Part shown: positions 1-64,000 of the stretch, piece after piece
Position numbering within the stretch: position 1 is the stretch's first letter
Layout of the letters: the number at the start of each line of letters is the position of its first letter
DNA from: Victivallales bacterium
GTDB taxonomy: Bacteria > Verrucomicrobiota > Lentisphaeria > Victivallales > UBA1829
DNA: 64,000 nucleotides
Assembly (NCBI GenBank): GCA_016285345.1
Contig: JAEEQN010000002.1
Span: 18,290 to 82,289 of the forward strand
Direction of reading: 5' to 3'
Translations under genes and position numbers: made by a program
The notes under the pieces: model-generated
Seen by the model: the letters and a program-made list of their open reading frames with translations, nothing else
Told to the model about the DNA's origin: nothing
The model's database searches: none

Positions 1-1
1 C

Positions 2-1570
2 GCCTACGGGCATACGCTCGGCGTGATCCGCAGATTCAGCGGCATCGTGATCATCCTGATCTTCGCCGGGTGCTTCCTTATCATGCGCATGGTCCTGCCG
101 AACGTGAGCATGTCGTTCATCCCGGACAACGACAAGGGCGAAATCTCCATCGAACTGGAATTCCCGGCAAATTACAGCATTGATGAGACACGCGCCTGCA
201 CGCTCGCCGTTCTCAAGGACGTCCAGGCATTGCCGTGGGTGGTGAAGACCGGCGTGACCGTCGGCTACCGCAACGTGATGCCAGGCCAGGTGCCGGAGGG
301 CGTCCATCTGGCGGAGATCGCGATCATCGGCAAGCAGAAGAGCGAACGCGAGCCGATGCACGCGCTTGTGACGCAAATTCACAATCTTTTGAGCACGAAA
401 TACGAAAACGTGCTGTATTCGCTGACGCTCCCGAAGGCGACCGGTGTGTCCGGCGTGGATATGACGGCTTTTGTCTCCGGCGACGACTTCGACAAGCTGG
501 AGGAATACGCCCTGCTCGGCGCGAAAATCCTGCGCGAATCCGGCATGGCGCAGGATATCGACACCAGCGTCCGCACGCGCAAACCGCGTATCGTGCTGAA
601 ACCGAACCGCACGATTATCAAGGACCTCGGCGTGGACGCCTCCACGCTCGGCACTTCGCTGGTCGGCTACTACGAAGGCATCGAGTCCGGCACGTTCAAG
701 GTCGGCGGACGCAGCTACGACATCCGCGTGAAGACCGAGGACGTCCCCGGATTCGACCAGGCCGCGAACATCGTCGCCGGATCCGTCAACGGCAAGCCGA
801 TCGACCTGGACGTGGTCGCGACGCTCGAAGCCGACCCGGTCTCCATCGCGCTGATGCGCGAGGACAAGCTGCGCGGCGGCTGGATTTACGCGAACCCGGC
901 TCCCGGCTACACCATGAACGACGTGATGCAGCTGCTGGAACGCAAGCTCGCGCCGCGGCTGGACCAGGGCTACGAACTGAAGTTCTTCGGTCAGGCGGAA
1001 ATGATGCGCGACGGCGCAAACGAGTTCGTCTCGGTCTTCGCCATCGCCATCATCATGACCTACCTGCTGATCGCCGCGCTGCTCGAATCCTGGACGCGCC
1101 CGATCATCATCATGTTCACCGTGCCCCTCGGATTCGTCGGGCTCTTCCTGATCATCTTCCTCGCGCATTCCTCGCTCTCCATGGTCGGCATGCTCGGCGC
1201 CGTTATGATGATCGGCATCGTGGTGAACAACGCCATCCTGATCCTGGACGAAACGCGCATGCTGGAGCTCTCCGGCGTGACCTCGCACGAAGCCATGACG
1301 CAGGCTGCGAAAAACAAGTTCCGCCCCGTCGTGATGACCTCCATCGCGAGCGTCGCCGGCATGCTGCCGATGGCGTTCGGGCGCGGCCTCGGCTCCGAAC
1401 TCCGCTCCAGCTGCGGACTCGGCGTAGTCGGCGGCCTTGCCTTCGCTTCCGTCCTCACCGTCTACCTGATCCCGGCGCTGTTCTACAAGTTCGTCTATGA
1501 CACCGCGCTGCCGAAGGCGACCATCGGACGCCGTCTGATGTGCTTCTTCGGATTCCGTCCGAAAGCATAA
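2..1570 (+). CDS. RND (AcrB/HAE1-type) efflux transporter permease, C-terminal half; the 5' end lies outside the window
   Basis: The frame is open from nt 2 (AYGHTLG precedes the listed GTG at 23). A periplasmic porter-like segment is followed by a TM helix cluster (PIIIMFTVPLGFVGLFLIIF, MLGAVMMIGIVVNNAILILD, GLGVVGGLAFASVLTVYLIPALF) typical of TM7-12 of RND pumps. Confidence 0.85.
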   Translation, partial: AYGHTLGVIRRFSGIVIILIFAGCFLIMRMVLPNVSMSFIPDNDKGEISIELEFPANYSIDETRACTLAVLKDVQALPWVVKTGVTVGYRNVMPGQVPEGVHLAEIAIIGKQKSEREPMHALVTQIHNLLSTKYENVLYSLTLPKATGVSGVDMTAFVSGDDFDKLEEYALLGAKILRESGMAQDIDTSVRTRKPRIVLKPNRTIIKDLGVDASTLGTSLVGYYEGIESGTFKVGGRSYDIRVKTEDVPGFDQAANIVAGSVNGKPIDLDVVATLEADPVSIALMREDKLRGGWIYANPAPGYTMNDVMQLLERKLAPRLDQGYELKFFGQAEMMRDGANEFVSVFAIAIIMTYLLIAALLESWTRPIIIMFTVPLGFVGLFLIIFLAHSSLSMVGMLGAVMMIGIVVNNAILILDETRMLELSGVTSHEAMTQAAKNKFRPVVMTSIASVAGMLPMAFGRGLGSELRSSCGLGVVGGLAFASVLTVYLIPALFYKFVYDTALPKATIGRRLMCFFGFRPKA

Positions 1571-1576
1571 GAACGC

Positions 1577-1650
1577 GCCGCCGTGGGGCTTGCCTTCCTC
1601 CGTGTCCGAGCGGAGCCGGACACTGCCGCCGTGGAGGGCTTGCCCTCCCC
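1577..1650. repeat. Two tandem copies of a short hairpin-forming REP-like motif (core CGTGGAGGGCTTGCCYTCC) flanking a 7-bp hairpin (GTGTCCG..CGGACAC)
   Basis: Copy at 1577-1601 (degenerate) and copy at 1625-1650. GGAGGGC/GCCCTCC are self-complementary. A third copy lies at 34999-35017. Confidence 0.5.
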
Positions 1651-1688
1651 GAAAACAGCCGAAAGCGTGAAAAAAACGTGAAAGCGGC

Positions 1689-1717
1689 TTGAAAGAAACG
1701 GTTTTTGGTGTATATTA
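1689..1717 (+). promoter_or_regulatory. Candidate sigma70-type promoter for rpmB
   Basis: TTGAAA (1689-1694), 16-17 nt spacer, TG-tATATTA/TATATT (1709-1717), about 60 nt upstream of the rpmB start. Confidence 0.45.
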
Positions 1718-1779
1718 TATGTTACGTTTATCGGAAAAATCATACAAACAATACTCAATATAGCTCGGAGGAACCCATC

Positions 1780-2010
1780 ATGAGCAACGTTTGCGAAATC
1801 TGCGGAAAGCACAAAGTCCAGGGCGGACACATCATCCGCCGCGGTCTCGCCAAGAAAAAAGGCGGTATCGGTATGCACGTCGTGAAAAACACCACCCGCA
1901 CCTTCACGCCGAACATCCAGACCATCCGCGTGGTCGAGAACGGCAACACCGTCCGGAAAAAAGTCTGCACGGCTTGCATCCGGAGCGGAAAAGTCCAGAA
2001 AGCCTGCTGA
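1780..2010 (+). CDS. rpmB: 50S ribosomal protein L28
   Basis: MSNVCEICGKHKVQGGHIIRRGLAKKKGGIG...TFTPNIQTIRV matches the L28 pattern (M-S-x-x-C-x-x-x-GK, RxFxPN). GGAGGA RBS at 1767-1772. The listed ORF start at 1705 is an upstream in-frame extension. Confidence 0.75.
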   Translation: MSNVCEICGKHKVQGGHIIRRGLAKKKGGIGMHVVKNTTRTFTPNIQTIRVVENGNTVRKKVCTACIRSGKVQKAC

Positions 2011-2063
2011 GGAATCCTTTTCCCGGCGCTTCACGGCCTTTGCCTGAATCGCAACACAGAAAG

Positions 2064-2101
2064 CCGCTTCGGACGCAAGCCGGCGTCCCGGAGCGGTTTT
2101 T
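2064..2101 (+). terminator. Rho-independent terminator after rpmB
   Basis: CCGCTTCGGACGC (2064-2076) pairs with GCGTCCCGGAGCGG (2083-2096) with one bulge and one wobble, followed by TTTTT. Confidence 0.6.
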
Positions 2102-2113
2102 GTATTTTAAATT

Positions 2114-2141
2114 TTGACATTCCTTTTTTGTCTGCTATATT
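2114..2141 (+). promoter_or_regulatory. Candidate sigma70-type promoter for the 2238 gene
   Basis: Consensus -35 TTGACA (2114-2119), 16 nt spacer, TATATT (2136-2141). Confidence 0.5.
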
Positions 2142-2237
2142 ATTCTGCATAACGCATTCAATTCCATTTTCACCATTTCATACCGGCCGGGGTACTGAAA
2201 CGTTCCCGGCCGCCTCCAACCAGAAGGAGAAACCGTC

Positions 2238-3107
2238 ATGGCTAAAAGTAAAACCGGTCTGATCTTCAAAATCATCCTCGGCATCCTCGTCGTCCTCATC
2301 GCCCTCGTCGTTGTGGTCATCATCCTGATCGACCCGATTGCGAAGAACGCTTTGGAGAAGGGTGCGCCGCTGGTCCTCGGCACCAACGTCTCCGTGGAAC
2401 GCCTCCACATCGAACCGCTCAAAGGACGCGTGGAGATCACGAACCTGATCGTCGACAACCCGCAGGGCACGTATTCCTCCGAATACGCAATCAAGCTCGG
2501 CGACATCATTGCCGATGTCGACATCAACACCGTCATGAACCACAAGATCCGCATCGAAGAGATGTTCCTGAAGGACGTCGACATCGTTTATGAAACGAAC
2601 GTGCTCAACAGCAACCTGCAGGAGATCCTCGACAACGTGAAGAAGCTCGACACCGCCGAGAAGAAGGAACAGCAGGAGGACGAGGCCAAGGGCGAGAAGG
2701 ATGACGACAAGACGCTCCAGGTCGACCTCATCGAACTCAGCAGCGTCGGTGTCACGGTCCAGGCCAAGGGCGCCGCTACCGGTCTCCCGATCAAGGTCAC
2801 CATCGACCCGATGACCAACCTCGGCACGGATGAGGAAGGCATCACGCCCGTCGGCCTCACGCTCCGCATCCTCGGCGCCATCGTGACGACCGCGATCAAG
2901 ACAGCCGGCGGATCCGTCGGCGATGCCGCCGCCGCGATCGGCGACGCCACGTCCGCGGCAGTCGCCGGCGCTACCAGCGCCGCCGTCGATGCCGCCAACA
3001 ATGCCGTGAACGACGCGACCAATGCCGTCGGCGGCGCCATCAAGGGGCTTTTCGGAGGAAAGAAAGACGATGCCGCCGTCGAAGAAGCCCAGCCGCAGGG
3101 CAACTGA
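2238..3107 (+). CDS. N-terminally membrane-anchored hypothetical protein (AsmA/DUF748-like by eye) with an alanine-rich C-terminal tail
   Basis: 289-aa ORF. GGAGA RBS upstream. One N-terminal TM (IILGILVVLIALVVVVIILI). Acidic EKKEQQEDEAKGEKDDDK linker. Confidence 0.6.
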   Translation: MAKSKTGLIFKIILGILVVLIALVVVVIILIDPIAKNALEKGAPLVLGTNVSVERLHIEPLKGRVEITNLIVDNPQGTYSSEYAIKLGDIIADVDINTVMNHKIRIEEMFLKDVDIVYETNVLNSNLQEILDNVKKLDTAEKKEQQEDEAKGEKDDDKTLQVDLIELSSVGVTVQAKGAATGLPIKVTIDPMTNLGTDEEGITPVGLTLRILGAIVTTAIKTAGGSVGDAAAAIGDATSAAVAGATSAAVDAANNAVNDATNAVGGAIKGLFGGKKDDAAVEEAQPQGN

Positions 3108-3175
3108 TCTTAGACATTCAAAACTGAATCCGCCTGTCCGCTGAACGCGACGGCGGGGAAGAAAGGAAAACACTC

Positions 3176-6130
3176 ATGCGCAAAGCCATTTGCGGTCTGC
3201 TGTTCTTTTTGCTGACTGCCCTGCCGTTCCTCTGCGGAGCCTGGGAGACCAGACAGGCCGTCGACAAAGACGGATTCACCTACGAATACATCCCCGACGA
3301 TCCGTTCTCCACGCGCACCTACGTGCTGGAGAACGGCCTGAAGGTGTTCCTCTCCCGCAACACACTCGAACCCCGCATCACCTCGCTGATCTCCGTGCGT
3401 ACGGGCGGAGCCGATGATCCGGAAGCCTCGACCGGCCTCGCCCACTACTTCGAACACATGATGTTCAAGGGCAACGGCGTGCTGGCGTCGCTGGACTGGG
3501 AAAAGGAGGCTCCGCTGCTGGACAAGCTCGCGGAGCTTTTCGACCAGTACCGCAAGGAAACCGACACCGAAAAGCGCGCGGCCATCTACCGCGAGATCGA
3601 CAAAGTCTCCGGCGAGGCGGCCAAGTATTCCAACGATGAATACTGGACGCTCGTGCGCGGGCTCGGCGCGACCGACACCAACGCCTGGACCGGATACGAC
3701 GAGACGGTCTACATCAACAACATCCCGTCCAACGCGCTCGACAAGTATCTCTACCTCGAATCCGTGCGTTTCTCCTCCATTGCGCTCCGCAGATTCCACA
3801 CCGAACTCGAAGCCGTCTACGAGGAGTTCAACCGTTCCCAGAACAATGACGCCCGCCGCGCTTCCACCGCGCTCCGCAAAGAGCTTTTCAAGTCGCATCC
3901 GTACGGCCGCGACATCCTCGGGTTGCCGGAACACCTGAAGAGTCCGTCCATGAGCGACATCTCGCTTTTCTTCTTCGAGTATTACCAGCCTGCGAACATG
4001 GCGATCATCCTGGCCGGCGACCTCAATTATGAGGATGCCATGCGTTCCGTCCGCAAGTGTTTCGGCGTGTTCCGCACCGACACGGCCAAACAGCAGGAGG
4101 CCCGCAGGATTCTCGGCGAAAGCGGACGCGTCCGCCGCGAAGAGCCCATCGAATCCGTCCGCACCGCGGAAGTGTTCGGACCCGATGCCGAAAGCATCCA
4201 GCTGGCGTTCCGGTTCGAGGCGGACCGCGACACGGAAGTCATGCTGGAGATGATCAACAATATTTTGAATAACAACCTGTGCGGCATCATGGAACTGAAC
4301 CTGGAACTGCCGCGCAAGGTGATGTCCGAATCCAGCGGCGTCCACGCCATGCGCGATTATCTGCTGCACGTTTTCGCGGCGGAACCGGCGCAGGGCAAGA
4401 CGCTCGAAGAGACGCGCGACCTGATCCTCGGCGAGCTCGAAAAACTCAAACGCGGCGAGTTCCCCGACTGGCTGCCCGGCGCGATCGTGAACAACCAGCG
4501 CATGTCGCTCATCACGGTCTCCGAGGACGCCTCCACCGCCGCGCACGTGCTGAACAACGCGTTCATCGAGGGGCGTCCGCTGGTCGACCAGCTGAACGAC
4601 ATCGACGCGATGGAGAAGATCACGAAGGAGCAGATCACCGAGTTCGCGAAGAAGCACTACCGCGACAACTACGTGATCGTCTACAAGCGTCAGGGCGAGG
4701 CGAAGGATATCGTAAAGGCCGTGAAGCCTCCGATCACGCCCGTGCCCGTCCACGAGGATCTTTCCGAGTTCGGACGCAATTTCGAACTCCTCCCCGTCGA
4801 ACCTGAAAACGGCCCGGTTTACGCCGATCTTGAAAAAGACCTGCACATCACGCCGCTGGCCGACGGCATCACCCTTTTTACCTCCAAAAACGACATCAAC
4901 GAGCGGTTCTCCCTCTCGCTCCAGTTCCTCGTGGGAACGCGCATGGACAAGGAACTCGCGCTCGCGCTCGGCTGGATCGACGAGCTCGGCACCGACAAGT
5001 ACACCGCCGAGGAACTCCGCCAGGAATGGTTCAAGCTCGCCGCACGCATGGGGACGTTCGTGGAGACCGACCGCTGCGGCCTCACTCTGAGCGGCCTCCA
5101 GCGCAATTTCAAGGAATCCCTCGCGCTCTTCAACCACGTGATCTCCAACGTGAAGGCCGACGCGGAATCGTACAAGACGCTCGTCGACGCCGTCGAGAAG
5201 AGCCGTGCCGACCGCAGGTCGAGCCGGAGCTCGCGTCTTTCCGCCGCGTCCGGTTACGCGATCTACGGCGGCCCGGAGAACTATTCCGCCGACATCCTGC
5301 CGGTGAAGAAAATGCGCGAGATCGACCCCGAAAAGCTGATCGAGCGCGTCCACGGCCTGCGCGGATTCACGCACGACGTGGTGTATTACGGCCCCGTCGA
5401 CGACAAGGAAGTCAAGGAACTCCTGAGCGATGTCATCGACAAAAACGGCGCGCCCGGCACGTTCCCGAAGACGCGGTTCTTCCAGGCGGTCGAGCCGGAA
5501 GAAGATATGGTCTATGTGGTGGATTATCCCGGCGCGGCGCAGGCGGAGATCGAGGTCATCCGCCTCGACGGGAAATACAAGGAAAAGCCGTATGATTTCG
5601 AGGACATCTATTCCACGCTCGAATCCCGCACGTTCATGAACGAACTGCGCGAACGCCAGGCGCTGGCTTATTCGGTCGGCGCGGGGTATTCCAACCCCGG
5701 ACGCGACCCGAACGGCTATTCCATGTCCTACGGCGCGATCGGAACGCAACACGACAAGTTCTATACCTCGCTCGACGGCGTGCTCGCGCTGCTGAATAAT
5801 CCGGAAACCGGAGCCGCCGCGGCGTTCGAGTCCTCGCGCCAGAACCTGCTTTCCCAGTACCGCAATGTCCGCGTCCAGAAGGAGAACTACTACGGCGTCC
5901 GCCGCACGATGAAGAAGTTCGGCCTGAAGGAGGAGTCGCGCAAGACCGCCTACGAAGGACTGCTCAAAATGAGCATGGAACAGTATCTTGACGAGGCGAA
6001 AACGCGCGTCGCCGGAAAGAAGAACATCATCCTGATCCTCGCCGACCTGAAGCAGATCGACCAGGAGGGGCTCAAAAAGTACGGCAAGGTCCGCATTCTG
6101 GCGCTGGATGAACTCTTCCCGAACGACTGA
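3176..6130 (+). CDS. Secreted M16 (insulinase/pitrilysin family) zinc peptidase
   Basis: 984 aa with a signal peptide. The inverted zinc motif HxxEH is present as GLAHYFEHMMFKG. The length fits a tandem active plus inactive M16 half. Confidence 0.85.
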   Translation: MRKAICGLLFFLLTALPFLCGAWETRQAVDKDGFTYEYIPDDPFSTRTYVLENGLKVFLSRNTLEPRITSLISVRTGGADDPEASTGLAHYFEHMMFKGNGVLASLDWEKEAPLLDKLAELFDQYRKETDTEKRAAIYREIDKVSGEAAKYSNDEYWTLVRGLGATDTNAWTGYDETVYINNIPSNALDKYLYLESVRFSSIALRRFHTELEAVYEEFNRSQNNDARRASTALRKELFKSHPYGRDILGLPEHLKSPSMSDISLFFFEYYQPANMAIILAGDLNYEDAMRSVRKCFGVFRTDTAKQQEARRILGESGRVRREEPIESVRTAEVFGPDAESIQLAFRFEADRDTEVMLEMINNILNNNLCGIMELNLELPRKVMSESSGVHAMRDYLLHVFAAEPAQGKTLEETRDLILGELEKLKRGEFPDWLPGAIVNNQRMSLITVSEDASTAAHVLNNAFIEGRPLVDQLNDIDAMEKITKEQITEFAKKHYRDNYVIVYKRQGEAKDIVKAVKPPITPVPVHEDLSEFGRNFELLPVEPENGPVYADLEKDLHITPLADGITLFTSKNDINERFSLSLQFLVGTRMDKELALALGWIDELGTDKYTAEELRQEWFKLAARMGTFVETDRCGLTLSGLQRNFKESLALFNHVISNVKADAESYKTLVDAVEKSRADRRSSRSSRLSAASGYAIYGGPENYSADILPVKKMREIDPEKLIERVHGLRGFTHDVVYYGPVDDKEVKELLSDVIDKNGAPGTFPKTRFFQAVEPEEDMVYVVDYPGAAQAEIEVIRLDGKYKEKPYDFEDIYSTLESRTFMNELRERQALAYSVGAGYSNPGRDPNGYSMSYGAIGTQHDKFYTSLDGVLALLNNPETGAAAAFESSRQNLLSQYRNVRVQKENYYGVRRTMKKFGLKEESRKTAYEGLLKMSMEQYLDEAKTRVAGKKNIILILADLKQIDQEGLKKYGKVRILALDELFPND

Positions 6131-6142
6131 CCGGGGACAATA

Positions 6143-6760
6143 ATGAATTCCGCGTTCAAAGCCGTTGTCCTGCTCACTGTGGCGACGATTCTCTGTGCCG
6201 CCACGTTCATCCTCGTGCCGCGCCTGCGGAACTCTGCCGCTGTTTCCGACGGGTATGAGTCCACAGATGAAGAAGAAGTATTGGAAGATGAAGCCGAGGC
6301 GGAAAATTCCTTCACGGCGGATTCTTCCGGCACAAGCTCCCCTCGCACGAGGCAGTCCGCGCGGAACCGTTTTCCGGACTCATTTGACGGTGACCGCGAA
6401 CAATCCAAGTTCGATGTGGCGGAAATGCGGAACGAGCTCGAAGAGATGGTCCGTAAATTCCGCGGCACGCCAGAGGAACGTCAGGAAGTGATTGAGGAAT
6501 GCGAGGGCGGGAAAGAGCTGATCCGTCTGTTCGCCGAACTCAGCGAATCGTCTATCGAAAATATGTCGCCTGATGAGTTGGAAAAAGAACGCGAAAATTT
6601 CGAAAAGGAATACCGCGCACAGCTGGATTTCATTCAGACCGGACAGCTTCAGCGTATGCTCAGGACACCCGAGGAAGAGGAAGTCATCGGCAGCACGATC
6701 GAGGCGGTCCAGGAGTTCCTGGAACGGATCGACGGCGCACTTCATTCCGCCGGATACTGA
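6143..6760 (+). CDS. Hypothetical acidic protein with an N-terminal TM/signal anchor
   Basis: 205-aa ORF immediately after the peptidase. Hydrophobic N-terminus (VVLLTVATILCAATFILV), then Glu/Asp-rich sequence. No recognisable motif. Confidence 0.55.
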   Translation: MNSAFKAVVLLTVATILCAATFILVPRLRNSAAVSDGYESTDEEEVLEDEAEAENSFTADSSGTSSPRTRQSARNRFPDSFDGDREQSKFDVAEMRNELEEMVRKFRGTPEERQEVIEECEGGKELIRLFAELSESSIENMSPDELEKERENFEKEYRAQLDFIQTGQLQRMLRTPEEEEVIGSTIEAVQEFLERIDGALHSAGY

Positions 6761-7164
6761 TTCCGTTTTTTGAGGCATGAGAATAGCGATTTGTTTCAGC
6801 GGTAATTTGCACTCTTTTTTATGAAAATAGTATGGATGAGAGTGCTTTCTATCATCTTTATCCTGATAACAAGTGCTCTTATTATTCTTCTGTTTATGTT
6901 TCCGTTAATTCATTTTTGTTGAATATGATGGCATGTTTTTTTGTCTTTTATGAATAGATACTTTCCAAGTAAGGTATTTCCGTTTTTTTTCTATTTGCCG
7001 AAAAAAAGCCGGATGAAAACGAAAGAAAAAGTGTAAAAAAAAGCTAAAAAATGGTTGAAATGGAAAAAAACGGTTGATTTTTTGTGAATATGATGTATGT
7101 TATTAAAGAGTACGCGGCGCGTACGCCGCAATTTTGAAACAGTGAACCAGAAGAGAAAAAACAC

Positions 7165-7503
7165 ATGGAAATTTCCAATTTCGAAAACGATGGAATAGAG
7201 GTCATCCAGATCAAAGGCCATCTCTCTGCTGAAAATGCGGAAACGCTCCGGTCCAAGTTTCTTGAATTGTTTGCCACACAGCGCAAATTCGTGTTTGATT
7301 TGTCCGAGATGGAGAATCTGGACAGTACGGGGCTTGGAACGCTGGTGTTCTGCCTGAAAAGCTGCACGGAATTCAACGGGACTCTGAAGCTGGCGAACCT
7401 GACGCAGCGTGCGAGAATGATCTTCGAGATCACGAAGGCATTCCGTATTTTCGATATTTACGACGATTTGAGCGAAGCAATCAAGGCCGCCCGCGAGGCG
7501 TAA
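7165..7503 (+). CDS. STAS-domain protein (SpoIIAA-type anti-sigma-factor antagonist)
   Basis: 112 aa. FVFDLSEMENLDSTGLGTLV contains the conserved D-S-[ST]-G-L-G phosphorylatable-serine motif, and the length is typical. Confidence 0.8.
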   Translation: MEISNFENDGIEVIQIKGHLSAENAETLRSKFLELFATQRKFVFDLSEMENLDSTGLGTLVFCLKSCTEFNGTLKLANLTQRARMIFEITKAFRIFDIYDDLSEAIKAAREA

Positions 7504-7547
7504 CACGCCGTTTTGTCTGAAGCGGCGTATCGGCCAAGGAGGCTGAA

Positions 7548-8351
7548 ATGAGGCTGAACAGCCTGGAATCAGCGAATCGTGAAATGAGCGTATCCCGCCG
7601 GATACAGGACGCAAGCACGTCCGGGATTGATATGGCATCCGGTATGGGCGGTCTTTGCATGTTGCCTGATTCCCTGTCTTCTTCTTCCGGTTTCTTCCCG
7701 AAAACCCGCGCGCGCCTCAAAAAACGCATTCGCATTTGCTCCATGGACAGCGGCCGGATTTTCAAGCGGGGGATGGATGTGTGCGGCAGTTTGGCCGCGA
7801 TCATTCTGCTTCTTCCGCTTTTTCTGGCCGTCGCGGTCTGGCTCAAGCTTGATTCCCCCGGGCCGCTTTTTTTCCGTCAGGTCAGGATCGGACTGCATGG
7901 GCGTCCGTTTTATTTTTACAAGTTCCGTTCCATGTATATTGATTCCGAGGCGCGACGTGCCGCGCTTGAAAAGACAAACGAGTCGAAAGACGGCGTGATT
8001 TTCAAAATGAAAAACGACCCGCGCATTACAAGGTGCGGCCGGTTCATCCGGAAATACAGCATCGACGAAGCGCCGCAGTTTTTCAATGTTCTGCTTGGCG
8101 ATATGAGCCTGGTGGGACCGCGTCCGCCGTTGCCTGCCGAGGTCGCGCAGTATTCGCTCGACGACCGGAAGCGCCTGGATATTCTGCCCGGGATCACATG
8201 CATCTGGCAGATTTCCGGCCGGAGCGATATTCCGTTCCGGGAACAGGTCGTGCTGGACAAGGAGTATATCCGGGGGCAGGGATTCTGGAAGGACGTCCTG
8301 ATTCTGTTCAAGACGGTCCCGGCCGTGCTGACGGGGAAGGGGGCGTACTGA
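7548..8351 (+). CDS. Monotopic phosphoglycosyl (bacterial sugar) transferase, initiating enzyme of the polysaccharide locus
   Basis: KRGMDVCGSLAAIILLLPLFLAVAVWLKLDSPGPLFFRQVRIG...YKFRSM...IDEAPQFFNVLLGDMSLVGPRPP...PGITCIWQISGRS are the hallmark motifs. A start at the internal ATG 7743 (202 aa) is as likely as 7548. Confidence 0.85.
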   Translation: MRLNSLESANREMSVSRRIQDASTSGIDMASGMGGLCMLPDSLSSSSGFFPKTRARLKKRIRICSMDSGRIFKRGMDVCGSLAAIILLLPLFLAVAVWLKLDSPGPLFFRQVRIGLHGRPFYFYKFRSMYIDSEARRAALEKTNESKDGVIFKMKNDPRITRCGRFIRKYSIDEAPQFFNVLLGDMSLVGPRPPLPAEVAQYSLDDRKRLDILPGITCIWQISGRSDIPFREQVVLDKEYIRGQGFWKDVLILFKTVPAVLTGKGAY

Positions 8352-8352
8352 T

Positions 8353-9771
8353 ATGATGAAGGCGCTTCTTTACTGTCCTGTTCGCGGCAATACGGAATGG
8401 AACCGTTATTTTCCCGGATATCCGGTGTACATGCTGCCGTTCGCGAACAAACCGGCGATTGAGTTTATGCTGGATTATTGCATCCTGAGCGGAATCCGGG
8501 ATGTCCGGATCGTGTCCGACGAGGAATCGGACATCTTGCGTGCGCAGTACAGAAACGGCGAGATGTTCGGCCTGAACATTAGTTTTGGCGGGATGCCCCC
8601 CGGTCAGTCGATCAAGCTCACAATCCGGCAGAATATGGCATTTTGCCGCGGCTGCGATCTTCTCGTTTTTTCCGGGCTGTTCCTGCCCGAATACGACAAG
8701 CGGAATCCGCGCGAACTGAGCATAGGAGCGGATGAAGTGAAAGGTTGTTCGGACGGTTCCGCGGCCTGGTATTTGATAGGTCATGGAATACTTGACAATC
8801 TGCCGGACGACATGAGCGGACTCCGGGACGATGCTCCGGTATCCGGGGCATCCGTCACGGATATTCACGGGTACTACATGCACAACATGCGTCTGGCCGG
8901 AAGCGACATTGAGAAGTATAATCTTCCGGGATTCAGCGAGGGAAAACACAGTTTCGTCGGATACGATGTCCGGATTTCCCGTTCTGCCCGCGTCAAGTCT
9001 CCGGTCATCCTCGGGAACGGAATTCAGTTCGGGCACGGGGTCCATGCCGGACCGAACATCATTGTGGGCGACAACTGCATCATCGACAACGGCGCGACGG
9101 TTTTGAATTCGGTTGTCCTCGGCAATACCTATGTCGGACGGAATGTTGAGATCAGCGGGAAGATATGCAGCGGAAATCACCTCATTGATCCTGAATCGGG
9201 AACCTGTTTTGTCGTCCCGAACGAATCGGTTCTTTCCGAAGTTGAGCCGGACGAGTACGGCAGATGTCCGGTCTATCAGCGGATTCTTGCGCTGCTTCTG
9301 CTTCTGCTTCAGACTCTGCCTTATGTCCTGCTGAGGCCGTTTCTGGAGATTCACTCCACGCTGGCGGAATGCCTGATGGGGAACGGACGAAAACGTACTG
9401 TATCCGTGAACAGATATGTCCTGCCGCAGGACAGTCTGGCGGGGAGGCTTTTCCGCGGCCTGACCCTGAACAAATATCATCTGCTGTTCTTTGCCGTGGC
9501 CGGAAAACTTCGTCTGGTCGGAAACCGCCTTCTTGAGGTTACGGATCACAACGAAGCGTTCATCCGGGATTTGCCCGGTTATGCGCCCGGCGTTTTTTCC
9601 TGCAGCGAATATCTCGGCCACGAGAATGAACCATATCAAATCGAACTTGACGAGCATTTCTACGCATACGCGATGAACTGCTGGTTCAACATTAAGATAC
9701 TGCTGGGAGTTCTGCGGCACAATCTGAGCTCAGATGACCGTATTCCGCAACAGAGAGGAGTTTTTGAATGA
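8353..9771 (+). CDS. Three-part protein: nucleotidyltransferase-like N-terminus, left-handed beta-helix (hexapeptide) middle, degenerate sugar-transferase-like C-terminus
   Basis: The N-terminus resembles NDP-sugar pyrophosphorylases. Hexapeptide repeats are present (IGNGIQFGHGVHAGPNIIVGDNCIIDNGATVLNSVVLGNTYVG). The C-terminus aligns by eye to the upstream transferase, but LNKYHLLFFAVAGKLRLVGNRL replaces [22 protein letters not shown]. Confidence 0.65.
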   Translation: MMKALLYCPVRGNTEWNRYFPGYPVYMLPFANKPAIEFMLDYCILSGIRDVRIVSDEESDILRAQYRNGEMFGLNISFGGMPPGQSIKLTIRQNMAFCRGCDLLVFSGLFLPEYDKRNPRELSIGADEVKGCSDGSAAWYLIGHGILDNLPDDMSGLRDDAPVSGASVTDIHGYYMHNMRLAGSDIEKYNLPGFSEGKHSFVGYDVRISRSARVKSPVILGNGIQFGHGVHAGPNIIVGDNCIIDNGATVLNSVVLGNTYVGRNVEISGKICSGNHLIDPESGTCFVVPNESVLSEVEPDEYGRCPVYQRILALLLLLLQTLPYVLLRPFLEIHSTLAECLMGNGRKRTVSVNRYVLPQDSLAGRLFRGLTLNKYHLLFFAVAGKLRLVGNRLLEVTDHNEAFIRDLPGYAPGVFSCSEYLGHENEPYQIELDEHFYAYAMNCWFNIKILLGVLRHNLSSDDRIPQQRGVFE

Positions 9772-11858
9772 TTTTGTCAGACAAAGGCGATGCTGAAACC
9801 TTCCGGGACATTATTGCTACGGAACAGGAGAGTACCGAACCCGCGCTTATACGTTTTATCCGTTTGTTCAGGCGGGATATCTGGTGCTGGGTCAATGCCG
9901 TCCAGAAAATGTGGTGGCTGTTTGCTCTTTTCCCGTTCCTTTTTGCGGTCTCAATGTTCTTTATCCGCACAATGACCACTACCAACGTGTATGTGGCAAA
10001 TTGCGGTCTGATCCGTCAGCAGGTAACGGATACGAAAAATGGTATTTTGCCGCCCGGATATGTGAATATCCAGAAATCCGTTATCATGAATCTGTTCAAG
10101 AGTCGGGCCGTGCTGGAGGAGACGGTCAAGCGTCTTAGCCTTCCCTATTCGGCGGAACAGCTTTTCAACAATATCAGGGTTCAGTCGGAAAAGAACTCCG
10201 ATTACTTTTTTGTGTCCGCATCGTCCAAGGACCCGACGATGTCCGCGGCATTGGCCAATACGTTGGCCGACGTTTTTATTGAGGAGTACAAGAAACTGAT
10301 CCGGAAGAATCTGGAAGACCTGCGCGACAGCTATACCCGGACTCAAAACGAAATAGAAAAGCAACTGGAGGAGCTTAACGAAAAGCTCAAGACTTTATGT
10401 GCGGAGAACAATCTTACGACGATTGAGAGCGACATCGCGTTCAACAACCAGCGTTTGCTTCAGGTTGAAGATTTCCTGACGCGTTCCTCATCCACACTGG
10501 AATCATCAAAAGAGGCATTGTATGAATTGCAGGGCGAGCTCGCCAGTACTCCGGAGGAAGTTGTTACACATAGAGAAAAAAGCACTCTTGCGGAGGATAA
10601 ACTTACACAGGCGGAAGCGCTGTTGAGAGAGTATGAACAGATTTATGCAAGGAACAACCCGATCCTGATCCAACAGCGCGAGCTTGTAAAAAAAATGAGA
10701 AGCGACCTGGAAAAGGCACAGCAGGAAGAGGATACGCTGGAAAACGAGGCAAACAGCAAGATCATAGTATCGCGCAATTCGGCATATACGCAGATCCTGG
10801 TTGCCATTGCGAAACAAAGATCCGAAATAACGGCTTTGACAAATGACATCAAACTCAACAACGAGATAGCCATTCAGCTCCGTGCCAGACGTGAACTTCT
10901 TGCCCAGATACAGCCTGTCATCCGCCAGCTGGAAATCGACCTCGCCCAGGCCAAAGATCAAATCAATAAGAACAAGGTTCAGATTACGACGATACGCAAC
11001 TTCCTGGACCGTTCTTTCTCTGATATTTCCATTCAGGAGCTTGCGAAGCCGCCCAACACGTCTCTTTCACGCAAAAGAGGAATATGGGCCATTATCGGTT
11101 TCGTGCTGGGCGCTTTTGTCGCTATTTCGATAATCCTCGGCTGTGAATTGTTCAACCTGTCGGTCCGTTCCAGCGTTGACATCGAACAGGCCCTCAGAAT
11201 CAAAATGCTGGGGATGATTCCTGTGTTGGAACAGGCCTATCGCGCCAACTATTACAGTGCCCTTCAGACAATCATCACAAACGGAGAAGAATACTTTTCC
11301 AATATCTCGCCGGAGCATCCTCTTCTGGTCGTGTTCGCTCCGGACAAGCGCTCGGACATTGATGAAAAAATCCGCGAGGAGTTCTGCGAGACTCTGAAAA
11401 TACGTCTTGGCTGCAACTATGTGGTGATTGCGCCTGTTACAGATGATGAGGCCTCCGCATCGGCAACCCCGTCGCCGGTTCTGATCAATGACTATCTGTA
11501 TCAGTTTACCGATGATGCTCCAAAACCGGACAAGGAGCATAAAGTTTTCTTCAAGCTGGACGATCTTTCGTTCATTTCCCCGTTGACGGGCGAGCAGATC
11601 CAGCGCGTCAAAACCGCTTATAAGTCGAAGTCTGTTTCGCTGATTGTATGGGATCTGTTTAATTTTGAATTGCACCGGCAACTGTTCGCAGAAATTGCCC
11701 ACAATGCCGATCTTACCGTCATTCCGATGAAATATGCGCAGACCTCAAAACTGAGCGTTTACCGTATTCTTCAGTTCCTGAAAACGTTCCACGTTCAAAA
11801 TATCGTCGGATTCCTCTACAATGTCAACAACAAGCATTACAGCAAGGTGACTTTATGA
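9768..11858 (+). CDS. Polysaccharide co-polymerase (Wzz/GumC-type chain-length determinant) with a degenerate BY-kinase-like C-terminal domain
   Basis: Two TM segments flank a long coiled-coil periplasmic region. The C-terminal roughly 200 aa have the layout of a P-loop tyrosine kinase but carry no GK[ST] Walker A (LLVVFAPDKRSD). There is a 4-nt ATGA overlap with the upstream gene. Confidence 0.7.
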   Translation: MILSDKGDAETFRDIIATEQESTEPALIRFIRLFRRDIWCWVNAVQKMWWLFALFPFLFAVSMFFIRTMTTTNVYVANCGLIRQQVTDTKNGILPPGYVNIQKSVIMNLFKSRAVLEETVKRLSLPYSAEQLFNNIRVQSEKNSDYFFVSASSKDPTMSAALANTLADVFIEEYKKLIRKNLEDLRDSYTRTQNEIEKQLEELNEKLKTLCAENNLTTIESDIAFNNQRLLQVEDFLTRSSSTLESSKEALYELQGELASTPEEVVTHREKSTLAEDKLTQAEALLREYEQIYARNNPILIQQRELVKKMRSDLEKAQQEEDTLENEANSKIIVSRNSAYTQILVAIAKQRSEITALTNDIKLNNEIAIQLRARRELLAQIQPVIRQLEIDLAQAKDQINKNKVQITTIRNFLDRSFSDISIQELAKPPNTSLSRKRGIWAIIGFVLGAFVAISIILGCELFNLSVRSSVDIEQALRIKMLGMIPVLEQAYRANYYSALQTIITNGEEYFSNISPEHPLLVVFAPDKRSDIDEKIREEFCETLKIRLGCNYVVIAPVTDDEASASATPSPVLINDYLYQFTDDAPKPDKEHKVFFKLDDLSFISPLTGEQIQRVKTAYKSKSVSLIVWDLFNFELHRQLFAEIAHNADLTVIPMKYAQTSKLSVYRILQFLKTFHVQNIVGFLYNVNNKHYSKVTL

Positions 11859-12916
11859 TTTCCAAACTCCATCGGATTCTGTTTTTCTTTCTGCCGGTCA
11901 TTTTCCTTGTTACAACTGCATGTAATACTACACCGTTCGGGGGAATCGCCGTTCCCGGAATGACGTCTGTCGAACCGAAGCTGGAAGAGGATTATTATGC
12001 CATTCAAGAAGAGTTGAAGGCTTTGCATGTCGTGAATCCGACTCCATACGTCATTCAACCGGGCGACAGTTTTACAATGAATGTCTATAATCAACCTTCG
12101 CTTTCCTCGAGTTTTATCATTGCTCCGGATGGAACGGCGAGTTTGCCGTTGGTTGGGATTATTAAGTTGTCCGGATTGACGTTGGAAGATGCTACGGACC
12201 TGATCGAAAAACAGCTTACCAAATATTTGCGATCCCCGATAGTTTCTCTTGCTCCCCAGACCGTGAGCGGGTATTATTTTACGATTGCAGGCCGCGTGGT
12301 CAGGCCCGGGAATTTTACTGTTTCCCTTGGACAGACGAAGCTGCTTGATGCTATTGCATTGTCCGGGGGGTTTGAACGGGGATCGTTTCATGGCGATACC
12401 ATTGAGCTTGCTGATTTGGACAATGCCTATATCAAACGCGACGGCAGAAAATTACCCGTGGATTTCAAAAAAGTGGTCTATGAGGGCGACGATCTGCATA
12501 ATATTCCCGTCCTGAACGGAGATTACATTTATGTGCCGTCCACGATGAGCGGCTATATTATCTTCCTTGGAGAAGTCGGCAGCAATTCCTATGTCGGATT
12601 TACCGAAGGGATGACCCTGATGCAGGGACTGTCATATGTGGGGGGCTTGAGGGCCGAAACATACAGTTCCTTCATTCGGGTCATCCGCGGCGGTCAGGAT
12701 AATACAGTTGTTTATACGGTTGACATTGACAAGATACTGCGCGGGAAGATGAAAGACTTTGCTCTTAATGCAAATGACATCATCTATGTGCCGCAGGATG
12801 GTCTTACGAAGTGGAATAGGATTATCCGTAAGATTTTACCGACGATTCAGCTCATAAATTTGCTGGCGGGACCATTCGGTTCGAACATCAAAGGATTTTT
12901 TAATCTCTCAGAATGA
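11855..12916 (+). CDS. Polysaccharide export protein (Wza-like; Poly_export plus SLBB domains)
   Basis: VIQPGDSFTMNVYNQP...IIAPDGTASLPLVGIIKLSGLTLEDATDLIEKQL and FTIAGRVVRPGNFTVSLGQTKLLDAIALSGGF are typical motifs. Signal/lipoprotein-like N-terminus (LVTTAC). Confidence 0.8.
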   Translation: MISKLHRILFFFLPVIFLVTTACNTTPFGGIAVPGMTSVEPKLEEDYYAIQEELKALHVVNPTPYVIQPGDSFTMNVYNQPSLSSSFIIAPDGTASLPLVGIIKLSGLTLEDATDLIEKQLTKYLRSPIVSLAPQTVSGYYFTIAGRVVRPGNFTVSLGQTKLLDAIALSGGFERGSFHGDTIELADLDNAYIKRDGRKLPVDFKKVVYEGDDLHNIPVLNGDYIYVPSTMSGYIIFLGEVGSNSYVGFTEGMTLMQGLSYVGGLRAETYSSFIRVIRGGQDNTVVYTVDIDKILRGKMKDFALNANDIIYVPQDGLTKWNRIIRKILPTIQLINLLAGPFGSNIKGFFNLSE

Positions 12917-12954
12917 TGAGCCGTTTTTAAGATATATTTGGAAACAGCCTCTTT

Positions 12955-14358
12955 ATGCCGATAATCAAAATAGTAGCATTCCTGTTCCTTTTCCTGTATG
13001 TGATACCGATTATGACGGTATTATGCTGCATGTTTCCTGTATTCCGGCATGCCTGTTTTGCAGGAATGCTCTATTTTACCAGCAATGAGTATTCGCTCAA
13101 TTTCGTACCGATGCCGAAGTGGCGAGGTACGGCACGCGGTTATGCGTTTACCGCCGTGTCTCTTTTTGCTGTTCCGCTTCTGCTGAGTATGTTTTTCAGT
13201 ATCAGGTACAAGATAAAATTATTCCCGCCGGGTTCGTTTTTCTATTTTTTGTATTATCTGGCCATTTTGCTTTCCGGTATCAATGCGATCCACATGCATC
13301 AATGGGGGTTTGAAGTTTACAAGATGTTCTGGATGTATGTCACGTTCCTGGCGACATTTAATTATCTGAACAACTGCAAGAATCTGACATTTTTCGTTTA
13401 TCTGGTCTGCTGTATTCTTATTATTCTTTTTGTTGTTGGTTTCTATCAGAAATACAGAATGGGCATCTTTCAGATTCATTCGACTTTCGCCCATCAGAAT
13501 TCTCTTGCGTTATATCTTGAATTGTTCGGTCTTCTTTGTCTTGGAGTTCTGATGAACGAACAGATAAGCAGGATTCTGTTTTGTCTTTGTCTGTTTGCAT
13601 TCGGAGGATCCGTACTTCTGATCGTTTTTACCTATTCCCGCGGTGGTCTAGTCGTTTATTTCGGTGGCATAGCCATTGTTTGTGCGCTTTCGATTCTGTT
13701 CAACGGTTTTTCCACCAGACGTCTGACTCTCCTGTTGATCGGCCTCCTGGTGCTGCTGAGTATTGTAGGGTATGCTCTGCCCCATATTATCTTGCGATTC
13801 ACGAAAGCGCCGGCGGCTTCCAAAAACACCCGAATCGTGCTTGCGGTCGCATCAAAACGAATGGCAAACGATTATCGTCTCGGATTCGGTGCGAACAATT
13901 ACTCGGAATACTCCAGCGGACGTTATCCTTATGTAGGAAACTTCTACGCGGAACACGTTCAATACGGTGGTATTGTCGAAACCATTTATTTGTTGGTCGC
14001 GGCCGAATGCGGCTGGTGGGGGCTCGGTATGTTGATCCTCTGGTTCCTGTATTATTATCTTTCCGATATCATCAGCATGTTTGTCCTCAGGAAAAAACCT
14101 TGTTCCGGTATCGTGATCGGGCTGTTCAGCGGAATGACCTGCATTTACTGGCACTCATCCTTGGAATGGAGTCTGAAGCAGTGCAACAATTTTGCCGAAC
14201 AGATGGTAGTCTATGCCCTGGTCGGTGTGATTGCTGTCAACCGGAAAAATATCAAAAACGCCTATAAACGGAATCAGGCAAGAATCGAACAGCAGAGAAT
14301 CAAATTGCAGCAAGGCAGACAAAGTGCTCTGCAACAATCCCGGGGAAACAGTCGATGA
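12955..14358 (+). CDS. O-antigen ligase/polymerase-family (Wzy-like) polytopic membrane protein
   Basis: 467 aa with about 10 or more hydrophobic helices. A YSRGGLVVYFGG motif typical of the Wzy_C region. Confidence 0.7.
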   Translation: MPIIKIVAFLFLFLYVIPIMTVLCCMFPVFRHACFAGMLYFTSNEYSLNFVPMPKWRGTARGYAFTAVSLFAVPLLLSMFFSIRYKIKLFPPGSFFYFLYYLAILLSGINAIHMHQWGFEVYKMFWMYVTFLATFNYLNNCKNLTFFVYLVCCILIILFVVGFYQKYRMGIFQIHSTFAHQNSLALYLELFGLLCLGVLMNEQISRILFCLCLFAFGGSVLLIVFTYSRGGLVVYFGGIAIVCALSILFNGFSTRRLTLLLIGLLVLLSIVGYALPHIILRFTKAPAASKNTRIVLAVASKRMANDYRLGFGANNYSEYSSGRYPYVGNFYAEHVQYGGIVETIYLLVAAECGWWGLGMLILWFLYYYLSDIISMFVLRKKPCSGIVIGLFSGMTCIYWHSSLEWSLKQCNNFAEQMVVYALVGVIAVNRKNIKNAYKRNQARIEQQRIKLQQGRQSALQQSRGNSR

Positions 14359-14705
14359 AGATTGCCGACCGGAAACACCGTACCGAATGCGGAGCATATG
14401 CGGATGCGCGTCCTGTTTCCTGTTCTTTGATGATTCCGCCGGAAGAAGTGTTTCTCTTTCCGTCCATTGATGAATTGCGCCGCATCGGATGCGATGCCTG
14501 TGGAAAGGCCTGCCATGCGCTGAATCCCCCGGAAAAACGACGCCCGGAAAAAGTGTTTGCCGTCTGGCCAACGGATGATGCTGTCCGCACGTCCGGTTCC
14601 TCCGGCGGGGACTATTCCGCTCTCGGCGATTATGTGCTCGAAACAAGCAGTCTCCTTTCCGCAATCCATTGCGCGCCTGCAAACGGACTGTCCGGGATCT
14701 GCTGA
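14355..14705 (+). pseudogene. Truncated FrhB/FdhB-like (coenzyme F420 hydrogenase beta-like) protein of the kind that accompanies pyruvyl transferases; N-terminal remnant only
   Basis: A degenerate ferredoxin-like motif (GCDACGKACHALNPP) and VFAVWPTDDAVRTSGSSGGDYSALGDYVL resemble the first roughly 110 aa of roughly 400-aa homologues. The ORF then stops. Confidence 0.4.
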
Positions 14706-14722
14706 ACAGCAAATGAGAGTGC

Positions 14723-15955
14723 ATGGCTCTGAAAAGTGAAAGGATATTCGTGATGAAAATACTGTTGGGCGGCGTACCGTTCGGTTGCGACAATATCGGC
14801 GACGAGGCGATCCTGGCTTCTGTTATCGGTCTTGTCCGAGACCTTTGCCCGGATGCGGAGCTTATCGTGAGCACGGGCGACCGCGCCGGGACGGAACGTA
14901 AATTCGGGGTGAGGACTGTTCCTTTATACGGGTTCAATCCGGCTGTACCCGCGGATCGCCTCGGAGAAGCGCTGGATGGCGTTGATTATTATATTTGGGC
15001 GGGAGCCACCGGTTTGTCGGACTACCCGGAAATGGCCTGCACCCTGCTGGAATCCGCTCAGGCAAAAGGCGTCCGCACGATTGTCTGGAGTGTCGGAATG
15101 AACGATGTGTTCAATCCATATTTTTTCACGCTGCACGGCAAAAAGAAAAAACTGGCGGACATGCTCAAATCCTGCTTCGGTTTCGACATGGAAAAACGCT
15201 GGATCGAAAGGCGCGTTCGTTACATCCGACAACGTCTGGCGCAAACGCTCGGGCGTTGCGACCTGATCGTCCTGCGCGATCCGAAATCCCTTGAGGTACT
15301 TCGTCTGTGTGCGCCGTTCCCGGACGCCGTTGCCGGATCCGATACCGCAATCCTTCAAAAACAATGCGCGCCGGAAGCGCTTCCCTGGGGAGAATCCGAG
15401 CGGAATCTTTTCCGGTCGGCCTCAATTCGGATGGCCGTCTGCGTGTCGGAACAGAACCGTATCCGCGAGTTCGACAAGTTCACCGGCTGGCTTGACGGCA
15501 TGATCGAAACGCACCCCGGGCTGCTCATCGTGACGATCCCGATGAACCCGAAAAAGGATTTCCGTGTGATGGAGGAGATGAAACAGCGCTTGAGGCATCA
15601 GGACCGTATCCTGTCGCTTCGTTTCCTTGAACCGGAGGAAGTCCAGGCCGTTGCGGCGGAATGCTCCGTGATCGTGAGCAGCCGTCTGCACCTGCTGATC
15701 CTGGGACTGAACAACCTTGTGCCCGGCGTCGGCATCGCCCGCGGCAGCAAGATCGAATATTTCCTCTCCCGGTTCGGCCTTACGACCGCGGGGACCACCG
15801 ATGCGCTCGACCTGCCGCGCCTGACCGAATCCGTGGAATGGACGTTGACGCATCAGAATGAATTCAAACAGCGCGCCGCATCCGTCCGTGCCGGTCTGCT
15901 TGCGGACTTGGACCGTGCGAAAGAGCTTCTGAAACAGACATTGACATCCTCATAA
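14723..15955 (+). CDS. Polysaccharide pyruvyl transferase family protein (CsaB/WcaK-like)
   Basis: MKILLGGVPFGCDNIGDEAILASVIGLV is a typical N-terminus, and SSRLHLLILGL is a conserved C-terminal motif. The likely true start is ATG 14753. Confidence 0.7.
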   Translation: MALKSERIFVMKILLGGVPFGCDNIGDEAILASVIGLVRDLCPDAELIVSTGDRAGTERKFGVRTVPLYGFNPAVPADRLGEALDGVDYYIWAGATGLSDYPEMACTLLESAQAKGVRTIVWSVGMNDVFNPYFFTLHGKKKKLADMLKSCFGFDMEKRWIERRVRYIRQRLAQTLGRCDLIVLRDPKSLEVLRLCAPFPDAVAGSDTAILQKQCAPEALPWGESERNLFRSASIRMAVCVSEQNRIREFDKFTGWLDGMIETHPGLLIVTIPMNPKKDFRVMEEMKQRLRHQDRILSLRFLEPEEVQAVAAECSVIVSSRLHLLILGLNNLVPGVGIARGSKIEYFLSRFGLTTAGTTDALDLPRLTESVEWTLTHQNEFKQRAASVRAGLLADLDRAKELLKQTLTSS

Positions 15956-15985
15956 TCCGTCCCGGCATCGCCGGATTCGTTTTTC
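15954..15985 (+). terminator. Candidate rho-independent terminator at the end of the polysaccharide locus
   Basis: AATCCG (15954-15959) pairs with CGGATT (15972-15977), followed by CGTTTTTCTCC. Confidence 0.4.
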
Positions 15986-16004
15986 TCCTCAACTCGGATA
16001 CGCC

Positions 16005-17369
16005 ATGGCACTCATCGGAAAAATCATCGCATGGATTCTGCGGAACATCCTCACGATCGCCGCGATCACCGTGATCCTGTGCCTGCTGTTGCCGGGGATC
16101 CGTGTCGCGAAGGACAACGCGCTGAAACTGTCGGAACAGCGCGACGCGCTCCTCGTCGGCATCCAGTCGGCCGAGGAAGAGATCGCGAAGACGAAGGAAT
16201 CGCTCGAAAGCCGTCTCTCCATGCTCGACCATTGGAAAAAAGAGCGTCGGGAAATTCTGGAGAAGATGGATTCTCTGCCCAGCCCGTGGCGGCATCCGAT
16301 CGACCACTGGTCCGAATATGCCCGTCTCACCGCCGAACAGAAACGTCTGGAGCTTCAGATCGACACGCTGGAATCCACGATCGCGCGGTACAAGGATACC
16401 ATTGATCGGCTCGACAAAAACCGCCAGCTGCTGGTGTTTCAGCTTGAAAGCGTGACGCGGTCCCTAACGGAATCCGTCTCGAACGAGTGGAACACGAACG
16501 GCCTCCGCATCCTCCTTTTCACCATCTGTTTTGTGCTGCTCACCCCGCCGCTCTGGCTCGTGTTCATGTACTACGGCGTAGCCGCGCTGATCGAAAAGTT
16601 CCCGCCGATCCGCATCAAAGTCAAGGATGACGGTGCGCACGAGCCTGTGTTCCATCGCGCCGCCCGAAGTATCACGTTCACGATCCCCGAGGGGCGGAAG
16701 TTCTATCTGCGGGCGCAGGGCGGCGACTGGGGCAAGGAACGGCGCGACGTGACGTGCCGGACCAAGTTCATGTGGCGCTGGGGCGCGCCGCTTGTGTCCG
16801 TTGCGTCCGACCTGGTGGAACTGCTCGCCTACCGCAACGAACCCGGCGCGAAGAATTCCGGCCAGATCAAGCTGACGTCCCCGAAAGACGACGAGGTCTA
16901 CATCCAGCAGATCGAACTGAACGGCGGCCAGGGGCTGGTCCTGACGCCGCGCCACGTGATCGGCCTGACCGACGACGTGGAGGTCCGAACGATCTGGAGT
17001 TTCAAGCTCCATAACCTCATTTCCATGCGCCTGCGCCACATCGTCTTTTTCGGCACCGGCACGATCTTCATCATCGGCGGACGCGGCATCGACGTCCAGC
17101 GGATCGAACCGGGTTCCTCCGCGGTGCATAAGATCGAGGACGGCGTACTGGTCGGTTACGTGCCCGGCGCGGCGTATTCCCTTTGCCGCACGCAGACCTT
17201 CTGGGCGTATTTCCGCGGCATGACCTCGCTCTTGGATTACAAGCTCTGCGGCGGCACGTTCCTCACGCAGAATCTGGTCGGGCGGAACGAAAAGGAAGTC
17301 CTCGGGAGCGGCCTCGACCGGTTCCTGTCCGTCCTGCTGAACGGCATCGGAAAGCTGCTCGGTTTCTGA
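16005..17369 (+). CDS. Hypothetical membrane protein: N-terminal TM, coiled coil, TM hairpin, beta-rich C-terminal domain
   Basis: 454-aa ORF with good coding character. Heptad-like region (LKLSEQRDALLVGIQSAEEEIAKTKESLESRLSML). TM pair (ILLFTICFVLLTPPLWLVFMYYGVAALI). No catalytic motif recognised. Confidence 0.6.
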   Translation: MALIGKIIAWILRNILTIAAITVILCLLLPGIRVAKDNALKLSEQRDALLVGIQSAEEEIAKTKESLESRLSMLDHWKKERREILEKMDSLPSPWRHPIDHWSEYARLTAEQKRLELQIDTLESTIARYKDTIDRLDKNRQLLVFQLESVTRSLTESVSNEWNTNGLRILLFTICFVLLTPPLWLVFMYYGVAALIEKFPPIRIKVKDDGAHEPVFHRAARSITFTIPEGRKFYLRAQGGDWGKERRDVTCRTKFMWRWGAPLVSVASDLVELLAYRNEPGAKNSGQIKLTSPKDDEVYIQQIELNGGQGLVLTPRHVIGLTDDVEVRTIWSFKLHNLISMRLRHIVFFGTGTIFIIGGRGIDVQRIEPGSSAVHKIEDGVLVGYVPGAAYSLCRTQTFWAYFRGMTSLLDYKLCGGTFLTQNLVGRNEKEVLGSGLDRFLSVLLNGIGKLLGF

Positions 17370-17399
17370 GGCGTAAGAAAGAGGTGCGGATGTCCGGCC

Positions 17400-18914
17400 T
17401 CAGCGGAGGAAGGAACCGTACCCGGCGAGTCCGGCGAGGATGCCGGAGACGATCTTGTTCTGGTAGTCCGGCGAGGCGATCTTCTTGGCTTCGGCCTCGT
17501 TGGAGAGATAGCCGACTTCGACCAGGACCGCCGGACAGGTCGCGTTTCCGGTCACGTAGATTGCCTGATGGCGGGTGCCCCGGTCGGTTCCGCCTGTCGC
17601 CGCGAGCATACCCTTCTGGATTTCGTAGGCCAGACGCGAGTTGTTGGCGTCGAATTCGTTCGCGGACTGCTTTTCCGTCTTGACCTTGGAGCCTTTCGTC
17701 TCGGTGCCGCCGACGGGGACCGCGCGGTAGGTCTCGATTCCGGCGGGGGTCTTGTTCGTGGAGGAATTGCAGTGGATGGAGATGAAGAGGTCGGGTTTGT
17801 ACTTCTTGCACAGCGCGGCGCGTTCCTGAAGCGTGGGGTAGGTGTCCCCGGTGCGCGTCATGATCACGCGGAATCCGAGTTTTTCGAGCTGGGTCTGGAG
17901 GCGTTTCGCGATTTGCAGCGTGTAGACTTTCTCCTTGTGCGCGCCGTTGATCGCGCCGGGGTCGGTTCCGCCGTGTCCCGCGTCGATCATGATGGTCTTC
18001 ATGCCGAGCTTGACCGGGGTCTTGTAGCGCAGGAGCGGGTCGAGGCAGGTCAGGAAATCGACCTCGGAGATGTACGGCTCGCTGTTCTTGAGGAGCATCG
18101 GGTAGAGGAAATAGACCTGGACGCCGTTGACCGTGCCGTCGCGGTAGGTGGCAGAGAAAATGGCCTTGCGCGTCTTGTCGTAGATGACCGCGCCGGAAAC
18201 CTTGTTCGCTTTGTTTTTCGTGTAGGCGAACGTGAGGCCGTAGTTGACGGCGACGTCGCGCAGATGCACGTATTTGACCTTGTTCTGCATGATCTTGCGG
18301 AGCTTCATGGTCGCGATGTCCTTGTCCTTCGGCGTGGCCGTCTGCGCCGTCGTTGCGGCCGCCGCGGCTTTCTTCTTCGCATCGGCGGCTCTCTGTGCGG
18401 CGACCGCCTTCTCGATCGCCTTCGCGCGTTCGATCGCCAGCTGGCGCTGCCGTTGAAGTTCCTCCGGAGACATGTTTTTTGCCGAAACCGGGTCATCCTT
18501 CGCGGGCGGCGGGACGGATCCGGCGGAGCCGACCGCTTTTTCCGAAGCGGCTTTTTCGGCGGCGGCTTTCGCATCCGCTTCGGCTTTCGCCTTTGCTGCG
18601 GCCGCGGCGGCTTCCTGCTGACGCTGCACGAGGTCGGCTTTATACTTTTCCAGTGCGGCGCGTTCGGCGGCCAGAGCGGCGCGCATGCGTTCGAGGCGGG
18701 CGCGTTCGGCGGCGATCTCCTCGGCGGTCGGGAGTTTCTTCGTTGCTTCGGATGTCGCGCTCTGTGCCGCGTTCTGTGCTGCGTTCTGTACCGCGGATTT
18801 GATCTTGAGATCGGCATCGGAAAGCGGGACGTCCGTGACGGTCTGCGCCATGACGGAAACGGACGCGAAGAGGATGCAGGCGGCGAGGAAAGACAGGAGC
18901 AGGGATTTCGGCAT
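17400..18914 (-). CDS. N-acetylmuramoyl-L-alanine amidase (Amidase_3, AmiC-like) with an alanine/lysine/glutamate-rich N-terminal region
   Basis: IMIDAGHGGTDPGA...DLFISIHCNS...RGTRHQAIYVTGNATCPAVLVEVGYLSN are Amidase_3 hallmarks. A signal peptide is present. Confidence 0.85.
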   Translation of the reverse strand: MPKSLLLSFLAACILFASVSVMAQTVTDVPLSDADLKIKSAVQNAAQNAAQSATSEATKKLPTAEEIAAERARLERMRAALAAERAALEKYKADLVQRQQEAAAAAAKAKAEADAKAAAEKAASEKAVGSAGSVPPPAKDDPVSAKNMSPEELQRQRQLAIERAKAIEKAVAAQRAADAKKKAAAAATTAQTATPKDKDIATMKLRKIMQNKVKYVHLRDVAVNYGLTFAYTKNKANKVSGAVIYDKTRKAIFSATYRDGTVNGVQVYFLYPMLLKNSEPYISEVDFLTCLDPLLRYKTPVKLGMKTIMIDAGHGGTDPGAINGAHKEKVYTLQIAKRLQTQLEKLGFRVIMTRTGDTYPTLQERAALCKKYKPDLFISIHCNSSTNKTPAGIETYRAVPVGGTETKGSKVKTEKQSANEFDANNSRLAYEIQKGMLAATGGTDRGTRHQAIYVTGNATCPAVLVEVGYLSNEAEAKKIASPDYQNKIVSGILAGLAGYGSFLR

Positions 18915-18916
18915 GG

Positions 18917-20152
18917 TTATTCTTCCTTTTTCGCGTCAGACGAGGTTGTTGCGGAGGTGCGCGGGACGGCGGTTCTCAAGGTCTTGGCGGGCGGCTGCGC
19001 CAGAAGTTCCAGCAGTCCGGTCTTCAGCAGGAAAACACGCCCATTGGCTGTGCGTTTTTCGTATTCGGCGCGGGATGCGAGGCGTTTCTTGCGATGCTCG
19101 AACGCGTCGTCCGGCTCGCCGATGAGACGGTGCACGTTTTCAGGATCGAACGAGACGGTCAGGCGTCCGGCGTAGACGTCGGCGTCGGGATTCTCGGCGG
19201 GCATATCGACCTCGACCTTGGCGAATTCCAGCAGATACGCGAATCCGTCGCCCATGACCGTCTGAAATGCATCATTGAACTTCAGGTCCTTCGGCGGATT
19301 GTTCACGAGGTCGACGGAGAACGGCGCGGCGAGCGCGGCGTATTTCTGCGAGAACGCCTCCATGTCAAGTTCGCCCGAGGGCACGAGCAGCTCGAAGTCG
19401 TCCTTGCCCGAGTTCACGAACCAGACGACCGAGGCGGTTTCCGCGCCGGGACGTTTGCGCTGGAACCGCGCGTATACCGGATTCTCCGGCTTGGAGAGGA
19501 ACAGCGGTTCGATCCATTGGCGCGGGTTCGGCACGCATTTCTCGAAAACGCGCGAAATGAGGAAGACGCGGCTGGATTTGTCGGGATACCATACGCGGAT
19601 GTAACGGCCGTCGTAGCCCTGCACGGCGAGGTTGCCGATGCGGTCGGCGGCGAGGCGCGTGTGGCCGCGTCCGAGCATGATGCGGAGCAGTTCCGCGCCG
19701 TGTTCGTCGCGGAGGACGGCGAGGATGCCTTCGGAATTCTTCAGGCCGGATTCCGCGCCCGGCGCGGCAATCTCTTCCGGCGAGACCAGGTTCAGATCCT
19801 TGAGGTCGTTCATGCCGGAGATTTCCAGCTCCTTCAGCGGCGCGGCTTTCGCGAGGCCCTCCAGCAGTTCGGCGACCTGCGCGGACGCCGCCTGTGCTCC
19901 GGCGCGTTCCTTCACTGCCCAGTACTGGCCGTCCTGCATGAAATCCAGCGTGCTTTTCTGCGTGCGCCAGGAGATTTCGAGCGAACGGACGTCCTCCGGG
20001 CGAAATTCCGGCAGTTCGAGGCGCGCGGAGGCTGTGTTCGAGGCGGATTCGCGGCGGAGACGCAGTTCGGACACCGCGGCGAGCGCCGTGACGGCCGCGA
20101 GGAAAAGAATGATGAGGACTCTGCGCTTTTTCATGAGATGTGCCGTTTCCAT
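18917..20152 (-). CDS. DUF4340-like protein (usual partner of GldG-type ABC systems)
   Basis: 411 aa with an N-terminal TM. Its position directly downstream of and overlapping the GldG-fusion gene matches the common ABC-ATPase/ABC-2/GldG/DUF4340 gene order. Confidence 0.55.
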   Translation of the reverse strand: METAHLMKKRRVLIILFLAAVTALAAVSELRLRRESASNTASARLELPEFRPEDVRSLEISWRTQKSTLDFMQDGQYWAVKERAGAQAASAQVAELLEGLAKAAPLKELEISGMNDLKDLNLVSPEEIAAPGAESGLKNSEGILAVLRDEHGAELLRIMLGRGHTRLAADRIGNLAVQGYDGRYIRVWYPDKSSRVFLISRVFEKCVPNPRQWIEPLFLSKPENPVYARFQRKRPGAETASVVWFVNSGKDDFELLVPSGELDMEAFSQKYAALAAPFSVDLVNNPPKDLKFNDAFQTVMGDGFAYLLEFAKVEVDMPAENPDADVYAGRLTVSFDPENVHRLIGEPDDAFEHRKKRLASRAEYEKRTANGRVFLLKTGLLELLAQPPAKTLRTAVPRTSATTSSDAKKEE

Positions 20153-22746
20153 TTGAGTTTGCGGGCGATGCTCCAGACGATGCCGCAGAGGATGACGAAC
20201 GCGGGGATCAGGACGATGTTGATGAGGCGGACCGTGTTGTTGATGCGGTCAAGGTCCTGCCGCAGCTGGAGACGGATCTCGCGGATTTCGCGTTTGAGCG
20301 CGGCGTCCTTCTGTTCATAGGTGTTCAGCAGCTCGCGCTGTTCCTGCGTCAGACGCGCCGCGCCGCCGCTTACGATCAGCTGTTTGCGTATGGATTCCAC
20401 GCGGTCTTCCAGCCGCATGGATTCCTCGGCGAGGGCTAGGATGCGGTCCTTGAACGCGAGATCGGCGCGCATCTGGCTTTCGTTGATGCGCGTGAGCGGA
20501 CGGGACATCGGGATGCGGCTGCGGAGCGAGGAAAGCCTGCCGCCTCCGCAGAGTGATTCCACCACGTTCTCCATGAGCGTGATGTTGTCGTTGCTGCGGA
20601 CCACGATGGTCTGTCCGAATTCGTCCTTGGCCTGCGCGACGCAGGCGTCGTGGAAGAGCATGTCGGCATCGCCGAAGAGGTAGACTTCACCGGGCTTGAC
20701 GTTGGTTTCCTCCGAATCGTATGCGCTCGGGAACTGTCCCGTGATGTGCATAAGGAGATTGAGCTTTTCGCCGGAATGCTTGCCGGGTGCGGCGAAGTCC
20801 GCCAGGATCTTTTCCGGCTGGTCCGCCACGTCCGCGACCATGGAGTAGTCGGTCGTGTAGACCAGCGGCTCGAACGTCAGCGACTTCGGGGGATTCCGCA
20901 GGTCGAAGAACCCGGCGTAGTTCATGCGCAGCGAGGTCAGGCCGCCCGTGACCGGGTTGCCTCGGTCGATGCCCGTCTCGTTGATGAGGAGCGCGGTCGG
21001 GATCGTCCGGCGGACGCCGGATTTGTCCAGCTGGTCGTACTTGAAATTCATGTCGGCGGCGAGGCGCGACGGGGAATACGCCACGCCCCATTCCTTGAGA
21101 AGCGGCTCCAGCGTGGAGTCGGTCATGTTCACGTAGCTGTAGTCCTTCTGCGCCGAGGCGAGCGCGTAGGCGGACAGCGGATCCACGAACACCGCCATGC
21201 GGCCGCCATTCACCAGATAAGCGTCGATCGCCTCAAGCGTCCTCTGGTCGAATTCGTGCGGATGCACCACCAGCAGGGCGTCCAGTCCATCCGGGATCTC
21301 CTTCAGGTCCGTCGGGAGCTCCTTCAGCGTGTAGTCCTTGTTCAGTTCAGTGAAGAGGTACCAGGCCGCCGCGCCGGAACTCCCGGTCTGGGGCGACGGG
21401 GCGCGTCCGAGCACGGGGAACGGGCTCATCACGCCGACCGCGGGGCGTTTCGGATTCTGCGCGTGCATGACGCGCCGCAGAAGCTCGTATTCGAGCATGG
21501 ATTCGTTTTTCGGGGAGAGGAACGGCGCGGCGAGGCAGAGCTGACCGGAGGAAACGGTCATGCCGAGGAAGAACCGGTTGCCGCCGGCGTTCTTTGCGGG
21601 CTGAAGTCCCTCGATGATCGCGGCTTCCTCTTCGCGGGTGTCCGGGCCGGGCGTGATGATCTCAAGCGTGACCTTGCCGCCCGCTTCCTTGCTGAACTCG
21701 CGCAGAAGCCATTTCACGCGTTCGGCGTAGCCCAGCAGGTCTTTCGGCGTGTCCGCGCCCGGCGGCGAGACGTACAGGCGCACGGTCACGTGACGATCCA
21801 GCGAACGCGCCAGGGAACGCGCCTCTGGCGAGAGCGAATACGCCCGGTCGGCGGTGCAGTCGATGCGGACGCGGAACGCCTCGGCCGTGAGCGCGAGGCA
21901 GATGAAGACGTAGACGGCGACCACGAACGACAGCGCCATGGACAGGACGTTCTTCCACGTGTAGCGGTCGCGGAGCGCGCCGGGGAGGAAGAGTCCGCCG
22001 CCGCCCGACGCCGCGTAGGCCAGCACGGTCCGCGCGAAGTAGAGGAAGAGCAGCGTGATCAGGATGCTGTAGGTGAGTTCGGAAGTATCGAAAAGGCCGC
22101 GCTGGAACGCCTGGTAATGCGGCACGACCGTGCAGTAGGAGACGAGGCGGCAGACGCTTTCCGGGAGCCACTGGTACAGCAGGGCCGTCACGCGGTCCCA
22201 GCCGGTGAACATCAGCAACGCACACAGCAGGAGCGCGAGCAGGAAGCTGGCCGTCTGGCTTTTCGAGAGCGCGGAACAGAAGCTCGAAACGGCCAGAAAC
22301 GCCGAGCCGACGAGCAACGCCCCGGCATAGCCGCAGACGATCGCGCCGACGTCGGGCTGGCCGAGCACGGCGATGGTGACCGGGACCGGCAGTGTCAGGG
22401 CGAGCGCCGTTGCGACGAGCGCCATGCCCGCGAGGTATTTGCCGAAGACGAGTTCCCAGAGCGAGATCGGGTAGGAGAGGGTGAGCTCGAACGTGCCGAC
22501 GCGGCGTTCCTCCGCCCAGAGCGGCATGCCGAGCGCGGGCATCAGGAACATGAACAGCCACGGCATCCAGTTGAAGAACAGGCTGAGCTCGGCCTGCCCG
22601 AGCGCGAGGATGTCGCTGAAGACGAACGTGCAGACGTTCGCCATCACGAGGAAGATCACGAGGAAGACCCACGCGGCGGGCGAGGCGAGGCTCGCGAAGA
22701 ACTCGCGTGAGGCGACGGCGAAGATGCGGCGGAGGGAAGCGGTCAT
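20131..22746 (-). CDS. Fusion of an ABC-2-type permease (N-terminal about 260 aa) with a GldG-like domain
   Basis: The N-terminus has six hydrophobic helices. VTVRLYVSPPGADTPKDLLGYAERVKWLLREFSKEAGGKVTLEIITPGPD is the typical GldG start. There is a C-terminal TM anchor. Confidence 0.8.
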   Translation of the reverse strand: MTASLRRIFAVASREFFASLASPAAWVFLVIFLVMANVCTFVFSDILALGQAELSLFFNWMPWLFMFLMPALGMPLWAEERRVGTFELTLSYPISLWELVFGKYLAGMALVATALALTLPVPVTIAVLGQPDVGAIVCGYAGALLVGSAFLAVSSFCSALSKSQTASFLLALLLCALLMFTGWDRVTALLYQWLPESVCRLVSYCTVVPHYQAFQRGLFDTSELTYSILITLLFLYFARTVLAYAASGGGGLFLPGALRDRYTWKNVLSMALSFVVAVYVFICLALTAEAFRVRIDCTADRAYSLSPEARSLARSLDRHVTVRLYVSPPGADTPKDLLGYAERVKWLLREFSKEAGGKVTLEIITPGPDTREEEAAIIEGLQPAKNAGGNRFFLGMTVSSGQLCLAAPFLSPKNESMLEYELLRRVMHAQNPKRPAVGVMSPFPVLGRAPSPQTGSSGAAAWYLFTELNKDYTLKELPTDLKEIPDGLDALLVVHPHEFDQRTLEAIDAYLVNGGRMAVFVDPLSAYALASAQKDYSYVNMTDSTLEPLLKEWGVAYSPSRLAADMNFKYDQLDKSGVRRTIPTALLINETGIDRGNPVTGGLTSLRMNYAGFFDLRNPPKSLTFEPLVYTTDYSMVADVADQPEKILADFAAPGKHSGEKLNLLMHITGQFPSAYDSEETNVKPGEVYLFGDADMLFHDACVAQAKDEFGQTIVVRSNDNITLMENVVESLCGGGRLSSLRSRIPMSRPLTRINESQMRADLAFKDRILALAEESMRLEDRVESIRKQLIVSGGAARLTQEQRELLNTYEQKDAALKREIREIRLQLRQDLDRINNTVRLINIVLIPAFVILCGIVWSIARKLKWKRHIS

Positions 22747-23474
22747 GCCTGTTCTCCTTCCGTCATGACGGCGAAGAGTCCGGCGAGGTCGGTGTGGAGC
22801 GCGTCGGCCTTCGCCCGGAATTCATCTTTCGCGCCGTCGAACAGTGTTTTGCCCCTGCAGAGCAGGAAGACGCGGGAGCAGACGGCGTCGACCTCCTCCA
22901 GGATGTGCGTGGAGATGATGACGGCGGTTTCCTCCTTGAGCGAGAGGATCAGCTCGCGGATCTGGCGTTTCTGGTTCGGGTCGAGACCGTCGGTCGGCTC
23001 GTCCATGATGAGCGCCTTCGGGTCGTGCAGGATGGACTGCGCCAGACAGACACGGCGCTTATAGCCCTTCGACAGGGATTCGATCTCCTGCCCGGCGGCT
23101 TCCTTCAGCGCACAGCGTTCGACGGCGCGGTCCACGCGGCGGGCGAGTTCGCGCCCGGAGAACCCGTGCAGACGGCCCGTGTAGGCGAGGAACGCGCGGA
23201 CGGTCATGGTCATGTGGAGCGGGGCGTTTTCGGGCAGGAATCCGATGCGGGCTTTCGCGAGGCGCGGTTCGGCCTCGATGTCGATGCCGTCGATGCGGAC
23301 CCGACCCGCGTAGGGCGGCATGACGCCGCTGATCATCTTCATGGTCGTGGTCTTGCCCGCGCCGTTCGGCCCGATGAAGCCAAGCACGTCGCCGACGTTC
23401 ACGTGCAGCGAGAGGTCGTCGACCACGAGCCGCGTGCCGTAGCGCTTGAAAAGGTGTTCCGCTTCGATCATCAT
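22743..23474 (-). CDS. ABC transporter ATP-binding protein
   Basis: Walker A GPNGAGKTT, signature LSKGYKRRV, Walker B LIMDEPTDGLD, H-loop STHIL. 4-nt overlap with the downstream permease gene. Confidence 0.92.
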   Translation of the reverse strand: MMIEAEHLFKRYGTRLVVDDLSLHVNVGDVLGFIGPNGAGKTTTMKMISGVMPPYAGRVRIDGIDIEAEPRLAKARIGFLPENAPLHMTMTVRAFLAYTGRLHGFSGRELARRVDRAVERCALKEAAGQEIESLSKGYKRRVCLAQSILHDPKALIMDEPTDGLDPNQKRQIRELILSLKEETAVIISTHILEEVDAVCSRVFLLCRGKTLFDGAKDEFRAKADALHTDLAGLFAVMTEGEQA

Positions 23475-23499
23475 GCCGGGACTTGCTCCGATTTCGGGG

Positions 23500-24483
23500 T
23501 CAGCGGGTGTCGCGGGCGAGTTCGCTGTCCTGGAACAGGAAGAACGCCCAGCCGATCCAGGCGGCGCAGTACAGGACGGAGTAGGTCGCGGTCCAGACGA
23601 AATACGACGCGGGGATGTGGACGCGGTTCGACAGTACGTCGGCCATCCAGAAGAGCTGCCAGTTCGGGACCAGCGAGGTGCAGAGCAGCGCGCTCACGGA
23701 ACCCGTGCCGAACACCCGCGCTGCGAAATAATGCAGCACCATCCCGATCAGGAAGAGGATCAGGCACACCATCAGGTTGCCCACGATCTCCATCCTGGTC
23801 GCCAGCGCCGAGCTGATCACACCCATGATCCAGACGGCGAAGAACAGCATGCACAGGGCCGGAAGCAGAACGTCCGCCGCCATGAACGTTTCCTTGTCCG
23901 TCAGCTGATAGTCGGACAGCGTTTTCATGCGGACGACGTGCGAGACCGCGGCGATCACAGGGAACAGGACGGCCATGGCCGCGACGGCGTTGGACGAGAA
24001 GGATTTCTGTGCGATGAAATTGCGGACGCCGCCGTAGACCGCGGCCGCGCAGATCGCGCCGAAATAGCACCAGACGAGCGGCTTGCTCAGTTTGAACTGG
24101 TCGACCGCGATCAGGACGGAGAGCCAGGTGGCGGCGTTGCAGACGAGGACAAAGATGGTGAGCGAGACCAGGATGCCGATGACCTTCGAGATCACGAAGG
24201 AGAACCGCGACACGGGTTTCGACATCAGCAGCAGGACCGTGCCGTTCTTCATCTCGCGGCTGATCGTGCGCGCCGAACAGAGGACCGCGGCGAAGAGGCC
24301 GAACAGCATGGTCGTGGCCATGGAGCTGTCGCAGACCAGGCGTATCTGCTGACGGAACACGAACAGCGAGAAGTACGGGAACAGTCCGATCATGATCAGC
24401 GCCGCCAGCAGCATCAGGTAGTACACCGGTTCGCGCAGACACTCCCGGCAGGCGTTCATGGAAAGGCGGAAGATCGTGAACAT
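23500..24483 (-). CDS. ABC-2-type/NosY-like permease-family membrane protein
   Basis: 327 aa, polytopic. The REMKNGTVLLLMSKPVSR motif is typical of ABC-2 permease subunits. Confidence 0.6.
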   Translation of the reverse strand: MFTIFRLSMNACRECLREPVYYLMLLAALIMIGLFPYFSLFVFRQQIRLVCDSSMATTMLFGLFAAVLCSARTISREMKNGTVLLLMSKPVSRFSFVISKVIGILVSLTIFVLVCNAATWLSVLIAVDQFKLSKPLVWCYFGAICAAAVYGGVRNFIAQKSFSSNAVAAMAVLFPVIAAVSHVVRMKTLSDYQLTDKETFMAADVLLPALCMLFFAVWIMGVISSALATRMEIVGNLMVCLILFLIGMVLHYFAARVFGTGSVSALLCTSLVPNWQLFWMADVLSNRVHIPASYFVWTATYSVLYCAAWIGWAFFLFQDSELARDTR

Positions 24484-24489
24484 CGTGGA

Positions 24490-25815
24490 TCACTCCGCGT
24501 TGCGTTTGCCCTGATTCTGCAGGTAGTCCAGATAGTGGTCGGAGAGATTGGTCTTCAGCGTCCGGCGGAAGAACTCGTCGAGGCGCGCCGTGTTGACCTT
24601 CCATTCGGAGTCGGAGAAATCGACCTTGCGGACGCCTTCCGGGACGGCCAGACGGTACACGGGGTTGATGTAGGATTCATCGCCCAGGAAGATGACCGTT
24701 TCGGGGCGGAGATAGGCGATGAACTGCGAGAGCTGGGGCGCGAACAGGGCGACTTCCAGTTCGCCGGAATTCTTCCTGCCGCCGCTGAAATAGACCTGAT
24801 CGTCCTTCGAGGGTTTGCCGGGGTTGGACGGCAGCAGGATGTACGGCACGTCGTATTCCGTGCGGAGGTACTCGGCGATCACCTTGCGCGGGATGCGGTA
24901 GTTCGCGACGACCACGAGATAGGGGAGCGGTTTGTGCTTCTTGTAGCCCCAGAACGGTTCCTTGCGTTCCTTCGCGGCCTTGACGGGTTCCGCCTCGGTC
25001 GCGGCGTCGGCCTTCACGTACTTCTCTTCGAGTTCGCGGAGCTGGTCCGAGTCGATCTTGCCTTCCTCGAACTCCTTCTGGGCGAGGAGCAGACGGTCTT
25101 CGCGGGCGGTATGGAGCTCAAGCTGCTTGTCGGTCAGGAGCGTTTCGTTTTCGGGGGAGGGGACGGCGGCGAGGATGGCCGTGTAGTTCGTGAGGCATTC
25201 GATCTCTGCATCAAGTTTCTCGGCAGGCTGGGCGTTTCCGGCGGCCTCGCGGGCAGTGACTTCGGCGAGCGCGTCGCTGCTGGCCATGAGGTTGGCGGAA
25301 AGGACGTCGACTTCGGCCTTCTTTTCGGCGGAGAGATCGGCGTCGGCGATCATCGTTGCGAGTTCGGGGAAACGTTCCTCGAACGCCGTGGCGACTTTTT
25401 CCTCGGCGGCTTTCTTTTTTTCTTCGGCAGAGGCCTTGGCTTCAGCTTCGGCTTTTGCCTTCTCGGCGGCGGCCTTTGCCTCGGCCTCGGCTTTCGCCTT
25501 ATTCGCGGCGGCCTTGGCCTCGGCTTCCTTCTTCGCCTTCTGGGCCTCTACTTCGGCTTTCAAAGCAGCCTGCGCCTTTTCGGCAGCCTTTTCGGCAGCC
25601 TCTTCTTTCGCCTTATCGCGACGTTTCATGATCTGTTCCGCCTCAGCGGCGGCCTTTGCCTCGGCTTCGGCATTAGCCTGCTCGGTCGCGGGAACTGCGG
25701 CGGGGATTGCCGCCGGAGCGGGCTTTTCTGCCACATCATCGGCGGCGAATGAGAGCGCGGCGAGTGCGCAGAGGATCATGCAGAGGGGTACGGAGGAATA
25801 TTTTGGAAGCTTCAT
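24490..25815 (-). CDS. Secreted hypothetical protein with a long Ala/Glu/Lys-rich low-complexity region and a globular C-terminal domain
   Basis: 441 aa. Signal peptide (MILCALAALSFA). AEAEAKAAAEKAKAEAEAKA-type repeats. First gene of the minus-strand operon. Confidence 0.6.
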   Translation of the reverse strand: MKLPKYSSVPLCMILCALAALSFAADDVAEKPAPAAIPAAVPATEQANAEAEAKAAAEAEQIMKRRDKAKEEAAEKAAEKAQAALKAEVEAQKAKKEAEAKAAANKAKAEAEAKAAAEKAKAEAEAKASAEEKKKAAEEKVATAFEERFPELATMIADADLSAEKKAEVDVLSANLMASSDALAEVTAREAAGNAQPAEKLDAEIECLTNYTAILAAVPSPENETLLTDKQLELHTAREDRLLLAQKEFEEGKIDSDQLRELEEKYVKADAATEAEPVKAAKERKEPFWGYKKHKPLPYLVVVANYRIPRKVIAEYLRTEYDVPYILLPSNPGKPSKDDQVYFSGGRKNSGELEVALFAPQLSQFIAYLRPETVIFLGDESYINPVYRLAVPEGVRKVDFSDSEWKVNTARLDEFFRRTLKTNLSDHYLDYLQNQGKRNAE

Positions 25816-25937
25816 TTCATGTCTCCAGCAGAAAATTTTGGAATAAAAACGAAAAAAGTCGGTGAATCGATTTGCGAAACGAAAATCACCGTTTATATTT
25901 TAAACACAAAATCGCAAAAATCAAATGAAAGAACGCC

Positions 25938-26816
25938 ATGTCTTCCACTTTTTTTCAAACTTTTCCGGAAAAACCGGCCGCGGCCGTGTTTTTGAGCGGG
26001 ACCGGCACGAACGCCGCCAAGCTGCTTGAGGGGTGGCACTCCGGCGCATTTTCCGGCTGGACTCCGCGCGTCCTGGTGACCGACAAACCCGAAACGAGCC
26101 GCGCCCGCGCCCTGGCGGCGCAGTACGGACTGCCGCTCGTCGAACACGACATCGCGAATTTCTACCGCGAACGCGGGTTGGAAAAGATCGCGCTGACCTC
26201 GGAACGAGCCCTTCAGGTGCGCGAGGAATGGACCGGCGCGCTGATCCGCCTGCTCATGCCGTTCAGCGTCCAGTTCGGCATCCTCGCCGGATTCGTGCCG
26301 CTCTCCAACATCACGTGCGTCCTGCCGTGCCTGAACGTCCATCCCGGCGACCTCACGCTCGAGGAGGACGGACGGCGTTATCTGGCGGGACTTCAGCGTC
26401 TCCCGGTCGAAACGGCTCTGCTCCGCGGCCACACGAGCCTCCGCAGCAGCGTCATCATCGCGCAGGCGTTCACCGGCGGCGCGAAGGAGATGGACTCCGG
26501 CCCGGTGCTGGGAATCTCCGCTCCGGTCCCGGTCGACCTCATGGGCGCGACCGTCGACGAGCTCAGGGCGTGCCAGGCGGCGCGTCAGGGGAAGAAGCCG
26601 GCGGAATACCGCGGCGACCTGCTGATGCAGGCGGCGGAATGCAACCTGGAGAACCTGAAGGAACACGGCGACTGGGTCGTCTTCCCTCAGACGGTCGACG
26701 ATTTCGCGCGGAACAAGTTCTCGCTGGACCAGGACGGCACGCTGCGTTACGAGGGGAATCCCGTGAAGACGGTGGAATATTCGGAAAACGCCGCGCCGCG
26801 TCCGGTCGCCATCTAA
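25938..26816 (+). CDS. Formyltransferase-domain protein (PurN-like)
   Basis: VFLSGTGTNAAKLLEG resembles the PurN N-terminal motif, and LNVHPGDL resembles N[IV]HPSLLP. There is an extra C-terminal extension of about 80 aa. Confidence 0.55.
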   Translation: MSSTFFQTFPEKPAAAVFLSGTGTNAAKLLEGWHSGAFSGWTPRVLVTDKPETSRARALAAQYGLPLVEHDIANFYRERGLEKIALTSERALQVREEWTGALIRLLMPFSVQFGILAGFVPLSNITCVLPCLNVHPGDLTLEEDGRRYLAGLQRLPVETALLRGHTSLRSSVIIAQAFTGGAKEMDSGPVLGISAPVPVDLMGATVDELRACQAARQGKKPAEYRGDLLMQAAECNLENLKEHGDWVVFPQTVDDFARNKFSLDQDGTLRYEGNPVKTVEYSENAAPRPVAI

Positions 26817-26932
26817 TCCGCCAGTTTAGAAACAAATTTGAGATAAAACACCCGTTTTTCCACTTGTAAAAAGGCGGAAACGGGTGTATTATTATTGTTT
26901 GGTTTGACAACTTACATGGAGACAGCCATATC

Positions 26933-28741
26933 ATGATTACCACAGCCGCTCAACTTCGCGAAAAGTACCTGCAATTCTTCCAGTCCAAGGGCCACGCGGT
27001 CATCCGCAGCGCCTCCCTGGTGCCGGACAACGACCCGACCGTGCTCTTCACGACCGCCGGGATGCACCCGCTGGTGCCGTATCTCCTCGGCGAAAAACAC
27101 CCGCAGGGGACCCGCCTCACCGACGTCCAGAAGTGCATCCGCACGGGCGACATCGACGACGTCGGCGACGCCGTACACCTCACGTTCTTCGAGATGCTGG
27201 GCAACTGGTCCCTCGGCGACTACTTCAAGAAAGAGGCGATCGCGTTCAGCTACGAATTCCTGACTTCGCCCGACTACCTCGGATTCCCGCTCGAAATGCT
27301 CGGGTTCACCGTGTTCGCGGGCGACGAGGACGCCCCGTTCGACGAGGAGGCCTACAACGAATGGCGCAACCACGGCGTGAGCGAGAAACGCATCGCCAAG
27401 CTTCCGAAAAAGGATAACTGGTGGGGACCCGCCGGCATCACCGGCCCGTGCGGACCCGACACCGAATTCTTCTACTGGACCGGCCCGAAGCCCGCGCCCG
27501 AAGTCTTCGATCCCTCCGACAAGCGCTGGGTCGAGATCTGGAACAACGTCTTCATGCAGTATTTCAAGCAGGCGGACGGCACGTTCACCCCGCTGGCGCA
27601 GAAGAACGTCGACACGGGCATGGGCCTCGAACGTGTGACCGCGATCCTGCAGGGCAAGGACAACTGCTACGAGACCGAGCTCTTCACCCCGATCTTCGCC
27701 AAGCTCGACGAGATCCGCGGCGCAACGCATGAGCCCGGCACGCCCAGGACCGCGCCCGAACGCATCGTGGCCGACCACATCCGCGCCGCCGTGTTCATCA
27801 TCGCCGACGGCGTCGTGCCCGACAAGAACGGCCGCGAGTATGTGCTCCGCCGCATCATCCGCCGCGCCATCCGCGAGGGCAGCAACAACCTCGGCATCAA
27901 GGAGGCGTTCACCGCGAAGATCGCCGAAGTCGTGATCTCCGTCATGGGCGGGTTCTACCCCGAACTGAACGCCCAGCGCGAGACGATCCTTTCCGAGCTC
28001 AACCGCGAGGAGGAGACGTTCCAGCGCACGCTCGAACGCGGCACCCGCGAGTTCGAGAAGATGGTGGCCCGCGTGCCGGACTTCGTGACGAACAAGGTCA
28101 TTTCCGGCAAGAACGCGTTCAACCTGTACGAGACCTACGGATTCCCGATCGAGCTCACCGTGGAGATGGCGAAGGAAAAGAACTTCACCGTCGACATGAA
28201 GGGCTACGAGGAAGCCCGCCAGAAGCACATCGCCGACTCCCAGACCGCCGAAAAGGGCCAGAACAAGGGCGGACTCGCCGACCATTCCGAGGCGTCCGCC
28301 GAGCTCCACACCGCCACGCATCTGCTCCACAAGGCGCTCCGCCTCGTGCTCGGCGACCATGTGGCGCAGAAGGGCTCCAACATCGACGGCATCCGCCTCC
28401 GCTTCGACTTCTCCCACCCCGAAAAGATGACGCCGGAACAGATCGCCGAGGTCGAACGCATCGTGAACGAGCAGATCAAGGCCGACCTCCCGGTCGTCTG
28501 CCGCGAGATGTCCCCCGACGCCGCCCGCGCCGAGGGCGCCATCGGCCTCTTCGGCAACAAGTACGGCGACATCGTGAAAGTCTACAGCATGGGCGATTTC
28601 TCCAAGGAGATCTGCGGCGGTCCGCACGCCACGCACACCGGCGCGCTCGGCGGCTTCAAGATCATGAAGGAGGAAAGCTCCAGCCGCGGCGTCCGCCGCA
28701 TCAAGGCCGTGCTCGTCAAGGACGGCGCTGAACAGAAATAA
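26933..28741 (+). CDS. alaS: Alanine--tRNA ligase, short form (catalytic, tRNA-recognition and editing domains; no C-Ala domain)
   Basis: REKYLQFFQSKGHAVIRSASLVPDNDPTVLFTTAGM and FFEMLGNWSLGDYFK are class II AlaRS motifs. Editing-domain HxxxH (HTATHLLH) and CGGPH are present. The ORF ends at 602 aa. Confidence 0.9.
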   Translation: MITTAAQLREKYLQFFQSKGHAVIRSASLVPDNDPTVLFTTAGMHPLVPYLLGEKHPQGTRLTDVQKCIRTGDIDDVGDAVHLTFFEMLGNWSLGDYFKKEAIAFSYEFLTSPDYLGFPLEMLGFTVFAGDEDAPFDEEAYNEWRNHGVSEKRIAKLPKKDNWWGPAGITGPCGPDTEFFYWTGPKPAPEVFDPSDKRWVEIWNNVFMQYFKQADGTFTPLAQKNVDTGMGLERVTAILQGKDNCYETELFTPIFAKLDEIRGATHEPGTPRTAPERIVADHIRAAVFIIADGVVPDKNGREYVLRRIIRRAIREGSNNLGIKEAFTAKIAEVVISVMGGFYPELNAQRETILSELNREEETFQRTLERGTREFEKMVARVPDFVTNKVISGKNAFNLYETYGFPIELTVEMAKEKNFTVDMKGYEEARQKHIADSQTAEKGQNKGGLADHSEASAELHTATHLLHKALRLVLGDHVAQKGSNIDGIRLRFDFSHPEKMTPEQIAEVERIVNEQIKADLPVVCREMSPDAARAEGAIGLFGNKYGDIVKVYSMGDFSKEICGGPHATHTGALGGFKIMKEESSSRGVRRIKAVLVKDGAEQK

Positions 28742-28753
28742 GGAGACCCGACC

Positions 28754-29254
28754 ATGGAAAAAGGCGAAGTTTTCATTTCCGAAAAGGACGGGATCACGTT
28801 CATCCGCGCGAAAGGCAACGCCTCGTTCGTCTGCGCCCCGCCGCTCCGTGAGCTCGCGAAAAAGCTCGCCGCGGAACCGTTCGGCGGCCTGAAGATCGAC
28901 CTGGAGGAATGCACCTGGATGGACAGCACGTTCATGGGCATGCTCGCCATGCTCGGCCTGAACGCGAAAAAGAAGAACGTCCCGGCCGAGATCTGGAACG
29001 CATCCGAACAGAACGAAAAACTGCTCTGCGGCCTTGGCCTGAAGAAGGTCTTCGCGTTCCAGAACGGCGAGTTCGGCGATGCGGACAACGCGGCGGCGGC
29101 ATCCAATGCCACGACCGCGGAAAGCAATGCCCGGAACGTGCTCGACGCCCACCAGACGCTGATGGACATCGACGAGGGCAACGTTCAGAAATTCGAGAAG
29201 GTCGTCGAGTTCGTCAAGAAAGACATCGACAGAATGGAACAGAAGAAGGACTGA
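28754..29254 (+). CDS. STAS-like domain protein
   Basis: LKIDLEECTWMDSTFMGMLAML...NASEQNEKLLCGLGLKKVF follows the STAS fold pattern. 166 aa with an extra C-terminal tail. Confidence 0.55.
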   Translation: MEKGEVFISEKDGITFIRAKGNASFVCAPPLRELAKKLAAEPFGGLKIDLEECTWMDSTFMGMLAMLGLNAKKKNVPAEIWNASEQNEKLLCGLGLKKVFAFQNGEFGDADNAAAASNATTAESNARNVLDAHQTLMDIDEGNVQKFEKVVEFVKKDIDRMEQKKD

Positions 29255-29306
29255 GGCGGATTCCTCATTTCCGTATTAGCCCGAACCGAACAGGATTACG
29301 CCCGAA

Positions 29307-30695
29307 ATGGCAGAGCGCATTGAAACCGACAGCATGGGACCGATCGCCGTCCCCGCCGAACACTACTGGGGCGCGCAGACGCAGCGTTCCCTGATCCATT
29401 TCAACATCGGGGACGACCTGATCCCGCGCGAGGTAATCCGCGGATTCGCCGTCCTGAAAAAGGCGTGCGCCCTCGCCAACCGCGGCCTCGGCAAGCTCGA
29501 TCCCGCCCTGGCCGACGCGATCTGCGCCGCCTGCGACGAGATCCTCGCCGGGAAGTTCGACGGCGAATTCCCGCTGAAAGTCTGGATGACCGGAAGCGGC
29601 ACGCAGTCCAACATGAACGTGAACGAGGTCATCTCCAACCGCGCGAACGAACTGCTCGGCGGCGAACGCGGCGCGAAAAAGCCCGTCCACCCGAACGACC
29701 ACGTCAACAAATCCCAGTCGTCCAACGATACGTTCCCGGCGGCCATGCACATCGCCGCCGCCTGCGCCCTTGTGCGGACGCTTCTGCCCGCCGTCCGCGA
29801 GCTCCGCGACGCCGTCGCGAAGAAGGAAGCCGAGTTCGCCGACATCGTGAAGATCGGCCGTACGCACCTTCAGGACGCCGTGCCTCTTACGCTCGGACAG
29901 GAATTCTCCGGCTACCGCGCCCAGCTCGACGCCGCGCTCGCGCGCATCGAAGGCGTCCTGCCGGAACTCTATGAACTCGCGCTCGGCGGAACCGCCGTCG
30001 GGACCGGCCTCAACGCGCCGGAAGGCTTCGCCGAAGCCGCCGCGAAGGAGATCGCCGCCCTGACCGGACTGCCGTTCGTCTCCGGCCGCAACAAGTTCGC
30101 GCTCCTCGCCGGACACGACGCGATCGCCGCCGCCAGCGGCACGCTCCGCACGCTCGCCTGTGCCCTCATGAAAATGGCGAACGACATCCGGTGGCTTGCC
30201 AGCGGTCCGCGCTGCGGCCTCGGCGAGCTGATCCTCCCTGAAAACGAGCCCGGCTCGTCCATCATGCCCGGCAAGGTGAACCCGACCCAGTGCGAGGCGA
30301 TGACCATGGTCTGCGTGCAGGTGATCGGACTTGATACGGCGGTCGCCATGGCGGGGACGCAGGGCAATTTCGAGCTGAACGTCTTCAAGCCCGTGATGAT
30401 CTTCGACCTGCTGACCGAGATCCGCCTTATCGCGGATTCCTGCCGCTCGTTCACGAAATACGCACTCGACGGCCTCCGCGCCGACACCGTCCGCATCGGC
30501 GAACTCCTGAACCGTTCCCTGATGCTCGTGACCGCGCTGTCGCCCGTCATCGGCTACGACAACGCCGCCGCGATCGCGAAGACCGCCCACAAGAAAGGCC
30601 TCACGCTGAAGGAAGCCGCGCTCGCCAGCGGGCTCATCGACGAAGCCGCGTTCGACGCCGCCGTCCGCCCGGAAAAGATGGTCGGCAGGAAGTAA
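29307..30695 (+). CDS. fumC: Class II fumarate hydratase
   Basis: The [17 protein letters not shown] signature is present, along with an N-terminus typical of FumC ([22 protein letters not shown]). Confidence 0.93.
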
Positions 30696-30913
30696 AAGAC
30701 TTTTTTCGTGCGCGAGCGTCAGCCGCGCACTATGACAGTGGAGGACTTCTCCTCCGGGGCCGCCGGATCGACCGACGGTCCCGTTTCTTTTTACCTTGAC
30801 TCAAACTTTCCCGAAACAAGGAATGGAACAATAGAATTGATCTCAGGTCGCAGAAGAAATCAGTTTTATTTTACTAAATAACTAAAATTCAGAAAAAAGG
30901 TCCAAGTTTTTTC

Positions 30914-30942
30914 TTGATGTTTCTGTTGAGTAGTGATATATT
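30914..30942 (+). promoter_or_regulatory. Candidate sigma70 promoter for the Sel1-repeat gene
   Basis: TTGATG (30914-30919), 17 nt spacer, extended -10 TGaTATATT (30934-30942). Confidence 0.45.
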
Positions 30943-30984
30943 ATTATTCTTACAAAAGCCCTTATGCCACACAAGGAGATTGTC

Positions 30985-33900
30985 ATGAAACCTTTCAGCC
31001 GCGTGCTTTTTTTGTTCTCCATCGTTATTGCCGCTTCGTTTTCAGCATGCTCCGACAGCACGTCAGAAGATCCCGGTCAGAATATAAACGAGCTCCGGAA
31101 AGCCGCCGAACAGGGCGAAGCCAGGGCGCAATGCGATCTCGCAGCATGCTATTACTACGGCGATGGCGTCGAACAGGACAAGGCCGAGGCTGTGAAATGG
31201 ATGCGCATGGCTGCCGAACAGGGTTTTCCCAAGGCGCAATGCGATCTCGGCATCCTCTATGCAAAAGGCAATGGCGTTGAACAGGACTATGCCGAGGCGG
31301 CGAAATGGTTCCGAAAAGCAGCCGAACAGGGCGAAGCCGGGGCACAATACTTTCTCGGCAGTTGCTATTACGATGGCAAGGGCGTTGAACAAAACTATGC
31401 CGAGGCGGTGAAATGGTTCCGCAAAGCCGCGGCATACGAGATCGCCGCGGCACAAAGCGTTCTCGGCTTTTGCTATTACAAAGGCGATGGCGTCGAAAAG
31501 GACTGTGCTGAGGCGGTGAAATGGTTCCGCAAAGCCGCGGAACAGGGCGATGTCCAGGCGCAATTCAATCTCGCCACCTGCTATTACTACGGCGAAGGCG
31601 TCAAACAGGACGATGCCAAGGCGGCAGAATGGTACCGCAAAGCCGCGGAACAGGGCGATGTTCAGGCGCAAAACAATCTCGCAGCATGCTATTTCCACGG
31701 CACGGGCATCGAACAGGACATAACAGAAGCCGTGAAATGGTCCCGCAAAGCTGCCGAACAGGGCCATGTCCAGGCGTTATGCGATCTCGGCTTCTACTAT
31801 GAAACCGGCAGGGGCGTTGAACAGGACTATGCCGAGGCGGTGAAATGGTACCGCATAGCTGCGGACCAAGGCAATGCCAAGGCACAATGCTATCTCGGCA
31901 ACTGCTATTACTATGGCAGGGGCATTGAACAAAACTATGCCGAGGCGGTGAAATGGAATCGAAAGGCCGCCGAACAAGGTTTTGCCGAGGCGCAAAACAA
32001 TCTCGGCAACTGCTATCGAAACGGCAGGGGCGTCGAACAGGAGTATGCCGAGGCAGTGAATTGGTATCGAAAAGCTGCCGAACAAGGGCTTGCCATTGCT
32101 CAAAACAATCTCGGCGCCTGCTATCTCATGGGCGATGGTGTTGAGAAAGACGAAAAAGAGGCCGCGAAATGGTTTCGAAAAGCTGCCGAACAAGGCGAAG
32201 CCATTGCTCAAAACAATCTCGGCGGCTGCTATCTCAAGGGCGATGGAGTAGAAAAAAACGCCGGGGAGGCGGTGAAATGGTTTCGCAAAGCCGCCGAACA
32301 AGGAAATGTCGACGCACAACGGCACCTCGGTTTTTGCTATGAAAACGGCGAAGGCGTCGAAAAGGACGAGGCTGAAGCCTTGAAATGGTACACCAAAGCT
32401 GCGGAACAACATTTCGCCGACGCACAATACGATCTCGCCACCAACTTAGAAAACGGCAGGGGCATCGAACAGGACTATGTCGAGGCGGTGAAATGGTATC
32501 GCAAAGTTGCTGAGCAGGGATATGCCCAGGCGCAATGCAATCTCGGCGGATGCTATTACTACGGCAGGGGCATCGAACAGGACTATGCCGAGGCGGTGAA
32601 ATGGTTCCGGAAAGCCGCGGAACAAGGGCTTGCCGAGGCACAATACAAACTCGGGGTCTGCTATCGAAACGGCAAGGGCGTCGAACAGGACAATGCCGAG
32701 GCTGTGAATTGGTATCGCAAGGCTGCCGATCAAGGGCTTGCCGACGCACAGTTCATTCTCGGCTTTTGCTATCACAACGGCGAAGGCGTCAAACAGGACG
32801 ATGCCGAGGCGGCGAAATGGTTCCGAAAAGCAGCGGATCAAGGCTATGCCCAGGCACAACACAATCTCGGTGTCTGCTATGAACAAGGCATGGGCGTCGA
32901 ACAAAACTTTGCCGAGGCGGTGAAATGGTTCCGAAAAGCCGCGGATCAAGGGCATGCCGAGGCACAAACCAGCCTCGGCCAGTACTATGGAGACGGCAGG
33001 GGCGTTGAGCAAGACTATGCCGAGGCGCTGAAATGGTATCGCAAGGCTGCCGAAAAAGGTTCTGCCGGCGCGCAATTCAGTCTCGGCAATTTCTATCACC
33101 ACGGCAAGGGCGTTGAACAGGACAATGCCGAGGCGGTGAAATGGTATCGCAAGGCTGCCGAACAAGGCTTTGGCAAGGCGCAAAACAATCTCGGCATCTG
33201 CTATGCAAAAGGCGAAGGCGTCGAACAGGACCATGCGGAAGCCGTGAAATGGTATCGCAAAGCCGCGGAACAGGGTTTTGCTCTGGCGCAAAACAATCTC
33301 GGCACCTGCTATGCAAAAGGCGAAGGCGTCGAACAGGACCATGCCGAGGCGGTGAATTGGTATCGCAAAGCTGCCGATCAAGGTCTTGCCGACGCACAAT
33401 ACAATCTCGGCCAATGCTATTACTTCGGCATGGGCGTTGAACAAAATGGTGCGGAGGCGGTGAAATGGTTCCGAAAGGCTGCCGAACAAGGGATTGCCGA
33501 CGCGCAATACAATCTCGGCCACTTCTATCACAACGGCGAAGGCGTCGAACAGGATTATGCCGAGGCGGCGAACTGGTATCGCAAAGCCGCCGAACAGGGA
33601 ATTGCCATGGCACAACACAATCTTGCGCTTTTCTATAATGATGGTACGGGCGTCAGACAGGACTATGCCGAGGCTGTGAAATGGTTTCGCAAAGCAGCCG
33701 AACAGGGAATTGCTGTCGCGCAATACAGTCTTGGTTATTGCTATGACAAAGGCAATGGCGTCGAGCAGGATCATGACGAGGCGATGAAATGGTATTACAA
33801 GGCCGCGGAACAGGGCTTTGGGCCTGCAAAAGAAGCTCTGAAAAAGATGATCTCGCAAAATCAGGAGAAAGATGCGAAAAAGCTGCAGGATGCCGCGGAA

Positions 33901-34812
33901 CAGGGCGATGCAAAGGCGCAATTTTCACTGGGTCTCCACTATCACGCGGGTATAGGCGTCAAACAGGACTATGCCGAAGCAGTAAAATGGTACCGCAAAG
34001 CCGCCGAACAGGGACTTGCCGAAGCACAATACAATCTTGGCGTCTGCTATCACGATGGTTCAGGCATTGAACAGGACTTTGCAGAGGCAGTGAAATGGTA
34101 CCGCAAAGCTGCGGAACAGGGTTTTGCCGGGGCACAATTCAATCTTGGCGGCTGTTACAAGAAAGGTACAGGCGTCAAACAGGACGATGCCGAAGCAGTA
34201 AAATGGTGGAGCAAAGCGGCGGAACAGGAATTTGCCGGGGCGCAATACAATCTTGGCGTCTGCTACGAAAACGGCGATGGTGTCGAACAGGACGATGCCA
34301 AGGCGGCGGAATGGTGGCGCAAAGCCGCGGAACAGGGCCATGCCGAGGCGCAATACAATCTTGGCATCTGCTATGAAGACGGCAAGGGCGTTGAACAAGA
34401 CTTTGCCGAGGCAGTGAAATGGTACCGCAAAGCCGCGGAACAGGGCCATGCCGAGGCGCAAGTCAGACTCGGCATCTGCTATGAAGACGGTAAGGGCGTT
34501 GAACAAGACTTTGCCGAGGCAGTGAAATGGTACCGCAAAGCCGCGGAACAGGGGCATGCCGGGGCGCAAATTATAATTGGTTCCTGTTATTCATCAGGCA
34601 GGGGCGTTGAACAGGACAAGGCTGAGGCCGTGAAATGGTTCCGCAAGGCTGCCGAACAGGGGAATGCCACGGCGCAATGCAAACTCGGCCAATGCTATCA
34701 CAACGGCGAAGGCGTCGAACAGGACGATGCCAAGGCGGCGGAATGGTACCGCAAAGCCGCGGATCAGGGCTTCGAACTGGCAAAAGAATATTTGGAGAAA
34801 ATGGAAAACTGA
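30985..34812 (+). CDS. Giant Sel1-like repeat (SLR/TPR-related) lipoprotein
   Basis: AAGGAG RBS 6 nt before ATG 30985. Lipobox FSAC. About 34 consecutive 36-aa units of consensus AEAVKWYRKAAEQGxAxAQxNLGxCYxxGxGVEQDY. The listed start at 30964 is less likely. Confidence 0.9.
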   Translation: MKPFSRVLFLFSIVIAASFSACSDSTSEDPGQNINELRKAAEQGEARAQCDLAACYYYGDGVEQDKAEAVKWMRMAAEQGFPKAQCDLGILYAKGNGVEQDYAEAAKWFRKAAEQGEAGAQYFLGSCYYDGKGVEQNYAEAVKWFRKAAAYEIAAAQSVLGFCYYKGDGVEKDCAEAVKWFRKAAEQGDVQAQFNLATCYYYGEGVKQDDAKAAEWYRKAAEQGDVQAQNNLAACYFHGTGIEQDITEAVKWSRKAAEQGHVQALCDLGFYYETGRGVEQDYAEAVKWYRIAADQGNAKAQCYLGNCYYYGRGIEQNYAEAVKWNRKAAEQGFAEAQNNLGNCYRNGRGVEQEYAEAVNWYRKAAEQGLAIAQNNLGACYLMGDGVEKDEKEAAKWFRKAAEQGEAIAQNNLGGCYLKGDGVEKNAGEAVKWFRKAAEQGNVDAQRHLGFCYENGEGVEKDEAEALKWYTKAAEQHFADAQYDLATNLENGRGIEQDYVEAVKWYRKVAEQGYAQAQCNLGGCYYYGRGIEQDYAEAVKWFRKAAEQGLAEAQYKLGVCYRNGKGVEQDNAEAVNWYRKAADQGLADAQFILGFCYHNGEGVKQDDAEAAKWFRKAADQGYAQAQHNLGVCYEQGMGVEQNFAEAVKWFRKAADQGHAEAQTSLGQYYGDGRGVEQDYAEALKWYRKAAEKGSAGAQFSLGNFYHHGKGVEQDNAEAVKWYRKAAEQGFGKAQNNLGICYAKGEGVEQDHAEAVKWYRKAAEQGFALAQNNLGTCYAKGEGVEQDHAEAVNWYRKAADQGLADAQYNLGQCYYFGMGVEQNGAEAVKWFRKAAEQGIADAQYNLGHFYHNGEGVEQDYAEAANWYRKAAEQGIAMAQHNLALFYNDGTGVRQDYAEAVKWFRKAAEQGIAVAQYSLGYCYDKGNGVEQDHDEAMKWYYKAAEQGFGPAKEALKKMISQNQEKDAKKLQDAAEQGDAKAQFSLGLHYHAGIGVKQDYAEAVKWYRKAAEQGLAEAQYNLGVCYHDGSGIEQDFAEAVKWYRKAAEQGFAGAQFNLGGCYKKGTGVKQDDAEAVKWWSKAAEQEFAGAQYNLGVCYENGDGVEQDDAKAAEWWRKAAEQGHAEAQYNLGICYEDGKGVEQDFAEAVKWYRKAAEQGHAEAQVRLGICYEDGKGVEQDFAEAVKWYRKAAEQGHAGAQIIIGSCYSSGRGVEQDKAEAVKWFRKAAEQGNATAQCKLGQCYHNGEGVEQDDAKAAEWYRKAADQGFELAKEYLEKMEN
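31080..34790 (+). repeat. Tandem 108-nt coding repeats (Sel1 units); approximate bounds
   Basis: Recurrent gccgaggcggtgaaatggt(a/t)ccg(c/a)aaagc(c/t)gc(g/c)gaacaggg strings occur at 108-nt spacing throughout the ORF. Confidence 0.85.
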
Positions 34813-34908
34813 GCGGAAGACGGCTTTAAGATCGTTCAATTTGCCTCCGGGATGGCACTCGCACCGTTCCGGAGGCTTCTTTCGTGCGCCCGGCAGGGTA
34901 CAAAAAAC

Positions 34909-34948
34909 AGCCCCCGGAACCTTCAGCAGGCCCGGGGGCTTCCTTTTC
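34909..34948. terminator. Bidirectional rho-independent terminator between the convergent Sel1 gene and metY
   Basis: AGCCCCCGG (34909-34917) pairs with CCGGGGGCT (34932-34940). It is followed by TCCTTTTC on the + strand and preceded by CAAAAAAC (a T-run on the - strand). Confidence 0.6.
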
Positions 34949-34998
34949 ACTTAACCCTAACTTTTTTTGTGCTCAAGCGAAGCTGAGCGCGCTACCCA

Positions 34999-35017
34999 CG
35001 TGGAGGGCTTGCCTTCC
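34999..35017. repeat. Third copy of the CGTGGAGGGCTTGCCYTCC hairpin motif, directly after the metY stop
   Basis: cgtggagggcttgccttcc matches 1630-1648 with one C/T difference. Confidence 0.5.
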
Positions 35018-36295
35018 TTAAATGAGCTTCAGGGCATCGTCCAGCGCGCCGATGATGTCGTCGACGTTTTCGAGGCCGATGGAGAGGCGGATGAGCTCGG
35101 GCGGAAGTCCGGCCTTGATCTGGTCCTCCTCGCTCAGCTGCGAGTGCGTCGTGCTGGCGGGGTGGATGATGAGGCTCTTGGCGTCGCCGACGTTCGCGAT
35201 GATCGTGAAGAGGGAAACGTTGTCCACGAGCTTCTGCGCGGCTTCCGCGCCGCCCTTCACGCCGAAGACGACCATGCCGTTCGCGCCGTTCGGCAGATAT
35301 TTCTGCGCCAGCGGCTGGAATCCCGGATACTTGACCCAGGCGGCCTTCGGATGGTTCTTCAGGAAGTTCGCGACCGCGAGGCCGTTTTCGCTGTGGCGCG
35401 CGGTGCGGAGCGGGAGGGATTCGAGGCCCTGGAGGAAGATCCAGGCGGCGTCCGGGGCGAGCGTCGGGCCCTGGTTGCGGAGTCCGACCGTGCGGAGGCG
35501 CAGGATGAACGCGAGCGGGTTGTTCGGGCCGAGGTCGTGCGCGAAGCGCAGTCCGTGGTAGCCGCGGTCGGGTTCGTTGTACAGGGCGAACTTCGGGTCG
35601 GTCCAGTCGAAATTGCCCGCGTCGACGACCGCGCCGCCGATGGCCGTGCCGTGTCCGCCGATCCACTTCGAGAGCGAGTGGATCACGATATTCGCGCCGT
35701 GTTCGATCGGGCGGAGCAGGGTGGGCGGCGTGAAGGTGGAGTCGACGATGAGCGGCAGGTGGTGCTTCTGCGCGATCTTCGCATAGGCTTCGATGTCGGC
35801 GATGTCGAGGCCGGGATTGCCGACTGTTTCGATGTAGATGGCGCGGGTGCGCTCGTTGATTGCGGCTTCGACGGCTGCGAAATCGTTCACGGGCGTGAAA
35901 TTGACCTTGATGCCGCTCTGGGGCAGGATGGCGTCGAACTGCGTGTAGGTGCCGCCGTAGAGGTTGTTCGCCGCCACGATCTCGTCGCCCTGTTTCGCGA
36001 TGTTCGTGATGGTGAAGTAGATCGCCGCCGTGCCGGAGGAGACGGCCAGCGCCGCCTTGCCGCCGTCGAGCGCGGCCAGACGCTGTTCGAGCACGTCCTC
36101 GGTCGGGTTCATGAGGCGGGCGTAGATGTTGCCGGTTTCGCGCAGGCCGAAGAGGTCGGCGCCGTGCTTGGAGTTGCGGAACGCGTAGGCCGTGGTGCGG
36201 TAGACCGGGACGGCGCGGGAAAGCGTGGTCGGATCGGGGACCTGTCCGGCGTGGATGGCGAGGGTTTCGATGCGGTATTGTTTGTTGTCGGCCAT
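35018..36295 (-). CDS. metY: O-acetylhomoserine sulfhydrylase (aminocarboxypropyltransferase), PLP-dependent
   Basis: YRIETLAIHAGQ...VPVYRTTAYAF...NPTEDVLEQRLAALDGG...SLSKWIGGHG (PLP lysine motif) are typical of MetY/Cys-Met metabolism enzymes. Confidence 0.9.
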   Translation of the reverse strand: MADNKQYRIETLAIHAGQVPDPTTLSRAVPVYRTTAYAFRNSKHGADLFGLRETGNIYARLMNPTEDVLEQRLAALDGGKAALAVSSGTAAIYFTITNIAKQGDEIVAANNLYGGTYTQFDAILPQSGIKVNFTPVNDFAAVEAAINERTRAIYIETVGNPGLDIADIEAYAKIAQKHHLPLIVDSTFTPPTLLRPIEHGANIVIHSLSKWIGGHGTAIGGAVVDAGNFDWTDPKFALYNEPDRGYHGLRFAHDLGPNNPLAFILRLRTVGLRNQGPTLAPDAAWIFLQGLESLPLRTARHSENGLAVANFLKNHPKAAWVKYPGFQPLAQKYLPNGANGMVVFGVKGGAEAAQKLVDNVSLFTIIANVGDAKSLIIHPASTTHSQLSEEDQIKAGLPPELIRLSIGLENVDDIIGALDDALKLI

Positions 36296-36452
36296 GGTAG
36301 TATCTCCTTATGCGAACGGAATAGGAATTGTTCGTTGGTTCGTTTTTGTGTTCAGTACGGATTTCTGCGGTTGTTGAGCGTGGGGATTACTTGATCGGAC
36401 TCCTGACAGGTTGTTTGCTTTAATCTCTATCAAAAAAGTTGTGAATTGGTTC

Positions 36453-36525
36453 AGAAAAAATCCCGGAGCGGACTCCGGAAGCGGGTCGATGTGAACTAAT
36501 ATAGCACGAAAAATGGAGAAGTCAA
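36453..36525 (-). promoter_or_regulatory. Candidate promoter followed almost immediately by an intrinsic-terminator-like hairpin, upstream of metY
   Basis: On the minus strand: TTGACT (36520-36525), 16 nt spacer, TATATT (36498-36503), then CCGGAGTCCGCTCCGG (36463-36478) followed by GATTTTTT. Confidence 0.35.
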
Positions 36526-36649
36526 GAGAAAAAGGCGATAAAATTAGTAGATTTTTTTGTTCGTGTGCGGATTTAACCTCGAATTATGCCGAAAATAAAA
36601 CGGCGGACTTGCTTTTTTGAAAAAAAGGCTGTATTGTAAGGGATGATAA

Positions 36650-37612
36650 ATGCTTAAAACAGATTTGACGGAGTATATAATGAAAAACAATACGGTCGTA
36701 ACGGTCGGCGACATCAACTATCTGTGGGGCCTTTTCATGCTCATCGCCTCCATGCGGAAATCCGGCATGGACGAGCCGGTCCTGGTCGGGGCTCATAAGT
36801 TCACGCCCGAGGCGGAGGAGATACTGAAACAGCTCGGCGATGTGACCATCTACACGCTGAAAGATATCGACCATTCGCTCACCTGCTACAAGCCGCTTGT
36901 GATGCTTCAGGCGCAGACCGAATACATCACCTGGGCGGACAGCGACGGGTATTTCGTGGGAAACTGCTCGAAGCGCCTGCCGCCGCTTTCGCCGGAGGAG
37001 ATCCATGTCCGCATGCGGTCGCCGGAGGAACAGCCCGGTGCATTCCGCGGCTACGAATACGGCGAGGACGGGCGGAGCATCCCGAAAGTGATCCTGGACG
37101 TATGGAAAGCGGACATCGGCGGCAATTCCGAACCTCGCACGCACCGGAGCTGTTCCGCGTGCTGCATGTCCGTACATCAAAGCGCCCGCCCGTTTCTGGA
37201 GAAATGGCACAGCCAGATGATGAAGGTGCTGCCTGCCGGGAACAAAGGCGTGGAAGACCGTTCGTTGAAATACTACCACCAGCTTGATGAATCCGTCCTG
37301 AACAGCATTTTGAGCTTCTGGCCGCAGGCGCCGCGCGTTTCGGACACATACCGTCTGGACAAGGACCGTAACGAGCTGTTTGTTCATTTTGTCGGAATCC
37401 CGAAACCGTGGATCGGCTGGACGCCAAACTCGTTCCGACATTTCGATACGTATACGGCTGTCGCAGACTGGGCGGTTAAACAGGGGTTCAAACTCCCCGG
37501 TCCGCTTCCGTACAGCCTGAATCCGGCGCACAGGACCATGTGCCGTCTGCTGCTGCATCCTGTCAACATCTGCACGAAGGTCAAACGTCGTCTGAAAAAG
37601 ATGTGCCGTTAA
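36650..37612 (+). CDS. Putative nucleotide-diphospho-sugar glycosyltransferase (GT8-like)
   Basis: The TVVTVGDINYLWGLFMLIASMRKSG N-terminus and a DxD-like WADSDGY are reminiscent of GT8/GT-A enzymes. Alternative start at ATG 36680. Confidence 0.5.
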   Translation: MLKTDLTEYIMKNNTVVTVGDINYLWGLFMLIASMRKSGMDEPVLVGAHKFTPEAEEILKQLGDVTIYTLKDIDHSLTCYKPLVMLQAQTEYITWADSDGYFVGNCSKRLPPLSPEEIHVRMRSPEEQPGAFRGYEYGEDGRSIPKVILDVWKADIGGNSEPRTHRSCSACCMSVHQSARPFLEKWHSQMMKVLPAGNKGVEDRSLKYYHQLDESVLNSILSFWPQAPRVSDTYRLDKDRNELFVHFVGIPKPWIGWTPNSFRHFDTYTAVADWAVKQGFKLPGPLPYSLNPAHRTMCRLLLHPVNICTKVKRRLKKMCR

Positions 37613-37646
37613 AGACGGCCGCGCAGAGCTTTTCCGCGGTTCAGGC

Positions 37647-37680
37647 AAAAAGAAAACCGCAACGGGATAGCCCTTTGCGG
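37647..37680 (-). terminator. Rho-independent terminator downstream of the displaced tRNA-Arg 3' segment (ancestral tRNA terminator)
   Basis: On the minus strand: CCGCAA..TTGCGG stem (37657-37680) followed by TTTTCTTTTT (complement of 37647-37656). Confidence 0.5.
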
Positions 37681-37695
37681 CAGCAGAACAAGGCA

Positions 37696-37751
37696 AAAAA
37701 GTGGTGCACCCGGCGGGGCTCGAACCCACCACCTACTGCTCCGGAGGCAGT
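37696..37751 (-). repeat. att direct repeat, left copy: 3'-terminal 50 nt of tRNA-Arg plus 6 nt of flank
   Basis: 56/56 nt identical to 51498-51553 (aaaaagtggtgcacccggcggggctcgaacccaccacctactgctccggaggcagt). Confidence 0.9.
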
Positions 37752-37791
37752 GTGTCTTAAACTCAAAAATGGCTTAAGAAGGTGGTTTTTT

Positions 37792-37813
37792 CACGATTTT
37801 TCCACGATTCGTG
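37792..37813 (+). repeat. Arm-type-site-like motif pair (CACGATTTTTCCACGATTCGTG) near the left att
   Basis: The same ACGATTTTTC word recurs at 37953-37962, 51405-51444 (three tandem copies) and inverted at 51220-51243. Confidence 0.55.
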
Positions 37814-38022
37814 TTTGAAAAAGACCAAAATGTAAAGTATAGTATCCCTGTGATTCAAACCATATCAACCCTTCTGTTGTCCGGCATGGAGGTTGGGGGG
37901 TGCGAGTGATAGAGCATGAACGAGGGGCACCTAACTCCGTATTATTATAGCACCATTTTACGATTTTTCAAGCATCGAAATCATAAAGCCGGACAACGGG
38001 GATAAAAAACAAGGAGTCAATC

Positions 38023-39357
38023 ATGGTAAGACAACGGCGGCAGGGCGGAGCATGGTACTATCAGTTTATCCGAGGCGGCAAAGCATACCGTGGGTGTTGC
38101 GAGGGCGCGACAACTAAACGCGAAGCGGAAAGCTACGAAAGGGAAATCATCGCGACGGTGGAGAGCGCAGCCAAGCAGAAAACGGTAAAGGCGCTACTCG
38201 ACAATTTCAGAGAAGAATTGACCGGGGGCGAGAAGATCACCCTTAATGAAGCATTTGAACTGGCCGAACAGAAACCTCGTTCTCGGATTCCCGCCGAGAA
38301 GTATGCTGCAACGAAACGGGCCGTGTGGAACGATTTTCTGGCGTTCATGCGAGGCGAGCACCCGGATATCGAAAATCTGATCGACGTAACGGGAGCGCAT
38401 GCACAGGAGTACATCGCTCTCCTTCAGAAGTCAGGGCGGTATCAAAAGACCGTCAGCTATAGTCGTGGGGCGGGCCGGGGAGCAAGAACCATCATCACGC
38501 AGGCCGCTGATGGTGCATTGTCGGCGAGGACCGTCCGGCTTCATCAAACTGTATGTGCCGAGGTGTTCACGCTGCTTGCGAAGGACGCCGGATTGCAGGA
38601 AAATCCCTTTTCCGGGATCCGAATGATGAAGTCGGACACAGAGACGCGCGAAGCTTTCACTCCAGACGAACTCAAGACCATCTACGACAACCTCGACGAC
38701 TTCACTCGCCCGCTGTTCATGATGGCAGTATGGACGGGTTTTCGTGAGGGCGACATCTGCACGCTCAAATGGAGCGAAGTTGACCTCGTTCGTCGTTTGA
38801 TTACGCGGAGGACGCGCAAAACCAAAGTCGAGGTGCAGATCCCCATATCGAACCAGCTCTACGGGCTGTTGACCGCTACACCACGAACAGAATCCGAGTT
38901 TGTTTTTCCGAAACACGCCGAAATGTATCTGTCGAACCCAGACGGGGTCTCCTACAGAGTGAAGAGGTTTCTTGAGGGGCTGGGGATCGAGACAACTCGA
39001 ATTCCGGAAGGTCGGACGCGGGCAATCAGTGTGAAGGACCTCCACTCATGCCGCCACACATTCTGTTACTACGCCGGACTTGCGGGGATTCCTCTCGCGG
39101 TCGTTCAATCCATCGTCGGGCACATGAGCCCGGAGATGACGAAGCACTACTCGGCCCACGCTTCCATCGAGGACAAGCGGCGCGGCATGGAGCGTCTTTC
39201 ATTCTTCACGCAGGATGCGCTTCCAGAAGCGAAAGCAGACGAACCGGAACGGATAGAACTCCGGCAGCGGATCGAGACTCTGCCGATAGATACAGTCCGC
39301 GCTGTGCTCCAGTTTTTAAATGCACAGGGAATGACTGTTCAGATGGAGTTATTCTAA
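38023..39357 (+). CDS. Tyrosine recombinase / phage-type integrase
   Basis: The C-terminal catalytic region has WTGFREGDICTLKW (Arg I), HSCRHTF (HxxR), VGHMS and TKHY (Tyr nucleophile). The N-terminal SAM-like domain is typical of tRNA-targeting integrases. Confidence 0.9.
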   Translation: MVRQRRQGGAWYYQFIRGGKAYRGCCEGATTKREAESYEREIIATVESAAKQKTVKALLDNFREELTGGEKITLNEAFELAEQKPRSRIPAEKYAATKRAVWNDFLAFMRGEHPDIENLIDVTGAHAQEYIALLQKSGRYQKTVSYSRGAGRGARTIITQAADGALSARTVRLHQTVCAEVFTLLAKDAGLQENPFSGIRMMKSDTETREAFTPDELKTIYDNLDDFTRPLFMMAVWTGFREGDICTLKWSEVDLVRRLITRRTRKTKVEVQIPISNQLYGLLTATPRTESEFVFPKHAEMYLSNPDGVSYRVKRFLEGLGIETTRIPEGRTRAISVKDLHSCRHTFCYYAGLAGIPLAVVQSIVGHMSPEMTKHYSAHASIEDKRRGMERLSFFTQDALPEAKADEPERIELRQRIETLPIDTVRAVLQFLNAQGMTVQMELF

Positions 39358-39717
39358 CGGGTGACACGAAAGACGCACATGATCATCTTCGAGCCATAGG
39401 TTGGAGGATACTGCGTCGACTCTCAGCAATGAATATATACATTGCTGGTCTATTCTTTCATCGTCGCGACCATGCGAAGCATGTCGTTGGCGCTGAGGCT
39501 GTTCTTTTGTCAACCGGAAAAGCCACGCCTCACCGCCCTTGCTGGGGAGATGAGGCGCGGATTGTGTTATGAGGCAGTGCTTACAGGCTCGCGAGGATGC
39601 CCTTGCCGGACGCATCGAAGATGCGCTCCGTAGTGGCATCAAGGATGGCACTGACCAAAAAGAAAAACGCCGCAACAGATCGCTCTGCTACGGCGCTAAG
39701 GTTATCTGTTCTTGTTT

Positions 39718-40440
39718 TTATGCGATGACGGTCCACTCCATGCTGACGCCGTAGCCGAGGACGTTCCACTGGGTAGTGTCGCCGGAGGCGTAGTAGCCGA
39801 GCATGCCGGTGGAATACTGACGGACCAGGAGATCGTCCTGCTGATCGCCGTTGTAATCGCCCGCGCCGACGACGAACCAGTCCTCGGCATCCAGCTGATC
39901 GAGGCTAATGTACTTGCCTTCATCGGCAATACCGTCGGCAATCATGACCATGGAGCCGGATTCCTTGTGGAACAGGACCAGATCGTCTTTGCCATCACCC
40001 TTGAAGTCGCCGATGGCACGGACTTCCCAGCCAGACCAGTTGGCGGAGCCGAGCGAGGCCGAGGTGCCGTCGAGGTTGGCCGCGTAGAAGTACGTGCCAT
40101 TCGCGCCGGACATCACGATGGAGTCCTTGCCGTCGCCGTCGAAGTCACCGCAGCCGACCAGCGTCCAGTCGTCGCCGCCGAAGTTGCCGGAGAGAGAGAC
40201 CCAGTCCTCCTTGCCGTCTTTCCACGCACCGAGCGAGTAAAGCTCAGGCGCGTACCAGACGATGGAGTTCACGCCGGACGCATTGCCCGTGAGGTTGCCG
40301 ACCGCGTTCTTCCAGTCGATGTTTTTCTCGTTCGTGAGGTAACCGATGTTCACCCAGGTGGAGCCGTCCGGGAGGTCGTTCGAGTCGGCGTAATACCCGA
40401 TGTACGCGCCTTTGATCCCGGCATCGCTCGGACTCCGCTG
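39718..40440 (-). pseudogene. FG-GAP/VCBS-repeat protein fragment lacking an N-terminus
   Basis: GDFDGDGKDSIV, GDFKGDGKDDLVLF and GDYNGDQQDDLLV repeats. The frame stays open upstream of the listed GTG (40353) to a stop at 40441-40443, with no ATG or signal peptide. Confidence 0.55.
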
Positions 40441-40543
40441 TTAGGCTTTGGCGCTCCCGTTGCGGCTCCTGCGCCTCAGGGTGGCTTCAGCGGCGGAAAG
40501 GACATTGCTCTTTCATCCGTGCCGACTTAAAATTCCCTTTCCG

Positions 40544-41950
40544 TTACCAATCCATTCCATTTTGACAATATGAATCATCCGTGAAACTTGTTACTCCATA
40601 TTCCATCAATTCCTTCAATGATACGGCATTTTTTGAACTTGTAATCGTGTAGCATCCACATTGAAAACCAACAGCAAGCACAGAAGCTACGTATGCCGAA
40701 TCAATCGTGTTGATACTTTTTTCTGACACAATCCGTGTTTTTGTCAGGTCAATATTGTTTCTCTGTACAAATTCTGTCAATTCTGGCAGTGTAACGTAAC
40801 TGTCCCCGTGTTCCCCGGTATATCCCTCAATTTCTTCACCAAACACATCAAATGCCGTCTGAAGTATGCTTTCATCAAACGCTTTCACATGAAACTTTTT
40901 CAGCAGTCCATGTTTCATCAGCATAGACTTTACAGATTGCCACTGTTCCGTTGTAAGCGCAGGATGGGTGCTGAACATCGGACTCATTCCGTACCTTGCG
41001 CAGATCGCAAAGAAATCGTCAACCGTCAGAATCTTTGTTCCTGTCCAGTATGCGTTTTTATATCGTCCGAAATCCCATTCAAGCAGTTGTGCATATGTCA
41101 TATCGGAAACCCCCATTTTCGTTGACGGGGGATTCCCTTCCGCATCCCGTGCCGTTGCGTTGATCGTATCATCATGGATGCACACAAGCACACCGTCAGA
41201 CGTTGCCTTCGGAACAACGATACACACTGGGTATCCAAGCAGTCCTGCCATTTCAACCGCCGGACGGGTATTTTCCGGGCACAATTGACGGAATCCGAGA
41301 TGAGAACAGAAAATCGGTCTTGCGTCGGCCACTGTCGGATTGTATACCGCTTCCTCGCTGAACAGATAATCAATCGCAACCGTTACGTCTGCCCCAACCG
41401 TAATGGTGATTGTTGTTGTGTCCTGACTTAATGCAGGCGGTATTCTCCACGAATGTATTTCGTATTCGCTCCCATAACTGATATTGTAAACAGGAGAAGA
41501 GTACAATCCATTCTGGAATGTGATGGCAGCATTGCCGCCAGTGCATTTTGCACGGCATCTGACAATCTGCGGAAACGGCGATCTTGTTGTCAGCGTATAT
41601 CTTTGTGTACTCTTCCCGGTCAATGTAACATTGCGGAGTTTAATCCCTCTATACATATCGCCGATAATTCCGAACAGATATTCTTCCTTTTCTCTTGCGG
41701 TATAGTCTTTTGCATCCTTATTCAGTTTCTCTGCCTCTTCTACTGTCACGACAGGCACAGCGGCGGGATTGCCCATTTCTTCGGGTTTCGTTTCGGGAAC
41801 AGAGACTGCCGGTTTCCTGTCGGTCGCGGGGCTTTCGCTTTGAACCGTCTGAACAACAGCATTATCATGGCGATTGAATTCCTTGCAGCCGACAACAAGG
41901 AAAACAATCAAGGTAACTGTTATTGAAATCGGAGCGATCAGTCGTTTCAT
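40544..41950 (-). CDS. Lipoprotein with a C-terminal glycerophosphodiester-phosphodiesterase-like (GDPD) domain
   Basis: Lipobox LVVGC. SHLGFRQLCPENTRPAVEMA...SDGVLVCIHDDTINATARD resembles the GDPD H-R-G/ENT/..DG..V..HD motifs, although partly substituted. The gene is markedly AT-richer than its surroundings. Confidence 0.55.
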   Translation of the reverse strand: MKRLIAPISITVTLIVFLVVGCKEFNRHDNAVVQTVQSESPATDRKPAVSVPETKPEEMGNPAAVPVVTVEEAEKLNKDAKDYTAREKEEYLFGIIGDMYRGIKLRNVTLTGKSTQRYTLTTRSPFPQIVRCRAKCTGGNAAITFQNGLYSSPVYNISYGSEYEIHSWRIPPALSQDTTTITITVGADVTVAIDYLFSEEAVYNPTVADARPIFCSHLGFRQLCPENTRPAVEMAGLLGYPVCIVVPKATSDGVLVCIHDDTINATARDAEGNPPSTKMGVSDMTYAQLLEWDFGRYKNAYWTGTKILTVDDFFAICARYGMSPMFSTHPALTTEQWQSVKSMLMKHGLLKKFHVKAFDESILQTAFDVFGEEIEGYTGEHGDSYVTLPELTEFVQRNNIDLTKTRIVSEKSINTIDSAYVASVLAVGFQCGCYTITSSKNAVSLKELMEYGVTSFTDDSYCQNGMDW

Positions 41951-43184
41951 TTGTCAAGGATCCCCGGATTCTTAAAAACTGAAATCCCGGAACAGAAAGA
42001 CAAACTTCCATTCCGGGAAAAAGGTTCAAAGGCACGAGGCAGCTGCCGGACTAAAGGTTTTCCGGCAGGGAAGAAATATGCGCTGGATGAAGATATGAAC
42101 AGGAACACTGCGGCCTCGAACGGGTGACATTATACGCATGAGGCAACGCCTGGACAAAAAAAGCCGGACATTTCACATGCGCGGTGATGAAGGTCCGACC
42201 AAGAACCTGCTACTAGGACACAGAGAAACGCCCAGCAAAACATGAAGATACAATCTTCCTGTGCTGGTTTTTCATCCCTAGTAGCAAAAGAGGTCTTTTT
42301 GAAACTTGGTCGGTTTTCATCACCTTTTGCTGAAAAACGATGTAATGAGCTCGGAAACCGTCCTCCACTGGGTGCGGAGCCGGAATCCGGGGATAATTTA
42401 CCCCCAAGTCGCGAAAAAGTCAAGCCCCAATCCGGTGCTTTTCTCATCTTTTTCCGGATTTTCCGTCACCAGGACCGTCACAATACATCCACATAGAACA
42501 CAAAGGAATCTACATTTTCATATATTGAGCTTATCCCGCCTCGGATATTCTTTGTGCGATACAGGGCCGTAACATCCAAATGATTGACAGGCTGTCCGTT
42601 ATCTTATCCTGCTTGCTCTTTGCTTATGTGTCGTCCTATTTAGAGATGCAATGTTTATAATTACGAGTTCTAAAACAATCACTCTATACTTTCATTGTAT
42701 TTCAATTAATGTGTTTCCATTTCAAACTGGATCATTCTCTACACGATTTGAACTGACTAAAACGAAATTTTTCCCTGTTGGAATACATCTGCAAAAATTC
42801 AACTTGAAGTTGAAAATCTCTCTTCACATACGAGAAATGGTGTCGACACAATCTGATTGTAATATCGATAGAGCGTAATAATCAACAAATATTATCAATA
42901 CTCTTTGCTGCACATTATATTGTATTTCTATCTCGCCGCAATATGCAACAGAGATAAAGGTCAGATTATGGAAAACACATCGTCAGACCTCTGACGATGT
43001 GATCTATTGTTGCACCGATGGAGCCAGAATGTTTCTCCCGTCAAACAAAAATGCGCCTCTTCACGTCGTTTTCAGCCATTTTTGCCTCGTTTAAGCTTAA
43101 TTTTTCTCATTTTTGTGAGAATAATATGATGACGGGATTGGATTCGCCAGTCCCGCAATAAAACAACCATAGGAGTACAAAACT

Positions 43185-43901
43185 ATGAAAAAAACTAATG
43201 TGCTTGTCCTCGCTGGGCTAGCACTCGCTGTCCTTTTGGCTGCAGCCGGTATGCGTACCAATAGGACAACCACAAAATTCGCCGGAAATGCCTCCAGCCT
43301 TACGGAACTGGATCAGCGTGCGCGTCCATTCTTCGAGGAAGCCGAGAAAAGCATTCCGAATGTCGTCTCGGAACTCAGCGGCACTCAGGAGTTCCTGAAC
43401 ATGTGTGGACTGGCCGTTGTCGACAAGATCAGCGGTTCAAACAAGATGGAGCAGAAACTCGCTTCCGTGATAGACGGTTCGATTCTGGCCCCGTGTCGAA
43501 AGGGAGCCTCCGTCTACGGGTGCAACATCAATCCGGTTTTGGCTCGTGGCTCTCTGTCGGACCTTCATCGGGACGCGATGACTTCCGTTCTCTATGCGTC
43601 AGGGGGATTGGCTCTGGAAGCGGCATTCCTGAAGACGACCTTGAAGTCGGTGCAATGCGTCATTGGTCCGATCGCGGAAAAAAACGCCGCGAAAATCGGA
43701 ACTGGAGCCACACTTGCCGCAGCTGACGGGCCGCTCCCCATTGGCGACACCATCGGTGTCATTCTGGCTGTCGGTGGTTCCGCGTGGTCAGTTCATGACC
43801 TGCTTGCTCTTCGTCGAGACCTGCCGGGCGCAATTTCTGCCGCACTCCGGCAGGCAATCCAGGAGTATTGGAAACAGTGCAGATTGGAGGCCGCTCAATG
43901 A
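43185..43901 (+). CDS. Hypothetical secreted/membrane protein
   Basis: 238 aa. AGGAG RBS. N-terminal signal anchor (VLVLAGLALAVLLAAAG). Gly/Ala-rich hydrophobic C-terminal segment. Confidence 0.6.
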   Translation: MKKTNVLVLAGLALAVLLAAAGMRTNRTTTKFAGNASSLTELDQRARPFFEEAEKSIPNVVSELSGTQEFLNMCGLAVVDKISGSNKMEQKLASVIDGSILAPCRKGASVYGCNINPVLARGSLSDLHRDAMTSVLYASGGLALEAAFLKTTLKSVQCVIGPIAEKNAAKIGTGATLAAADGPLPIGDTIGVILAVGGSAWSVHDLLALRRDLPGAISAALRQAIQEYWKQCRLEAAQ

Positions 43902-44239
43902 AGACTCTCCTGATTCTGTTACTGGCCCTGATGACGGGCTTCGTTTCCGCCATGCCTGCGCGCCGCCCCTATCGGAAGCCGCTGAAGCCCGCCCGTGTCG
44001 TGGAGACAAACCGACCTGTCTCATGGAAGGCCGTGGCCGCCGCTGGAGCCGCCGCCACAGGCGTGGTAGCGGCCTACAAAATCGGGTCCGGCGTTGAGGA
44101 CGGCTTGTCTACCACAGCCAAAGAAGCCCCCGTGGCGTTCCTCAGCTCGATCACGCTGTCATCGCTCTTCATCCCCCTGATCACTGTCGTGGGCATCCCT
44201 GTCGTCGGATATCTGATCTGGCAGAAACTCTCAAATTAA
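43898..44239 (+). CDS. Small membrane protein (signal peptide plus C-terminal TM)
   Basis: ATGA overlap with the upstream stop. MKTLLILLLALMTGFVSA signal sequence. C-terminal TM LFIPLITVVGIPVVGYLIW. Confidence 0.55.
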   Translation: MKTLLILLLALMTGFVSAMPARRPYRKPLKPARVVETNRPVSWKAVAAAGAAATGVVAAYKIGSGVEDGLSTTAKEAPVAFLSSITLSSLFIPLITVVGIPVVGYLIWQKLSN

Positions 44240-44261
44240 CCTCAAACCGAAAGGATACAAC

Positions 44262-45803
44262 ATGGAAATCTCTTTGAACAAAACCGAGCTGACCGGAGCG
44301 CTTCCTGCCTTGGGGAAACTTGTCTCCCGGACGTCCCTTATCAAGGCGTATCAGGCGATCCAAATCGAAGGTAGGGCGCACACGCTCTTCTTCCGTACCC
44401 GCAACGTCGTCGAAGGAATCGAATTCCGAATGGACGCCGATTTGGAAGATGACTTTCCTGCGGTTCTCGTAGAATTCGAGCAGTTCCGACTGGCCGTCCG
44501 CAACAGCAAGAAAAAAACGCTGGACCTGGAAGTCGAGAATGGCGAGGTCTTCATTGATGACGTCATGCTCGCACCTGTGAACGGACACTTTCCCGTGCCA
44601 GAGAACATCCCGGATCAGGATGCCACGGTTACGGAACTGCCCGCCGACACGCTGGCCGCGCTGTCACTGCTTGCCCCGCTCACAGACAAAGGGCAGGACA
44701 TTCGCAAGGTTCTCGGCGGAATCAACATCAGCCGGGACGGGCTCACCGCGACCAACGGCAAGGAGCTGTCGAATATCCCGCTCTCACTGGAGATGACCGG
44801 TAACGTCACGATTCCGTTCCCGCTCGCTCTGCTTGCCACAAAAGCATTCGGCGAATCCGGCAGGCTCACGACCTGGCAGAAGGACGAGGACACGCGCTTC
44901 GAGCTTTCGCTTGGTAACTGGACCTGGCGGGCGAAGGCGTACAAAGAGAACTACCCGAACTGGAAGCTCGTCGTGCCGGACCGGACAGAGGCCACGCACT
45001 ATGTGAGCTTCCAGGACGACCGCGCCGAACTGCTCCAGCGTTACCTAAAAAGCGTTCCTGACGACCCGCAGAACAACAACGGCATCAAGCTGAGCCGTCT
45101 CGAAGTCCCGGACAACCTTCATCTGGAAAGTTCGAACGGGATGCTGTTCAGCGTTCTCGCCGAATTCGACGATGCTTGGGGCGACCTGAGTTTCACCGTC
45201 AGGAAAGAATTCCTCCTGCATCTGCTGAACGCCGGACACCGGAAGATCGAGCTCAACGATGCCTACGGTCCGATTGTCGGAACTGGTGGCAATGGCGAAT
45301 ATATCGCCATGCCTATCATCACCAAAAGACCGCAAGCTCAAACCGAGCAGAAGCCGGAAGAGACCGCATCCAGCCAGACGGATACAAACGTTGCTGTTCA
45401 GGCTGAACAGACCGCACCTCAACCCATTCCCGAACAAACGGAATCCGTCACCGAGCAGATTCCGAATCACGAACAGGAAACATCCCCCACAAACAAAACC
45501 AATACCACACCCTCAACGAAGGAAAACACCACCATGATCGACACCAACACCATCACGCACGTCGTGTCTGCCCCCGTGCAGACGTCCGCCCAGAACAACA
45601 AACCCGAATCCAAGTTGAACCCGATGGACGAACTGATCATCAGCATCGAAGCGTTCAAGGCCAAGCTCAAGGCCATGGTCGATGAATCCACCGCCATGAG
45701 CCGTAAGGTCTGCGAGGTCGCCATCTCCCAGAGGCAGAAGGAACGCGAGTACGCGCGGACGAAGAAGACCATCGAAAAAATCCGGGTGGCCAGCGGCTTC
45801 TGA
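44262..45803 (+). CDS. Divergent DNA polymerase III beta sliding-clamp (DnaN)-like protein with a C-terminal extension of about 140 aa
   Basis: Collinear by eye with E. coli DnaN: ISLNKTELTGALPALGKLV / FTVEREHLLKPLQQVSG; HFPVPENIP / DFPNLDDW; LTATNGKEL / VATDGHRLA; ENYPNWKLVVP / GRFPDYRRVLP; GEYIAMPI / AAYVVMPM. This is followed by a Thr/Pro/Gln-rich linker and a coiled coil. Confidence 0.65.
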   Translation: MEISLNKTELTGALPALGKLVSRTSLIKAYQAIQIEGRAHTLFFRTRNVVEGIEFRMDADLEDDFPAVLVEFEQFRLAVRNSKKKTLDLEVENGEVFIDDVMLAPVNGHFPVPENIPDQDATVTELPADTLAALSLLAPLTDKGQDIRKVLGGINISRDGLTATNGKELSNIPLSLEMTGNVTIPFPLALLATKAFGESGRLTTWQKDEDTRFELSLGNWTWRAKAYKENYPNWKLVVPDRTEATHYVSFQDDRAELLQRYLKSVPDDPQNNNGIKLSRLEVPDNLHLESSNGMLFSVLAEFDDAWGDLSFTVRKEFLLHLLNAGHRKIELNDAYGPIVGTGGNGEYIAMPIITKRPQAQTEQKPEETASSQTDTNVAVQAEQTAPQPIPEQTESVTEQIPNHEQETSPTNKTNTTPSTKENTTMIDTNTITHVVSAPVQTSAQNNKPESKLNPMDELIISIEAFKAKLKAMVDESTAMSRKVCEVAISQRQKEREYARTKKTIEKIRVASGF

Positions 45804-45883
45804 ACCGTCATCTCCCGACATCACCCCAACACCGCCCTCGGCAGCTCACTGTTGCTGGGGGCAATCTTTGAAAGGAAACCATC

Positions 45884-46360
45884 ATGCTCAAACTCAATGC
45901 ATCCTACAGCAAGAAAATCCCCGCACAATCTGAGTATTCTTCTCAGTCCTACCACGCCTCAGTCGAGGTCGAGCTTCCTGATGGACTCACGACCGAACAA
46001 TTGAATGCGAAGATCCACGAGACATTCGCGCTCGTCCGCGACAGCGTGGAAACGGAACTGCACGGAAACACGGTTCAGCAGTCCGCTCCGATCCCCCAGA
46101 CCTCGAACGCGCAGCCCCAACCGGGTCTGTACGAAAACCAGCCGCAAAACGCGTCGAAGCCCATCTACGGCAAGAAGAACGGCACGACCTCGGACGCTCC
46201 CGCTTCTCCCAAGCAGGTCAAGTACCTCCTTGATCTCGCCCGCCAGTTCGGAATCAATCCGGAGCAAATCAAGGCCAAGTTCAACGTGCCAGCGCTCGAA
46301 AGTCTAACGAAGACGCAGTGCAGCCGTGCCATTGATGAGCTCAACGGAAAGGCGGCCTGA
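45884..46360 (+). CDS. Hypothetical island protein
   Basis: 158-aa ORF with an RBS. Gln/Pro-rich middle section. The C-terminal ASPKQVKYLLDLARQFGINPEQI...LTKTQCSRAIDEL looks like a small helical DNA/protein-binding module. No assignment made. Confidence 0.55.
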   Translation: MLKLNASYSKKIPAQSEYSSQSYHASVEVELPDGLTTEQLNAKIHETFALVRDSVETELHGNTVQQSAPIPQTSNAQPQPGLYENQPQNASKPIYGKKNGTTSDAPASPKQVKYLLDLARQFGINPEQIKAKFNVPALESLTKTQCSRAIDELNGKAA

Positions 46361-46361
46361 T

Positions 46362-47153
46362 ATGGAACGCACAATTGAAACTGTCCGCGAGGCACCGCAC
46401 TGGTCGTACAGCTCGTTGCAGCTTTTTTTGAACTGCCCCTTGCGTTACTACTTCCGGTACGTTGAAAAAGCTGAGGTGGAAAGGACAAGTGTAAGCCTGC
46501 CGTTCGGGCGGGCTTTCCACGCCGTCTTGAGCCTTCGCGCGGAGAAAGGCTCGGTTTACAGCGCCGAGGACGCGAAAGAAGACTTTGCCGTGTACTTCCG
46601 AGGCGAAACCGAGGTCAGCGAGAACCTGACGTACAAGCAGGATGAGGACTATTGGTTCTGGGAACAGCGCGGATGCGACATGCTGGAGGTCGCTTTTGCA
46701 GAATGGCCGGACGATTATTCGGTCAAATCTGTGGCGGAGGCGTTCAGCGTGGACGTTCCAGGACTGAGCAAGCCTCTCATCGGCGAGTTCGATCTCGTCG
46801 TTAATGACGGCGGGGACGAAACGATCTGCGATTTTAAAACGGCGTCGACGAAGTGGCCGACCGGGAAAGCTGACAGAGATCTGCAGGCGACTGCCTTCTC
46901 ATTCGCATATCAGAAGCGCCACGGCAAAATCCCGATCTTCCGCTTCGACGTCTTCACGAAGGCGAAGAATCCGGTTCACCAGCAACTCTACACGCTCAGG
47001 ACGAACGATGATTTCGACCGTTTCGTCTACCTCGCCAACAAAATTGAGGCGGCAGTGAACACCGGCATCTTCCTCCCGGTAGAATCGTGCATGAACTGTG
47101 CTGAATGCGCCTACGGGGACCGCTGCAAAGCGGTCCACAGAAAGGCGGCGTAA
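46362..47153 (+). CDS. PD-(D/E)XK nuclease of the Cas4/RecB(AddB) type with a Fe-S cysteine cluster
   Basis: N-terminal FLNCPLRYYF, FDLVV...ICDFKT (D..(D/E)xK core) and C-terminal CMNCAECAYGDRC. Start taken at ATG 46362, 1 nt after the upstream stop. Confidence 0.7.
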   Translation: MERTIETVREAPHWSYSSLQLFLNCPLRYYFRYVEKAEVERTSVSLPFGRAFHAVLSLRAEKGSVYSAEDAKEDFAVYFRGETEVSENLTYKQDEDYWFWEQRGCDMLEVAFAEWPDDYSVKSVAEAFSVDVPGLSKPLIGEFDLVVNDGGDETICDFKTASTKWPTGKADRDLQATAFSFAYQKRHGKIPIFRFDVFTKAKNPVHQQLYTLRTNDDFDRFVYLANKIEAAVNTGIFLPVESCMNCAECAYGDRCKAVHRKAA

Positions 47154-47154
47154 C

Positions 47155-47883
47155 ATGGGACTGATTATGCAGGAAGGCAAATACGTCAGCCGTGATGAAG
47201 TCGCGTGTATCGACACCCCAAGTTCGACTGAAACATGGAGACCTGTGCCGCACATTGATGTCATCGAGGCCGTAACCGAAGTTGTCAAGGCTCACCGCTG
47301 GGATATTGCGGACGAACGGTTCGGCCTCGCCAGCGAAGGACAGAAGATGTTCGGCGTCATGGAAATCTCCCGTTCATCTTCGCCTCAATGGCATCGCTGT
47401 ATCGGCATCCGCAACAGCCACGACAAAACCCTTGCCGTTGGACTGTCTGCCGGAATCGTCGTTCTTGTCTGCTCCAACCTCGCTTTCGGCGGAACCACCG
47501 TCATCAAGCGCAAGCACACCAGCCGGTTTGAACTGACCGATCTGATCGACCGTGCCGTGGCATCGCTGGAGGACGACTTCCTGATGACCGAAACCGTGTG
47601 CGAGGACCTGAAGGACATCCACCTCAAAAACGATGACGAAGCCCGGAGTAGCATTGTGCGTGCTGCCGAGCTCGGCGTCATCAATTCCTGTGACATTCTT
47701 CCGGTCTACCGTGAATTCAAGTCCCCGTCACATGCCGAGTTCAAGGAGCCAACACGATGGAGCCTGTTGAATGCATTTACGGAAACCGTGAAGAAGTACA
47801 CGCCTCAGCGTGTGGACCACAGCTATCTCGCCCTGAACCGGGCGTTCGGGCTGGACGGTCGCCCTGCCGCCATCTTCACCTGA
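47155..47883 (+). CDS. DUF932-family protein (phage/plasmid-associated)
   Basis: IGIRNSHDKTLAVGLSAGIVVLVCSNLAF and the overall length resemble DUF932/TIGR03299 proteins. Start at ATG 47155, just after the upstream TAA. Confidence 0.6.
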   Translation: MGLIMQEGKYVSRDEVACIDTPSSTETWRPVPHIDVIEAVTEVVKAHRWDIADERFGLASEGQKMFGVMEISRSSSPQWHRCIGIRNSHDKTLAVGLSAGIVVLVCSNLAFGGTTVIKRKHTSRFELTDLIDRAVASLEDDFLMTETVCEDLKDIHLKNDDEARSSIVRAAELGVINSCDILPVYREFKSPSHAEFKEPTRWSLLNAFTETVKKYTPQRVDHSYLALNRAFGLDGRPAAIFT

Positions 47884-47910
47884 CGGCGAGAACGAGCAAC
47901 CCGGCATGGT

Positions 47911-47951
47911 CGGAGGTCGAAGGAGTGCAAGCCTTCCCTCCGGTTTTTTTT
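47911..47951 (+). terminator. Strong rho-independent terminator ending the clamp/nuclease/DUF932 operon
   Basis: CGGAGG+GAAGG (47911-47923) pair with CCTTC+CCTCCG (47932-47942), followed by eight T. Confidence 0.75.
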
Positions 47952-48014
47952 ATATTGAGGTTGCGCGAGCTGTCAAATCGACAAAAAAAGTTTCAGAAAA
48001 AATCGTTGTTTCGC

Positions 48015-48043
48015 TTGATTTCTCCTGTCGACGATGTTAAATT
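48015..48043 (+). promoter_or_regulatory. Candidate sigma70 promoter with an extended -10
   Basis: TTGATT (48015-48020), 17 nt spacer, TGtTAAATT (48035-48043). It lies between a terminator and a 0.7 kb non-coding stretch. Confidence 0.5.
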
Positions 48044-48049
48044 ATTTCT

Positions 48050-48760
48050 CGGCTGAAACAAGAGCGGCATCCCCGTTACCACCAACATCGGGGCGAAGCG
48101 CTCCAGACAGCCACCACACATCGTGATCTAACGGCGGACACCAGACTGAACCAAGGGTCGGACGCACCGAACCTCCAGCAGTGATCGGGCGGGAACATCC
48201 TCTCAGCCGGGCAAACAGAACGCTTGGATCGCGGTCACAGACTACAGCACATAGGTGAACGTTCAGCGCCTGCACTCGCAGCCCAAGAACGTCAGCTGTT
48301 CCCCAGAAGGCATCGGACCAAACCTATACGGTCGGCGATGCGAACAGCGCATAGGCGATGTCAAAACCGGCCAAAGCGGTCAAGACATCGGGCTGTCCCC
48401 AGATAGCATCGGGCCACCTATTCGGCCGAAATGCTATACCTCCCCAACACGACGTACCAATGACCGCCACTGCGGCGAGTCAGCGGGCGCGTACTGTTGT
48501 CCACGGCAGCAAACGACCCCAAAGGCCGGATGCCAACCGTCCAGAGCGAAGCATTGGACCACCAATGGTCTCAGATGCTTGGGAACAGCAGGGCCCGGAA
48601 ACATCCCGGAGCGAACTCAGGCCAGAAGCCTGAGCAAGGTTCGGAGTGCAACCGGGGCAACAACGGGCACAGGCCGAAAGGTCTGGGCAAAGCACTCGGT
48701 GAAGACCTCGCAGAAGCGGAATCGGCATCGGGAACAAACCTATGAAACAGGAGTCTTACA
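48050..48760 (+). ncRNA. Candidate large structured non-coding RNA / long 5' leader of the Xis-like gene
   Basis: About 710 nt with no plausible ORF. The + strand is T-poor. Local hairpins are dense: CATTGG-ACCA-CCAATG at 48552-48567, CTCAGGC-CAGAA-GCCTGAG at 48616-48634, AGGCC-GAAA-GGTCT at 48671-48684. A duplicated hairpin module lies at 48310-48341 and 48405-48435. Confidence 0.3.
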
Positions 48761-49105
48761 ATGAGCAACATGCTCGAACATACGCCCCAAAACGGGGAGA
48801 CAACGGACGGCCTCAAATCGGTCGTTCCGCAGAACGTACTGGATATCATCCGGTGCGCCATCTCGCCGTACCCCGTCCCTTGGAGCAGAATCCGTAATGC
48901 TATCTTATCAGAAGAGGACGGCAATTCAAAGTCTATTCTGCCAGATGATCTCATGGACACCGCAGAGGCCATTAAGGCTCTGAAAATCTCGCGTGTCACA
49001 CTTCATCGTCGTGTGCGGGAAGGAACCATCCCCGTACACAAATTAGGACGCAGAAATCTCTATTCTCTGAAGGAGATAAGGGAAGTCCTGCAGGTGGAGA
49101 ACTAA
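48761..49105 (+). CDS. Excisionase/AlpA-family helix-turn-helix DNA-binding protein
   Basis: LMDTAEAIKALKISRVTLHRRVREGTIPVHKLGRRNLYSLKEIREVL matches the excisionase-family HTH pattern. AGGAG RBS at 48750-48754. Confidence 0.7.
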   Translation: MSNMLEHTPQNGETTDGLKSVVPQNVLDIIRCAISPYPVPWSRIRNAILSEEDGNSKSILPDDLMDTAEAIKALKISRVTLHRRVREGTIPVHKLGRRNLYSLKEIREVLQVEN

Positions 49106-49407
49106 CGACCATCATAGATCATCCCACAAGACCACGACAGGTCCCGCGATCTCGTGACAAATCGCTGGTAGGCAGCAAACCATGGTAGGCTCCTTCACTC
49201 CTGGCGAGCTGTCTCCGGTGAGCGTCCGGCTCTGCTAACTGAAAGCCCATTGCCGCTACATCGGCTCACACAGGCGAACAGCCCAGCGAACCCGACGATG
49301 CGTCACAACAAGGTCTCGACTTATGATCTACACGGCAGCCACCCCAACTGTCTCTGTGAGAATCGTTCCTGTCTGGCAAAGGACAACGAACACCGTCTGA
49401 AAATAAC

Positions 49408-51029
49408 ATGCAAAACAAAACAACCAATATCCATGCGCCGAGGGACAACTCCCACGGTGCGAACACCCCTGGCTCAGACCAGTCTTCGGACACCGAGAAT
49501 CGTACCAAGCTCTCGCGAGAAGTCCAGACCGACCGGATCAAGCAATTTCCCGAAGAATCGGGAATTGATACGGAACGGTGTAACAATCGCGTTGAGAATG
49601 ACACGACCGCTTCGGCGTACGACTGGCTGCCCAAGCCGATCAAATACAACTCCAAAACGCGCGAGGACCAGACCGACAGGTGTATTCTCCGCAATGGGAA
49701 ACAGGGAAGTGCGCCTGAAACACTGCCGAAGAAAGAGAGCGTGAAAACGGCAGCCAAGCACAACCCGCAAATCGGACAGCAGAATACCAGACAGACTGAC
49801 TCCTTCTGGACCGGTGGTTCTGAACGCTCCGGCAGTTCATCAAAGCAGAAACACAAACAGCGGTACTATGATCCGCTAATCGGAAATCATGTCATCCCGA
49901 TCATCTGGAATCATGACCTCCTGGAACGAATCGCGGACAGGGACAATCTCCTACAAGCAATCGCCTTCTTAGCCCGTCACAAGGAGAAAACTCCTGGTCC
50001 GGACCACAAGAGCGTGGAGGAGACCTGCATCATGCTTTCCGATCCGGAGAACCTGGAACGCCTTCGGCAACAGCTTCTTCAGGAAACATACCGACCCGGT
50101 AATGTCCAATCAACACAAATCCCCAAATCCAACGGAAAGACGCGGCCCTTAAAGATCGCGACTGTGATGGATCGCTGCGTACAGCGTGCAATCCTACAGC
50201 AGGTAATCACGAACCTACCGAAGAATCCGTGGTGCCCCTACTCCTTTGCATACCACCACGGGCAAAACACGACCGACGCAATCGAAGAAGTCAACAGGAT
50301 CCGGGAAGAGGGATACAAGTACGCTATCGAACTGGACCTCGAGTCCTTCTTCGACAATGTACGGCATACCAGACTCCTGAAGAAACTCCGTAGACATATC
50401 GCCGATAAGAGGGTAGTCCGAATGATCTCTCACATCATATCGGCCCTTATCATCAATAATCACGGGGAGCTGACGAAAAACCGCAAAGGCACACCGCAAG
50501 GCTTCGCGATTTCCTCATGGCTCGCAGCAGACCTATACCTGGATGAAATGGATCAGGAAATGACACGGCGCAACCTGCGCTTCGTCCGTTTCGCTGACGA
50601 CATTACTATATTCACCCGCTCGAAGAAGTCGGCCAAGCGTGTCAAGGCCAGAATCATCGAGTTCACTGAAAACGTAATGGAATGTCCGGTCAACAAGAAG
50701 AAAACCAGAATCGTCACCATTGAGAACGTCTCCCCTCCCTCTTGGGAGTCGAACTCAGGGATGGCCACTGGAGAATCCTTCGCGAAAAGGTCCGCAACCA
50801 CTGCGGCGAATACATGAAGGACATAGCCAAGTATAAGAAAACGAAGAATGACTACTACATCCGCAAGGCAGCCCAGAGCATGCAGGGATTCATCGGCGGT
50901 TACACCAGGATTCCTGACATCTGCCTGAGACAAATTCGGGCACTGAGATGCTGGTGCATGAACAGGTGGTGGGCCACGGGTGAACGCAAGCTGTTCTTCG
51001 CCCAGAAACGCTGGATGGTGCCAGACTAA
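49408..51029 (+). pseudogene. Group-II-intron-type reverse transcriptase (RT plus thumb/X, no endonuclease domain), interrupted by a frameshift near 50735
   Basis: RT0 LLERIADRDNLLQA; RT2 IPKSNGKTRPLKIATVMDRCVQRA; RT4 LDLESFFDNVRH; RT5 GTPQGFAISSWLAADLYL; FADD; KTRIV. The thumb continues in the -1 frame (50742-51029: LGVELRDGHWRI...MQGFIGGY). The first roughly 165 codons are low-complexity and probably not genuine protein. Confidence 0.75.
49457..51029 (+). mobile_element. Group II intron-like retroelement remnant: 5' GUGCG, domain-I-like RNA and an intron-encoded RT; no domain V/VI recognised
   Basis: GTGCG at 49457-49461. GATACGGAAC (49567), GCGTTGAG (49589) and GTACGACTG (49617) occur in the same order and roughly the same spacing as GAUACGGGAAC/GCGAUGAG/GUACGACUG in Ll.LtrB domain I, as I recall that sequence. 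Confidence 0.4.
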
Positions 51030-51091
51030 CCACGGGACGCAAACGCTACTCTGCAAAGATGAACTGAATTACCGCTCTATTAACTGAGCCT

Positions 51092-51135
51092 GAGCAGCGC
51101 TTCAGGTGTGAATGACCTGGAGTGCTGCTCTTTTT
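51092..51135 (+). terminator. Strong rho-independent terminator after the RT
   Basis: GAGCAGCGCTTCAGG (51092-51106) pairs over 15 bp (two G-U) with CCTGGAGTGCTGCTC (51116-51130), followed by TTTTT. Confidence 0.75.
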
Positions 51136-51219
51136 GATTTCGCTGACGGCACTCGTCTTTGGCTTCCGAAGAACAATTAACCTCAACCCAAGCAACCGAA
51201 ATGCCGTTTTTAACCTCAG

Positions 51220-51243
51220 ATCGTGGCAAAATCGTGGAAAAGG
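51220..51243 (-). repeat. Inverted copies of the arm-type motif (ATCGTGGCAAAATCGTGGAAAAGG)
   Basis: The reverse complement reads CCTTTTCCACGATTTTGCCACGAT, related to the direct copies at 51405-51444 and 37792-37813. Confidence 0.5.
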
Positions 51244-51404
51244 TCCCCATTTCCACAATTGTCGTGGCGAATGATCGCTGCTGTTTTCAGCACGATGGGA
51301 CGTACCAGACAGGAACCGGAGGCATATCGCGGAAGGCTCGGTTTTCCACGGACATACATGAATGCTTGAGCAGGAAGGGCGAAAAATCTGAGCTCAAAAG
51401 CCTG

Positions 51405-51444
51405 CCACGATTTTTCCACGATTTTTCCACGATTTGTGTCACGA
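51405..51444 (+). repeat. Three tandem arm-type motifs (CCACGATTTTT x2, CCACGATTTGTGTCACGA) next to the right att
   Basis: ccacgatttttccacgatttttccacgatttgtgtcacga lies 54 nt from the direct repeat. Confidence 0.55.
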
Positions 51445-51497
51445 AACATAAAAAAACACCATGTTTCACGATGTATGAAAAATGGTGATTTAAGCTC

Positions 51498-51553
51498 AAA
51501 AAGTGGTGCACCCGGCGGGGCTCGAACCCACCACCTACTGCTCCGGAGGCAGT
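51498..51553 (-). repeat. att direct repeat, right copy (inside the intact tRNA-Arg)
   Basis: Identical to 37696-37751. Confidence 0.9.
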
Positions 51554-51580
51554 CGCTCTATCCAAATGAGCTACGGGTGC
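51504..51580 (-). tRNA. tRNA-Arg (anticodon CCG)
   Basis: The reverse complement folds as a 77-nt cloverleaf: GCACCCG/TA/GCTC-ATTTGGATA-GAGC/G/ACTGC-CTCCGGA-GCAGT/AGGTG/GTGGG-TTCGAGC-CCCGC/CGGGTGC/A/CCA. Anticodon loop C-U-CCG-G-A. CCA is encoded. Confidence 0.9.
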
Positions 51581-51675
51581 ACTGCATAACGCAGTCAAAT
51601 AATATAGCGCAAAGTCAAAAAAAAGCAAATCCTCGTCTCGAAAAAGCAGGAAAAACGTTGAGGAAGGGGGGCGGA

Positions 51676-53874
51676 TCAGAAGATGTTCGGGGCTGTGACG
51701 GTTGCAGTGACGTCGATCTTTTCGATGTAGTACCAGTCCTGGCTGGGGAGGTAGTTCACGCAATAGATGATACGGCGGCCGTTCTCGATGCGCGAGATCG
51801 TGCCGTATTTGGTCTCGGTGAACTGTTCGAAGAGGCCGGCGTCGTCGAAGCTGATGGTCAGGGAGTCTTCCTTGTTCGTTTCCGTGGCTCCGGCGAACCG
51901 GGCTCCGGTGGAGACCAGGATCAGCCCTTTGTTGTCCAGCAGGGTCTTTTCCAGGACGTTGTTCCCGACGTTGCCGTTCGTCTTCAGGTCGTGAATGATC
52001 GTGTTCAGGTGCAGGTCGAATCCGGCGACGCCGAGGAAATTGCCGGCGGTATCCAGCATGGGGACGTTGCAGGAGAGCAGATAGCCCGCGGCGGCGGTAT
52101 TGCCGGGGTAGGGTTTGCTCCAGGCGAATTCGCCGCTGCTGGACTGGGCGGTCTTGTACCAGTGGCGGCTGCGCGGATCGTAGCTTGATGCATAGACGCC
52201 GCTGCCGGGGTACACGACGTACTGGCCGTCGGGGAATCCGAAGAGCAGCAGATGAAGCGGGATGCCGTTGAGGCGGAGATATTCGTTCTTTTCGGCGTCG
52301 GAGGCGTCCGCGAGCTTTTCCGGCAGGCGTTCGCTGAAGACGCCCATGATCGTATCCTTCAGATGCGCCAGGATGTGCAGGCGGCGTTTCTCGACGGCGG
52401 TCAGTTCCTCTCCGTGGATGGTTTTGTGGGCGAAGTGCGAGAAATCGATCTTGCGGTGGTATACGGAGGAATACAGGAGCGAAGCGGGGGGATTGTTCGT
52501 GTCGCGGAGCGCGGAAACGGACATCATGCAGTCGGGGTTCGTTTCTCCGTCGTCCGGGTCGGTCTCGTAGAGGAAGACGAACTCCGAGGTGATGGACGAG
52601 AGGAACTGGGCGTTGCGCGCGATGTTCGTTTCGATGTAGTCGGCGCACGCGGTGGACTGGACCTGCGCGGTGGCGAGCTGCCGCGCGTATGCGTGAACCG
52701 CGTTAATCTGGCTGACGCGGCGGTAGGCTGTCACACCGATCGTGAGGAGCAGCATGAGGATGCAGACGACGGCGAACGCCAGCGAGGCGCGTTTGTGGTG
52801 GACGGCGAACGCGGAGATGCGCCCGAAAAGGTGATATGGGTTCGCGGAGGTCTCCTCGCCGCCCATGTAGCGGCGGATGTCGGCGCCCAGGTCGCGGACG
52901 TTCTGGTAGCGTTCGTCGCGGTTGTACGCGGTCGCCTTCGCGATGATCGCCTTCAGGTCGGGGTCGATCCTGAACCCGTATTTGTGGCGCGTTTCGGCGA
53001 TGCGGCCTTCGCGGATCATGGAGACGACCTCGGCGCTGGTGCGCGCCATGTAGGCTTCGCGGAGCGTGACGACCTCGAACAGAATGAGCCCGAGCGCGTA
53101 GATGTCCGCGCGCTGGTCGGTGTGTTCTCCCTGGATGGCTTCGGGCGACAGGAAACGCGGCGTGCCGGAGATCGTGCTTGGTTTTTCCCATGTGGCGGGG
53201 TCGTAACCGGGTTCTTCGATCTGGCGGGCGATGCCCCAGTCCATGATGTAGGTCTCGCGGAACTCGCCGATGAGGATGTTTTCCGGCTTGAGGTCGCAAT
53301 GCATGATGTTGCGGCTGTGGGCGTAGTCGAGGGCGTCGCATACGCGGAGCATGACCTCGAGGCGGAACATCAGGGACTTGCGTTCGTCGAACTGTCCGAT
53401 GCCGGCCTTGCGGTATTCGTAGTCGAGCTGGTCCAGATAGTCTTTCAGCGTCTTGCCGTCGACGAGCTTCATCACGAGGTGGAGCCCGTCCTTGTCGTCC
53501 GAGTTCAGCGAATAGATCGGGATGATCGCGGGGTGGCTGAGCTGGGCAGTGACGCGCGCCTCCTGGATGAACTGGCCGCGCGTGAACTGGTCCTCGGGCT
53601 GCGATTTGAGCGTCTTGATCGCCACGGGACGGCGGAGGTTCAGGTCGAGCCCCTCGCGGATGATGCCCTGTCCGCCTTCCGCGAAGACTTTGCCCTGCCG
53701 GTATTCCGCGTCGATGGGCTCCAGCTTGACGTCCAGCCGGTCGTCGAACCGGACGGTGGAGTGGTCCACGTGCGTGAACGTGACGGTGGTGTCCTGTTCG
53801 CGTCCGAGGTTCTTCAGCCCGACCCTGATCGAGGTTACGGTATGGACTTTGCCTGATGTCGCGCCCCGGCTCAT
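51676..53874 (-). CDS. Ser/Thr protein kinase (Hanks type) with a TM segment and a C-terminal extracytoplasmic Cache domain
   Basis: VAIKTLK (catalytic Lys), HCDLKPENILI, MDWGIA, GTPRFLSPEA. One TM (LAFAVVCILMLLLTIGVTAY). YDPRSRHWYKTA is the Cache hallmark. Confidence 0.85.
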   Translation of the reverse strand: MSRGATSGKVHTVTSIRVGLKNLGREQDTTVTFTHVDHSTVRFDDRLDVKLEPIDAEYRQGKVFAEGGQGIIREGLDLNLRRPVAIKTLKSQPEDQFTRGQFIQEARVTAQLSHPAIIPIYSLNSDDKDGLHLVMKLVDGKTLKDYLDQLDYEYRKAGIGQFDERKSLMFRLEVMLRVCDALDYAHSRNIMHCDLKPENILIGEFRETYIMDWGIARQIEEPGYDPATWEKPSTISGTPRFLSPEAIQGEHTDQRADIYALGLILFEVVTLREAYMARTSAEVVSMIREGRIAETRHKYGFRIDPDLKAIIAKATAYNRDERYQNVRDLGADIRRYMGGEETSANPYHLFGRISAFAVHHKRASLAFAVVCILMLLLTIGVTAYRRVSQINAVHAYARQLATAQVQSTACADYIETNIARNAQFLSSITSEFVFLYETDPDDGETNPDCMMSVSALRDTNNPPASLLYSSVYHRKIDFSHFAHKTIHGEELTAVEKRRLHILAHLKDTIMGVFSERLPEKLADASDAEKNEYLRLNGIPLHLLLFGFPDGQYVVYPGSGVYASSYDPRSRHWYKTAQSSSGEFAWSKPYPGNTAAAGYLLSCNVPMLDTAGNFLGVAGFDLHLNTIIHDLKTNGNVGNNVLEKTLLDNKGLILVSTGARFAGATETNKEDSLTISFDDAGLFEQFTETKYGTISRIENGRRIIYCVNYLPSQDWYYIEKIDVTATVTAPNIF

Positions 53875-56384
53875 TGCGGACCGCCTTTCTGTTTCAAGTC
53901 AAGACTCCGCATGAAATCCCTCAGCCGTATCTTTTCCACATACCATTCCTGCATGGCCGGGACGTCCGCGAAGCAGTAGACGAACGAGCCGCCCGGTTCC
54001 TTGCGGATGACGGCGCCGTAATCCTTTCCCTCCATCCATTCGAGGAGCCAGGGATCGGGATAAGCGCCTGTTTCGAGGTTGACCGTCGGACGCTTGTCCG
54101 GGCCGTTGTTGATGCGCTCCATTTTGACATCGCCGTCTTTCGCGAGGAAGTACTGCGCCTCCATGCCGAGCGGGAGGTTCTGGGCTTCGCTCAGGATCTG
54201 GTCGATGTAGCGCCCGGAAACGAGGAACACCGCGGCTCCGAGCGGGGTTATGGGCGGCCCCAGCCGGATCGAGACAGGCAGGACGACATGCTCCGATTCG
54301 GGAGCCTCGTTTTCCAGCCGGAAGGGGAGATGCCAGACAGGCCGGTCGAAGCGCTGGGGAAGGGTCATGCCGTACCATTCCGACCCGTGGCCGGGAACGG
54401 ACTCGGTTTTCACTGTGAAGGGATAAAGCAGGGACGAGCCGTCGACCAGCAGTATCTGGATGCGGTAGATCGGGCTGACGCTTTGCGTGAGGCGGTGGAT
54501 CTGCCTGTCCGTGCTTTCCTTGGTGACATAGGCGTTCAGCGGGGCCTGCAGCATGTAGCGGAAGAGCGTGGGCAGGAGCATGCCGAGGCATTTGAACTCT
54601 TTTTTCTGCATGTCCTCCGCGCGCCCGGCCTCCATTTTGCGGAAACTGACGGAGTCGCCGTAGTAGGGGGAGTATTCGGTCTGGATGCCGTCGTTTCCGG
54701 AGACAGCCGCGTCGTCCGGGGGCGCGAGATATTTGATGCCGGCGTCGCGGTTTCCTCCGTTCTCGGCGAGCAGGAACTCGGTTTCGAACTTGATGGATTC
54801 GAGCATGTCGTTGAATTTTTCCGCCTGAAGATTGAACTGGTGGGCGGTTTTCCGGCATGCGGACTGCGCCTTGCCGAGCACATGGTCGTCGAGGTAGGAG
54901 GTCTGCGCCATGCGGACGTCGTTGAAGATGTTGTAGGCGAAGAGCGCGCCGACCAGGCAGATCAGCGTCAGAAATCCGAAGAACATGCGGCGGTGGTGTG
55001 CCCGGATGAGCTTGGCGAAGCGTTTCGAGAGGCTGATCTTCCGCACGGTGACTTCCTCAGAATGCATGAAACGGCGGAGGTCTTCGGCCAGTGCGTTCAC
55101 GGATTCATAGCGGTCCTCCGGATTCGGCGCGATGGCTTTCCGGATGATCGCCCGCATGTCCGGGTCGATCGCGCCGCCGAAACGGTGTTCGATCGCCGGC
55201 TCGACGCCGTTGCGGAGATGCTCCAGAACTTCCGGGTTGGGTTCGTCATGGAACGGCGGATGGAGCGTAACGATCTCGTAGAGCAGCATGCCGAGGGCAT
55301 AGATGTCGGACTTGATATTCGGTTCCGCGCCGGAAATGATTTCGGGCGCGATGAACCGGGGATCGGTCATCTCGGGCGGTTTGCGTTTCGCCTGCGCTTC
55401 CTTGTCGTGCGAAGCGAGGAAAATGGCGAACCCCCAGCCCTTGATGTAGACCTCGTGGTATTCGCCGATCAGGATGTTCTGGGGATGAAGATTGGCATGC
55501 ACGACGTTCCGGCTGTGGGCGTAGAGGATGCCGTCCGTGATGCCGAGGACGAGTTCGAGGCGGAAATTCAGCGCGGCCGCTTCCTCCGCCGCGCGGAATC
55601 CGGCGCTGCGGTAGTGCGACGTGATGCGTTCCATGTATTTGCGGAGGTCCGTGCCGTCGGTCATCTTCACGGCGGAATGCAGGCCGCCGCGGTAGTCGCG
55701 GTTGACGCTGTAGACAGGCAGGACGGACGGGTGGTCGAGCTGGGCGGAGATCTCCGCCTCGGCGATGAAGCTGGCGCGTTCGTTCGGATCCAGAAGCCTT
55801 TCGTCGCGCAGCGAGTAGATCGCCACCTCGCGTTCGAGGCCGAGGTCCTCGCCGATGGAGACCACGTACCGGCCGCCTTCGGCGAGCTTGCGTTCGATCT
55901 CGAAACGGTCCTCCAGATCGGTCAGGTGCGCCTGAGTTTCCTCCTGATGTCCGACTTCGGCGCGTTCGCGGTGGTGGTCGTGCCCCTCGATCTCCGCGCC
56001 GACGTCGCGCTTGCCCGTGCCGCTCCCGGTCAAGGAAGACAGAATCGAGGTCGGCTTGTGCAGGATGTTATGAATCTTCGTGCGGGTTTCCCTGATAACG
56101 GACTGCGTGTCCTCGGAATTGACCCGCGTGATGCCGTTTTCCGGGCTCAGGACGATGGTCCGGTCGATCGATTCTTCGCTCATGACCATGGTGCGGTCGG
56201 GCGAATCTTCGCTCATGACCATGGTGCGGTCGATCTGATCCGTTTCCATGACCATCGTGCGGTCGGGAGTTCCCTGCGCAACGGACGATCCGGCGGGCTG
56301 AGCGCCGGAAGTCTTGCCGTTCGGTTCGGCGGCGGGATCAGGTCTGAGTTCGTCCGTCACGGGGTGCTTCTCCGGTGAGTTCAA
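53871..56384 (-). CDS. Paralogous receptor pseudokinase (kinase fold with catalytic residues replaced), TM segment and Cache-like domain
   Basis: Aligns to the downstream kinase, but VAIYSLR replaces VAIKTLK, HANLHPQNILI replaces HCDLKPENILI, and KGWGFA replaces MDWGIA. The N-terminus has four DRT[MI]V[ML] repeats. 4-nt overlap with the kinase gene. Confidence 0.8.
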   Translation of the reverse strand: MNSPEKHPVTDELRPDPAAEPNGKTSGAQPAGSSVAQGTPDRTMVMETDQIDRTMVMSEDSPDRTMVMSEESIDRTIVLSPENGITRVNSEDTQSVIRETRTKIHNILHKPTSILSSLTGSGTGKRDVGAEIEGHDHHRERAEVGHQEETQAHLTDLEDRFEIERKLAEGGRYVVSIGEDLGLEREVAIYSLRDERLLDPNERASFIAEAEISAQLDHPSVLPVYSVNRDYRGGLHSAVKMTDGTDLRKYMERITSHYRSAGFRAAEEAAALNFRLELVLGITDGILYAHSRNVVHANLHPQNILIGEYHEVYIKGWGFAIFLASHDKEAQAKRKPPEMTDPRFIAPEIISGAEPNIKSDIYALGMLLYEIVTLHPPFHDEPNPEVLEHLRNGVEPAIEHRFGGAIDPDMRAIIRKAIAPNPEDRYESVNALAEDLRRFMHSEEVTVRKISLSKRFAKLIRAHHRRMFFGFLTLICLVGALFAYNIFNDVRMAQTSYLDDHVLGKAQSACRKTAHQFNLQAEKFNDMLESIKFETEFLLAENGGNRDAGIKYLAPPDDAAVSGNDGIQTEYSPYYGDSVSFRKMEAGRAEDMQKKEFKCLGMLLPTLFRYMLQAPLNAYVTKESTDRQIHRLTQSVSPIYRIQILLVDGSSLLYPFTVKTESVPGHGSEWYGMTLPQRFDRPVWHLPFRLENEAPESEHVVLPVSIRLGPPITPLGAAVFLVSGRYIDQILSEAQNLPLGMEAQYFLAKDGDVKMERINNGPDKRPTVNLETGAYPDPWLLEWMEGKDYGAVIRKEPGGSFVYCFADVPAMQEWYVEKIRLRDFMRSLDLKQKGGPQ

Positions 56385-56385
56385 A

Positions 56386-57042
56386 TCACTTTGTGAGTCC
56401 GATGGCCTGCGCGAGGATGACGGTCATCTTGTCGTCGAGCTTGAAGACCTTGCGGACGCCCTTCTCGTCATACATGCCGAGGGAGACGGTGCCGAGCCCC
56501 TTCGAGGCGCAGTAGAGGTAGACGTCCTGCGAGGCTTCGCCCACGTGGATCGCTGGGAACTTGATGTCGTTCGGGAACTTGGTGGAATCGCTGGCGTAAA
56601 CGAGGATCGCGGCGGAGTTCTTCGCCATGTTTTTGTTCATGATGAGGTCCGCGCGGAAGTCGCCCGCGTCGATGCGCACGAGCTTGTTCGCCTTCGCGTC
56701 ATAGTGGTAGGCCGCGCCCGGCAGCGCCACATAGACTTCGAGGTCCTGCTTGTTCATCGCGGTCGGGATCGTGCGCTTGCCGTCGGGACGGTTCACGCCG
56801 TTGGCGGCGTAGAGGATTTCGGAAAGCGTGGCGGCGTCGAGTTCGCCGGGCTTGTAGTCGCGGATCGTCTTGCGTTCCGCGAGCGCCTGCATGAGCGGCA
56901 TGCCGCCGGTCTTGGCGGGGGCGGGGAGGGCGACCGTTTCGGCTTTCGGGTCGATCTTCGCGGAAGCGGCATCCTGCGCGGGGCAGACAATTACGGCGAG
57001 GAGAGCGAGCGAGGCGGCGGCGAGAATGGTGAGATGTTTCAT
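56386..57042 (-). CDS. Secreted nitroreductase-family protein
   Basis: Start at ATG 57042 (AAGGAG RBS); the listed longer ORF runs into panB. Signal peptide MKHLTILAAASLALLAVIVCPA. LAERKTIRDY and YAANGVNRP are motifs typical of the nitroreductase/SagB-like fold. Confidence 0.65.
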   Translation of the reverse strand: MKHLTILAAASLALLAVIVCPAQDAASAKIDPKAETVALPAPAKTGGMPLMQALAERKTIRDYKPGELDAATLSEILYAANGVNRPDGKRTIPTAMNKQDLEVYVALPGAAYHYDAKANKLVRIDAGDFRADLIMNKNMAKNSAAILVYASDSTKFPNDIKFPAIHVGEASQDVYLYCASKGLGTVSLGMYDEKGVRKVFKLDDKMTVILAQAIGLTK

Positions 57043-57089
57043 GGGGAAGGCTCCTTTCTTGCTGGAGTATTTAGGTTGAAACGGGTGGT

Positions 57090-57899
57090 TCAGAAACTGT
57101 TTTCCTGAGTTGGGAAGGTCTTTCCTTTGACTTCGGCGATGTAGGCGGCGATGGCCTCCTGCGCCATGGTCCCGACGTGGCAGAACCGTCTGGCATGCTT
57201 CGGCAGGAATCCTTCGGTGTAGCCGAGCAGATCGCTGACGACCTGCACCTGGCCGTCGCAGTCCGGGCCGGCGCCGATCCCGATGGTCGGCACGCCGACG
57301 GAAGCTGTGATCTTCGCGGCGAGTTCGGCGGGGACGCATTCCAGCACCATGGAGAAGACGCCGGCGTCCTCAAGCTCTTTGGCGCGGGCGATGAGTTCGG
57401 CGGCCTCTTCTTCGCCGCGTCCCTGCACCCGGTAGCCGCCGGAGGTCTTCACGGACTGCGGCAGCAGGCCGATGTGCCCCTGCACGGGAATCCCGGCCTC
57501 GACCAGCGCGCGGACGGCGGGCAGGGTGGACGGCGTGCATTCGAGCTTGATCGCGTCGCATCCGGCTTCCTGCATGAACCGCGCAGCCTCGCGGAGAGTG
57601 TTCTCCACGCCGAGGTGGCAGGTCATGAACGGCATGTCGCCGACGATGAAGGTGTTCGGGGCGCCGCGCCGGACGCACTGCGCGTGGTGGACCATTACGT
57701 CCATGGTGGCGGGAATGGTGTCGGTATAGCCGAGGGTATTCATGGAAAGCGAGTCGCCCACGAGGATGAAGTCGATCCCGGCGGCCTCGGCGAACGCCGC
57801 GGTCGGCGCGTCGTAGGCGGTGATCATCACGATCTTCTCGCCGTCCTGCTTCATTTTCCGGAACGACCGGACTGTTTTCTTTACGATGCTGTCCGCCAT
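57090..57899 (-). CDS. panB: 3-methyl-2-oxobutanoate hydroxymethyltransferase
   Basis: KIVMITAYDAPTAAFAEAAGIDFILVGDSLSMNTLGY...VGDMPF...GHIGLLPQS...ECVP...PTIGIGAG are canonical PanB motifs. Start at ATG 57899. Confidence 0.9.
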   Translation of the reverse strand: MADSIVKKTVRSFRKMKQDGEKIVMITAYDAPTAAFAEAAGIDFILVGDSLSMNTLGYTDTIPATMDVMVHHAQCVRRGAPNTFIVGDMPFMTCHLGVENTLREAARFMQEAGCDAIKLECTPSTLPAVRALVEAGIPVQGHIGLLPQSVKTSGGYRVQGRGEEEAAELIARAKELEDAGVFSMVLECVPAELAAKITASVGVPTIGIGAGPDCDGQVQVVSDLLGYTEGFLPKHARRFCHVGTMAQEAIAAYIAEVKGKTFPTQENSF

Positions 57900-58157
57900 G
57901 CGGCACCTCCGTATCTGAATTGAAATTATGTTTGTTCGCTGTTCCGGGGCAGGATGAATATGCAATGGAGCCCCTGTATCGGCTCTTTGCCTCATGCGCC
58001 CGCGTACGTCCTGACTATTTTCGGTCGGGACGGCCCTGATAACAACAATATAACACGAAAACCAAAAAAGTACAACAAAAAAAGGGCGGGAATGCGGAAA
58101 AAGATTTGAAATTCTTCCTTTTCGGAGTAGTTTATCAAGAGGAAAGGCTTTTCAGGT

Positions 58158-60125
58158 ATGGCTAAATCGAAAAAACAATCCAAGCAGTCCCGTGCTCCGC
58201 GCCGGGTTCTCTACGGCGGCGTCTTCTCCGCCGCGGCCGCCGGGTTCGGCTTCGTCAAGGTTCCCGGCGATCCGTCCATTGAGTTCTTCATCCCGCGCAA
58301 GTACACCGGGCACGCCCTGGACGGCGACACGGTCGAGGTCGAGCAGATCCCGGACGAACGCGACACGACGTACTCGAAACGCAAAACCGGCCCGGTCGGA
58401 CGCATCGTGTCCGTGACCGGACGCAACCGCGAATTCGTGGTCGGATGCCTGGATTCTCTGCACGAGATACGCCCGCTGGACAAACACCTGCCGGAGACCA
58501 TCCGCGTGAACTCCGCGCCGCGCAACGCGAAGAAGGGCGACTGGGTGCAGGTGCGGCTGCTCGACGACGGCGCGAACCATACGGAACAGCTTCGCGGCCA
58601 TGTGGAGCGTTCGCTCGGTTCCGCTGGCGACGTGGCGCACGACCTGAATGCAATCGCCGCCGAATTCGGCCTGCCTCCGGCCTACACGGCCGAGGACGAG
58701 GCGGAGGCGATGAAGATCGCGCCGCTGGAGATCGAACGAGAAGACCTTTCCTCCCTGTACACGCTCACGATCGACCCGGCGGACGCGCACGATTTTGACG
58801 ACGCCATCTCCGTTCAGCCCGCGGCCAAAGCGGGCGAGATCACACTCGGCGTCCACATCGCCGACGTCGCGACCTGGATCCGCCCGGGATCCAAGTTCGA
58901 CAAGGCCGCCGCGTACCGTTCGTTCTCCTCGTATCTCCCCGGCAAATTCCTGCCGATGCTCCCGAAACCGCTCACCGCGAAGATCAGCCTCCGCGAAAAA
59001 GTCCTGTCTCCTGCTCACAGCGTGGTCTTCACCGTGCGCCTCCGCGACGGCAAGATCCTTTCCTCGCGCCGCGTTCACTCGCTGGTGAAAGTGAACCGCC
59101 GTATGGACTACGATACCGTCCAGGCGTTCCTGGACGACCCGACGAAACGTCCGAAGGGCTGGAACAAGCAGGATGCTGAGAACGTGCGGCTCCTGCACAA
59201 ACTCATCAAAAAGATGCGCGGCTGGCGCGCGAAGCACGAACAGTTCCTGTGGATCGACGTGCCGGAGATCCGTGTGCTCTGCGACGAGTCCACGCACGAG
59301 ATCAAGGGGCTTCTGCGCCGCGTCCCGTGCGCCGCGGACGGCATCGTGGAGGAGTGCATGCTCGCCGCGAATTCGGCAGTCGCGAACGAGCTGATCGAAC
59401 GCGGCGCCGGCGGGCTCTTTCGCGTCCACCCGGAACCCGATCCCGAGAAGCTCGCCGAGTTCGAAGGCTTTGTCTCCGAGGCGTTCGGCGTTTCCACGGG
59501 CGACCTCTCGTCCGGACGCGCCGCCTGCATGCATTTCCTCGAAAACATCCCGGACGACCACCGTAAACCCGTGATCCTGTCGCGGTTCCTGCGTTCGATG
59601 GCGCGCGCGAGCTACAGCGAGAACCCGGAACTTCATTTCGGCCTCGGCAAGACGCGCTATTCGCACTTCACCAGCCCGATCCGGCGTTATCCCGACCTGG
59701 CGCTCCATCAGCAGCTCCTTGCCCTCGACCTGAACAAGCGTCTGCGTTTCAAACGCATGCTTGCGGAGATCGCCGTGCTGTGCTCGAAGAAGGAGGAGCG
59801 CAACGACAATGCGTTCTACGCCGCGAACGACCGCCTGAAGCTGCACTTCCTGAAGAACAGCGGCGCTCTGGAGAACACCACCATGTACGAGGCGATCATC
59901 CAGAAAGTCACCTCGTCCGGCCTCATGTGCGAGATCCCCGAGCTGGGCATGATCGGATTCGTGCCGACCTCGCGTTTCCGCACGCCCGTCACGCGCCGCA
60001 ATTCGCGATATTCCTCGCGTATGGAGAACGGCCACACCGGATACCGTCCCGGCGATTTCATCTACATCGCGCTGGACAGCATCGACCTCGTGCGCGGCCA
60101 TGCGCAGTTCCGTCCCGTCATTTAA
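58158..60125 (+). CDS. rnr: RNase II/R-family 3'-5' exoribonuclease
   Basis: RNB-domain motifs: TIDPADAHDFDDAISV, LPGKFLPMLP, HFGLGKTRYSHFTSPIRRYPDLALHQQL. C-terminal S1-like segment. Confidence 0.85.
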   Translation: MAKSKKQSKQSRAPRRVLYGGVFSAAAAGFGFVKVPGDPSIEFFIPRKYTGHALDGDTVEVEQIPDERDTTYSKRKTGPVGRIVSVTGRNREFVVGCLDSLHEIRPLDKHLPETIRVNSAPRNAKKGDWVQVRLLDDGANHTEQLRGHVERSLGSAGDVAHDLNAIAAEFGLPPAYTAEDEAEAMKIAPLEIEREDLSSLYTLTIDPADAHDFDDAISVQPAAKAGEITLGVHIADVATWIRPGSKFDKAAAYRSFSSYLPGKFLPMLPKPLTAKISLREKVLSPAHSVVFTVRLRDGKILSSRRVHSLVKVNRRMDYDTVQAFLDDPTKRPKGWNKQDAENVRLLHKLIKKMRGWRAKHEQFLWIDVPEIRVLCDESTHEIKGLLRRVPCAADGIVEECMLAANSAVANELIERGAGGLFRVHPEPDPEKLAEFEGFVSEAFGVSTGDLSSGRAACMHFLENIPDDHRKPVILSRFLRSMARASYSENPELHFGLGKTRYSHFTSPIRRYPDLALHQQLLALDLNKRLRFKRMLAEIAVLCSKKEERNDNAFYAANDRLKLHFLKNSGALENTTMYEAIIQKVTSSGLMCEIPELGMIGFVPTSRFRTPVTRRNSRYSSRMENGHTGYRPGDFIYIALDSIDLVRGHAQFRPVI

Positions 60126-60152
60126 CCCTTCATTCAAAAAAGGATTCCCGAT

Positions 60153-60806
60153 ATGAGACTTCCCCTTCGTTTCCTGCCCGCGGCCGTACTCGGTATGACT
60201 CTGCTGGCCTCCTGCTATTCGACGACGTTCGAGGTGCCGAAGATCGGCTCGCGCTTCGAAGATACGAAAAAATACCTGGAATATGATACGTCCGTGAACA
60301 CGTACGTCATCCCGCTCGAAAAGTACGAGACGCTCGAATACGAGCATTTCGACCTCACCGTCCCGAAGGACGATGTGGTTGAATACTATGCCCCGGCTCT
60401 CTCCAATTCCTCCCATCATGCCGAGCTTTATGTGCGGAATCTGCCGGTCCAGACCGATTTCTTCGGCCGCGCCATATACGCTCAGAATCAAGAGGGCTGG
60501 CAGGGCCTTGCCGACATCCAGAAGTTCTACAAGGAAAAGTACACGCCGGACAAGTACACCATCAGCCTCGAAACGCGCATCACGAAGCATGACGGCTACA
60601 ACTGCGTGGAATACGACATCGTGGCGCGTCTGCCCGAGACCGGCAAGCTCATGGCGGTGCATGGTTTCTGCATGTTCGATCCGAAGAACCCCGGCTACAT
60701 CTTCGACGTCGGCGCCGGTCGCACGGCTTATGAAAAGGACATCGACAACGATTTCCTGATCCGGGCGTCCGGCCTCTTCTTCGAGGCCGTGAAGTTCCGC
60801 AAGTGA
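60153..60806 (+). CDS. Hypothetical lipoprotein
   Basis: Lipobox LLASC. 217 aa. No recognisable motif. Confidence 0.6.
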   Translation: MRLPLRFLPAAVLGMTLLASCYSTTFEVPKIGSRFEDTKKYLEYDTSVNTYVIPLEKYETLEYEHFDLTVPKDDVVEYYAPALSNSSHHAELYVRNLPVQTDFFGRAIYAQNQEGWQGLADIQKFYKEKYTPDKYTISLETRITKHDGYNCVEYDIVARLPETGKLMAVHGFCMFDPKNPGYIFDVGAGRTAYEKDIDNDFLIRASGLFFEAVKFRK

Positions 60807-60840
60807 GCGGGACGGGTTAAGCCGATTTCTGTAAAAGAAC

Positions 60841-60878
60841 CGGGCGGTGCGGAGATACAGTATAATCCGCGCCGCCCG
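60841..60878. terminator. 13-bp hairpin between convergent genes (probable terminator, better T-tract on the minus strand)
   Basis: CGGGCGGTGCGGA (60841-60853) pairs with TCCGCGCCGCCCG (60866-60878). On the minus strand it is followed by GTTCTTTTAC. Confidence 0.45.
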
Positions 60879-60967
60879 AACTGTTTCCGCTCAGTTCAGA
60901 AAAAAGTGCTGTTATCAGGTTTCCAATTCCGAGGAAGAGAACAGTTTTTCTTTTTTTGCCGGTATTG

Positions 60968-63256
60968 TTATTCTCTCGGAAGAAGGAGTTTCCGGACTTT
61001 CTCCAGATTCGTTTTTCCGAATTCATCGTCCGGCAGTATGATCAGCAGATGATTGCACTGCGCCTCCGCCTGAAGATATTTCCGGTCGGCAATGCTCTTT
61101 TCAATGACATGGTGCATGCAGTCGCGCCACAGCTCCACAATATCCTCGCGGTAGTCCACTTCATGGCGGGGAAAGTGCAGAATACTCACAGCATCTTCAA
61201 AACGCCCCGCTTCGGACAGCCTTTTCGCATAGATAAATGCCGGGAGCAGAGATTCCTTTTCAAGCTCAAATGCCGTCTTTGCGGCCTCCAGAGCCTTCTG
61301 CTCTTCGCCTTTTGCATGGTAGATGCCGGAAAGATTGGCATAAACCAGAGACGGGTTGCGGTAGGTTTTCAGGATCGCGTCGTATTTCGCCCTGGCTTCA
61401 TCAAGCCGGTCATGTCCGCACAGGCTGTTCGCCGCATAAAACGTGAAATCGGGTGCGTCATCAGGAGTCGAGGCAAGCAGATCAAGAGCGTCTTTTTCCT
61501 TTGATTTGTCTCCGGTCTGAAGCATTGCCGCCGCGCGGAAAAAAACACCGAATTGCTCCAGTTTTCCGTCCTTCGAGGCATCCAGCCTGTCGGCCATGGA
61601 TACCAGATCCTCTGTTCGCTTGTTATTGACACAGAACAGGAAATACTGCCTCAGCAGCTCCGGATCGAATTCGGAGAAAACCACCAGTTCCCGGAAGATA
61701 TCCGCGGCTTCTTCATGCTGCCCGGTCTGATCCAGTGCCAGCATGTTGAGGATTCTGATTTCGCGATCAGGCTGCCGGTCCGCTGTCTTTTCGGTATCCA
61801 GCACCTGTTCGATGATCGGCAGCGCTTTTTCCGCCTTTCCGCGAAAGATCAGGAACTCCGCGGCAATACGCTGCAACAGGGCATCGTCGGGGAAATACTC
61901 CAGGGCACTCAGCAGGTATTCCTCTTTCACAACTTCTTTTTGATACTGATCCAGGAGGATGATCTCCGTAAGCAGTCTGTTTCCATGGAGATAGACGGAC
62001 AGGACCTTTGCCAGGTCAGCCATCCGCGAGGGGTTTTTCCGGTTTTCCGTCTTCTTCATCTCTTCCTCAATATACCCTAGGCAGATGAACAGCGCCCTGT
62101 CGTGCAGATCATAGAACGGCGGACTGGAGAATATCTCCTGTGCAACGGATCGGATTTCATCGAACGATCTGTGCGACATAGCCACACGCAGACGGATGAA
62201 GCGTGAAAGCGGGGAATCAATGCGTTTGCCGGTTCTGCGGACTTCGGCGGCCAGCTTCTTCTCATCGTTTTCGAGATACGCGATCAGAATTACACAATAA
62301 TCAGCCATAAAAGGTAGAACGCCCGGTTTCCGGCGCAGTTTCTTTTCCAGCTCTTTGAGTTCGTCCAGTTTCCCCTCGAAGACACAACTCTCCGCATATA
62401 TGAGATAAAGATCAATATCATCGACGTTTTTCAGGTACGGCTCCAGGATATTGATCGTTTCGGCAAAATTGCCTTTTGAAAAGTAATAATCCGCCAGGAT
62501 CGCCGATCCGGCGATATGATTGGCTTTCACAGCCTGTTTCAGAAGCCTCTCTGTTTTTTTGTCGTTATCAGGATCGTCGCCTCCGTTTTTTTCCATGAGG
62601 CGGAGAGCGCAATACAATGCCTCGAATTGGACCATCGGATCTTCCGACTGCATGGCGCTGTTCAAAAAAGCATTGCGTTCATTGTCGTTCATGGCATTCT
62701 GCTCAGCCAGAAACTCCGCCATTCGTCCCAGATCGTCCTTGTGAAATGCCTCGGGATTCTTCCTGATAGACTCCATGTAGGCGTCATCCCCATTTTTGGG
62801 ATAGCCGGATCGGTAGGAGGAAATCACAAACAGGTAAAGCTCCCGGTCTGTGAATTCGTTGCCCAGGATGGCTTTTCGGCTCAGAAGGTTGTGCAAGACA
62901 GCATAGTTCGCGGTTCTGAGAGCATTGTTCAGCATGTTGTCGAGGTATTCCTGATTCTGCGGATTCAAGGAACTGGCCGCCTGCCACATCTGAGCTTCCA
63001 TTTCCGCGTTGCCGGATTCGCGATAGATGTTCGCGAGTGCGGCATATCCCGCTTCGAAATCCGGATCCGTTTGTAGATACTGAAGCAGGAGACGTTCCGC
63101 CGACGCATAATCACCTTTTTCATACGCGGTCATCGATTCATGGCGAAGACGGATACGCCGTCTTATTTTTATACCGAAATAACCGCATCCCAGAAGACCT
63201 GCGAAAAAGACTAGTCCCAGCAGGATGAATGAGATCTTTCTCCAGTTCAAAGTCAT
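60968..63256 (-). CDS. TPR-repeat protein with an N-terminal membrane anchor
   Basis: 762 aa. TM ISFILLGLVFFAGLLGCGYFGI. Repeated 34-aa helical-pair patterns (YASAERLLLQYLQTDPDFEAGYAALANIY and similar). Confidence 0.7.
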   Translation of the reverse strand: MTLNWRKISFILLGLVFFAGLLGCGYFGIKIRRRIRLRHESMTAYEKGDYASAERLLLQYLQTDPDFEAGYAALANIYRESGNAEMEAQMWQAASSLNPQNQEYLDNMLNNALRTANYAVLHNLLSRKAILGNEFTDRELYLFVISSYRSGYPKNGDDAYMESIRKNPEAFHKDDLGRMAEFLAEQNAMNDNERNAFLNSAMQSEDPMVQFEALYCALRLMEKNGGDDPDNDKKTERLLKQAVKANHIAGSAILADYYFSKGNFAETINILEPYLKNVDDIDLYLIYAESCVFEGKLDELKELEKKLRRKPGVLPFMADYCVILIAYLENDEKKLAAEVRRTGKRIDSPLSRFIRLRVAMSHRSFDEIRSVAQEIFSSPPFYDLHDRALFICLGYIEEEMKKTENRKNPSRMADLAKVLSVYLHGNRLLTEIILLDQYQKEVVKEEYLLSALEYFPDDALLQRIAAEFLIFRGKAEKALPIIEQVLDTEKTADRQPDREIRILNMLALDQTGQHEEAADIFRELVVFSEFDPELLRQYFLFCVNNKRTEDLVSMADRLDASKDGKLEQFGVFFRAAAMLQTGDKSKEKDALDLLASTPDDAPDFTFYAANSLCGHDRLDEARAKYDAILKTYRNPSLVYANLSGIYHAKGEEQKALEAAKTAFELEKESLLPAFIYAKRLSEAGRFEDAVSILHFPRHEVDYREDIVELWRDCMHHVIEKSIADRKYLQAEAQCNHLLIILPDDEFGKTNLEKVRKLLLPRE

Positions 63257-63354
63257 TTCTCCTTATCTTTTACAAACCTTCTGTTTAATCATCACGGACC
63301 TCTTTTTCCGGCATTTTATATGCATAAAGCTTTTTGATCCTGCGGTTTTCTGTT

Positions 63355-64000
63355 TTAAAACTCTTTTTTCCCGGTCGATGTGAACATTGTTAAAAGGATA
63401 CCGGTTCCAATCGCCAAGAAGAGCATTGAAAGCGGTAATGCAAACGGAACGCTGTTCTCATCATCATCGCCGTCAATTTTTTTGAATTTCTTTTTGTAAT
63501 CTCCTCCGAACAGGATCTGTCCCCTGTTCGGACTGTTGTGAAAAGCCTTTTTTTCAAAGACGAGGAAGGAATAGGGGCCGTTTTCCGACTGCTGTGAATC
63601 ATCCGGATCCTTGTCCTCGTTCCTCAGAAAACCGAGTTCATTTTCATCGTCGCTGTCATAAAGTCCTGTAAAGCCGATTTCTTCCGTAATGCTTTCATCA
63701 AAGGGAATGGAGAAGTCGTAGACAGGAAAACAGTCCTCGTCAACAACGCGGTTTCCAGCCGGAGCGGCCGTTTCAGTTTCCGCCTGCCTGCTTCCGTCAT
63801 CGGATTGAGGCGTCTTGACATCGGAAAGAGGTACATCCTCATCCGATGAGTTCCGGGGGTTGCTCTTGCTTATATATCCGGCGGAGTAAAGACTCTGTAC
63901 TTTTTCTGTCTCTGTTATGCCGATGTATGGATTCAGTATTATGGTCAGAGTATTGTTTCCGTCATTATCAAAAAAATAACGGGCAAAGATATTATTGCGC
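63355..64000 (-). CDS. 3' part of an acidic protein with a C-terminal TM anchor; the 5' end lies beyond the window (not in the supplied ORF track)
   Basis: Hand translation of the minus strand from 63999 gives 214 sense codons without a stop (RNNIFARYFFDNDGNNTLTII...DDENSVPFALPLSMLFLAIGTGILLTMFTSTGKKEF), ending at TAA 63355-63357. The track misses it because no start codon lies inside the window. Confidence 0.55.
   Translation of the reverse strand, partial: RNNIFARYFFDNDGNNTLTIILNPYIGITETEKVQSLYSAGYISKSNPRNSSDEDVPLSDVKTPQSDDGSRQAETETAAPAGNRVVDEDCFPVYDFSIPFDESITEEIGFTGLYDSDDENELGFLRNEDKDPDDSQQSENGPYSFLVFEKKAFHNSPNRGQILFGGDYKKKFKKIDGDDDENSVPFALPLSMLFLAIGTGILLTMFTSTGKKEF

Follow-up and report, generated by a model that had tools for sequence, protein, structure and literature searches.

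The 13.8-kb island examined here, a small integrated mobile element with a tRNA-Arg integration site, carries at its right end an operon of an HTH_17 regulator gene and an RT gene. What is the long stretch of DNA directly upstream of these genes? The earlier note had proposed that 48050-48760 of the window (the whole 64,000-nt stretch of DNA analyzed) is either a large structured RNA or an array of protein-binding DNA sites that control translation of a gene labeled xis. Judged from their sequence and from that of their relatives (contigs and loci designated L002, L003 and so on), these 710 bases are a conserved, non-coding and heavily folded RNA ahead of the regulator and RT genes. We infer that 48047-48760 forms the 5' untranslated leader of the HTH_17-RT operon mRNA (Table 1).

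Table 1. Features of the leader and of its surroundings, in window coordinates
Feature	Position	Strand	Details
Terminator-like hairpin and U-run closing the upstream DUF932 operon	47910..47951	+	CGGAGGU..GAAGG..CCUUCCCUCCGG, then U8; -16.8 kcal/mol
Sigma-70-type promoter	48015..48043	+	TTGATT, 17-nt spacer, TAAATT, TGn before; direct reading of the sequence
Hairpin A	48062..48103	+	outer GAGCG/CGCUC, inner CCCCG/CGGGG; z = -2.1
Single-stranded C/A-rich linker	48104..48121	+	CAGACAGCCACCACACAU; conserved in the window, L182, L183, L005, partly L002
Module B, long hairpin (112 nt)	48122..48233	+	predicted fold
Unit 1	48248..48343	+	CAUAGG (48250-48255), P hairpin (48256-48294), linker, C hairpin (48310-48341)
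Unit 2, tandem paralogue of unit 1	48348..48437	+	CAUAGG (48350-48355), P hairpin (48356-48390), linker, C hairpin (48403-48437)
Middle segment	48438..48548	+	C/A-rich linker and hairpin around 48451-48494; RNAalifold
H_a	48549..48580	+	AAGCAUU-GGACCA..UGGUCU-GAUGCUU; z = -3.7
Single-stranded motif	48581..48591	+	GGGAACAGCAG; conserved
H_bc, three-tiered	48594..48656	+	z = -5.1; equally stable shuffles 0/200
H_e, GAAA tetraloop	48667..48688	+	z = -3.5
H_f, three-tiered	48695..48732	+	separate folds, covariation
A-rich spacer, Shine-Dalgarno, HTH start codon	48733..48763	+	AGGAG (48749-48753), ATG (48761); sequence reading
HTH_17 gene, first of the operon (114 aa)	48761..49105	+	Pfam PF12728, E = 2.7e-9
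Group II intron-like RT gene	49408..51029	+	RVT_1 1e-34; frameshifted near 50740 in the window

The genes behind the leader

The coding status of the HTH gene is supported by a third-position substitution bias (12/6/24 by codon position against L182, 10/9/35 against L183). Its product scores 20 bits with the excisionase model, under the 28.8-bit cut-off. In distant relatives the HTH gene does not adjoin the integrase; rather, it heads an operon of a D5-type primase and a DNA polymerase A, behind a similar promoter and a leader of 230-430 nt. The xis label is doubtful because this gene thus opens a primase/polymerase operon away from the integrase. The order of genes is HTH-385aa-primase-PolA in L201-L209, HTH-primase-RT in L131 and leader-HTH-RT in the window. 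Neither BLAST nor model R1 detected homology between our leader and those of the distant HTH relatives (L201-L209, L131, L009).

The RT has the GsI-IIC RT as its closest solved structure (170 bits, best PDB match). Its score of 222 bits with TIGR04416 falls short of the 300-bit cut-off, and it thus appears to be a relative of the group II enzymes rather than a true intron maturase. RT homologues span 537-559 amino acids and continue in the frame of the window ORF at 50742-51029; the full-length ones end in a thumb-like C-terminus. A basic, low-complexity N-terminal extension is conserved. The 302-nt spacer between the HTH and RT genes folds with z = -1.1. Genes near the leader include replication-type ones (clamp-like, PD-(D/E)XK and DUF932), and the element contains no relaxase.

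A predicted promoter points into a conserved non-coding region

The promoter sits 3' of the DUF932 terminator, whose hairpin and T-run are also kept in L002, L005 and L182, and the predicted transcript start falls at about 48047-48052. A stricter consensus scan did not list this promoter; relatives carry promoters at the same position (TTGACA-17-TACATT in L005, TTGACA-N-TATATT in L002, TTGACT-17-TAAATT in L182).

As the earlier note had stated, no frame of the segment yields a credible protein. The 169-aa ORF lacks a Pfam match, substitutions show no codon periodicity (13/17/13 by codon position against L182, 11/10/9 against L183), and indels of 1 and 2 nt disrupt the frame, on which grounds we rejected a protein-coding reading. 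At the level of sequence, the non-coding leader is shown to be more conserved than the HTH gene among close relatives, with 6.7-8.3% substitutions vs 12-16% in the HTH coding sequence. The scarcity of T that had been pointed out is real (13% vs a window mean of 21%, s.d. 4.7%), but it is neither unique in the window nor kept in relatives (21% in L002, 20% in L005), and we discarded it as a defining trait.

The helices covary on one strand

The + strand of the leader folds with z = -3.5 and -4.3 against shuffles in two runs, so its structure exceeds chance; the - strand gives about -1. Among lineages, + strand values are -4.3 in the window, -4.7 in L005, -2.8 in L002 and -2.1 in L006, and the - strand folds more weakly than the + strand in both the window and L005. 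Because the HTH coding sequence also reaches -3.4, z-scores alone discriminate poorly. Folded one by one, the leaders of the window, L183, L002 and L010 agree on a four-hairpin 3' domain, as does L005 in most hairpins, and this architecture recurs in lineages whose primary sequence is unalignable. In an unfitted MAFFT alignment of the 3' domain, pairing holds in 88% of cells, and double-sided changes affect 10 of the 34 pairs; none of 500 shuffles reached the covariation score, and slid controls gave at most three double-sided pairs. The helices thus covary, above both controls, across four or five independent lineages, all of them metagenome contigs, with a structure derived partly from the window itself; because the lineages are few, these statistics are weak by R-scape standards. 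G-U pairs are numerous in the leader helices and assign the structure to the + strand.

Of the two readings originally offered, the large structured RNA holds: the segment is found in related islands, is non-coding, lies behind a conserved promoter and has covarying helices. The array of protein-binding DNA sites is disfavored because the compensatory and G-U changes fit a single, + strand only. More broadly, a role at the DNA level, as a replication or transfer origin, a single-strand initiation site or an HTH-binding array, would suit a repeat- and hairpin-rich non-coding stretch beside replication-type genes, and hairpins of single-stranded DNA would likewise be strand-specific. We nevertheless hold it to be very improbable, given a GC content of 60% with no AT-rich unwinding region, a conserved promoter directed into a segment that is continuous up to the ribosome-binding site (RBS), the absence of a relaxase, helices conserved with changing letters rather than as double-stranded repeat motifs, and modules gained and lost among relatives that retain the flanking genes. 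That the region is a functionless spacer, hairpin-rich by chance, or a decayed coding region is an extremely remote prospect: T-poor sequence does open frames by chance and the HTH coding sequence folds with a low z too, but the leader outconserves its neighboring gene, covaries above both controls, shares its architecture with lineages beyond sequence alignment and carries neither protein homology nor a codon signal.

Tandem two-hairpin units lie between a 5' hairpin region and a 3' domain

The comparison shows a leader built from hairpin A, module B (112 nt), a tandem pair of ~95-nt units with two hairpins each, and the four-hairpin 3' domain. The inner helix of hairpin A is rewritten in L182 (CACCCA/UGGGUG), and its outer helix changes from G-C to G-U in L183. 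The C/A-rich linker that follows is, by its composition, a possible Rho-loading site. Module B has a closing stem (CGUGAUCUAA/UUGGAUCGCG) that covaries (GUUUGCCAA/UUGGCAAAC in L002, GGUUUCACA/UGUGAAAUC in L005), an apical helix (CGC[A]CCGA..UCGGGCG) and a conserved loop (AACCUCCAG); the L005 leader carries it three times, as tandem copies of ~122 nt. The middle segment is the least defined part of the leader and aligns poorly to L002 and L005; in its hairpin, two pairs change on both sides between close relatives (A-U to G-C, C-G to U-A).

The duplicated stem-loops described earlier are present, GCATCG-GACC-AAACCTATAC-GGTC-GG-CGATGC at 48310-48341 and ATAGCAT-CG-GGCC-ACCTATTC-GGCC-GAA-ATGCTAT at 48403-48437, and TCCCCAGA precedes each. 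Their inner-helix swap from GACC:GGTC to GGCC:GGCC is real, and the series extends to GGCU:AGCC in L006 and GGC:GCC in L002. Each stem-loop is, however, merely the second hairpin of a larger duplicated unit (48248-48343 and 48348-48436). The linker of unit 1 reads GCUGUUCCCCAGAAG (48295-48309), and the C-hairpin loops are AAACCUAUAC in unit 1 and ACCUAUUC in unit 2. The covariance model R2, built from first-type units alone, matched unit 2 at E = 3.8e-6.

Within the units the helices vary, and the junction (GCUGUYCCCCAGAWRGCAYCGG) and loop letters are fixed. Several unrelated sequence versions of the P-hairpin helix occupy one position: that of unit 2 (CGAUGUC/GACAUCG) differs wholly in letters from that of unit 1. 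In L006 the P helix persists, with C-G in place of U-A (UGA[A]CGUCCC/GGGACGUCA) and the bulged A unchanged, and in unit 2 of L182 the apical ACCG/CGGU has become ACCA/UGGU. Extending the P helix by AUAG/CUGU was rejected, as L002, L005 and L006 do not conserve this pairing.

Every unit contains a CAUAGG 5' of its first hairpin and a complementary CCUAU in the loop of its second, and this suggests that the two may pair as a pseudoknot within the unit. Between lineages the letters change but the two stay complementary (AUAGGU/ACCUAU in the window, AUAGGA/UCCUAU in L002, UGUA-GGG/CCC[A]UACA in L005); in L006, only 4 bp of this remain. The long-range closure predicted by RNAalifold (CAUAGGU at 48250 with ACCUAUG at 48737, and AGACU/AGUCU) is confined to the window lineage, and we did not retain it.

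Two alternatives bear on these units. The P4 immunity leader (CI RNA, seqA/seqB/seqC) and c4 of P1/P7 are long untranslated leaders that follow immediately upon an early promoter in small temperate elements and present short internal complementary sequences on hairpin loops. Could our leader similarly be processed to one or more stable small RNAs that act, in trans or on the transcript itself, as immunity-type antisense, like P4 CI/seqABC or P1 c4? In each unit the interaction would involve CAUAGG and the CCUAU of the C-hairpin loop; the window lineage has an extra ACCUAUG 6 nt ahead of the Shine-Dalgarno sequence, the partner in the RNAalifold pairing just described; and the HTH gene of distant relatives precedes a P4-alpha-type primase operon. 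We consider this reading unlikely, since the near-RBS copy is missing in L002, L005, L006 and L010, L006 retains only four complementary pairs, an intramolecular pseudoknot accounts for the complementarity equally well, no processing sites are evident, and the Rfam C4 (RF01695) and CI models match neither the window (E up to 10) nor the homologue leaders (E up to 5). Measured against P4/C4-type target sites, the CAUAGG/CCUAU pair co-varies in L002 and L005, and the near-RBS site belongs to the window lineage only.

The units might instead be aptamers that sense a ligand or protein and report host state to the element, in the manner of tandem riboswitches. Their size and style are aptamer-like (~95 nt, two hairpins, a conserved junction and loop, a possible pseudoknot), they stand in tandem as in some riboswitches, and their helices vary around fixed junction and loop letters. 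This is quite unlikely in our estimate: the leader has neither a terminator nor a conserved RBS-sequestering helix to serve as an expression platform, L010 and L003 keep the 3' domain without the units, Rfam returns no riboswitch match, and the sequences are too few to define a binding pocket.

A conserved four-hairpin domain leads up to an RBS predicted to be unpaired

Hairpin H_a is found at the same position in relatives with other letters (GGCA..GGGC/GCCC..UGCC in L002, GGCGAA/UUCGCC in L010). The single-stranded motif behind it contains GGGAACARCA. All leaders of the L002, L003, L005, L010 and window lineages have this sequence, and the rest of the 1.7 Mb compared lacks it; the motif and GCUGUUCCC (48295-48303) are complementary, a candidate pairing. 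A paired CATAGGCG repeat in L132 falls within a repeat-protein gene and was set aside.

H_bc consists of the helices CCCGG/CCGGG, CAU/GUG and CCGGA/UUCGG with the apical CUCAGGC/GCCUGAG, and all three tiers recur in L002, L010 and L005 with compensatory changes. The GAAA-tetraloop hairpin that had been recognized in the sequence (48670-48685) lies within H_e, whose helix covaries and whose loop is GNRA-like or A-rich throughout (GAAA, CUGAAAAA, CCGAAAA, GCAAA, CCGGAAAA). In H_f, the outer helix is CUCGGUG/CAUCGGG in the window, CCUGAUG/CAUCGGG in L002 and GUGC/GCAC in L005, and the apical helix is UCGC/GCGG in the window, UCUC/GAGA in L002 and UCCA/UGGA in L006.

The earlier note had placed a third module copy directly on the RBS (48724-48743). 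The sequence is shared, but it forms no stem-loop module and stops 6 nt short of the Shine-Dalgarno sequence; rather, GCAUCGGG is the 3' arm of H_f, pairing with CUCGGUG (48695-48701), and L002, L005, L006 and L010 do not conserve the ACCTAT portion of the copy. We therefore rejected a third module at the RBS. By eye, GGA occurs seven times in the ~220-nt 3' domain, vs about four expected from composition, too weak an enrichment to propose CsrA-type sites.

In individual folds of all lineages, the stretch from the A-rich spacer to the start codon is unpaired. No leader sequence complementary to the Shine-Dalgarno region is conserved across lineages, and the best matches are no better than in shuffles, except for a notable 9-nt match in L005; occlusion of the RBS by a conserved anti-Shine-Dalgarno sequence was accordingly rejected, and the control of xis translation offered in the earlier note finds no support here. 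There is also no terminator-like site on the + strand within 48050-48760. Because the leader lineages contain no conserved terminator, antiterminator pair or RBS-sequestering helix, no concrete switch is identifiable.

The modules are semi-independent among relatives

The leader was seen in about a dozen contigs only, all from metagenomes. Phage and plasmid collections contained no similar DNA. In viral contigs, a short motif hit at least 120 loci, of which none was similar to HTH, RT or the leader; two long motifs had no match, and RT alignment returned only RTs of 24-26% identity. The HTH and RT genes adjoin in every close relative (L002, L004, L005, L006, L010). Ahead of them, L006 has a duplicated 175-nt unit and, of the 3' domain, only the last two hairpins; L010 and L003 have the 3' domain only (last ~240 nt), without the units; and L004 retains the gene pair with the leader wholly absent, so the leader is dispensable to the pair in at least one context. 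As the sequences show, the modules are semi-independent and differ in copy number among relatives, with the 3' domain in almost all.

This distribution bears on whether the neighboring RT has its RNA partner in the leader, as template, primer or scaffold in the manner of retrons or DRT2/DRT9-type defense systems, with HTH, RT and RNA forming one system. Free-standing RTs frequently pair with a neighboring non-coding RNA, as in retrons and DRT systems. The RT here is free-standing and group II intron-like without an intron RNA, it stays beside the HTH gene in all five relatives, its basic N-terminal extension could bind RNA, and the RNA is large, conserved and under tighter constraint than the HTH gene. 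We nonetheless give this reading a low probability: L004 is leaderless and L010 and L003 retain only the 3' part, the RTs of L131 and L132, which belong to this clade, lack an RNA of this kind ahead of them, a gene stands between RNA and RT (unusual in retrons and DRT systems), the RT matches group II RTs far better than retron or DRT models, and in the window the RT is frameshifted and the leader intact.

Comparison with known RNAs

No known Rfam family covers the segment; at gathering thresholds the whole window yields tRNA-Arg only. With E up to 10, the region 47800-51300 gives chance-level matches only, none inside 48050-48760, and Rfam 15 finds no match in the leaders of L002, L005, L006, L010 and L182. 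The position between promoter and RBS, the non-coding character and the conserved structure are those of a generic structured cis-acting 5' leader; as a riboswitch or attenuator, the leader would need an expression platform, of which the searches described above found none.

Among the closest parallels are P4 and P1 c4. Our leader resembles them in its early-promoter position and in its complementary sequences on hairpin loops, and P4 has a D5/P4-alpha-type primase operon behind its leader, as stands behind HTH in this element's distant relatives. By contrast, the P4 and P1 leaders are several times shorter than 710 nt and match ours neither in sequence nor by covariance model, and ours lacks a terminator and a conserved target at the RBS. 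Hairpins also stand in the early leaders of other temperate elements, lambda nut/boxB and HK022 put. The GNRA-like or GAAAA-type loop of H_e is reminiscent of boxB, but the likeness is confined to this one loop type, and our leader is much larger, multi-domain and without boxA, an N-like gene or downstream terminators.

Retron msr-msd and the DRT2, DRT9 and DRT3 RNAs are, like the leader, structured RNAs upstream of a free-standing RT in the same orientation, possibly in a mobile-element cargo or defense position. Here, however, the HTH gene intervenes between RNA and RT, no bounding repeats are found among the listed inverted repeats, same-clade RTs lack the RNA (L004, L131, L132), and the RT is group II-like rather than retron- or UG-type. 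Retron-clade models score 26-63 bits vs cut-offs of 235-600, and NCBIfam retron and DRT models together reach at most 71 bits, with Drt2-5 far under their cut-offs. In PADLOC, generic RT comes top (198 bits), Drt9, UG21 and UG17 score 114-121, with Drt9 the best DRT model at 121, and the retron RTs fall far below generic RT.

A group II intron RNA has domains I-VI, and its RT binds at DIVa, over its own RBS. The kinship of the RT to GsI-IIC and a ~700-nt upstream RNA, roughly the size of domains I-III, recall this arrangement. Unlike an intron, the leader has a promoter rather than a GUGYG splice site at its start, it is separated from the RT by the HTH gene, and L010 and L004 do without its 5' modules; whether at gathering thresholds or with E up to 10, neither Intron_gpII nor group-II-D1D4 models (D1-D4, DV/DVI) match anywhere in the window, including both sides of the RT. 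Finally, ROOL, GOLLD and HEARO/omega RNA, large structured RNAs of prophages and mobile elements, share with the leader a length over 500 nt, multiple hairpins, A-rich linkers, GNRA-type loops and residence in mobile DNA. None of them matches; they are free-standing and have one global fold, whereas the leader is contiguous with a coding region and consists of repeatable modules in about a dozen contigs.

Proposed function and significance

Our preferred reading, which we hold tentatively and at slightly less than an even chance, is that the leader is a folded 5' untranslated control region that would act in cis on the element's early HTH-RT operon. Because the RBS is free in all lineages and there is no U-tract terminator, control would most likely be exerted on transcript completion, processing or stability. 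One option, suggested by base composition, is that the structure or a bound factor keeps Rho off the C/A-rich linkers. By analogy, not homology, such logic would resemble that of the RNA leaders that gate the P4 primase operon or the P1 ant operon.

A bolder idea, which we rate as distinctly improbable, is that the group II intron-like RT joins with the leader in an undescribed RNA-RT module, where the RT stands in the position held by PolA and primase in related temperate elements and the leader transcript serves as template or primer. The gene orders of L201-L209, L131 and the window support the replacement part. If true, the RT would copy the folded leader, either for replication of the element or for a defensive cDNA.

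If the structure is confirmed, the leader would be an uncatalogued RNA of ~700 nt that combines a conserved core of four hairpins with pseudoknot-like units that can be repeated. Few bacterial leaders of such length have a conserved structure, and this family is rare. Its natural variants can be compared: module B three times in L005, the 3' domain only in L010, no leader in L004. Any link between the leader and its neighbor, a free-standing group II intron-like RT, would be of wide interest. The mobile element whose control point the leader would occupy comes from Victivallales-type gut bacteria, which have been little studied.

Position and extent of the leader

The leader (window positions 48047-48760, + strand) is the predicted untranslated 5′ region of an operon encoding an HTH_17 protein and a reverse transcriptase (RT), carried on a 13.8-kb island. 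Flanking the island are two identical 56-nt copies of a direct repeat (37696-37751 and 51498-51553), the 3′ half of a minus-strand tRNA-Arg(CCG) gene. In the related metagenome loci L002 and L006, a minus-strand tRNA gene sits just past the RT gene, and both loci end there. Upstream of the leader, the DUF932 gene stops at 47883, and a hairpin plus U8 run comes next. L002, L005 and L182 carry the same terminator and a TTGACA/TTGACT...TAnATT promoter at the equivalent position, with strongly diverged DNA downstream. The promoter-like sequence and its conserved position place the predicted transcript start near 48047-48052, exactly where the region singled out by an earlier, sequence-only note begins.

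Features of the island and the leader (window positions)
Feature	Position	Strand	Remarks
Tyrosine integrase gene	38023-39357		left (far) end of island
Several genes of unknown function			between integrase and 238-aa-gene block
Gene block			5′ of leader; left to right: 238-aa, 123-aa, sliding-clamp-like, 158-aa, PD-(D/E)XK nuclease, DUF932
Promoter-like sequence	48015-48043	+	TTGATT, 17-nt spacer, TAAATT, with TGn extension; read from sequence
Hairpin A	48062-48103	+	
C/A-rich linker			conserved; between hairpin A and module B
Module B	48122-48233	+	long hairpin
Unit 1	48248-48343	+	CAUAGG, P hairpin, linker, C hairpin
Unit 2	48348-48437	+	in tandem with unit 1, equal layout
Middle segment			between unit 2 and 3′ domain; less well-defined, one hairpin
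3′ domain	48549-48732	+	hairpins H_a, H_bc, H_e, H_f; A-rich conserved linkers between
Shine-Dalgarno AGGAG	48749-48753	+	
HTH_17 gene (114 aa)	48761-49105	+	directly 3′ of leader; ATG at 48761
RT gene	from 49408	+	after HTH_17 gene
tRNA-Arg gene	51504-51580	-	island boundary

The leader is conserved, non-coding and structured

The earlier note had dismissed a 169-aa open reading frame in this region as non-coding, and we agree: it has no family match, substitutions relative to the ~90% identical leaders of L182 and L183 are spread evenly over the phases (13/17/13 and 11/10/9; HTH gene, 12/6/24 and 10/9/35), and indels of 1 and 2 nt interrupt it. In the same comparisons the leader changed less than the HTH coding sequence (6.7-8.3% versus 12-16%), which points to purifying selection on its nucleotide sequence. 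The scarcity of T that had been remarked on is real (13%) but matched elsewhere in the window, and L002 and L005 contain 20-21% T; in our view it does not define the leader.

The proposal of a large structured RNA is supported by folding, covariation and conservation in relatives. Compared with dinucleotide shuffles, the + strand folds well (z = -3.5 and -4.3 in the window, -4.7 in L005, -2.8 in L002, -2.1 in L006), and the minus strand of the window leader gives z near -1. The HTH coding sequence reaches z = -3.4 on the + strand (DUF932 control, -1.2), and RNA structure may continue into this gene.

We read the leader's anatomy from sequence comparison combined with separate folding of each sequence. 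The closing stem of module B covaries (CGUGAUCUAA/UUGGAUCGCG in the window, GUUUGCCAA/UUGGCAAAC in L002, GGUUUCACA/UGUGAAAUC in L005) and its apical loop, AACCUCCAG, is conserved; in L005 (186-550) the module occurs as three tandem ~122-nt copies. Its AACCUCC loop (48160-48192) resembles the anti-Shine-Dalgarno end of 16S rRNA and is kept in the window, L182, L183, L005 (three copies, one variant) and L006, not in L002.

The two stem-loop modules of the earlier note, their TCCCCAGA prefix, a GAAA-loop hairpin and the inner-helix change from GACC:GGTC to GGCC:GGCC all lie where it had placed them. Both modules are real, but they are only the C hairpins of larger, ~95-nt tandem units, which share a two-tier P hairpin, the linker GCUGUYCCCCAGAWRG and a C-hairpin loop (A)CCUAU. 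The P helix keeps its position with unrelated letters: UGA[A]CGUUC/GAACGUCA for unit 1, CGAUGUC/GACAUCG for unit 2, GUGAUAUCU/AGAUAUCAC for L005, UGA[A]CGUCCC/GGGACGUCA for L006 and GAUGC/GCAUC for L002, the last amounting, against unit 2, to a paired deletion. When built from unit-1-type sequences only, a covariance model recovered unit 2 (E ~ 4e-6) and, weakly, the L002 unit (E = 0.28), with no other significant match in the 14 sources searched (136 kb). L006 contains an entire unit within a near-identical 175-nt duplication (1-105 and 176-280). Further downstream, the middle-segment hairpin shows two compensatory changes among close relatives, and one 3′-domain linker bears the motif GGGAACARCA, confined to these leaders in 1.7 Mb of fetched DNA.

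Covariation and a possible pseudoknot

The H_bc, H_e and H_f helices were scored on a plain MAFFT alignment of eight sequences with no fitting to structure. Standard pairs fill 88% of alignment cells and 10 of 34 pairs show double-sided changes, in helices first read from the window sequence; the independent lineages number only four or five. In 500 column shuffles, neither the observed paired fraction nor the covariation score was reached, and sliding the 3′ partners by 1-3 columns lowered pairing to 24-45%, with at most three double-sided pairs. Many pairs are G-U in the + strand and would be C-A mismatches on the opposite strand, which assigns the structure to RNA of the + strand. In three close full-length sequences, canonical pairing survives at 17 of the 35 variable pairs, four of these 17 changed on both sides, a pattern that is supportive, if not strong alone.

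Upon comparison of the units, we noticed complementarity between the C-hairpin loop and the CAUAGG that directly precedes each P hairpin. It persists with changed letters: AUAGGU/ACCUAU for unit 1, AUAGG(A or G)/UCCUAU for L002, UGUA-GGG/CCC[A]UACA for L005 and only AAGG/CCUU for L006, as read without a formal count in a region where alignments shift. This is suggestive of an H-type pseudoknot inside each unit, or of unit-unit interactions.

No support for masking of the ribosome-binding site

The earlier note had placed a third copy of the module on the ribosome-binding site and suggested control of translation. We rejected it as a third module: GGCAUCGGG (48724-48732) forms the 3′ arm of H_f, opposite CUCGGUG (48695-48701). 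L002 and L010 retain this helix as CCUGAUG/CAUCGGG, and L005 and L006 in shorter form. The ACCUAU that comes next, which only the window lineage conserves, stops 6 nt 5′ of the Shine-Dalgarno, so it does not lie on the ribosome-binding site. The Shine-Dalgarno region is unpaired in each lineage's separate fold, and its best upstream complement is no better than in shuffles, L005 excepted; masking is thus unsupported. A terminator scan found no terminator-like site between the predicted start and the Shine-Dalgarno. This leaves transcript completion, transcript processing or stability, and a role for the RNA itself.

Distribution and relation to the reverse transcriptase

A search of 5.8 billion proteins gave only about ten close homologues of the HTH protein. 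Their contigs yielded the conservation in related islands that the earlier note had thought worth checking: four near-identical leaders (L182-L185), three divergent ones (L002, L005 and L006, plus L006 variants), and two loci keeping only the last ~240 nt (L010 and L003); L004 has the HTH gene without any leader. The HTH is paired with an RT in all these loci except the distant L009. RT-based genome and metagenome scans found same-clade RTs in a Victivallaceae genome and a rumen genome, both without leader; searches of phage, plasmid and viral collections turned up nothing.

The RT is nearest to group II intron RTs (GsI-IIC, 170 bits; TIGR04416, 222 bits, under cut-off), and Rfam searches of the whole window, with a permissive search around the RT, found no group II intron RNA domains. 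That the leader is the RT's partner RNA seems unlikely to us. Evidence against an obligatory partnership comes from L004, L131 and L132, which have the RT without the leader RNA, from L010, which retains the 3′ domain only, and from the window itself, where the RT is frameshifted and the leader intact. Some link is nevertheless favored by gene order: related elements carry HTH-385aa-D5/DUF5906 primase-DNA polymerase A (L201 5001-10366; L203-L209), L131 (4058-7404) carries HTH-primase-RT, and the window HTH-RT. The RT thus appears to occupy the polymerase slot, which is the basis for the speculative reading of leader and RT as an RNA-RT module.

The frameshift lies at ~50740, where ORF 49408-50817 continues in ORF 50742-51029; homologues (537-559 aa) run uninterrupted into a thumb-like C-terminus, and either a pseudogene or an assembly error would account for it. 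The RT's N-terminal extension (49408-49920, first ~170 codons) is in frame in six of six homologues and has short conserved motifs (REVQ, GQQNT, SFW). Its substitutions show no codon-position bias (20/25/20 and 62/58/73; RT core, 99/69/177), both strands fold more stably than shuffles (z = -3.6 and -3.1), and it includes a small conserved hairpin (49535-49571) with weak CRISPR-DR32 matches in four loci; the extension might encode a disordered peptide, act as an RNA element, or do both. The RT core (49940-50740) is near-identical to those of L002 and L005 (1 and 9 substitutions in 852 nt), whereas HTH and leader are only 60-79% identical, with a stepwise rise from about 49440. The elements are mosaic, a pattern suggesting that the RT segment has recently recombined or spread between them.

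Proposed function

About 190 more distant HTH relatives emerged from a profile search. In the two inspected, the HTH gene heads an operon that also encodes a 385-aa protein, a D5_N/DUF5906 primase-helicase and DNA polymerase A and runs divergently from the same clamp/nuclease/DUF932 block; before it lie a comparable promoter and a leader of 230-430 nt with no homology to the window leader. From this gene order, the HTH gene would come first in the element's early or replication operon, and having a long leader appears to be general for that position.

We tentatively favor the reading that the leader acts in cis as a regulatory leader. Control could be exerted through transcript completion, for example by Rho loading on the C/A-rich linkers, or else through transcript processing or stability; the RNA itself might also have a role. 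The P4 primase operon and the P1 ant operon are gated by RNA leaders, and the window leader may follow the same logic of RNA gating an early operon. In the Rfam check, the leader gave no match to the P4 CI / P1 c4 RNA family. Of the live rival readings, processing into small immunity-type RNAs seems to us unlikely, to the same degree as an RT-partner RNA, and a sensor RNA somewhat less likely still. The leader probably represents a new family within a known class of RNA, the structured leader of a mobile-element operon; in that class, this rare family stands out by its length and modular build.

What the first reader, a model, noticed from the sequence alone, without database searches (positions are those of the whole stretch)
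49457..51029. Group II intron-like element with domain-I-like RNA and its RT, but no recognisable domain V/VI and two single-base frame problems
GTGCG at 49457 is followed at LtrB-like distances by GATACGGAAC, GCGTTGAG and GTACGACTG. These resemble conserved domain I strings of Ll.LtrB as I remember that sequence.

The RT has all group II motifs (RT0-7, FADD, thumb). There are two frame problems:
- The thumb lies in the -1 frame after a C-tract at 50732-50735. Adding one base gives ...TIENVSPSLLGVELRDGHWRI....
- A canonical start (ATG 49913, which would give M-T-LLERIADRDNLLQA) is out of frame by one base at a CC run. The only in-frame ATG (49408) lies upstream of the putative 5' splice site.

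Downstream of the stop I find no 34-nt domain V (AGC triad, 2-nt bulge, GNRA loop) and no domain VI, only a 15-bp terminator hairpin.

So this is either a 3'-truncated decaying intron or an intron-derived RNA/RT retained without the ribozyme core. Both indels fall in C homopolymers, so sequencing error must also be excluded.
Basis: partly seen in the sequence, partly recalled or inferred. Interest (0 to 1): 0.6.

Follow-up and report, generated by a model that had tools for sequence, protein, structure and literature searches.

The report
Broken stand-alone intron-type reverse transcriptase
This is not a decaying self-splicing intron but a stand-alone reverse transcriptase gene descended from intron enzymes, carried on a small mobile island next to a tRNA gene in a gut-type Lentisphaerota bacterium and broken here by a 5-base duplication. 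I found no description of its family, which has a long disordered N-terminal tail and its own conserved RNA hairpins after the gene.

Summary
Rfam finds no group II domain here or in 14 related loci, while 8 of 8 true intron controls score 82-136 bits. The "domain I" strings lie inside the coding sequence and are already changed in an 87%-identical relative.

The gene starts at ATG 49408. It encodes about 150 disordered residues followed by a group II-type RT with a thumb. Intact relatives are single ORFs of 480-760 aa. They form a distinct family seen only in Lentisphaerota and Victivallaceae from gut and rumen samples.

The only defect is an exact 5-bp tandem duplication (CTCCC|CTCCC, 50730-50739), not a homopolymer slip. 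The "ATG 49913 problem" is not real.

The gene sits at the right end of a 13.9-kb island integrated in tRNA-Arg (att repeats at 37696 and 51498). In relatives it lies next to the integrase, and sister islands lack it, so it is accessory cargo.

Verdict: a free-standing group II intron-like RT, recently inactivated. It is a new variant of a known kind, and its function is inferred only.

The parts
49408..50817 (+). RT ORF as it stands in the window (469 aa): N-terminal extension plus fingers/palm with FADD. It is out of frame after the duplication and ends in a 27-aa nonsense tail.
49408..49848 (+). N-terminal extension, about 147 aa, predicted disordered, T-poor.
   Evidence: AF2 pLDDT is below 50 for residues 1-147 of P0001. 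The frame is kept open in all family members. Codon-position identity is 0.47/0.51/0.38 among distant members, and nonsyn:syn is about 3:1 among close ones.
49867..49899 (+). Family-specific conserved motif Y-D-P-L-I-G-N-H-V-I-P, just before RT0. It is structured in the model.
   Evidence: Nearly invariant columns Y153 D154 P155 G158 H160 P163 in A3. pLDDT rises to 74-95 here.
49942..50729 (+). RT0-RT7 (fingers and palm), group II type. FADD is at about 50591-50602.
   Evidence: TIGR04416 positions 2-256; GsI-IIC RT alignment
50730..50739 (+). Exact tandem duplication CTCCC|CTCCC that causes the frameshift. Relatives have one copy.
50740..51029 (+). Thumb (X-like) domain and W-rich C-terminus, now in the -1 frame (listed as ORF 50742-51029).
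   Evidence: Foldseek aligns 365-368 columns to GsI-IIC RT, thumb included. TIGR04416 is covered to position 328-351 in intact relatives.
51068..51139 (+). Family-specific conserved 3' RNA element: stem GCUC...GAGC, invariant GAGCC-Y junction, 16-bp hairpin at 51092-51130, then a T run.
   Evidence: Model R1, 61.3 bits, E 1.5e-14. Specificity control. Covariation. Terminator scan.
48761..49105 (+). HTH_17 / excisionase-like gene directly upstream. It is also upstream of the RT in L001, L002 and L074.
51217..51437 (.). Arm-type repeats of the island between the RT terminator and attR: CCACGATTTTT x3 at 51405-51437, with inverted copies at 51217-51241.
51498..51553 (.). attR: a 56-nt direct repeat overlapping the 3' part of tRNA-Arg(CCG), which lies at 51504-51580 on the minus strand.
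37696..37751 (.). attL: the identical 56-nt copy. The island spans 37696-51553.
38023..39357 (+). Tyrosine integrase of the island. It is adjacent to the RT in the circular form and in most related loci.

Best explanation
[quoted passage not shown] The protein starts at ATG 49408. It has a disordered N-terminal extension of about 150 aa, a conserved YDPLxGxHxIP motif, RT0-7 with an intact F/YADD active site, and a group II-type thumb. It has no DNA-binding or endonuclease domain.

It belongs to a distinct family of about 75 clusters at 90% identity, seen only in gut and rumen Lentisphaerota and Victivallaceae. Members travel as accessory cargo on tRNA-integrating islands, next to the integrase and excisionase. 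Here the island spans 37696-51553 in tRNA-Arg.

Every member carries a conserved two-hairpin RNA element directly after the stop codon. Its second hairpin plus U run is the transcription terminator.

The window copy was recently inactivated by a 5-bp tandem duplication that separates the palm from the thumb.

What is inferred: the intact protein is an active polymerase kept for a benefit to the host or the island. The most likely role is a defence-type stand-alone RT that works on RNA and recognises the 3' stem-loops of its own transcript. The disordered tail would serve nucleic-acid binding or priming.
For: No intron RNA:
- Rfam finds no group II family in the window at gathering threshold.
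- It finds none at E<=10 on 48900-51700 or on 49380-49960 alone.
- It finds none in 14 family loci.
- All 8 true group II controls hit group-II-D1D4-3 at 82-136 bits, and Intron_gpII where the contig reaches that far.

Group II-type RT:
- TIGR04416 scores 222 bits on the window ORF and 219-242 bits on intact relatives, covering profile positions up to 351 of 353. This is below the 300-bit cut-off.
- The best PDB sequence match is GsI-IIC RT at 5e-49, against 1.5e-9 for G2L4.
- Residues 150-537 of the AF2 model have pLDDT mostly above 90. Foldseek gives GsI-IIC RT at E 2.5e-25, TM 0.74 and 30% identity.
- There is no Pfam GIIM hit in the family, whereas true intron RTs in the same search have one.

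Translated extension and true start:
- P0001 (91% identity) and P0002 (87%) are continuous 537-aa ORFs covering 100% of the query.
- About 40 loci keep the frame open for 85-370 codons upstream of RT0 and have no conserved internal start.
- The third codon position is the least conserved.

Frameshift: a CTCCC duplication is present only in the window. The window lineage shows 7 synonymous and 6 non-synonymous changes in the RT, so there is no long decay.

Active enzyme under selection: D309, A395, D396, D397, Q363, G364 and K431 are invariant in 59 sequences. Codon-position identity in the RT is 0.68/0.76/0.39.

Island and cargo status:
- A 56-nt att repeat bounds the island, with arm repeats and an integrase.
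- The order int-RT-orf238-orf513-orf158-PDDEXK-DUF932 recurs in many loci.
- The island's DUF932 protein has 932 homologue clusters at E<=1e-30, against about 75 RT clusters.
- Three sister islands lack the RT, and one carries a restriction-modification cassette instead.

3' element: R1 hits sit at -21 to +38 nt from the stop in 35 distinct rows. Only 3 weak hits appear in 1.09 Mb of controls. 95.7% of cells are paired and 18 of 20 pairs show compensatory changes.
Against: - Nothing here tests function. No known defence effector or PADLOC system surrounds the gene, and the family is absent from IMG/VR.
- The tight link to the integrase and excisionase, even when the rest of the cargo differs (L074), could mean a role in the island's own life cycle rather than defence.
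- The 3' element could be no more than a well-conserved terminator: 30 of 35 rows have a T-rich tail.
- The covariation counts come from a model-fitted alignment, which leans towards the structure.
- The N-terminal extension evolves almost neutrally among close relatives, so its sequence may matter little.
- Without reads, the duplication could still be an assembly error.
Confidence: 0.8

Rival explanations
1. A mobile group II intron in decay: domain I is retained upstream of the RT, DV/DVI are lost, and the ORF is accumulating frameshifts.
For: GTGCG and three strings that resemble Ll.LtrB domain I (from memory) occur at similar spacing. The RT is closest to intron RTs. The 150-nt windows spanning 49350-49749 fold better than shuffles, with z from -1.7 to -3.65 in five of six windows and -0.21 in one.
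Against: No group II covariance model matches at any threshold, while 8 of 8 controls match. The strings sit in a frame-conserved coding region and are all altered in the 87%-identical L002. Resemblance to the remembered LtrB sequence is within shuffle range. The whole family, down to 40% identity, has the same intron-less layout and is single-copy beside an integrase. That is not what a recent decay would give.
Confidence: 0.03
2. The gene is intact in the organism, and the 5-bp duplication is an assembly or sequencing artefact.
For: The rest of the gene shows no decay: 7 synonymous and 6 non-synonymous lineage-specific changes, and no stops. Both close relatives are intact.
Against: An exact 5-bp tandem duplication is a typical replication-slippage mutation and is not a homopolymer miscall (established knowledge of sequencing error profiles). 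Other decayed copies exist in the family: L085, L093 and L104.
Confidence: 0.15
3. The RT is part of the island's own integration, replication or repair machinery rather than a defence gene. It could be a G2L4-like repair or gap-filling polymerase, or a maker of a cDNA used by the integrase module.
For: It lies next to the integrase in eight loci, with int-to-RT gaps of about 70-280 nt in the four I measured, and downstream of an HTH_17 gene in L001, L002 and L074, even when the cargo differs. The islands carry a clamp-like protein and a PD-(D/E)XK exonuclease. G2L4 and group II RTs have double-strand-break repair activity (bioRxiv 10.1101/2022.03.14.484287, abstract).
Against: Sister islands with the same core module have no RT within 10 kb. 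L003/L004 keep an intact RT and 3' element beside tRNA-Arg, with no integrase called within 10 kb on either side. The family has F/YADD, not the YIDD of G2L4, and G2L4 is a distant match.
Confidence: 0.2
4. The conserved 3' element is a relic or derivative of intron domains (the hairpin starts GAGC and often has a GNRA loop, like DV), so the family is an intron with a strongly reduced ribozyme.
For: The element sits where DV lies in introns. The hairpin begins G-AGC, and about 15 of 35 rows have GNRA-type loops.
Against: The hairpin has 16 continuous pairs, no 2-nt bulge and no DVI, and is followed directly by a U run. Rfam Intron_gpII gives no hit at E<=5-10. There is no 5' ribozyme part.
Confidence: 0.05

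Closest known systems
Bacterial group II intron RT/maturases, best match GsI-IIC RT (PDB 6AR1/7K9Y; NCBIfam TIGR04416)
   Same: RT0-RT7 with an N-terminal RT0 region, a Y/FADD active site and an alpha-helical thumb. 30% identity and TM 0.74 over about 365 residues. The whole TIGR04416 profile is covered.
   Different: No intron RNA. Scores fall below the TIGR04416 cut-off, and there is no Pfam GIIM hit. An extra 85-370-aa disordered N-terminus and a YDPLxGxHxIP motif are present. There is no D/En domain. The gene is single-copy on an integrative island.
G2L (group II intron-like) free-standing RTs of Simon & Zimmerly 2008 (PMC2602772), including G2L4 (PDB 9D4S) and G2L5
   Same: RTs that look like intron RTs but lack any associated ribozyme. 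G2L5, from Planctomycetes (the same PVC superphylum), also has a long N-terminal extension.
   Different: G2L4 has YIDD and is only a distant match (1.5e-9 by sequence, 18% identity by structure). G2L5 has DD changed to DN and a conserved maturase motif, whereas this family keeps DD and has no GIIM hit. I found no G2L class described with a conserved 3' RNA element or a link to an integrase.
CRISPR-associated group II-like RTs (RT-Cas1; PADLOC Cas1_IIIb)
   Same: Second-best PADLOC hit (1.5e-41). Like this family they often have FADD and no maturase domain.
   Different: There is no Cas1 fusion and no cas gene or CRISPR array in the window.
Defence RTs of the UG/Abi lineage that work with an ncRNA (DRT9, DRT10/UG17, DRT2)
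   Same: A single RT gene plus a dedicated structured RNA. PADLOC hits to UG17 (4e-37) and Drt9 (1e-35). Two of three tested DRT10 systems have an associated tyrosine recombinase, which is not needed for defence (PMC12632851).
   Different: The matches are much weaker than to group II RTs. In DRT9 and DRT10 the ncRNA is upstream and priming residues are C-terminal. Here the RNA element is 3' of the gene and the extra protein region is N-terminal. There is no SLATT or other effector neighbour.

Membership tests
Mobile group II intron | Ribozyme domains I-IV flanking or preceding the ORF | tested here: not met
   No group-II-D1D4 model hit in the window at gathering threshold or at E<=10, nor in 14 family loci. 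8 of 8 true-intron controls hit at 82-136 bits.
Mobile group II intron | Domain V/VI downstream of the ORF | tested here: not met
   No Intron_gpII (RF00029) hit. Four of the eight controls hit it. The downstream hairpin has 16 uninterrupted pairs followed by a U run.
Mobile group II intron | Conserved GUGYG 5' end and multiple copies with identical ends in varied sites | tested here: not met
   GTGCG at 49457 lies inside the ORF and reads GCGCG in L002. The family is single-copy per locus and always sits on the same kind of island.
Mobile group II intron | RT/maturase protein (TIGR04416 equivalog; Pfam GIIM) | tested here: inconclusive
   The full profile is covered but scores are 219-242 bits against a cut-off of 300. 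There is no GIIM hit, but the thumb fold matches GsI-IIC RT.
G2L (free-standing group II intron-like RT) | RT closest to intron RTs by sequence and structure | tested here: met
G2L (free-standing group II intron-like RT) | No associated intron RNA structure | tested here: met
G2L4 | YIDD active-site motif and close sequence relationship | tested here: not met
   FADD or YADD in all members. G2L4 scores E 1.5e-9, against 5e-49 for GsI-IIC RT.
CRISPR-associated RT | Fusion to or adjacency with cas1, and a CRISPR array | tested here: not met
   No CRISPR repeat family and no cas gene near the RT here or in related loci.
UG/Abi defence RTs (DRT9, DRT10/UG17, DRT2, DRT3) | Best match to the class model; cognate partner (SLATT, second RT, upstream ncRNA) | tested here: not met
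   PADLOC and NCBIfam DRT models score 50-126 bits, against 200-230 bits for group II-type models, and all are below their cut-offs. No partner gene is conserved. The defence phenotype cannot be tested here.
Retron | msr/msd ncRNA next to the RT, and a retron-type RT | tested here: not met
   Retron RT models score 60-80 bits, below their cut-offs. No retron RNA family is found by Rfam.

The most novel reading that the evidence does not exclude
The family is an undescribed class of domesticated intron-type RT that works as an RT-RNA pair. In this reading the conserved stem-loops directly after the stop codon are the enzyme's own recognition or initiation site, so it copies or is regulated through the 3' end of its own transcript. 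The long disordered N-terminus supplies nucleic-acid binding or a priming residue. The whole unit serves tRNA-integrating islands of Lentisphaerota as a defence or maintenance module, in some islands together with a catalytically dead RT paralogue.
Probability: 0.25. Interest if true: 0.65.

Novelty: new variant of a known kind. Interest (0 to 1): 0.4.

Why it matters
Free-standing relatives of intron RTs are few. Each one studied so far, such as RT-Cas1 and G2L4, turned out to do something unexpected. This family adds a clade from the little-studied PVC phylum Lentisphaerota with three features I found in no G2L class described in the papers I read:
- a long disordered N-terminal extension that is kept in frame but evolves almost neutrally;
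- a dedicated, covarying RNA element fused to the end of the gene;
- a steady position beside the integrase of small tRNA-integrating islands, sometimes paired with a dead RT paralogue.

It gives a defined protein-RNA pair to test for cDNA synthesis.

For annotation, it shows that intron-like strings plus an RT are not enough to call an intron. It also shows that gene callers should keep the long N-terminus.

The window copy itself is a recent pseudogene and of little interest on its own.

Tried and rejected
- Group II RNA. I ran Rfam at gathering threshold and at permissive thresholds on the window, on the 581-nt stretch alone and on 14 family loci. All were negative, with positive controls.
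I treat this as a lead, not a test.
- The N-terminal region as a non-coding RNA. RNA folding gives z from -1.7 to -3.65 in five of the six 150-nt windows spanning 49350-49749. But the frame is conserved in every member, the third codon position is the least conserved, and the predicted helices are not kept in L001 or L002. I rejected it as the main explanation. A secondary RNA role is not excluded.
- Programmed frameshift. Rejected, because relatives encode one continuous ORF and lack the duplicated pentamer.
- A terminator/antiterminator switch, with upstream CUGCUC competing with the 3' arm of the hairpin. The upstream segment does not covary with the hairpin's 5' arm in L090, L099 and similar rows, so I dropped it.
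- A conserved ncRNA upstream of the start. The only conservation is about 70 nt shared by the three close loci, plus a hairpin-like UCUAUAC...GUAGA in one subfamily. I did not pursue it.
- Viral origin. No family member and no DUF932 relative is found in IMG/VR.
- PADLOC on the island's other proteins gave no defence hits.
Full report
**1. What is in the sequence**

One frame is open from ATG 49408 to 50817, giving 469 aa. A second ORF in the -1 frame (50742-51029, 95 aa) continues the protein. Pfam finds RVT_1 only, at 1e-34, and nothing for the short ORF. NCBIfam's group II RT/maturase model TIGR04416 gives 222 bits, below its 300-bit cut-off. PADLOC's best hits are a generic 'RT' model, then RT-Cas1, Drt9, UG21 and UG17. 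The only Rfam hit in the whole window is tRNA-Arg(CCG) at 51504-51580 on the minus strand.

**2. There is no intron RNA**

Rfam found no group II family in any of these scans:
- at gathering threshold on the whole window;
- at E<=10 on 48900-51700;
- at E<=10 on 49380-49960 alone, where the filters are laxest.

As a control I scanned eight true group II introns, whose RTs are about 34% identical to this one and which were fetched by the same searches. All eight hit group-II-D1D4-3 at 82-136 bits. Four also hit D1D4-1, and four hit Intron_gpII where the contig extended that far. None of ten family loci in the same call hit anything but a tRNA. Fourteen family loci scanned at E<=5 also gave no group II hit.

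In L002, whose protein is 87% identical, GTGCG reads GCGCG, GATACGGAAC reads GAAACGGCAAG, GCGTTGAG reads GCGATGTA and GTACGACTG reads GTCCGAACTG.

**3. The true gene**

A search with the repaired protein found P0001 (91% identity) and P0002 (87%). Both are 537 aa and cover 100% of the query. It also found about 75 clusters that have RVT_1 but no maturase (GIIM) domain, are mostly 370-730 aa long, and cover 54-100% of the query, most of them including the N-terminal region. True intron RTs with GIIM begin only at E of about 1e-45.

In the DNA alignment of the window with the two contigs (L001, L002), the ATG at 49408 is the shared start. The only length difference inside the gene is AACGT[CTCCC]CTCCCTCTTGG. 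The window has an exact tandem duplication of CTCCC (50730-50739), and both relatives have one copy and read TIENVSLLGVELRDGHWRI. So the defect is +5 bp, not a lost base in a C run.

The out-of-frame ATG at 49913 is irrelevant. L001 has the same bases and is intact, and L002 has AAG there.

About 40 family loci from genomes and metagenomes keep the frame open for 85-370 codons upstream of RT0. They all have F/YADD, and none has a conserved Met near RT0. A few other copies are truncated (L085, L093, L104).

**4. The N-terminal extension**

AlphaFold2 on P0001 with a 59-sequence family alignment gives pLDDT below 50 for residues 1-147 and mostly above 90 for 150-537.

The extension is T-poor, with AT skew up to 0.53. 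That explains why several frames on both strands are open here.

| Comparison | Extension | RT domain |
|---|---|---|
| Codon-position identity, distant members (pos 1/2/3) | 0.47/0.51/0.38 | 0.68/0.76/0.39 |
| Lineage-specific non-synonymous:synonymous changes, three close loci | 6:1, 10:3, 27:8 | 6:7, 8:4, 20:38 |

The distant members give a weak coding signature. The close loci give a ratio near the neutral expectation for the extension.

Conserved pieces are one to three copies of R-E-V-Q-A-E-R-R-N-x-R-D-G-Q, a GGSDCSASS patch, and a nearly invariant Y-D-P-L-x-G-x-H-x-I-P just before RT0.

RNA folding of five of the six 150-nt windows spanning 49350-49749 is better than shuffles, with z from -1.7 to -3.65 (one window gives -0.21). 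The RT domain gives z near 0. I found no conservation of the predicted helices, so I treat this as unexplained rather than as evidence for a ribozyme.

**5. What kind of RT**

By sequence, the best solved relative is GsI-IIC RT (5e-49, residues 170-435), followed by other intron RTs. G2L4 scores only 1.5e-9.

By structure, GsI-IIC RT gives E 2.5e-25, TM 0.74 and 30% identity over 365-368 aligned columns, thumb included. G2L4, DGR, DRT9, DRT2 and retron RTs follow at a distance.

Intact relatives cover TIGR04416 up to position 351 of 353, at 219-242 bits.

Catalytic and dNTP-binding residues are invariant in 59 sequences.

This matches the definition of group II intron-like (G2L) RTs: intron-type proteins with no ribozyme (PMC2602772). 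It is not G2L4, which has YIDD. It is not G2L5, which has DN for DD together with a long N-terminal extension. It is not CRISPR-associated.

**6. Genomic setting**

A 56-nt direct repeat that includes the 3' 50 nt of tRNA-Arg occurs at 37696-37751 and at 51498-51553.

Between the two repeats lie:
- a tyrosine integrase (38023-39357);
- a GDPD-domain protein;
- orf238;
- a clamp-like orf513 (phrog_947);
- orf158;
- a PD-(D/E)XK exonuclease;
- DUF932;
- a T-poor stretch;
- an HTH_17/excisionase-like gene (48761-49105);
- the RT.

Arm-type repeats (CCACGATTTTT x3 at 51405-51437, inverted copies at 51217-51241, TTTCACGATTTTTC at 37789 and 37956) flank the att sites.

In related loci the commonest order is int-RT-orf238-orf513-orf158-PDDEXK-DUF932. 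The int-to-RT gaps are about 70-280 nt in the four loci I measured. Other loci have HTH_17-RT at the island end next to tRNA-Thr, tRNA-Arg or tRNA-Met.

Between the window and L007, PDDEXK and DUF932 are 76-81% identical. The RT is only 48% identical and the integrase 24%.

The DUF932 protein of the island has 932 homologue clusters at E<=1e-30, against about 75 for the RT. Three sister islands with the same core module have no RT within 10 kb, and one carries a FokI-like/methylase/Vsr cassette. The RT is therefore accessory cargo in the variable, integrase-proximal part of the islands.

Named hits are Lentisphaeria and Victivallaceae MAGs from rumen, yak rumen and horse faeces. None is in IMG/VR.

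**7. A conserved RNA element after the stop codon**

Comparing the 250 nt downstream of the stop across loci showed a shared block. Its parts, in order, are:
- (A/Y)CUGCUC;
- a small variable hairpin, which is lost in the window, L001 and L002;
- an invariant GAGCC-Y junction;
- a hairpin of about 16 bp that begins G(A/G)GC;
- a U run.

A covariance model built from 15 sequences finds the element full-length, on the sense strand, and starting -21 to +38 nt from the stop (measured in 22 loci). It gives 35 distinct rows, 20 of them not used for the model. In the window it is at 51068-51139 (61 bits). The same model gives only three weak hits (E>=0.03) in 1.09 Mb of control loci.

On the model-fitted alignment, 95.7% of cells are standard pairs, against 30-53% when the partners are slid. 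18 of 20 pairs show compensatory changes, against 4-7 when slid. G-U pairs are common and A-C pairs rare, which fits the sense strand.

Mean pairwise identity compares as follows:

| Region | Mean pairwise identity |
|---|---|
| 3' element | 0.63 |
| Last 300 nt of the coding sequence | 0.59 |
| 80 nt beyond the element | 0.47 |

Thirty of 35 rows have a T-rich tail, and about 15 have GNRA-type loops.

It is one, but it is also part of a family-specific structure. Whether the RT binds it has not been tested.

**8. How it most likely works**

Shown:
- an intron-type RT with an intact active site under purifying selection;
- no ribozyme;
- a translated disordered N-terminus;
- a gene-linked structured 3' RNA;
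- accessory status on tRNA-integrating islands;
- a frameshift in this copy that removes the thumb.

Inferred: the intact protein is an active polymerase retained for a benefit to host or island. My rough estimates for its role are:
- about 45% for a defence-type role. The gene is variable cargo at the integrase end where a sister island holds a restriction-modification system. It evolves faster than the island core. Some loci have a dead-RT partner. L003 keeps an intact RT with no integrase called within 10 kb on either side.
- about 20% for a role in the island's own integration, repair or replication;
- the remainder unknown.

In either case the 3' stem-loops are the best candidate for the RNA it recognises.

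The window copy is probably non-functional, and recently so, unless the duplication is an assembly error.

**9. Verdict**

- The intron reading is rejected.
- The 'intron-derived RT without ribozyme' reading is right for the protein.
- This is a new variant of a known kind (G2L RTs).
- Interest is moderate for the family and low for this broken copy.

Noticed in passing
window 51068-51139; also L003:11660-11739, L072:1647-1726, L009:11404-11483 and about 30 other loci: A family-specific, covarying two-hairpin RNA element with an invariant GAGCC-Y junction lies directly after the RT stop codon. It is absent from 1.09 Mb of control loci.
   Followed up: yes
L074:7282-8619 (likewise L067, L068, L070, L071): A second RT paralogue lies directly upstream of the family RT. 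It is 445 aa, has YNNE in place of YADD and so is presumably catalytically dead, has no disordered N-terminus, and is preceded by an HTH_17 gene. The window island lacks it.
   Followed up: partly
L082:2630-2710 and 2747-2824: Two tandem copies of the 3' RNA element follow one RT gene.
   Followed up: no
window 48250-48760: A T-poor stretch between DUF932 and the HTH_17 gene has no convincing ORF. It shows strong predicted RNA structure (z from -2.8 to -4.3) and a 21-nt direct repeat at 48300 and 48396. It has patchy similarity to L001, where one 33-35-nt piece matches three places. It could be an origin, an ncRNA or a disordered-protein gene.
   Followed up: partly
window 37696-51553: A 13.9-kb integrated island in tRNA-Arg(CCG) is bounded by a perfect 56-nt direct repeat. 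It has arm-type repeats (CCACGATTTTT) at both ends and no conjugation or capsid genes.
   Followed up: yes
L166, L167/L168, L169/L170: Sister islands have the same clamp-like/PDDEXK/DUF932 module but no RT. They carry a Rep-like YagK_YfjJ_C protein, an AAA_25 protein and, in L169, a FokI-like/methylase/Vsr cassette. The DUF932 family is very abundant, with 932 clusters.
   Followed up: partly
L003:11659-12191 (and L004): An intact RT with its 3' element and the same attR arm sequence sits beside tRNA-Arg(CCG). No integrase is called within 10 kb on either side, and there is no second att copy in the 21.7-kb locus. It may be a remnant island that kept only the RT.
   Followed up: partly
window 49487-49690; P0004-P0008 N-termini: The disordered extension holds one to three copies of a motif R-E-V-Q-A-E-R-R-N-x-R-D-G-Q (two degenerate copies in the window). 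Its non-synonymous to synonymous ratio among close relatives is near neutral, although the frame is always kept.
   Followed up: partly
L009, L066-L070, about 20-45 nt upstream of the RT start codon: One subfamily has a conserved AUUCUAUAC-N5-GUAGAAAA sequence, a possible small hairpin, just before the start codon. Its position recalls the DIVa site where intron RTs bind their own mRNA.
   Followed up: no
window 49400-49410 compared with L001:1670-1686: Compared with both close relatives, the window lacks 6 nt (AAGAGC-like) immediately upstream of the ATG, in the A-rich stretch that probably holds the ribosome-binding site.
   Followed up: no

Follow-up and report, generated by a model that had tools for sequence, protein, structure and literature searches.

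Paralogous receptors that divide labour between them are represented among animals by the HER2/HER3 and GABA-B GB1/GB2 pairs, in which signalling requires the heteromer; HER3 has lost catalysis and has Asn in place of the HRD Asp, and GB2 has lost ligand binding. In bacteria, the Caulobacter pseudo-histidine-kinase DivL controls the active kinase CckA by contact, and in Mycobacterium tuberculosis PknB phosphorylates the pseudokinase domain of MviN, to which the FHA protein FhaA then binds. MviN (ActPs3) is a membrane-anchored pseudokinase that lacks the three catalytic motifs and has a phosphorylated scaffold role (PMC12599244). The same 2025 review describes the GLW family, in which GLW replaces HRD and Leu or Trp stands at the beta3 position, and CP1, which has no membrane helix and is fused to a COG3899 ATPase; it also notes that ATP binding is nearly always missing from pseudokinases in which all three motifs are degraded (PMC12599244). 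As for sensing, the AA_motif of amino-acid-binding dCache_1 domains (Y121, R126, W128, (Y129), Y144 and D173 in PctA numbering) was defined and mutated in 2022, when an Enhygromyxa salina example was validated by calorimetry; in PctA, R126A reduced affinity 61-fold and D173A or D173N abolished binding or function (PMC8915833).

The gene pair described here, pse (receptor pseudokinase) and act (active receptor Ser/Thr kinase), comes from a rumen Lentisphaerota bacterium and lies in a window of 64,000 nucleotides, the whole stretch analysed, to which all positions refer. As proposed below, pse would resemble DivL in being a sensor-kinase paralogue without catalysis that regulates an active kinase, although DivL comes from another kinase superfamily, is not adjacent to its partner gene and has no degenerate extracellular sensor. 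With MviN it shares membrane anchoring and the loss of three catalytic motifs. In MviN, however, the pseudokinase is joined to a lipid II flippase-like protein, lacks a Cache domain and is not a neighbouring paralogue of the kinase; MviN acts as a scaffold for an active Hanks kinase once phosphorylated, whereas phosphorylation of pse is a proposal. Like HER3, pse has Asn at the HRD Asp position, but in HER2/HER3 it is the dead kinase that binds the ligand, whereas pse appears to have lost both functions and the heteromer is a prediction; evolutionary kinship with the animal pairs is limited to the kinase and Cache folds.

Among bacterial pseudokinases, pse falls in the class whose three catalytic motifs are all degraded (PMC12599244). 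By the descriptions of the families given there, rather than by their profiles, it stands apart from GLW, CP1 and ActPs3: it has H-A-N instead of GLW and Tyr instead of Leu or Trp at beta3 and, unlike CP1, possesses a membrane helix and no COG3899 ATPase fusion. No Lentisphaerota host, Cache ectodomain or paired active paralogue is mentioned in that review, and searches of a literature collection for pseudokinases with dCache or for Lentisphaerae kinases found nothing relevant. The proteins of PMC8915833 share with act the architecture and all six motif residues, and the nearest solved relatives of act are amino-acid chemoreceptor domains; those proteins were described as single, whereas act is permanently paired with a degenerate paralogue and its ligand is predicted from the motif.

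Organization and Conservation of the Locus

The act gene (51,676–53,874, minus strand) encodes 732 aa with Pfam matches to Pkinase (E 1.3e-39) and dCache_1. Directly 5' of it lies pse (53,871–56,360, minus strand; 829 aa; Pkinase E 2e-24), whose frame remains open to a TTG at 56,384 (53,871–56,384, 837 aa). A database protein 99% identical to pse (P0001) has 829 aa, and this length together with the ortholog alignment makes the GTG at 56,360 the likely start of translation, rather than the TTG. The TGA stop of pse and the ATG of act have 4 nt in common (ATGA, 53,871–53,874, minus strand; junction CAATGA), and a Shine–Dalgarno-like GAAAGGCGG is found at 53,881–53,889 (minus strand), within the 3' end of pse and 7 nt 5' of the act ATG. 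Nine of ten close loci have the same 4-nt overlap (that of L009 scored by eye on its junction sequence) and the tenth, L003, has 1 nt; in most of the ten the equivalent spot keeps GAAAGGAGG or GAAAGGCGG, which is to say the SD-like form GAAAGG(A/C)GG. Divergent pairs overlap by 1 nt (L013), 8 nt (L018) or 4 nt (L019, L020, L021 and L022). Stop/start overlap would tend to tie production of one protein to that of the other, and the combination of overlap and internal ribosome-binding site, conserved in relatives, is that of a translationally coupled operon as far as sequence can tell.

The two products are 28% identical over 694 residues in BLASTP (E 2e-80), the paralogy spanning kinase, membrane helix and ectodomain, and a Kyte–Doolittle scan detected one hydrophobic segment in each. 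The pair lies next to a tRNA gene and to a mobile element integrated there, to which the neighbours at lower coordinates belong. No FHA-domain or PP2C gene was present among the 15 neighbouring ORFs scanned, and a promoter and terminator scan of the locus gave match counts at chance level.

Wherever downstream DNA could be read (19 of 19 loci), pse is followed by act, and this holds for five lineages that share only about 30% identity in pse. Two more distant relatives are single genes. A profile search was run over 1.84 billion representatives; among the 107 best full-length matches checked, only five clusters had all three catalytic residues replaced, and in each of the five the residues equivalent to PctA R126 and D173 were gone and the gene lay directly 5' of an active partner. 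Both genes are under purifying selection, with dN/dS of 0.31 for pse (0.23 in the dead kinase domain, 0.33 in the ectodomain) and 0.20 for act. A decaying pseudogene is ruled out for pse by the intact ORF in about 90 orthologs and by the dN/dS of 0.23–0.33 in its structured domains.

In a neighbour-joining tree pse is monophyletic (200/200 bootstraps), and a single clade unites the five paired active partners that were included, with the singletons P0192 and P0210, whose genomic context was checked, outside it. The pse clade is placed outside all active Cache kinases rather than beside the act clade, a placement that reads as long-branch attraction, so the tree alone does not show a duplication at the base of the act clade. 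A SIS+CBS gene precedes five of six divergent pairs (the contig of L021 being too short to tell) and also one singleton, and this common upstream neighbour fits a copy inserted by tandem duplication.

Catalytic Status of the Two Kinase Domains

The kinase domain of act (52,906–53,697, minus strand) scores 136.6 bits against PF00069 (cut-off 31.7). All of 61 orthologs share its K87, D194, K196, N199 and D212, and the catalytic residues are equally invariant in about 100 related single-chain kinases, being replaced in pse. With the beta3 Lys, HRD Asp, catalytic-loop Asn and DFG Asp all present, act is predicted to be an active Hanks-type Ser/Thr kinase; its single transmembrane helix lies at 52,720–52,788 (minus strand; Kyte–Doolittle scan).

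The corresponding domain of pse (55,086–55,901, minus strand) scores 86.8 bits against PF00069 over model positions 2–259 of 263, the Pfam match thus covering the whole model, as it does in act. It reads VAIY where the beta3 Lys is replaced by Tyr, HANLHPQN where the HRD Asp has become Asn and the catalytic-loop Lys His, and GWG where the DFG Asp has become Gly. In the HMMER alignment the changed positions fall exactly on K40, D138 and D156 of M. tuberculosis PknB, and in an alignment of 208 sequences the orthologs carry Tyr at beta3 in 87/87, Asn at the HRD site in 85/87 and Gly at the DFG site in 87/87. Misaligned catalytic residues are ruled out by these two alignments, and the substitutions are real and ancient. 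The alphaC Glu, catalytic-loop Asn, APE Glu, alphaF Asp and alphaH–alphaI Arg are retained. By the sequence definition, a kinase fold from which at least one of the beta3 Lys, HRD Asp and DFG Asp is absent, pse is a pseudokinase, and the loss of all three motifs suggests that it lacks kinase activity. The replacements vary from lineage to lineage (Y, H, H, S, R at beta3; N, N, N, N, S at HRD; G, S, N, G, G at DFG), and the catalytic-loop Asn is gone in three of the five divergent pse lineages (P0347, P0240 and P0239).

The full-length AlphaFold2 model of pse, built from 15 sequences only, is poor (pLDDT 56, pTM 0.39, N-lobe below 50); retention of the N-lobe fold therefore rests on the Pfam match and on conservation, and the model lends weak support to a disordered N-terminus. 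The single transmembrane helix of pse (54,924–54,989, minus strand; Kyte–Doolittle scan) is flanked by a juxtamembrane segment and a stalk helix that are both highly conserved (0.92 each, against 0.74 for the Cache lobes). Conservation within the protein peaks in the N-lobe, pseudo-catalytic loop, juxtamembrane segment and stalk, and not in the Cache lobes.

The earlier note, made from the DNA letters, had recognized two paralogous ORFs sharing 4 nt, the downstream one keeping VAIK, HCDLKPEN, DWG and GTPRF and the upstream one degraded to VAIY, HANLHPQN and GWG. This description of a kinase/pseudokinase paralogue pair agrees with the ORF positions and junction, the presence of every motif it quoted, the BLASTP paralogy, the invariance of the act residues and the correct alignment of the pse substitutions, and the conservation of the pair as a unit, which the note raised as a test, was found in relatives.

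Two Ectodomains of One Fold

The ectodomain of act (51,679–52,710, minus strand) is of the dCache_1 type (PF02743, residues 537–702, 50.0 bits against a cut-off of 45, E 3.7e-13), and its closest PDB sequences are PctA (3.8e-9), CtaA (6pxy), PctB, Mlp24/Mlp37 and CACHD1, which points to the amino-acid-binding subtype. A residue-by-residue alignment equates Y565, R570, W572, Y573, Y589 and D620 of act (52,015–52,182, minus strand) with Y121, R126, W128, Y129, Y144 and D173 of PctA. All six are invariant in 61/61 act orthologs, and the pocket region is one of the six most conserved stretches of the protein; in one divergent pair (L022) the active partner itself has Ser for D173. The act product thus has the sequence motif of a dCache_1AA amino-acid sensor and is likely an amino-acid-sensing membrane kinase.

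The pse ectodomain (53,874–54,911, minus strand) keeps the dCache fold, in which two PAS-like lobes sit on a long stalk helix. Its AlphaFold2 model (pLDDT 73, pTM 0.77) was compared with the PDB by Foldseek, and all 50 matches listed were tandem-PAS or dCache-type ligand-binding or sensor domains, at probability 1.00 and E down to 3.9e-6, with TM-scores of only 0.25–0.50. Pfam dCache_1 (PF02743) gave no match to the window's copy at E up to 1 and matched 5 of the 15 pse ectodomains scanned (best E 2.7e-8), the window's copy not among them; its Cache identity consequently rests on homology to act, on those five matches and on the fold search.

The amino-acid pocket is another matter. In the pse orthologs the residue at PctA R126 is replaced in 87/87 (by T, S, A, N or I) and that at D173 likewise in 87/87 (Leu in 86, otherwise Met), Y121 corresponds to a gap or Val and Y144 mostly to Ala or Val, so that the AA_motif is lost. 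It is lost in every divergent pse lineage too, with D173 becoming L, Q, V, V, L or V and R126 becoming S/T, E, G, P, A or S, and this loss through different residues in each lineage argues for decay rather than new specificity. Without the ligand-anchoring R126 and D173, pse is unlikely to sense amino acids itself; the dead kinase is most likely also a dead amino-acid sensor, and amino-acid sensing probably resides in act. The earlier note was thus right that the upstream protein keeps the kinase fold, the membrane helix and a Cache-type ectodomain, all three being seen in the Pfam, Kyte–Doolittle, homology and Foldseek results, but its picture of a dead kinase that has a ligand-binding domain of its own is not supported, given that the two anchoring residues are replaced in every pse ortholog and all six motif residues are kept in act. 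This apparent decay of the pse ectodomain alongside its kinase domain is a newly found feature of the pair.

N-Terminal Thr Repeats

Near its N-terminus pse has four repeats (56,148–56,264, minus strand), three DRTMVM and one DRTIVL, which recur with a period of 11 residues, lie at residues 41, 52, 63 and 74 of the 837-aa ORF and have a conserved Thr in each; T43, T65 and T76 do not vary across 15 diverse orthologs. Three to four D-R-T-M-V-M repeats occur per pse protein (a family mean of 3.6 motifs per protein against 0.11 in shuffled sequences), no divergent pse lineage lacks the motif, and at least one copy occurs in 68% of the scored single-gene relatives. The motif is absent from act (0/60), whose own N-terminus is conserved, Thr-rich and contains DTTVTF; for this reason the N-terminal function is not cleanly split between the two proteins. 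The pse repeats are candidate phospho-acceptor or docking motifs.

Proposed Mechanism and Alternative Explanations

With slightly better than even confidence, the pair is viewed here as the outcome of a tandem duplication and complementary loss that would have produced an asymmetric heteromeric receptor: sensing and phosphorylation would fall to act, and pse would serve as an allosteric or scaffold partner. The ancestor would have been a Lentisphaerota receptor Ser/Thr kinase with N-terminal Thr motifs, a Hanks kinase domain, one membrane helix and a dCache_1 domain that binds amino acids, and its tandem duplication within the clade would have created the two-gene unit. The act copy would have retained pocket and catalysis while losing the canonical N-terminal D-[RK]-T-hydrophobic repeats. 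The pse copy would have lost the catalytic Lys, Asp and Asp and the ligand-anchoring residues, retaining and multiplying the Thr repeats and keeping a strongly conserved N-lobe, juxtamembrane segment, membrane helix and stalk helix. In operation, an amino acid would bind the act ectodomain only, and the signal would travel via the paired stalk and membrane helices to the act kinase, the sole active one, with pse as its allosteric dimer partner; the disordered pse Thr repeats, once trans-phosphorylated, would be a probable docking platform for downstream readers. A bolder form of this scheme, offered tentatively, has a once-homodimeric amino-acid receptor kinase become, through complementary degeneration, an obligate asymmetric heterodimer in which one protomer both senses and catalyses, while pse, having lost the two functions, is an allosteric activator and its phospho-Thr D-R-T-M-V-M repeats an output platform that recruits readers.

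The sign of the regulation could be the opposite. A subunit without ligand site or catalysis looks dominant-negative, and pse might be a negative regulator or decoy that forms with act heterodimers unable to trans-activate, thereby setting a threshold for amino-acid signalling or dampening it; the structural case for a heteromer is identical under both readings. A pure decoy, however, would have no use for three to four conserved Thr repeats, expanded relative to single-gene relatives, nor would it require the coupled synthesis that the conserved overlap suggests, and this possibility is regarded as rather unlikely.

Somewhat less probable still is that pse works independently of act, either scaffolding at the membrane or sensing some non-amino-acid ligand, and is merely co-transcribed with it. 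The purifying selection on the ectodomain (dN/dS 0.33) speaks for this, and the near fixation of Leu at D173 in the window's clade (86/87) could mark a new hydrophobic pocket, but the pocket positions vary across divergent lineages and no structured part of the protein is less conserved than the Cache lobes. Independent ligand sensing is made unlikely by these lost and non-conserved residues, and adjacency with overlap in 19/19 loci across deep divergence exceeds what co-transcription would need.

It is quite improbable that pse is not truly dead and has a non-canonical enzymatic or nucleotide-binding activity, as WNK, CASK, SelO and SidJ do. The window's clade strongly conserves the pseudo-catalytic loop, the Arg-Tyr of the Gly-rich loop and the catalytic-loop Asn, and two orthologs (P0047 and P0058) carry the HRD-position Asp. 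All three canonical residues are nevertheless absent together, a state nearly always accompanied by loss of ATP binding (PMC12599244), and conserved new chemistry would be expected to keep its residues, so that the lineage-specific replacements, and the missing catalytic-loop Asn of P0347, P0240 and P0239, count against it. Finally, an anti-phage defence kinase system (PD-T4-6, MAD6 or BREX PglW) is hardly credible and was ruled out: the PADLOC PD-T4-6 and MAD6 models match both kinase domains, in the kinase region only, and a tRNA gene and mobile element are adjacent, but the matches are generic (86–92 bits against a cut-off of 460 for NCBIfam MAD6, 65 against 990 for PglW), no defence-system partner gene was found among the neighbouring ORFs scanned, the core synteny (panB–nitroreductase or SIS/CBS) is conserved in all lineages instead of the distribution being patchy and island-linked, and an extracellular amino-acid sensor is ill-suited to intracellular phage sensing.

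Significance

The way in which extracellular ligand binding turns on bacterial Hanks-type receptor kinases is poorly understood, and few bacterial pseudokinases have an assigned function. Under the favoured reading of an asymmetric heteromeric receptor, the pair offers a natural dissection of such a receptor, with ligand site and catalysis on act and a conserved N-lobe, juxtamembrane segment, stalk and Thr-repeat tail on pse, and its likely ligand class, amino acids, can be predicted from a published and experimentally validated motif. Dimer asymmetry in bacterial receptor kinases, the pseudokinase as allosteric activator and the site of output phosphorylation thereby become questions directly testable on a pair of proteins and one defined ligand.

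An unannotated pseudokinase family, found in Lentisphaerota of gut and rumen, joins with pse the seven currently listed, and with act it would be a clean example of subfunctionalisation following tandem duplication. The pair looks like a bacterial version of the asymmetric animal receptor pairs; if the bolder form of the proposal is true, HER2/HER3-type signalling would have a counterpart in bacteria, and act would be the first receptor kinase of bacteria with its output written on a dedicated pseudokinase subunit.

Organization and setting of the gene pair

The two genes are arranged in tandem on the minus strand, with the pseudokinase gene (pse, ORF 53871-56384) upstream of that of the active receptor Ser/Thr kinase (act, ORF 51676-53874). 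An earlier note had described paralogs overlapping by 4 nt, and this was borne out: the junction reads CAATGA, in which the overlap of the pse stop codon (TGA) with the act start codon (ATG) spans four bases, and BLASTP aligns the products from the kinase domain through the membrane helix to the ectodomain (28% identity over 694 residues, E 2e-80). The Pfam protein kinase model is matched by both along its full length (E 1.3e-39 for act, 2e-24 for pse); each carries one hydrophobic membrane segment, and act scores 50 bits against dCache_1, above the gathering score (cut-off 45). The sequence GAAAGGCGG is located 7 bases 5' of the act ATG. The conserved C-terminal residues K-G-G of pse are encoded by AAAGG(A/C)GG, the likely ribosome-binding site of act (window 53874-53890; same position in the related loci L001-L012), so that protein sequence and translation signal are constrained jointly.

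Orthologs and a 99%-identical database protein of 829 aa point to GTG 56360, not TTG 56384, as the pse start. The preceding nitroreductase gene has its stop at 56386-56388, ending 2 nt short of this TTG and 25 nt short of the likely GTG start; a transcript shared by panB, the nitroreductase gene and pse is therefore possible. The nitroreductase ORF (56386-57339) is listed as 317 aa, with orthologous genes of 218-220 aa and a Pfam match beginning at residue 154; its true start is probably internal.

Just downstream of act, and adjoining a minus-strand tRNA-Arg(CCG) (51504-51580), is an apparent integrated mobile element (38023-51580) with a phage-type integrase (38023-39357), a PD-(D/E)XK nuclease (46326-47153), DUF932 (47098-47883), an HTH_17 excisionase-like gene (48761-49105) and, at 49408-50817, a reverse transcriptase perhaps belonging to a group II intron or a retron. 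GC content drops to 0.48-0.50 at 40-44 kb of the window; it is also low at 6001-14000 and 62001-64000 (0.45-0.54 vs about 0.60-0.65 elsewhere). The equivalent position of the related locus L016 holds different cargo (KAP NTPase, AAA_13, methylase S subunit), and the tRNA-adjacent site may be an integration hot spot.

Loss of catalytic residues in pse

The kinase residues called in the earlier note were checked for misalignment and proved correct, both in a HMMER alignment of pse with M. tuberculosis PknB (VAIY/VAVK, HANLHPQN/HRDVKPAN, GWG/DFG) and in a 208-sequence alignment of 87 pse-family and 61 act-family members (each count taking in the window's own copy), 57 more distant relatives, the pair of locus L013 and a PctA fragment. 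The beta3 Lys, HRD Asp, catalytic-loop Lys and DFG Asp are invariant in act and the distant relatives, whereas the pse family presents Tyr (87/87), Asn (85/87), one of His, Asn, Leu, Gln or Val, and Gly (87/87), respectively; the third Gly of the Gly-rich loop, kept in act and Gly or Ala in the distant relatives, is Tyr in pse. Structural landmarks are retained in pse (alphaC Glu, catalytic-loop Asn, APE Glu, alphaF Asp, alphaH-alphaI Arg). By sequence definition pse is thus a pseudokinase, all three catalytic motifs being degraded, and on these alignments the substitutions are real and old. Two pse orthologs (P0047 and P0058) have HAD in place of HAN, with beta3 Tyr and GWG unchanged, and therefore possess the catalytic Asp, which may have arisen by reversion or persisted as a polymorphism.

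Divergent fates of the two ectodomains

The dCache_1 amino-acid-binding motif was defined by Gumerov et al. (PMC8915833), who reported for PctA a 61-fold drop in affinity with R126A, no binding with D173A and loss of function with D173N, and who also found the motif in Ser/Thr kinases, one of them validated by calorimetry. The best solved relatives of the act ectodomain are PctA (3.8e-9), CtaA of Pseudomonas fluorescens (6pxy), PctB, Mlp24, Mlp37 and human CACHD1. Its alignment with PctA sets SSYDPRSRHWY...KPY...GFDL opposite GYDPRSRPWY...EPY...GGDL, matching Y121, R126, W128, Y129, Y144 and D173 (PctA numbering), and the six residues are invariant in 61/61 act orthologs. Judged by this motif, act is very probably an amino-acid sensor. 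In the divergent locus L022, the active partner (3995-6247) has Ser at the D173 position (YRWFYS); that lineage may have changed its ligand or have ceased to bind one.

The pse family departs from the motif at four of the six positions: Y121 is a gap or, in the window's copy, Val; R126 is Thr, Ser, Ala, Asn or Ile; Y144 is mostly Ala or Val; and D173 is Leu in 86/87, leaving only W128 and Y129. The AlphaFold2 model of the window's pse ectodomain (15 sequences; mean pLDDT 73, pTM 0.77) matched in Foldseek, against the PDB, tandem-PAS/dCache-type ligand-binding or sensor domains in all 50 listed cases (probability 1.00), including Mlp24, PctA/B/C/D, Tlp3 and alpha2delta-1, with modest TM-scores of 0.25-0.50. 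Pfam dCache_1 was matched by five of 15 pse ectodomains scanned (best E 2.7e-8), the window's own not among them. By model and profile matches this is still a Cache domain, as the earlier note proposed; its attribution to pse of a ligand-binding domain of its own is probably wrong, at least for amino acids, as the dead kinase appears from its motif to have lost its pocket as well.

Co-inheritance, selection and origin

The pair is inherited together in relatives. Scanning one genome for each species gave 12 close loci, all from rumen Lentisphaeria or Victivallales metagenome-assembled genomes or rumen bins, and pse is directly followed by act in all 11 that reach downstream. The ATGA overlap of 4 nt occurs in nine of ten full-length close loci (for L009 by visual reading of the printed junction), the tenth, L003, overlapping by 1 nt, and most of the ten retain a GAAAGG(A/C)GG site. 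Two further metagenome contigs carry the panB, nitroreductase, pse, act block as well. Six more divergent pairs were found, with pse copies P0239 (L013), P0240 (L018), P0346 (L019), P0347 (L020), an uncatalogued 804-aa protein (L022) and, in L021, 39 residues on the contig exactly matching the C-terminus of the L019 copy. Identity to the window's copies is about 29-34% for pse and 44-51% for act, overlaps are 1-8 nt, and the pse copies are degenerate in kinase and pocket alike, with replacement residues differing by lineage.

A global profile search covered 1.84 billion cluster representatives. Among the best 107 full-length matches, only five clusters have all three catalytic residues replaced, and each of these represents the upstream partner in a pair and is without R126/D173 as well; one further match (P0470) was flagged solely for an alignment gap at beta3. 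About 100 other matches have the full catalytic set, most with the YRWYYD motif.

Nei-Gojobori dN/dS across 11 genomes was 0.31 for pse (N-terminus 0.49, kinase domain 0.23, juxtamembrane and TM 0.22, ectodomain 0.33) and 0.20 for act (0.22, 0.11, 0.23 and 0.25, respectively); pse evolves faster, yet is clearly maintained. Its conservation peaks in the kinase N-lobe (0.91), pseudo-catalytic loop, juxtamembrane segment (0.92) and stalk helix (0.92), the Cache lobes being its least conserved structured part (0.74). In act the peak is the catalytic core, and a ligand-pocket segment is within the top six stretches.

By neighbour joining, the pse sequences of every lineage tested group as a monophyletic clade (200/200 bootstraps), and the five paired active partners included in the tree (window clade, L013dn, L018dn, P0184, P0186) form one clade, outside which fall P0192 and P0210, more distant relatives that are single genes. 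The fast-evolving pse clade falls outside all active kinases, a position attributed to long-branch attraction, and the duplication was therefore placed from synteny, not from the tree. An SIS+CBS gene immediately precedes five of the six divergent pairs (L013:2480-3460, L018:4996-5985, L019:4014-5000, L020:2906-3889, L022:587-1570; the L021 contig is not long enough to show it) and also the singleton of L015 (4996-5979), as expected if a tandem copy was inserted before the original gene. The window's clade differs in having panB and nitroreductase ahead of the pair. By domain content the SIS+CBS gene is KpsF/GutQ-like, a sugar-phosphate isomerase.

Proposed mechanism

The pse N-terminus contains DRTMVM three times, then DRTIVL, with a period of 11 residues; the Thr residues are invariant across diverse pse orthologs, and the repeats occur in all divergent pse lineages. 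The pattern [KRH]-T-[ILMV]-x-[ILMVF] averages 3.6 per pse protein (shuffled expectation 0.11), is found in 0/60 act orthologs (0.08), and at least once in 68% of the 28 single-gene relatives scored (0.06). As act conserves a Thr-rich N-terminus (DTTVTF), the division is not absolute. Mycobacterial Hanks kinases are reported to prefer acidic residues before Thr and a hydrophobic residue at +3, and many FHA domains prefer pT-x-x-hydrophobic; the repeats fit both preferences and are, as a lead, candidate phospho-acceptor or docking motifs. In a full-length AlphaFold2 model, poor overall, residues 1-90 (pLDDT 25-37, almost without secondary structure) are compatible with disorder.

An ancestral, probably homodimeric receptor would have been duplicated and its copies would have lost complementary functions, the products forming an asymmetric heteromer. 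The act ectodomain would bind an amino acid, the signal being relayed via paired stalk and membrane helices to the only active kinase, that of act, with pse as the dimer partner for its allosteric activation and the Thr repeats as the likely phosphorylated output. The analysis shows the gene structure, the degeneracy of both pse domains, the co-inheritance and the selection; that the proteins interact, which way control runs and that the repeats are phosphorylated is inferred. The main rival reverses the direction of control, pse dampening act. An independent function of pse and non-canonical catalysis by it are less likely, as is a role of the pair in phage defence.

Bacterial pseudokinases are known and barely studied, seven families (ActPs1-3, GLW, CP1, DYD, DLHK) being listed in a 2025 review (PMC12599244); for none of them does it mention a Cache domain, an occurrence in Lentisphaerota or an adjacent active paralog. 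A search of one literature library found no paper combining 'pseudokinase' and 'dCache'. Mechanistically, the closest bacterial case is the pseudokinase scaffold MviN, a substrate of PknB, phosphorylation of pse being a proposal. In logic, HER2/HER3 and GABA-B are nearest, but differ in that here one subunit, pse, appears to have lost both functions. The pair is well supported as an observation, and its mechanism is a candidate.
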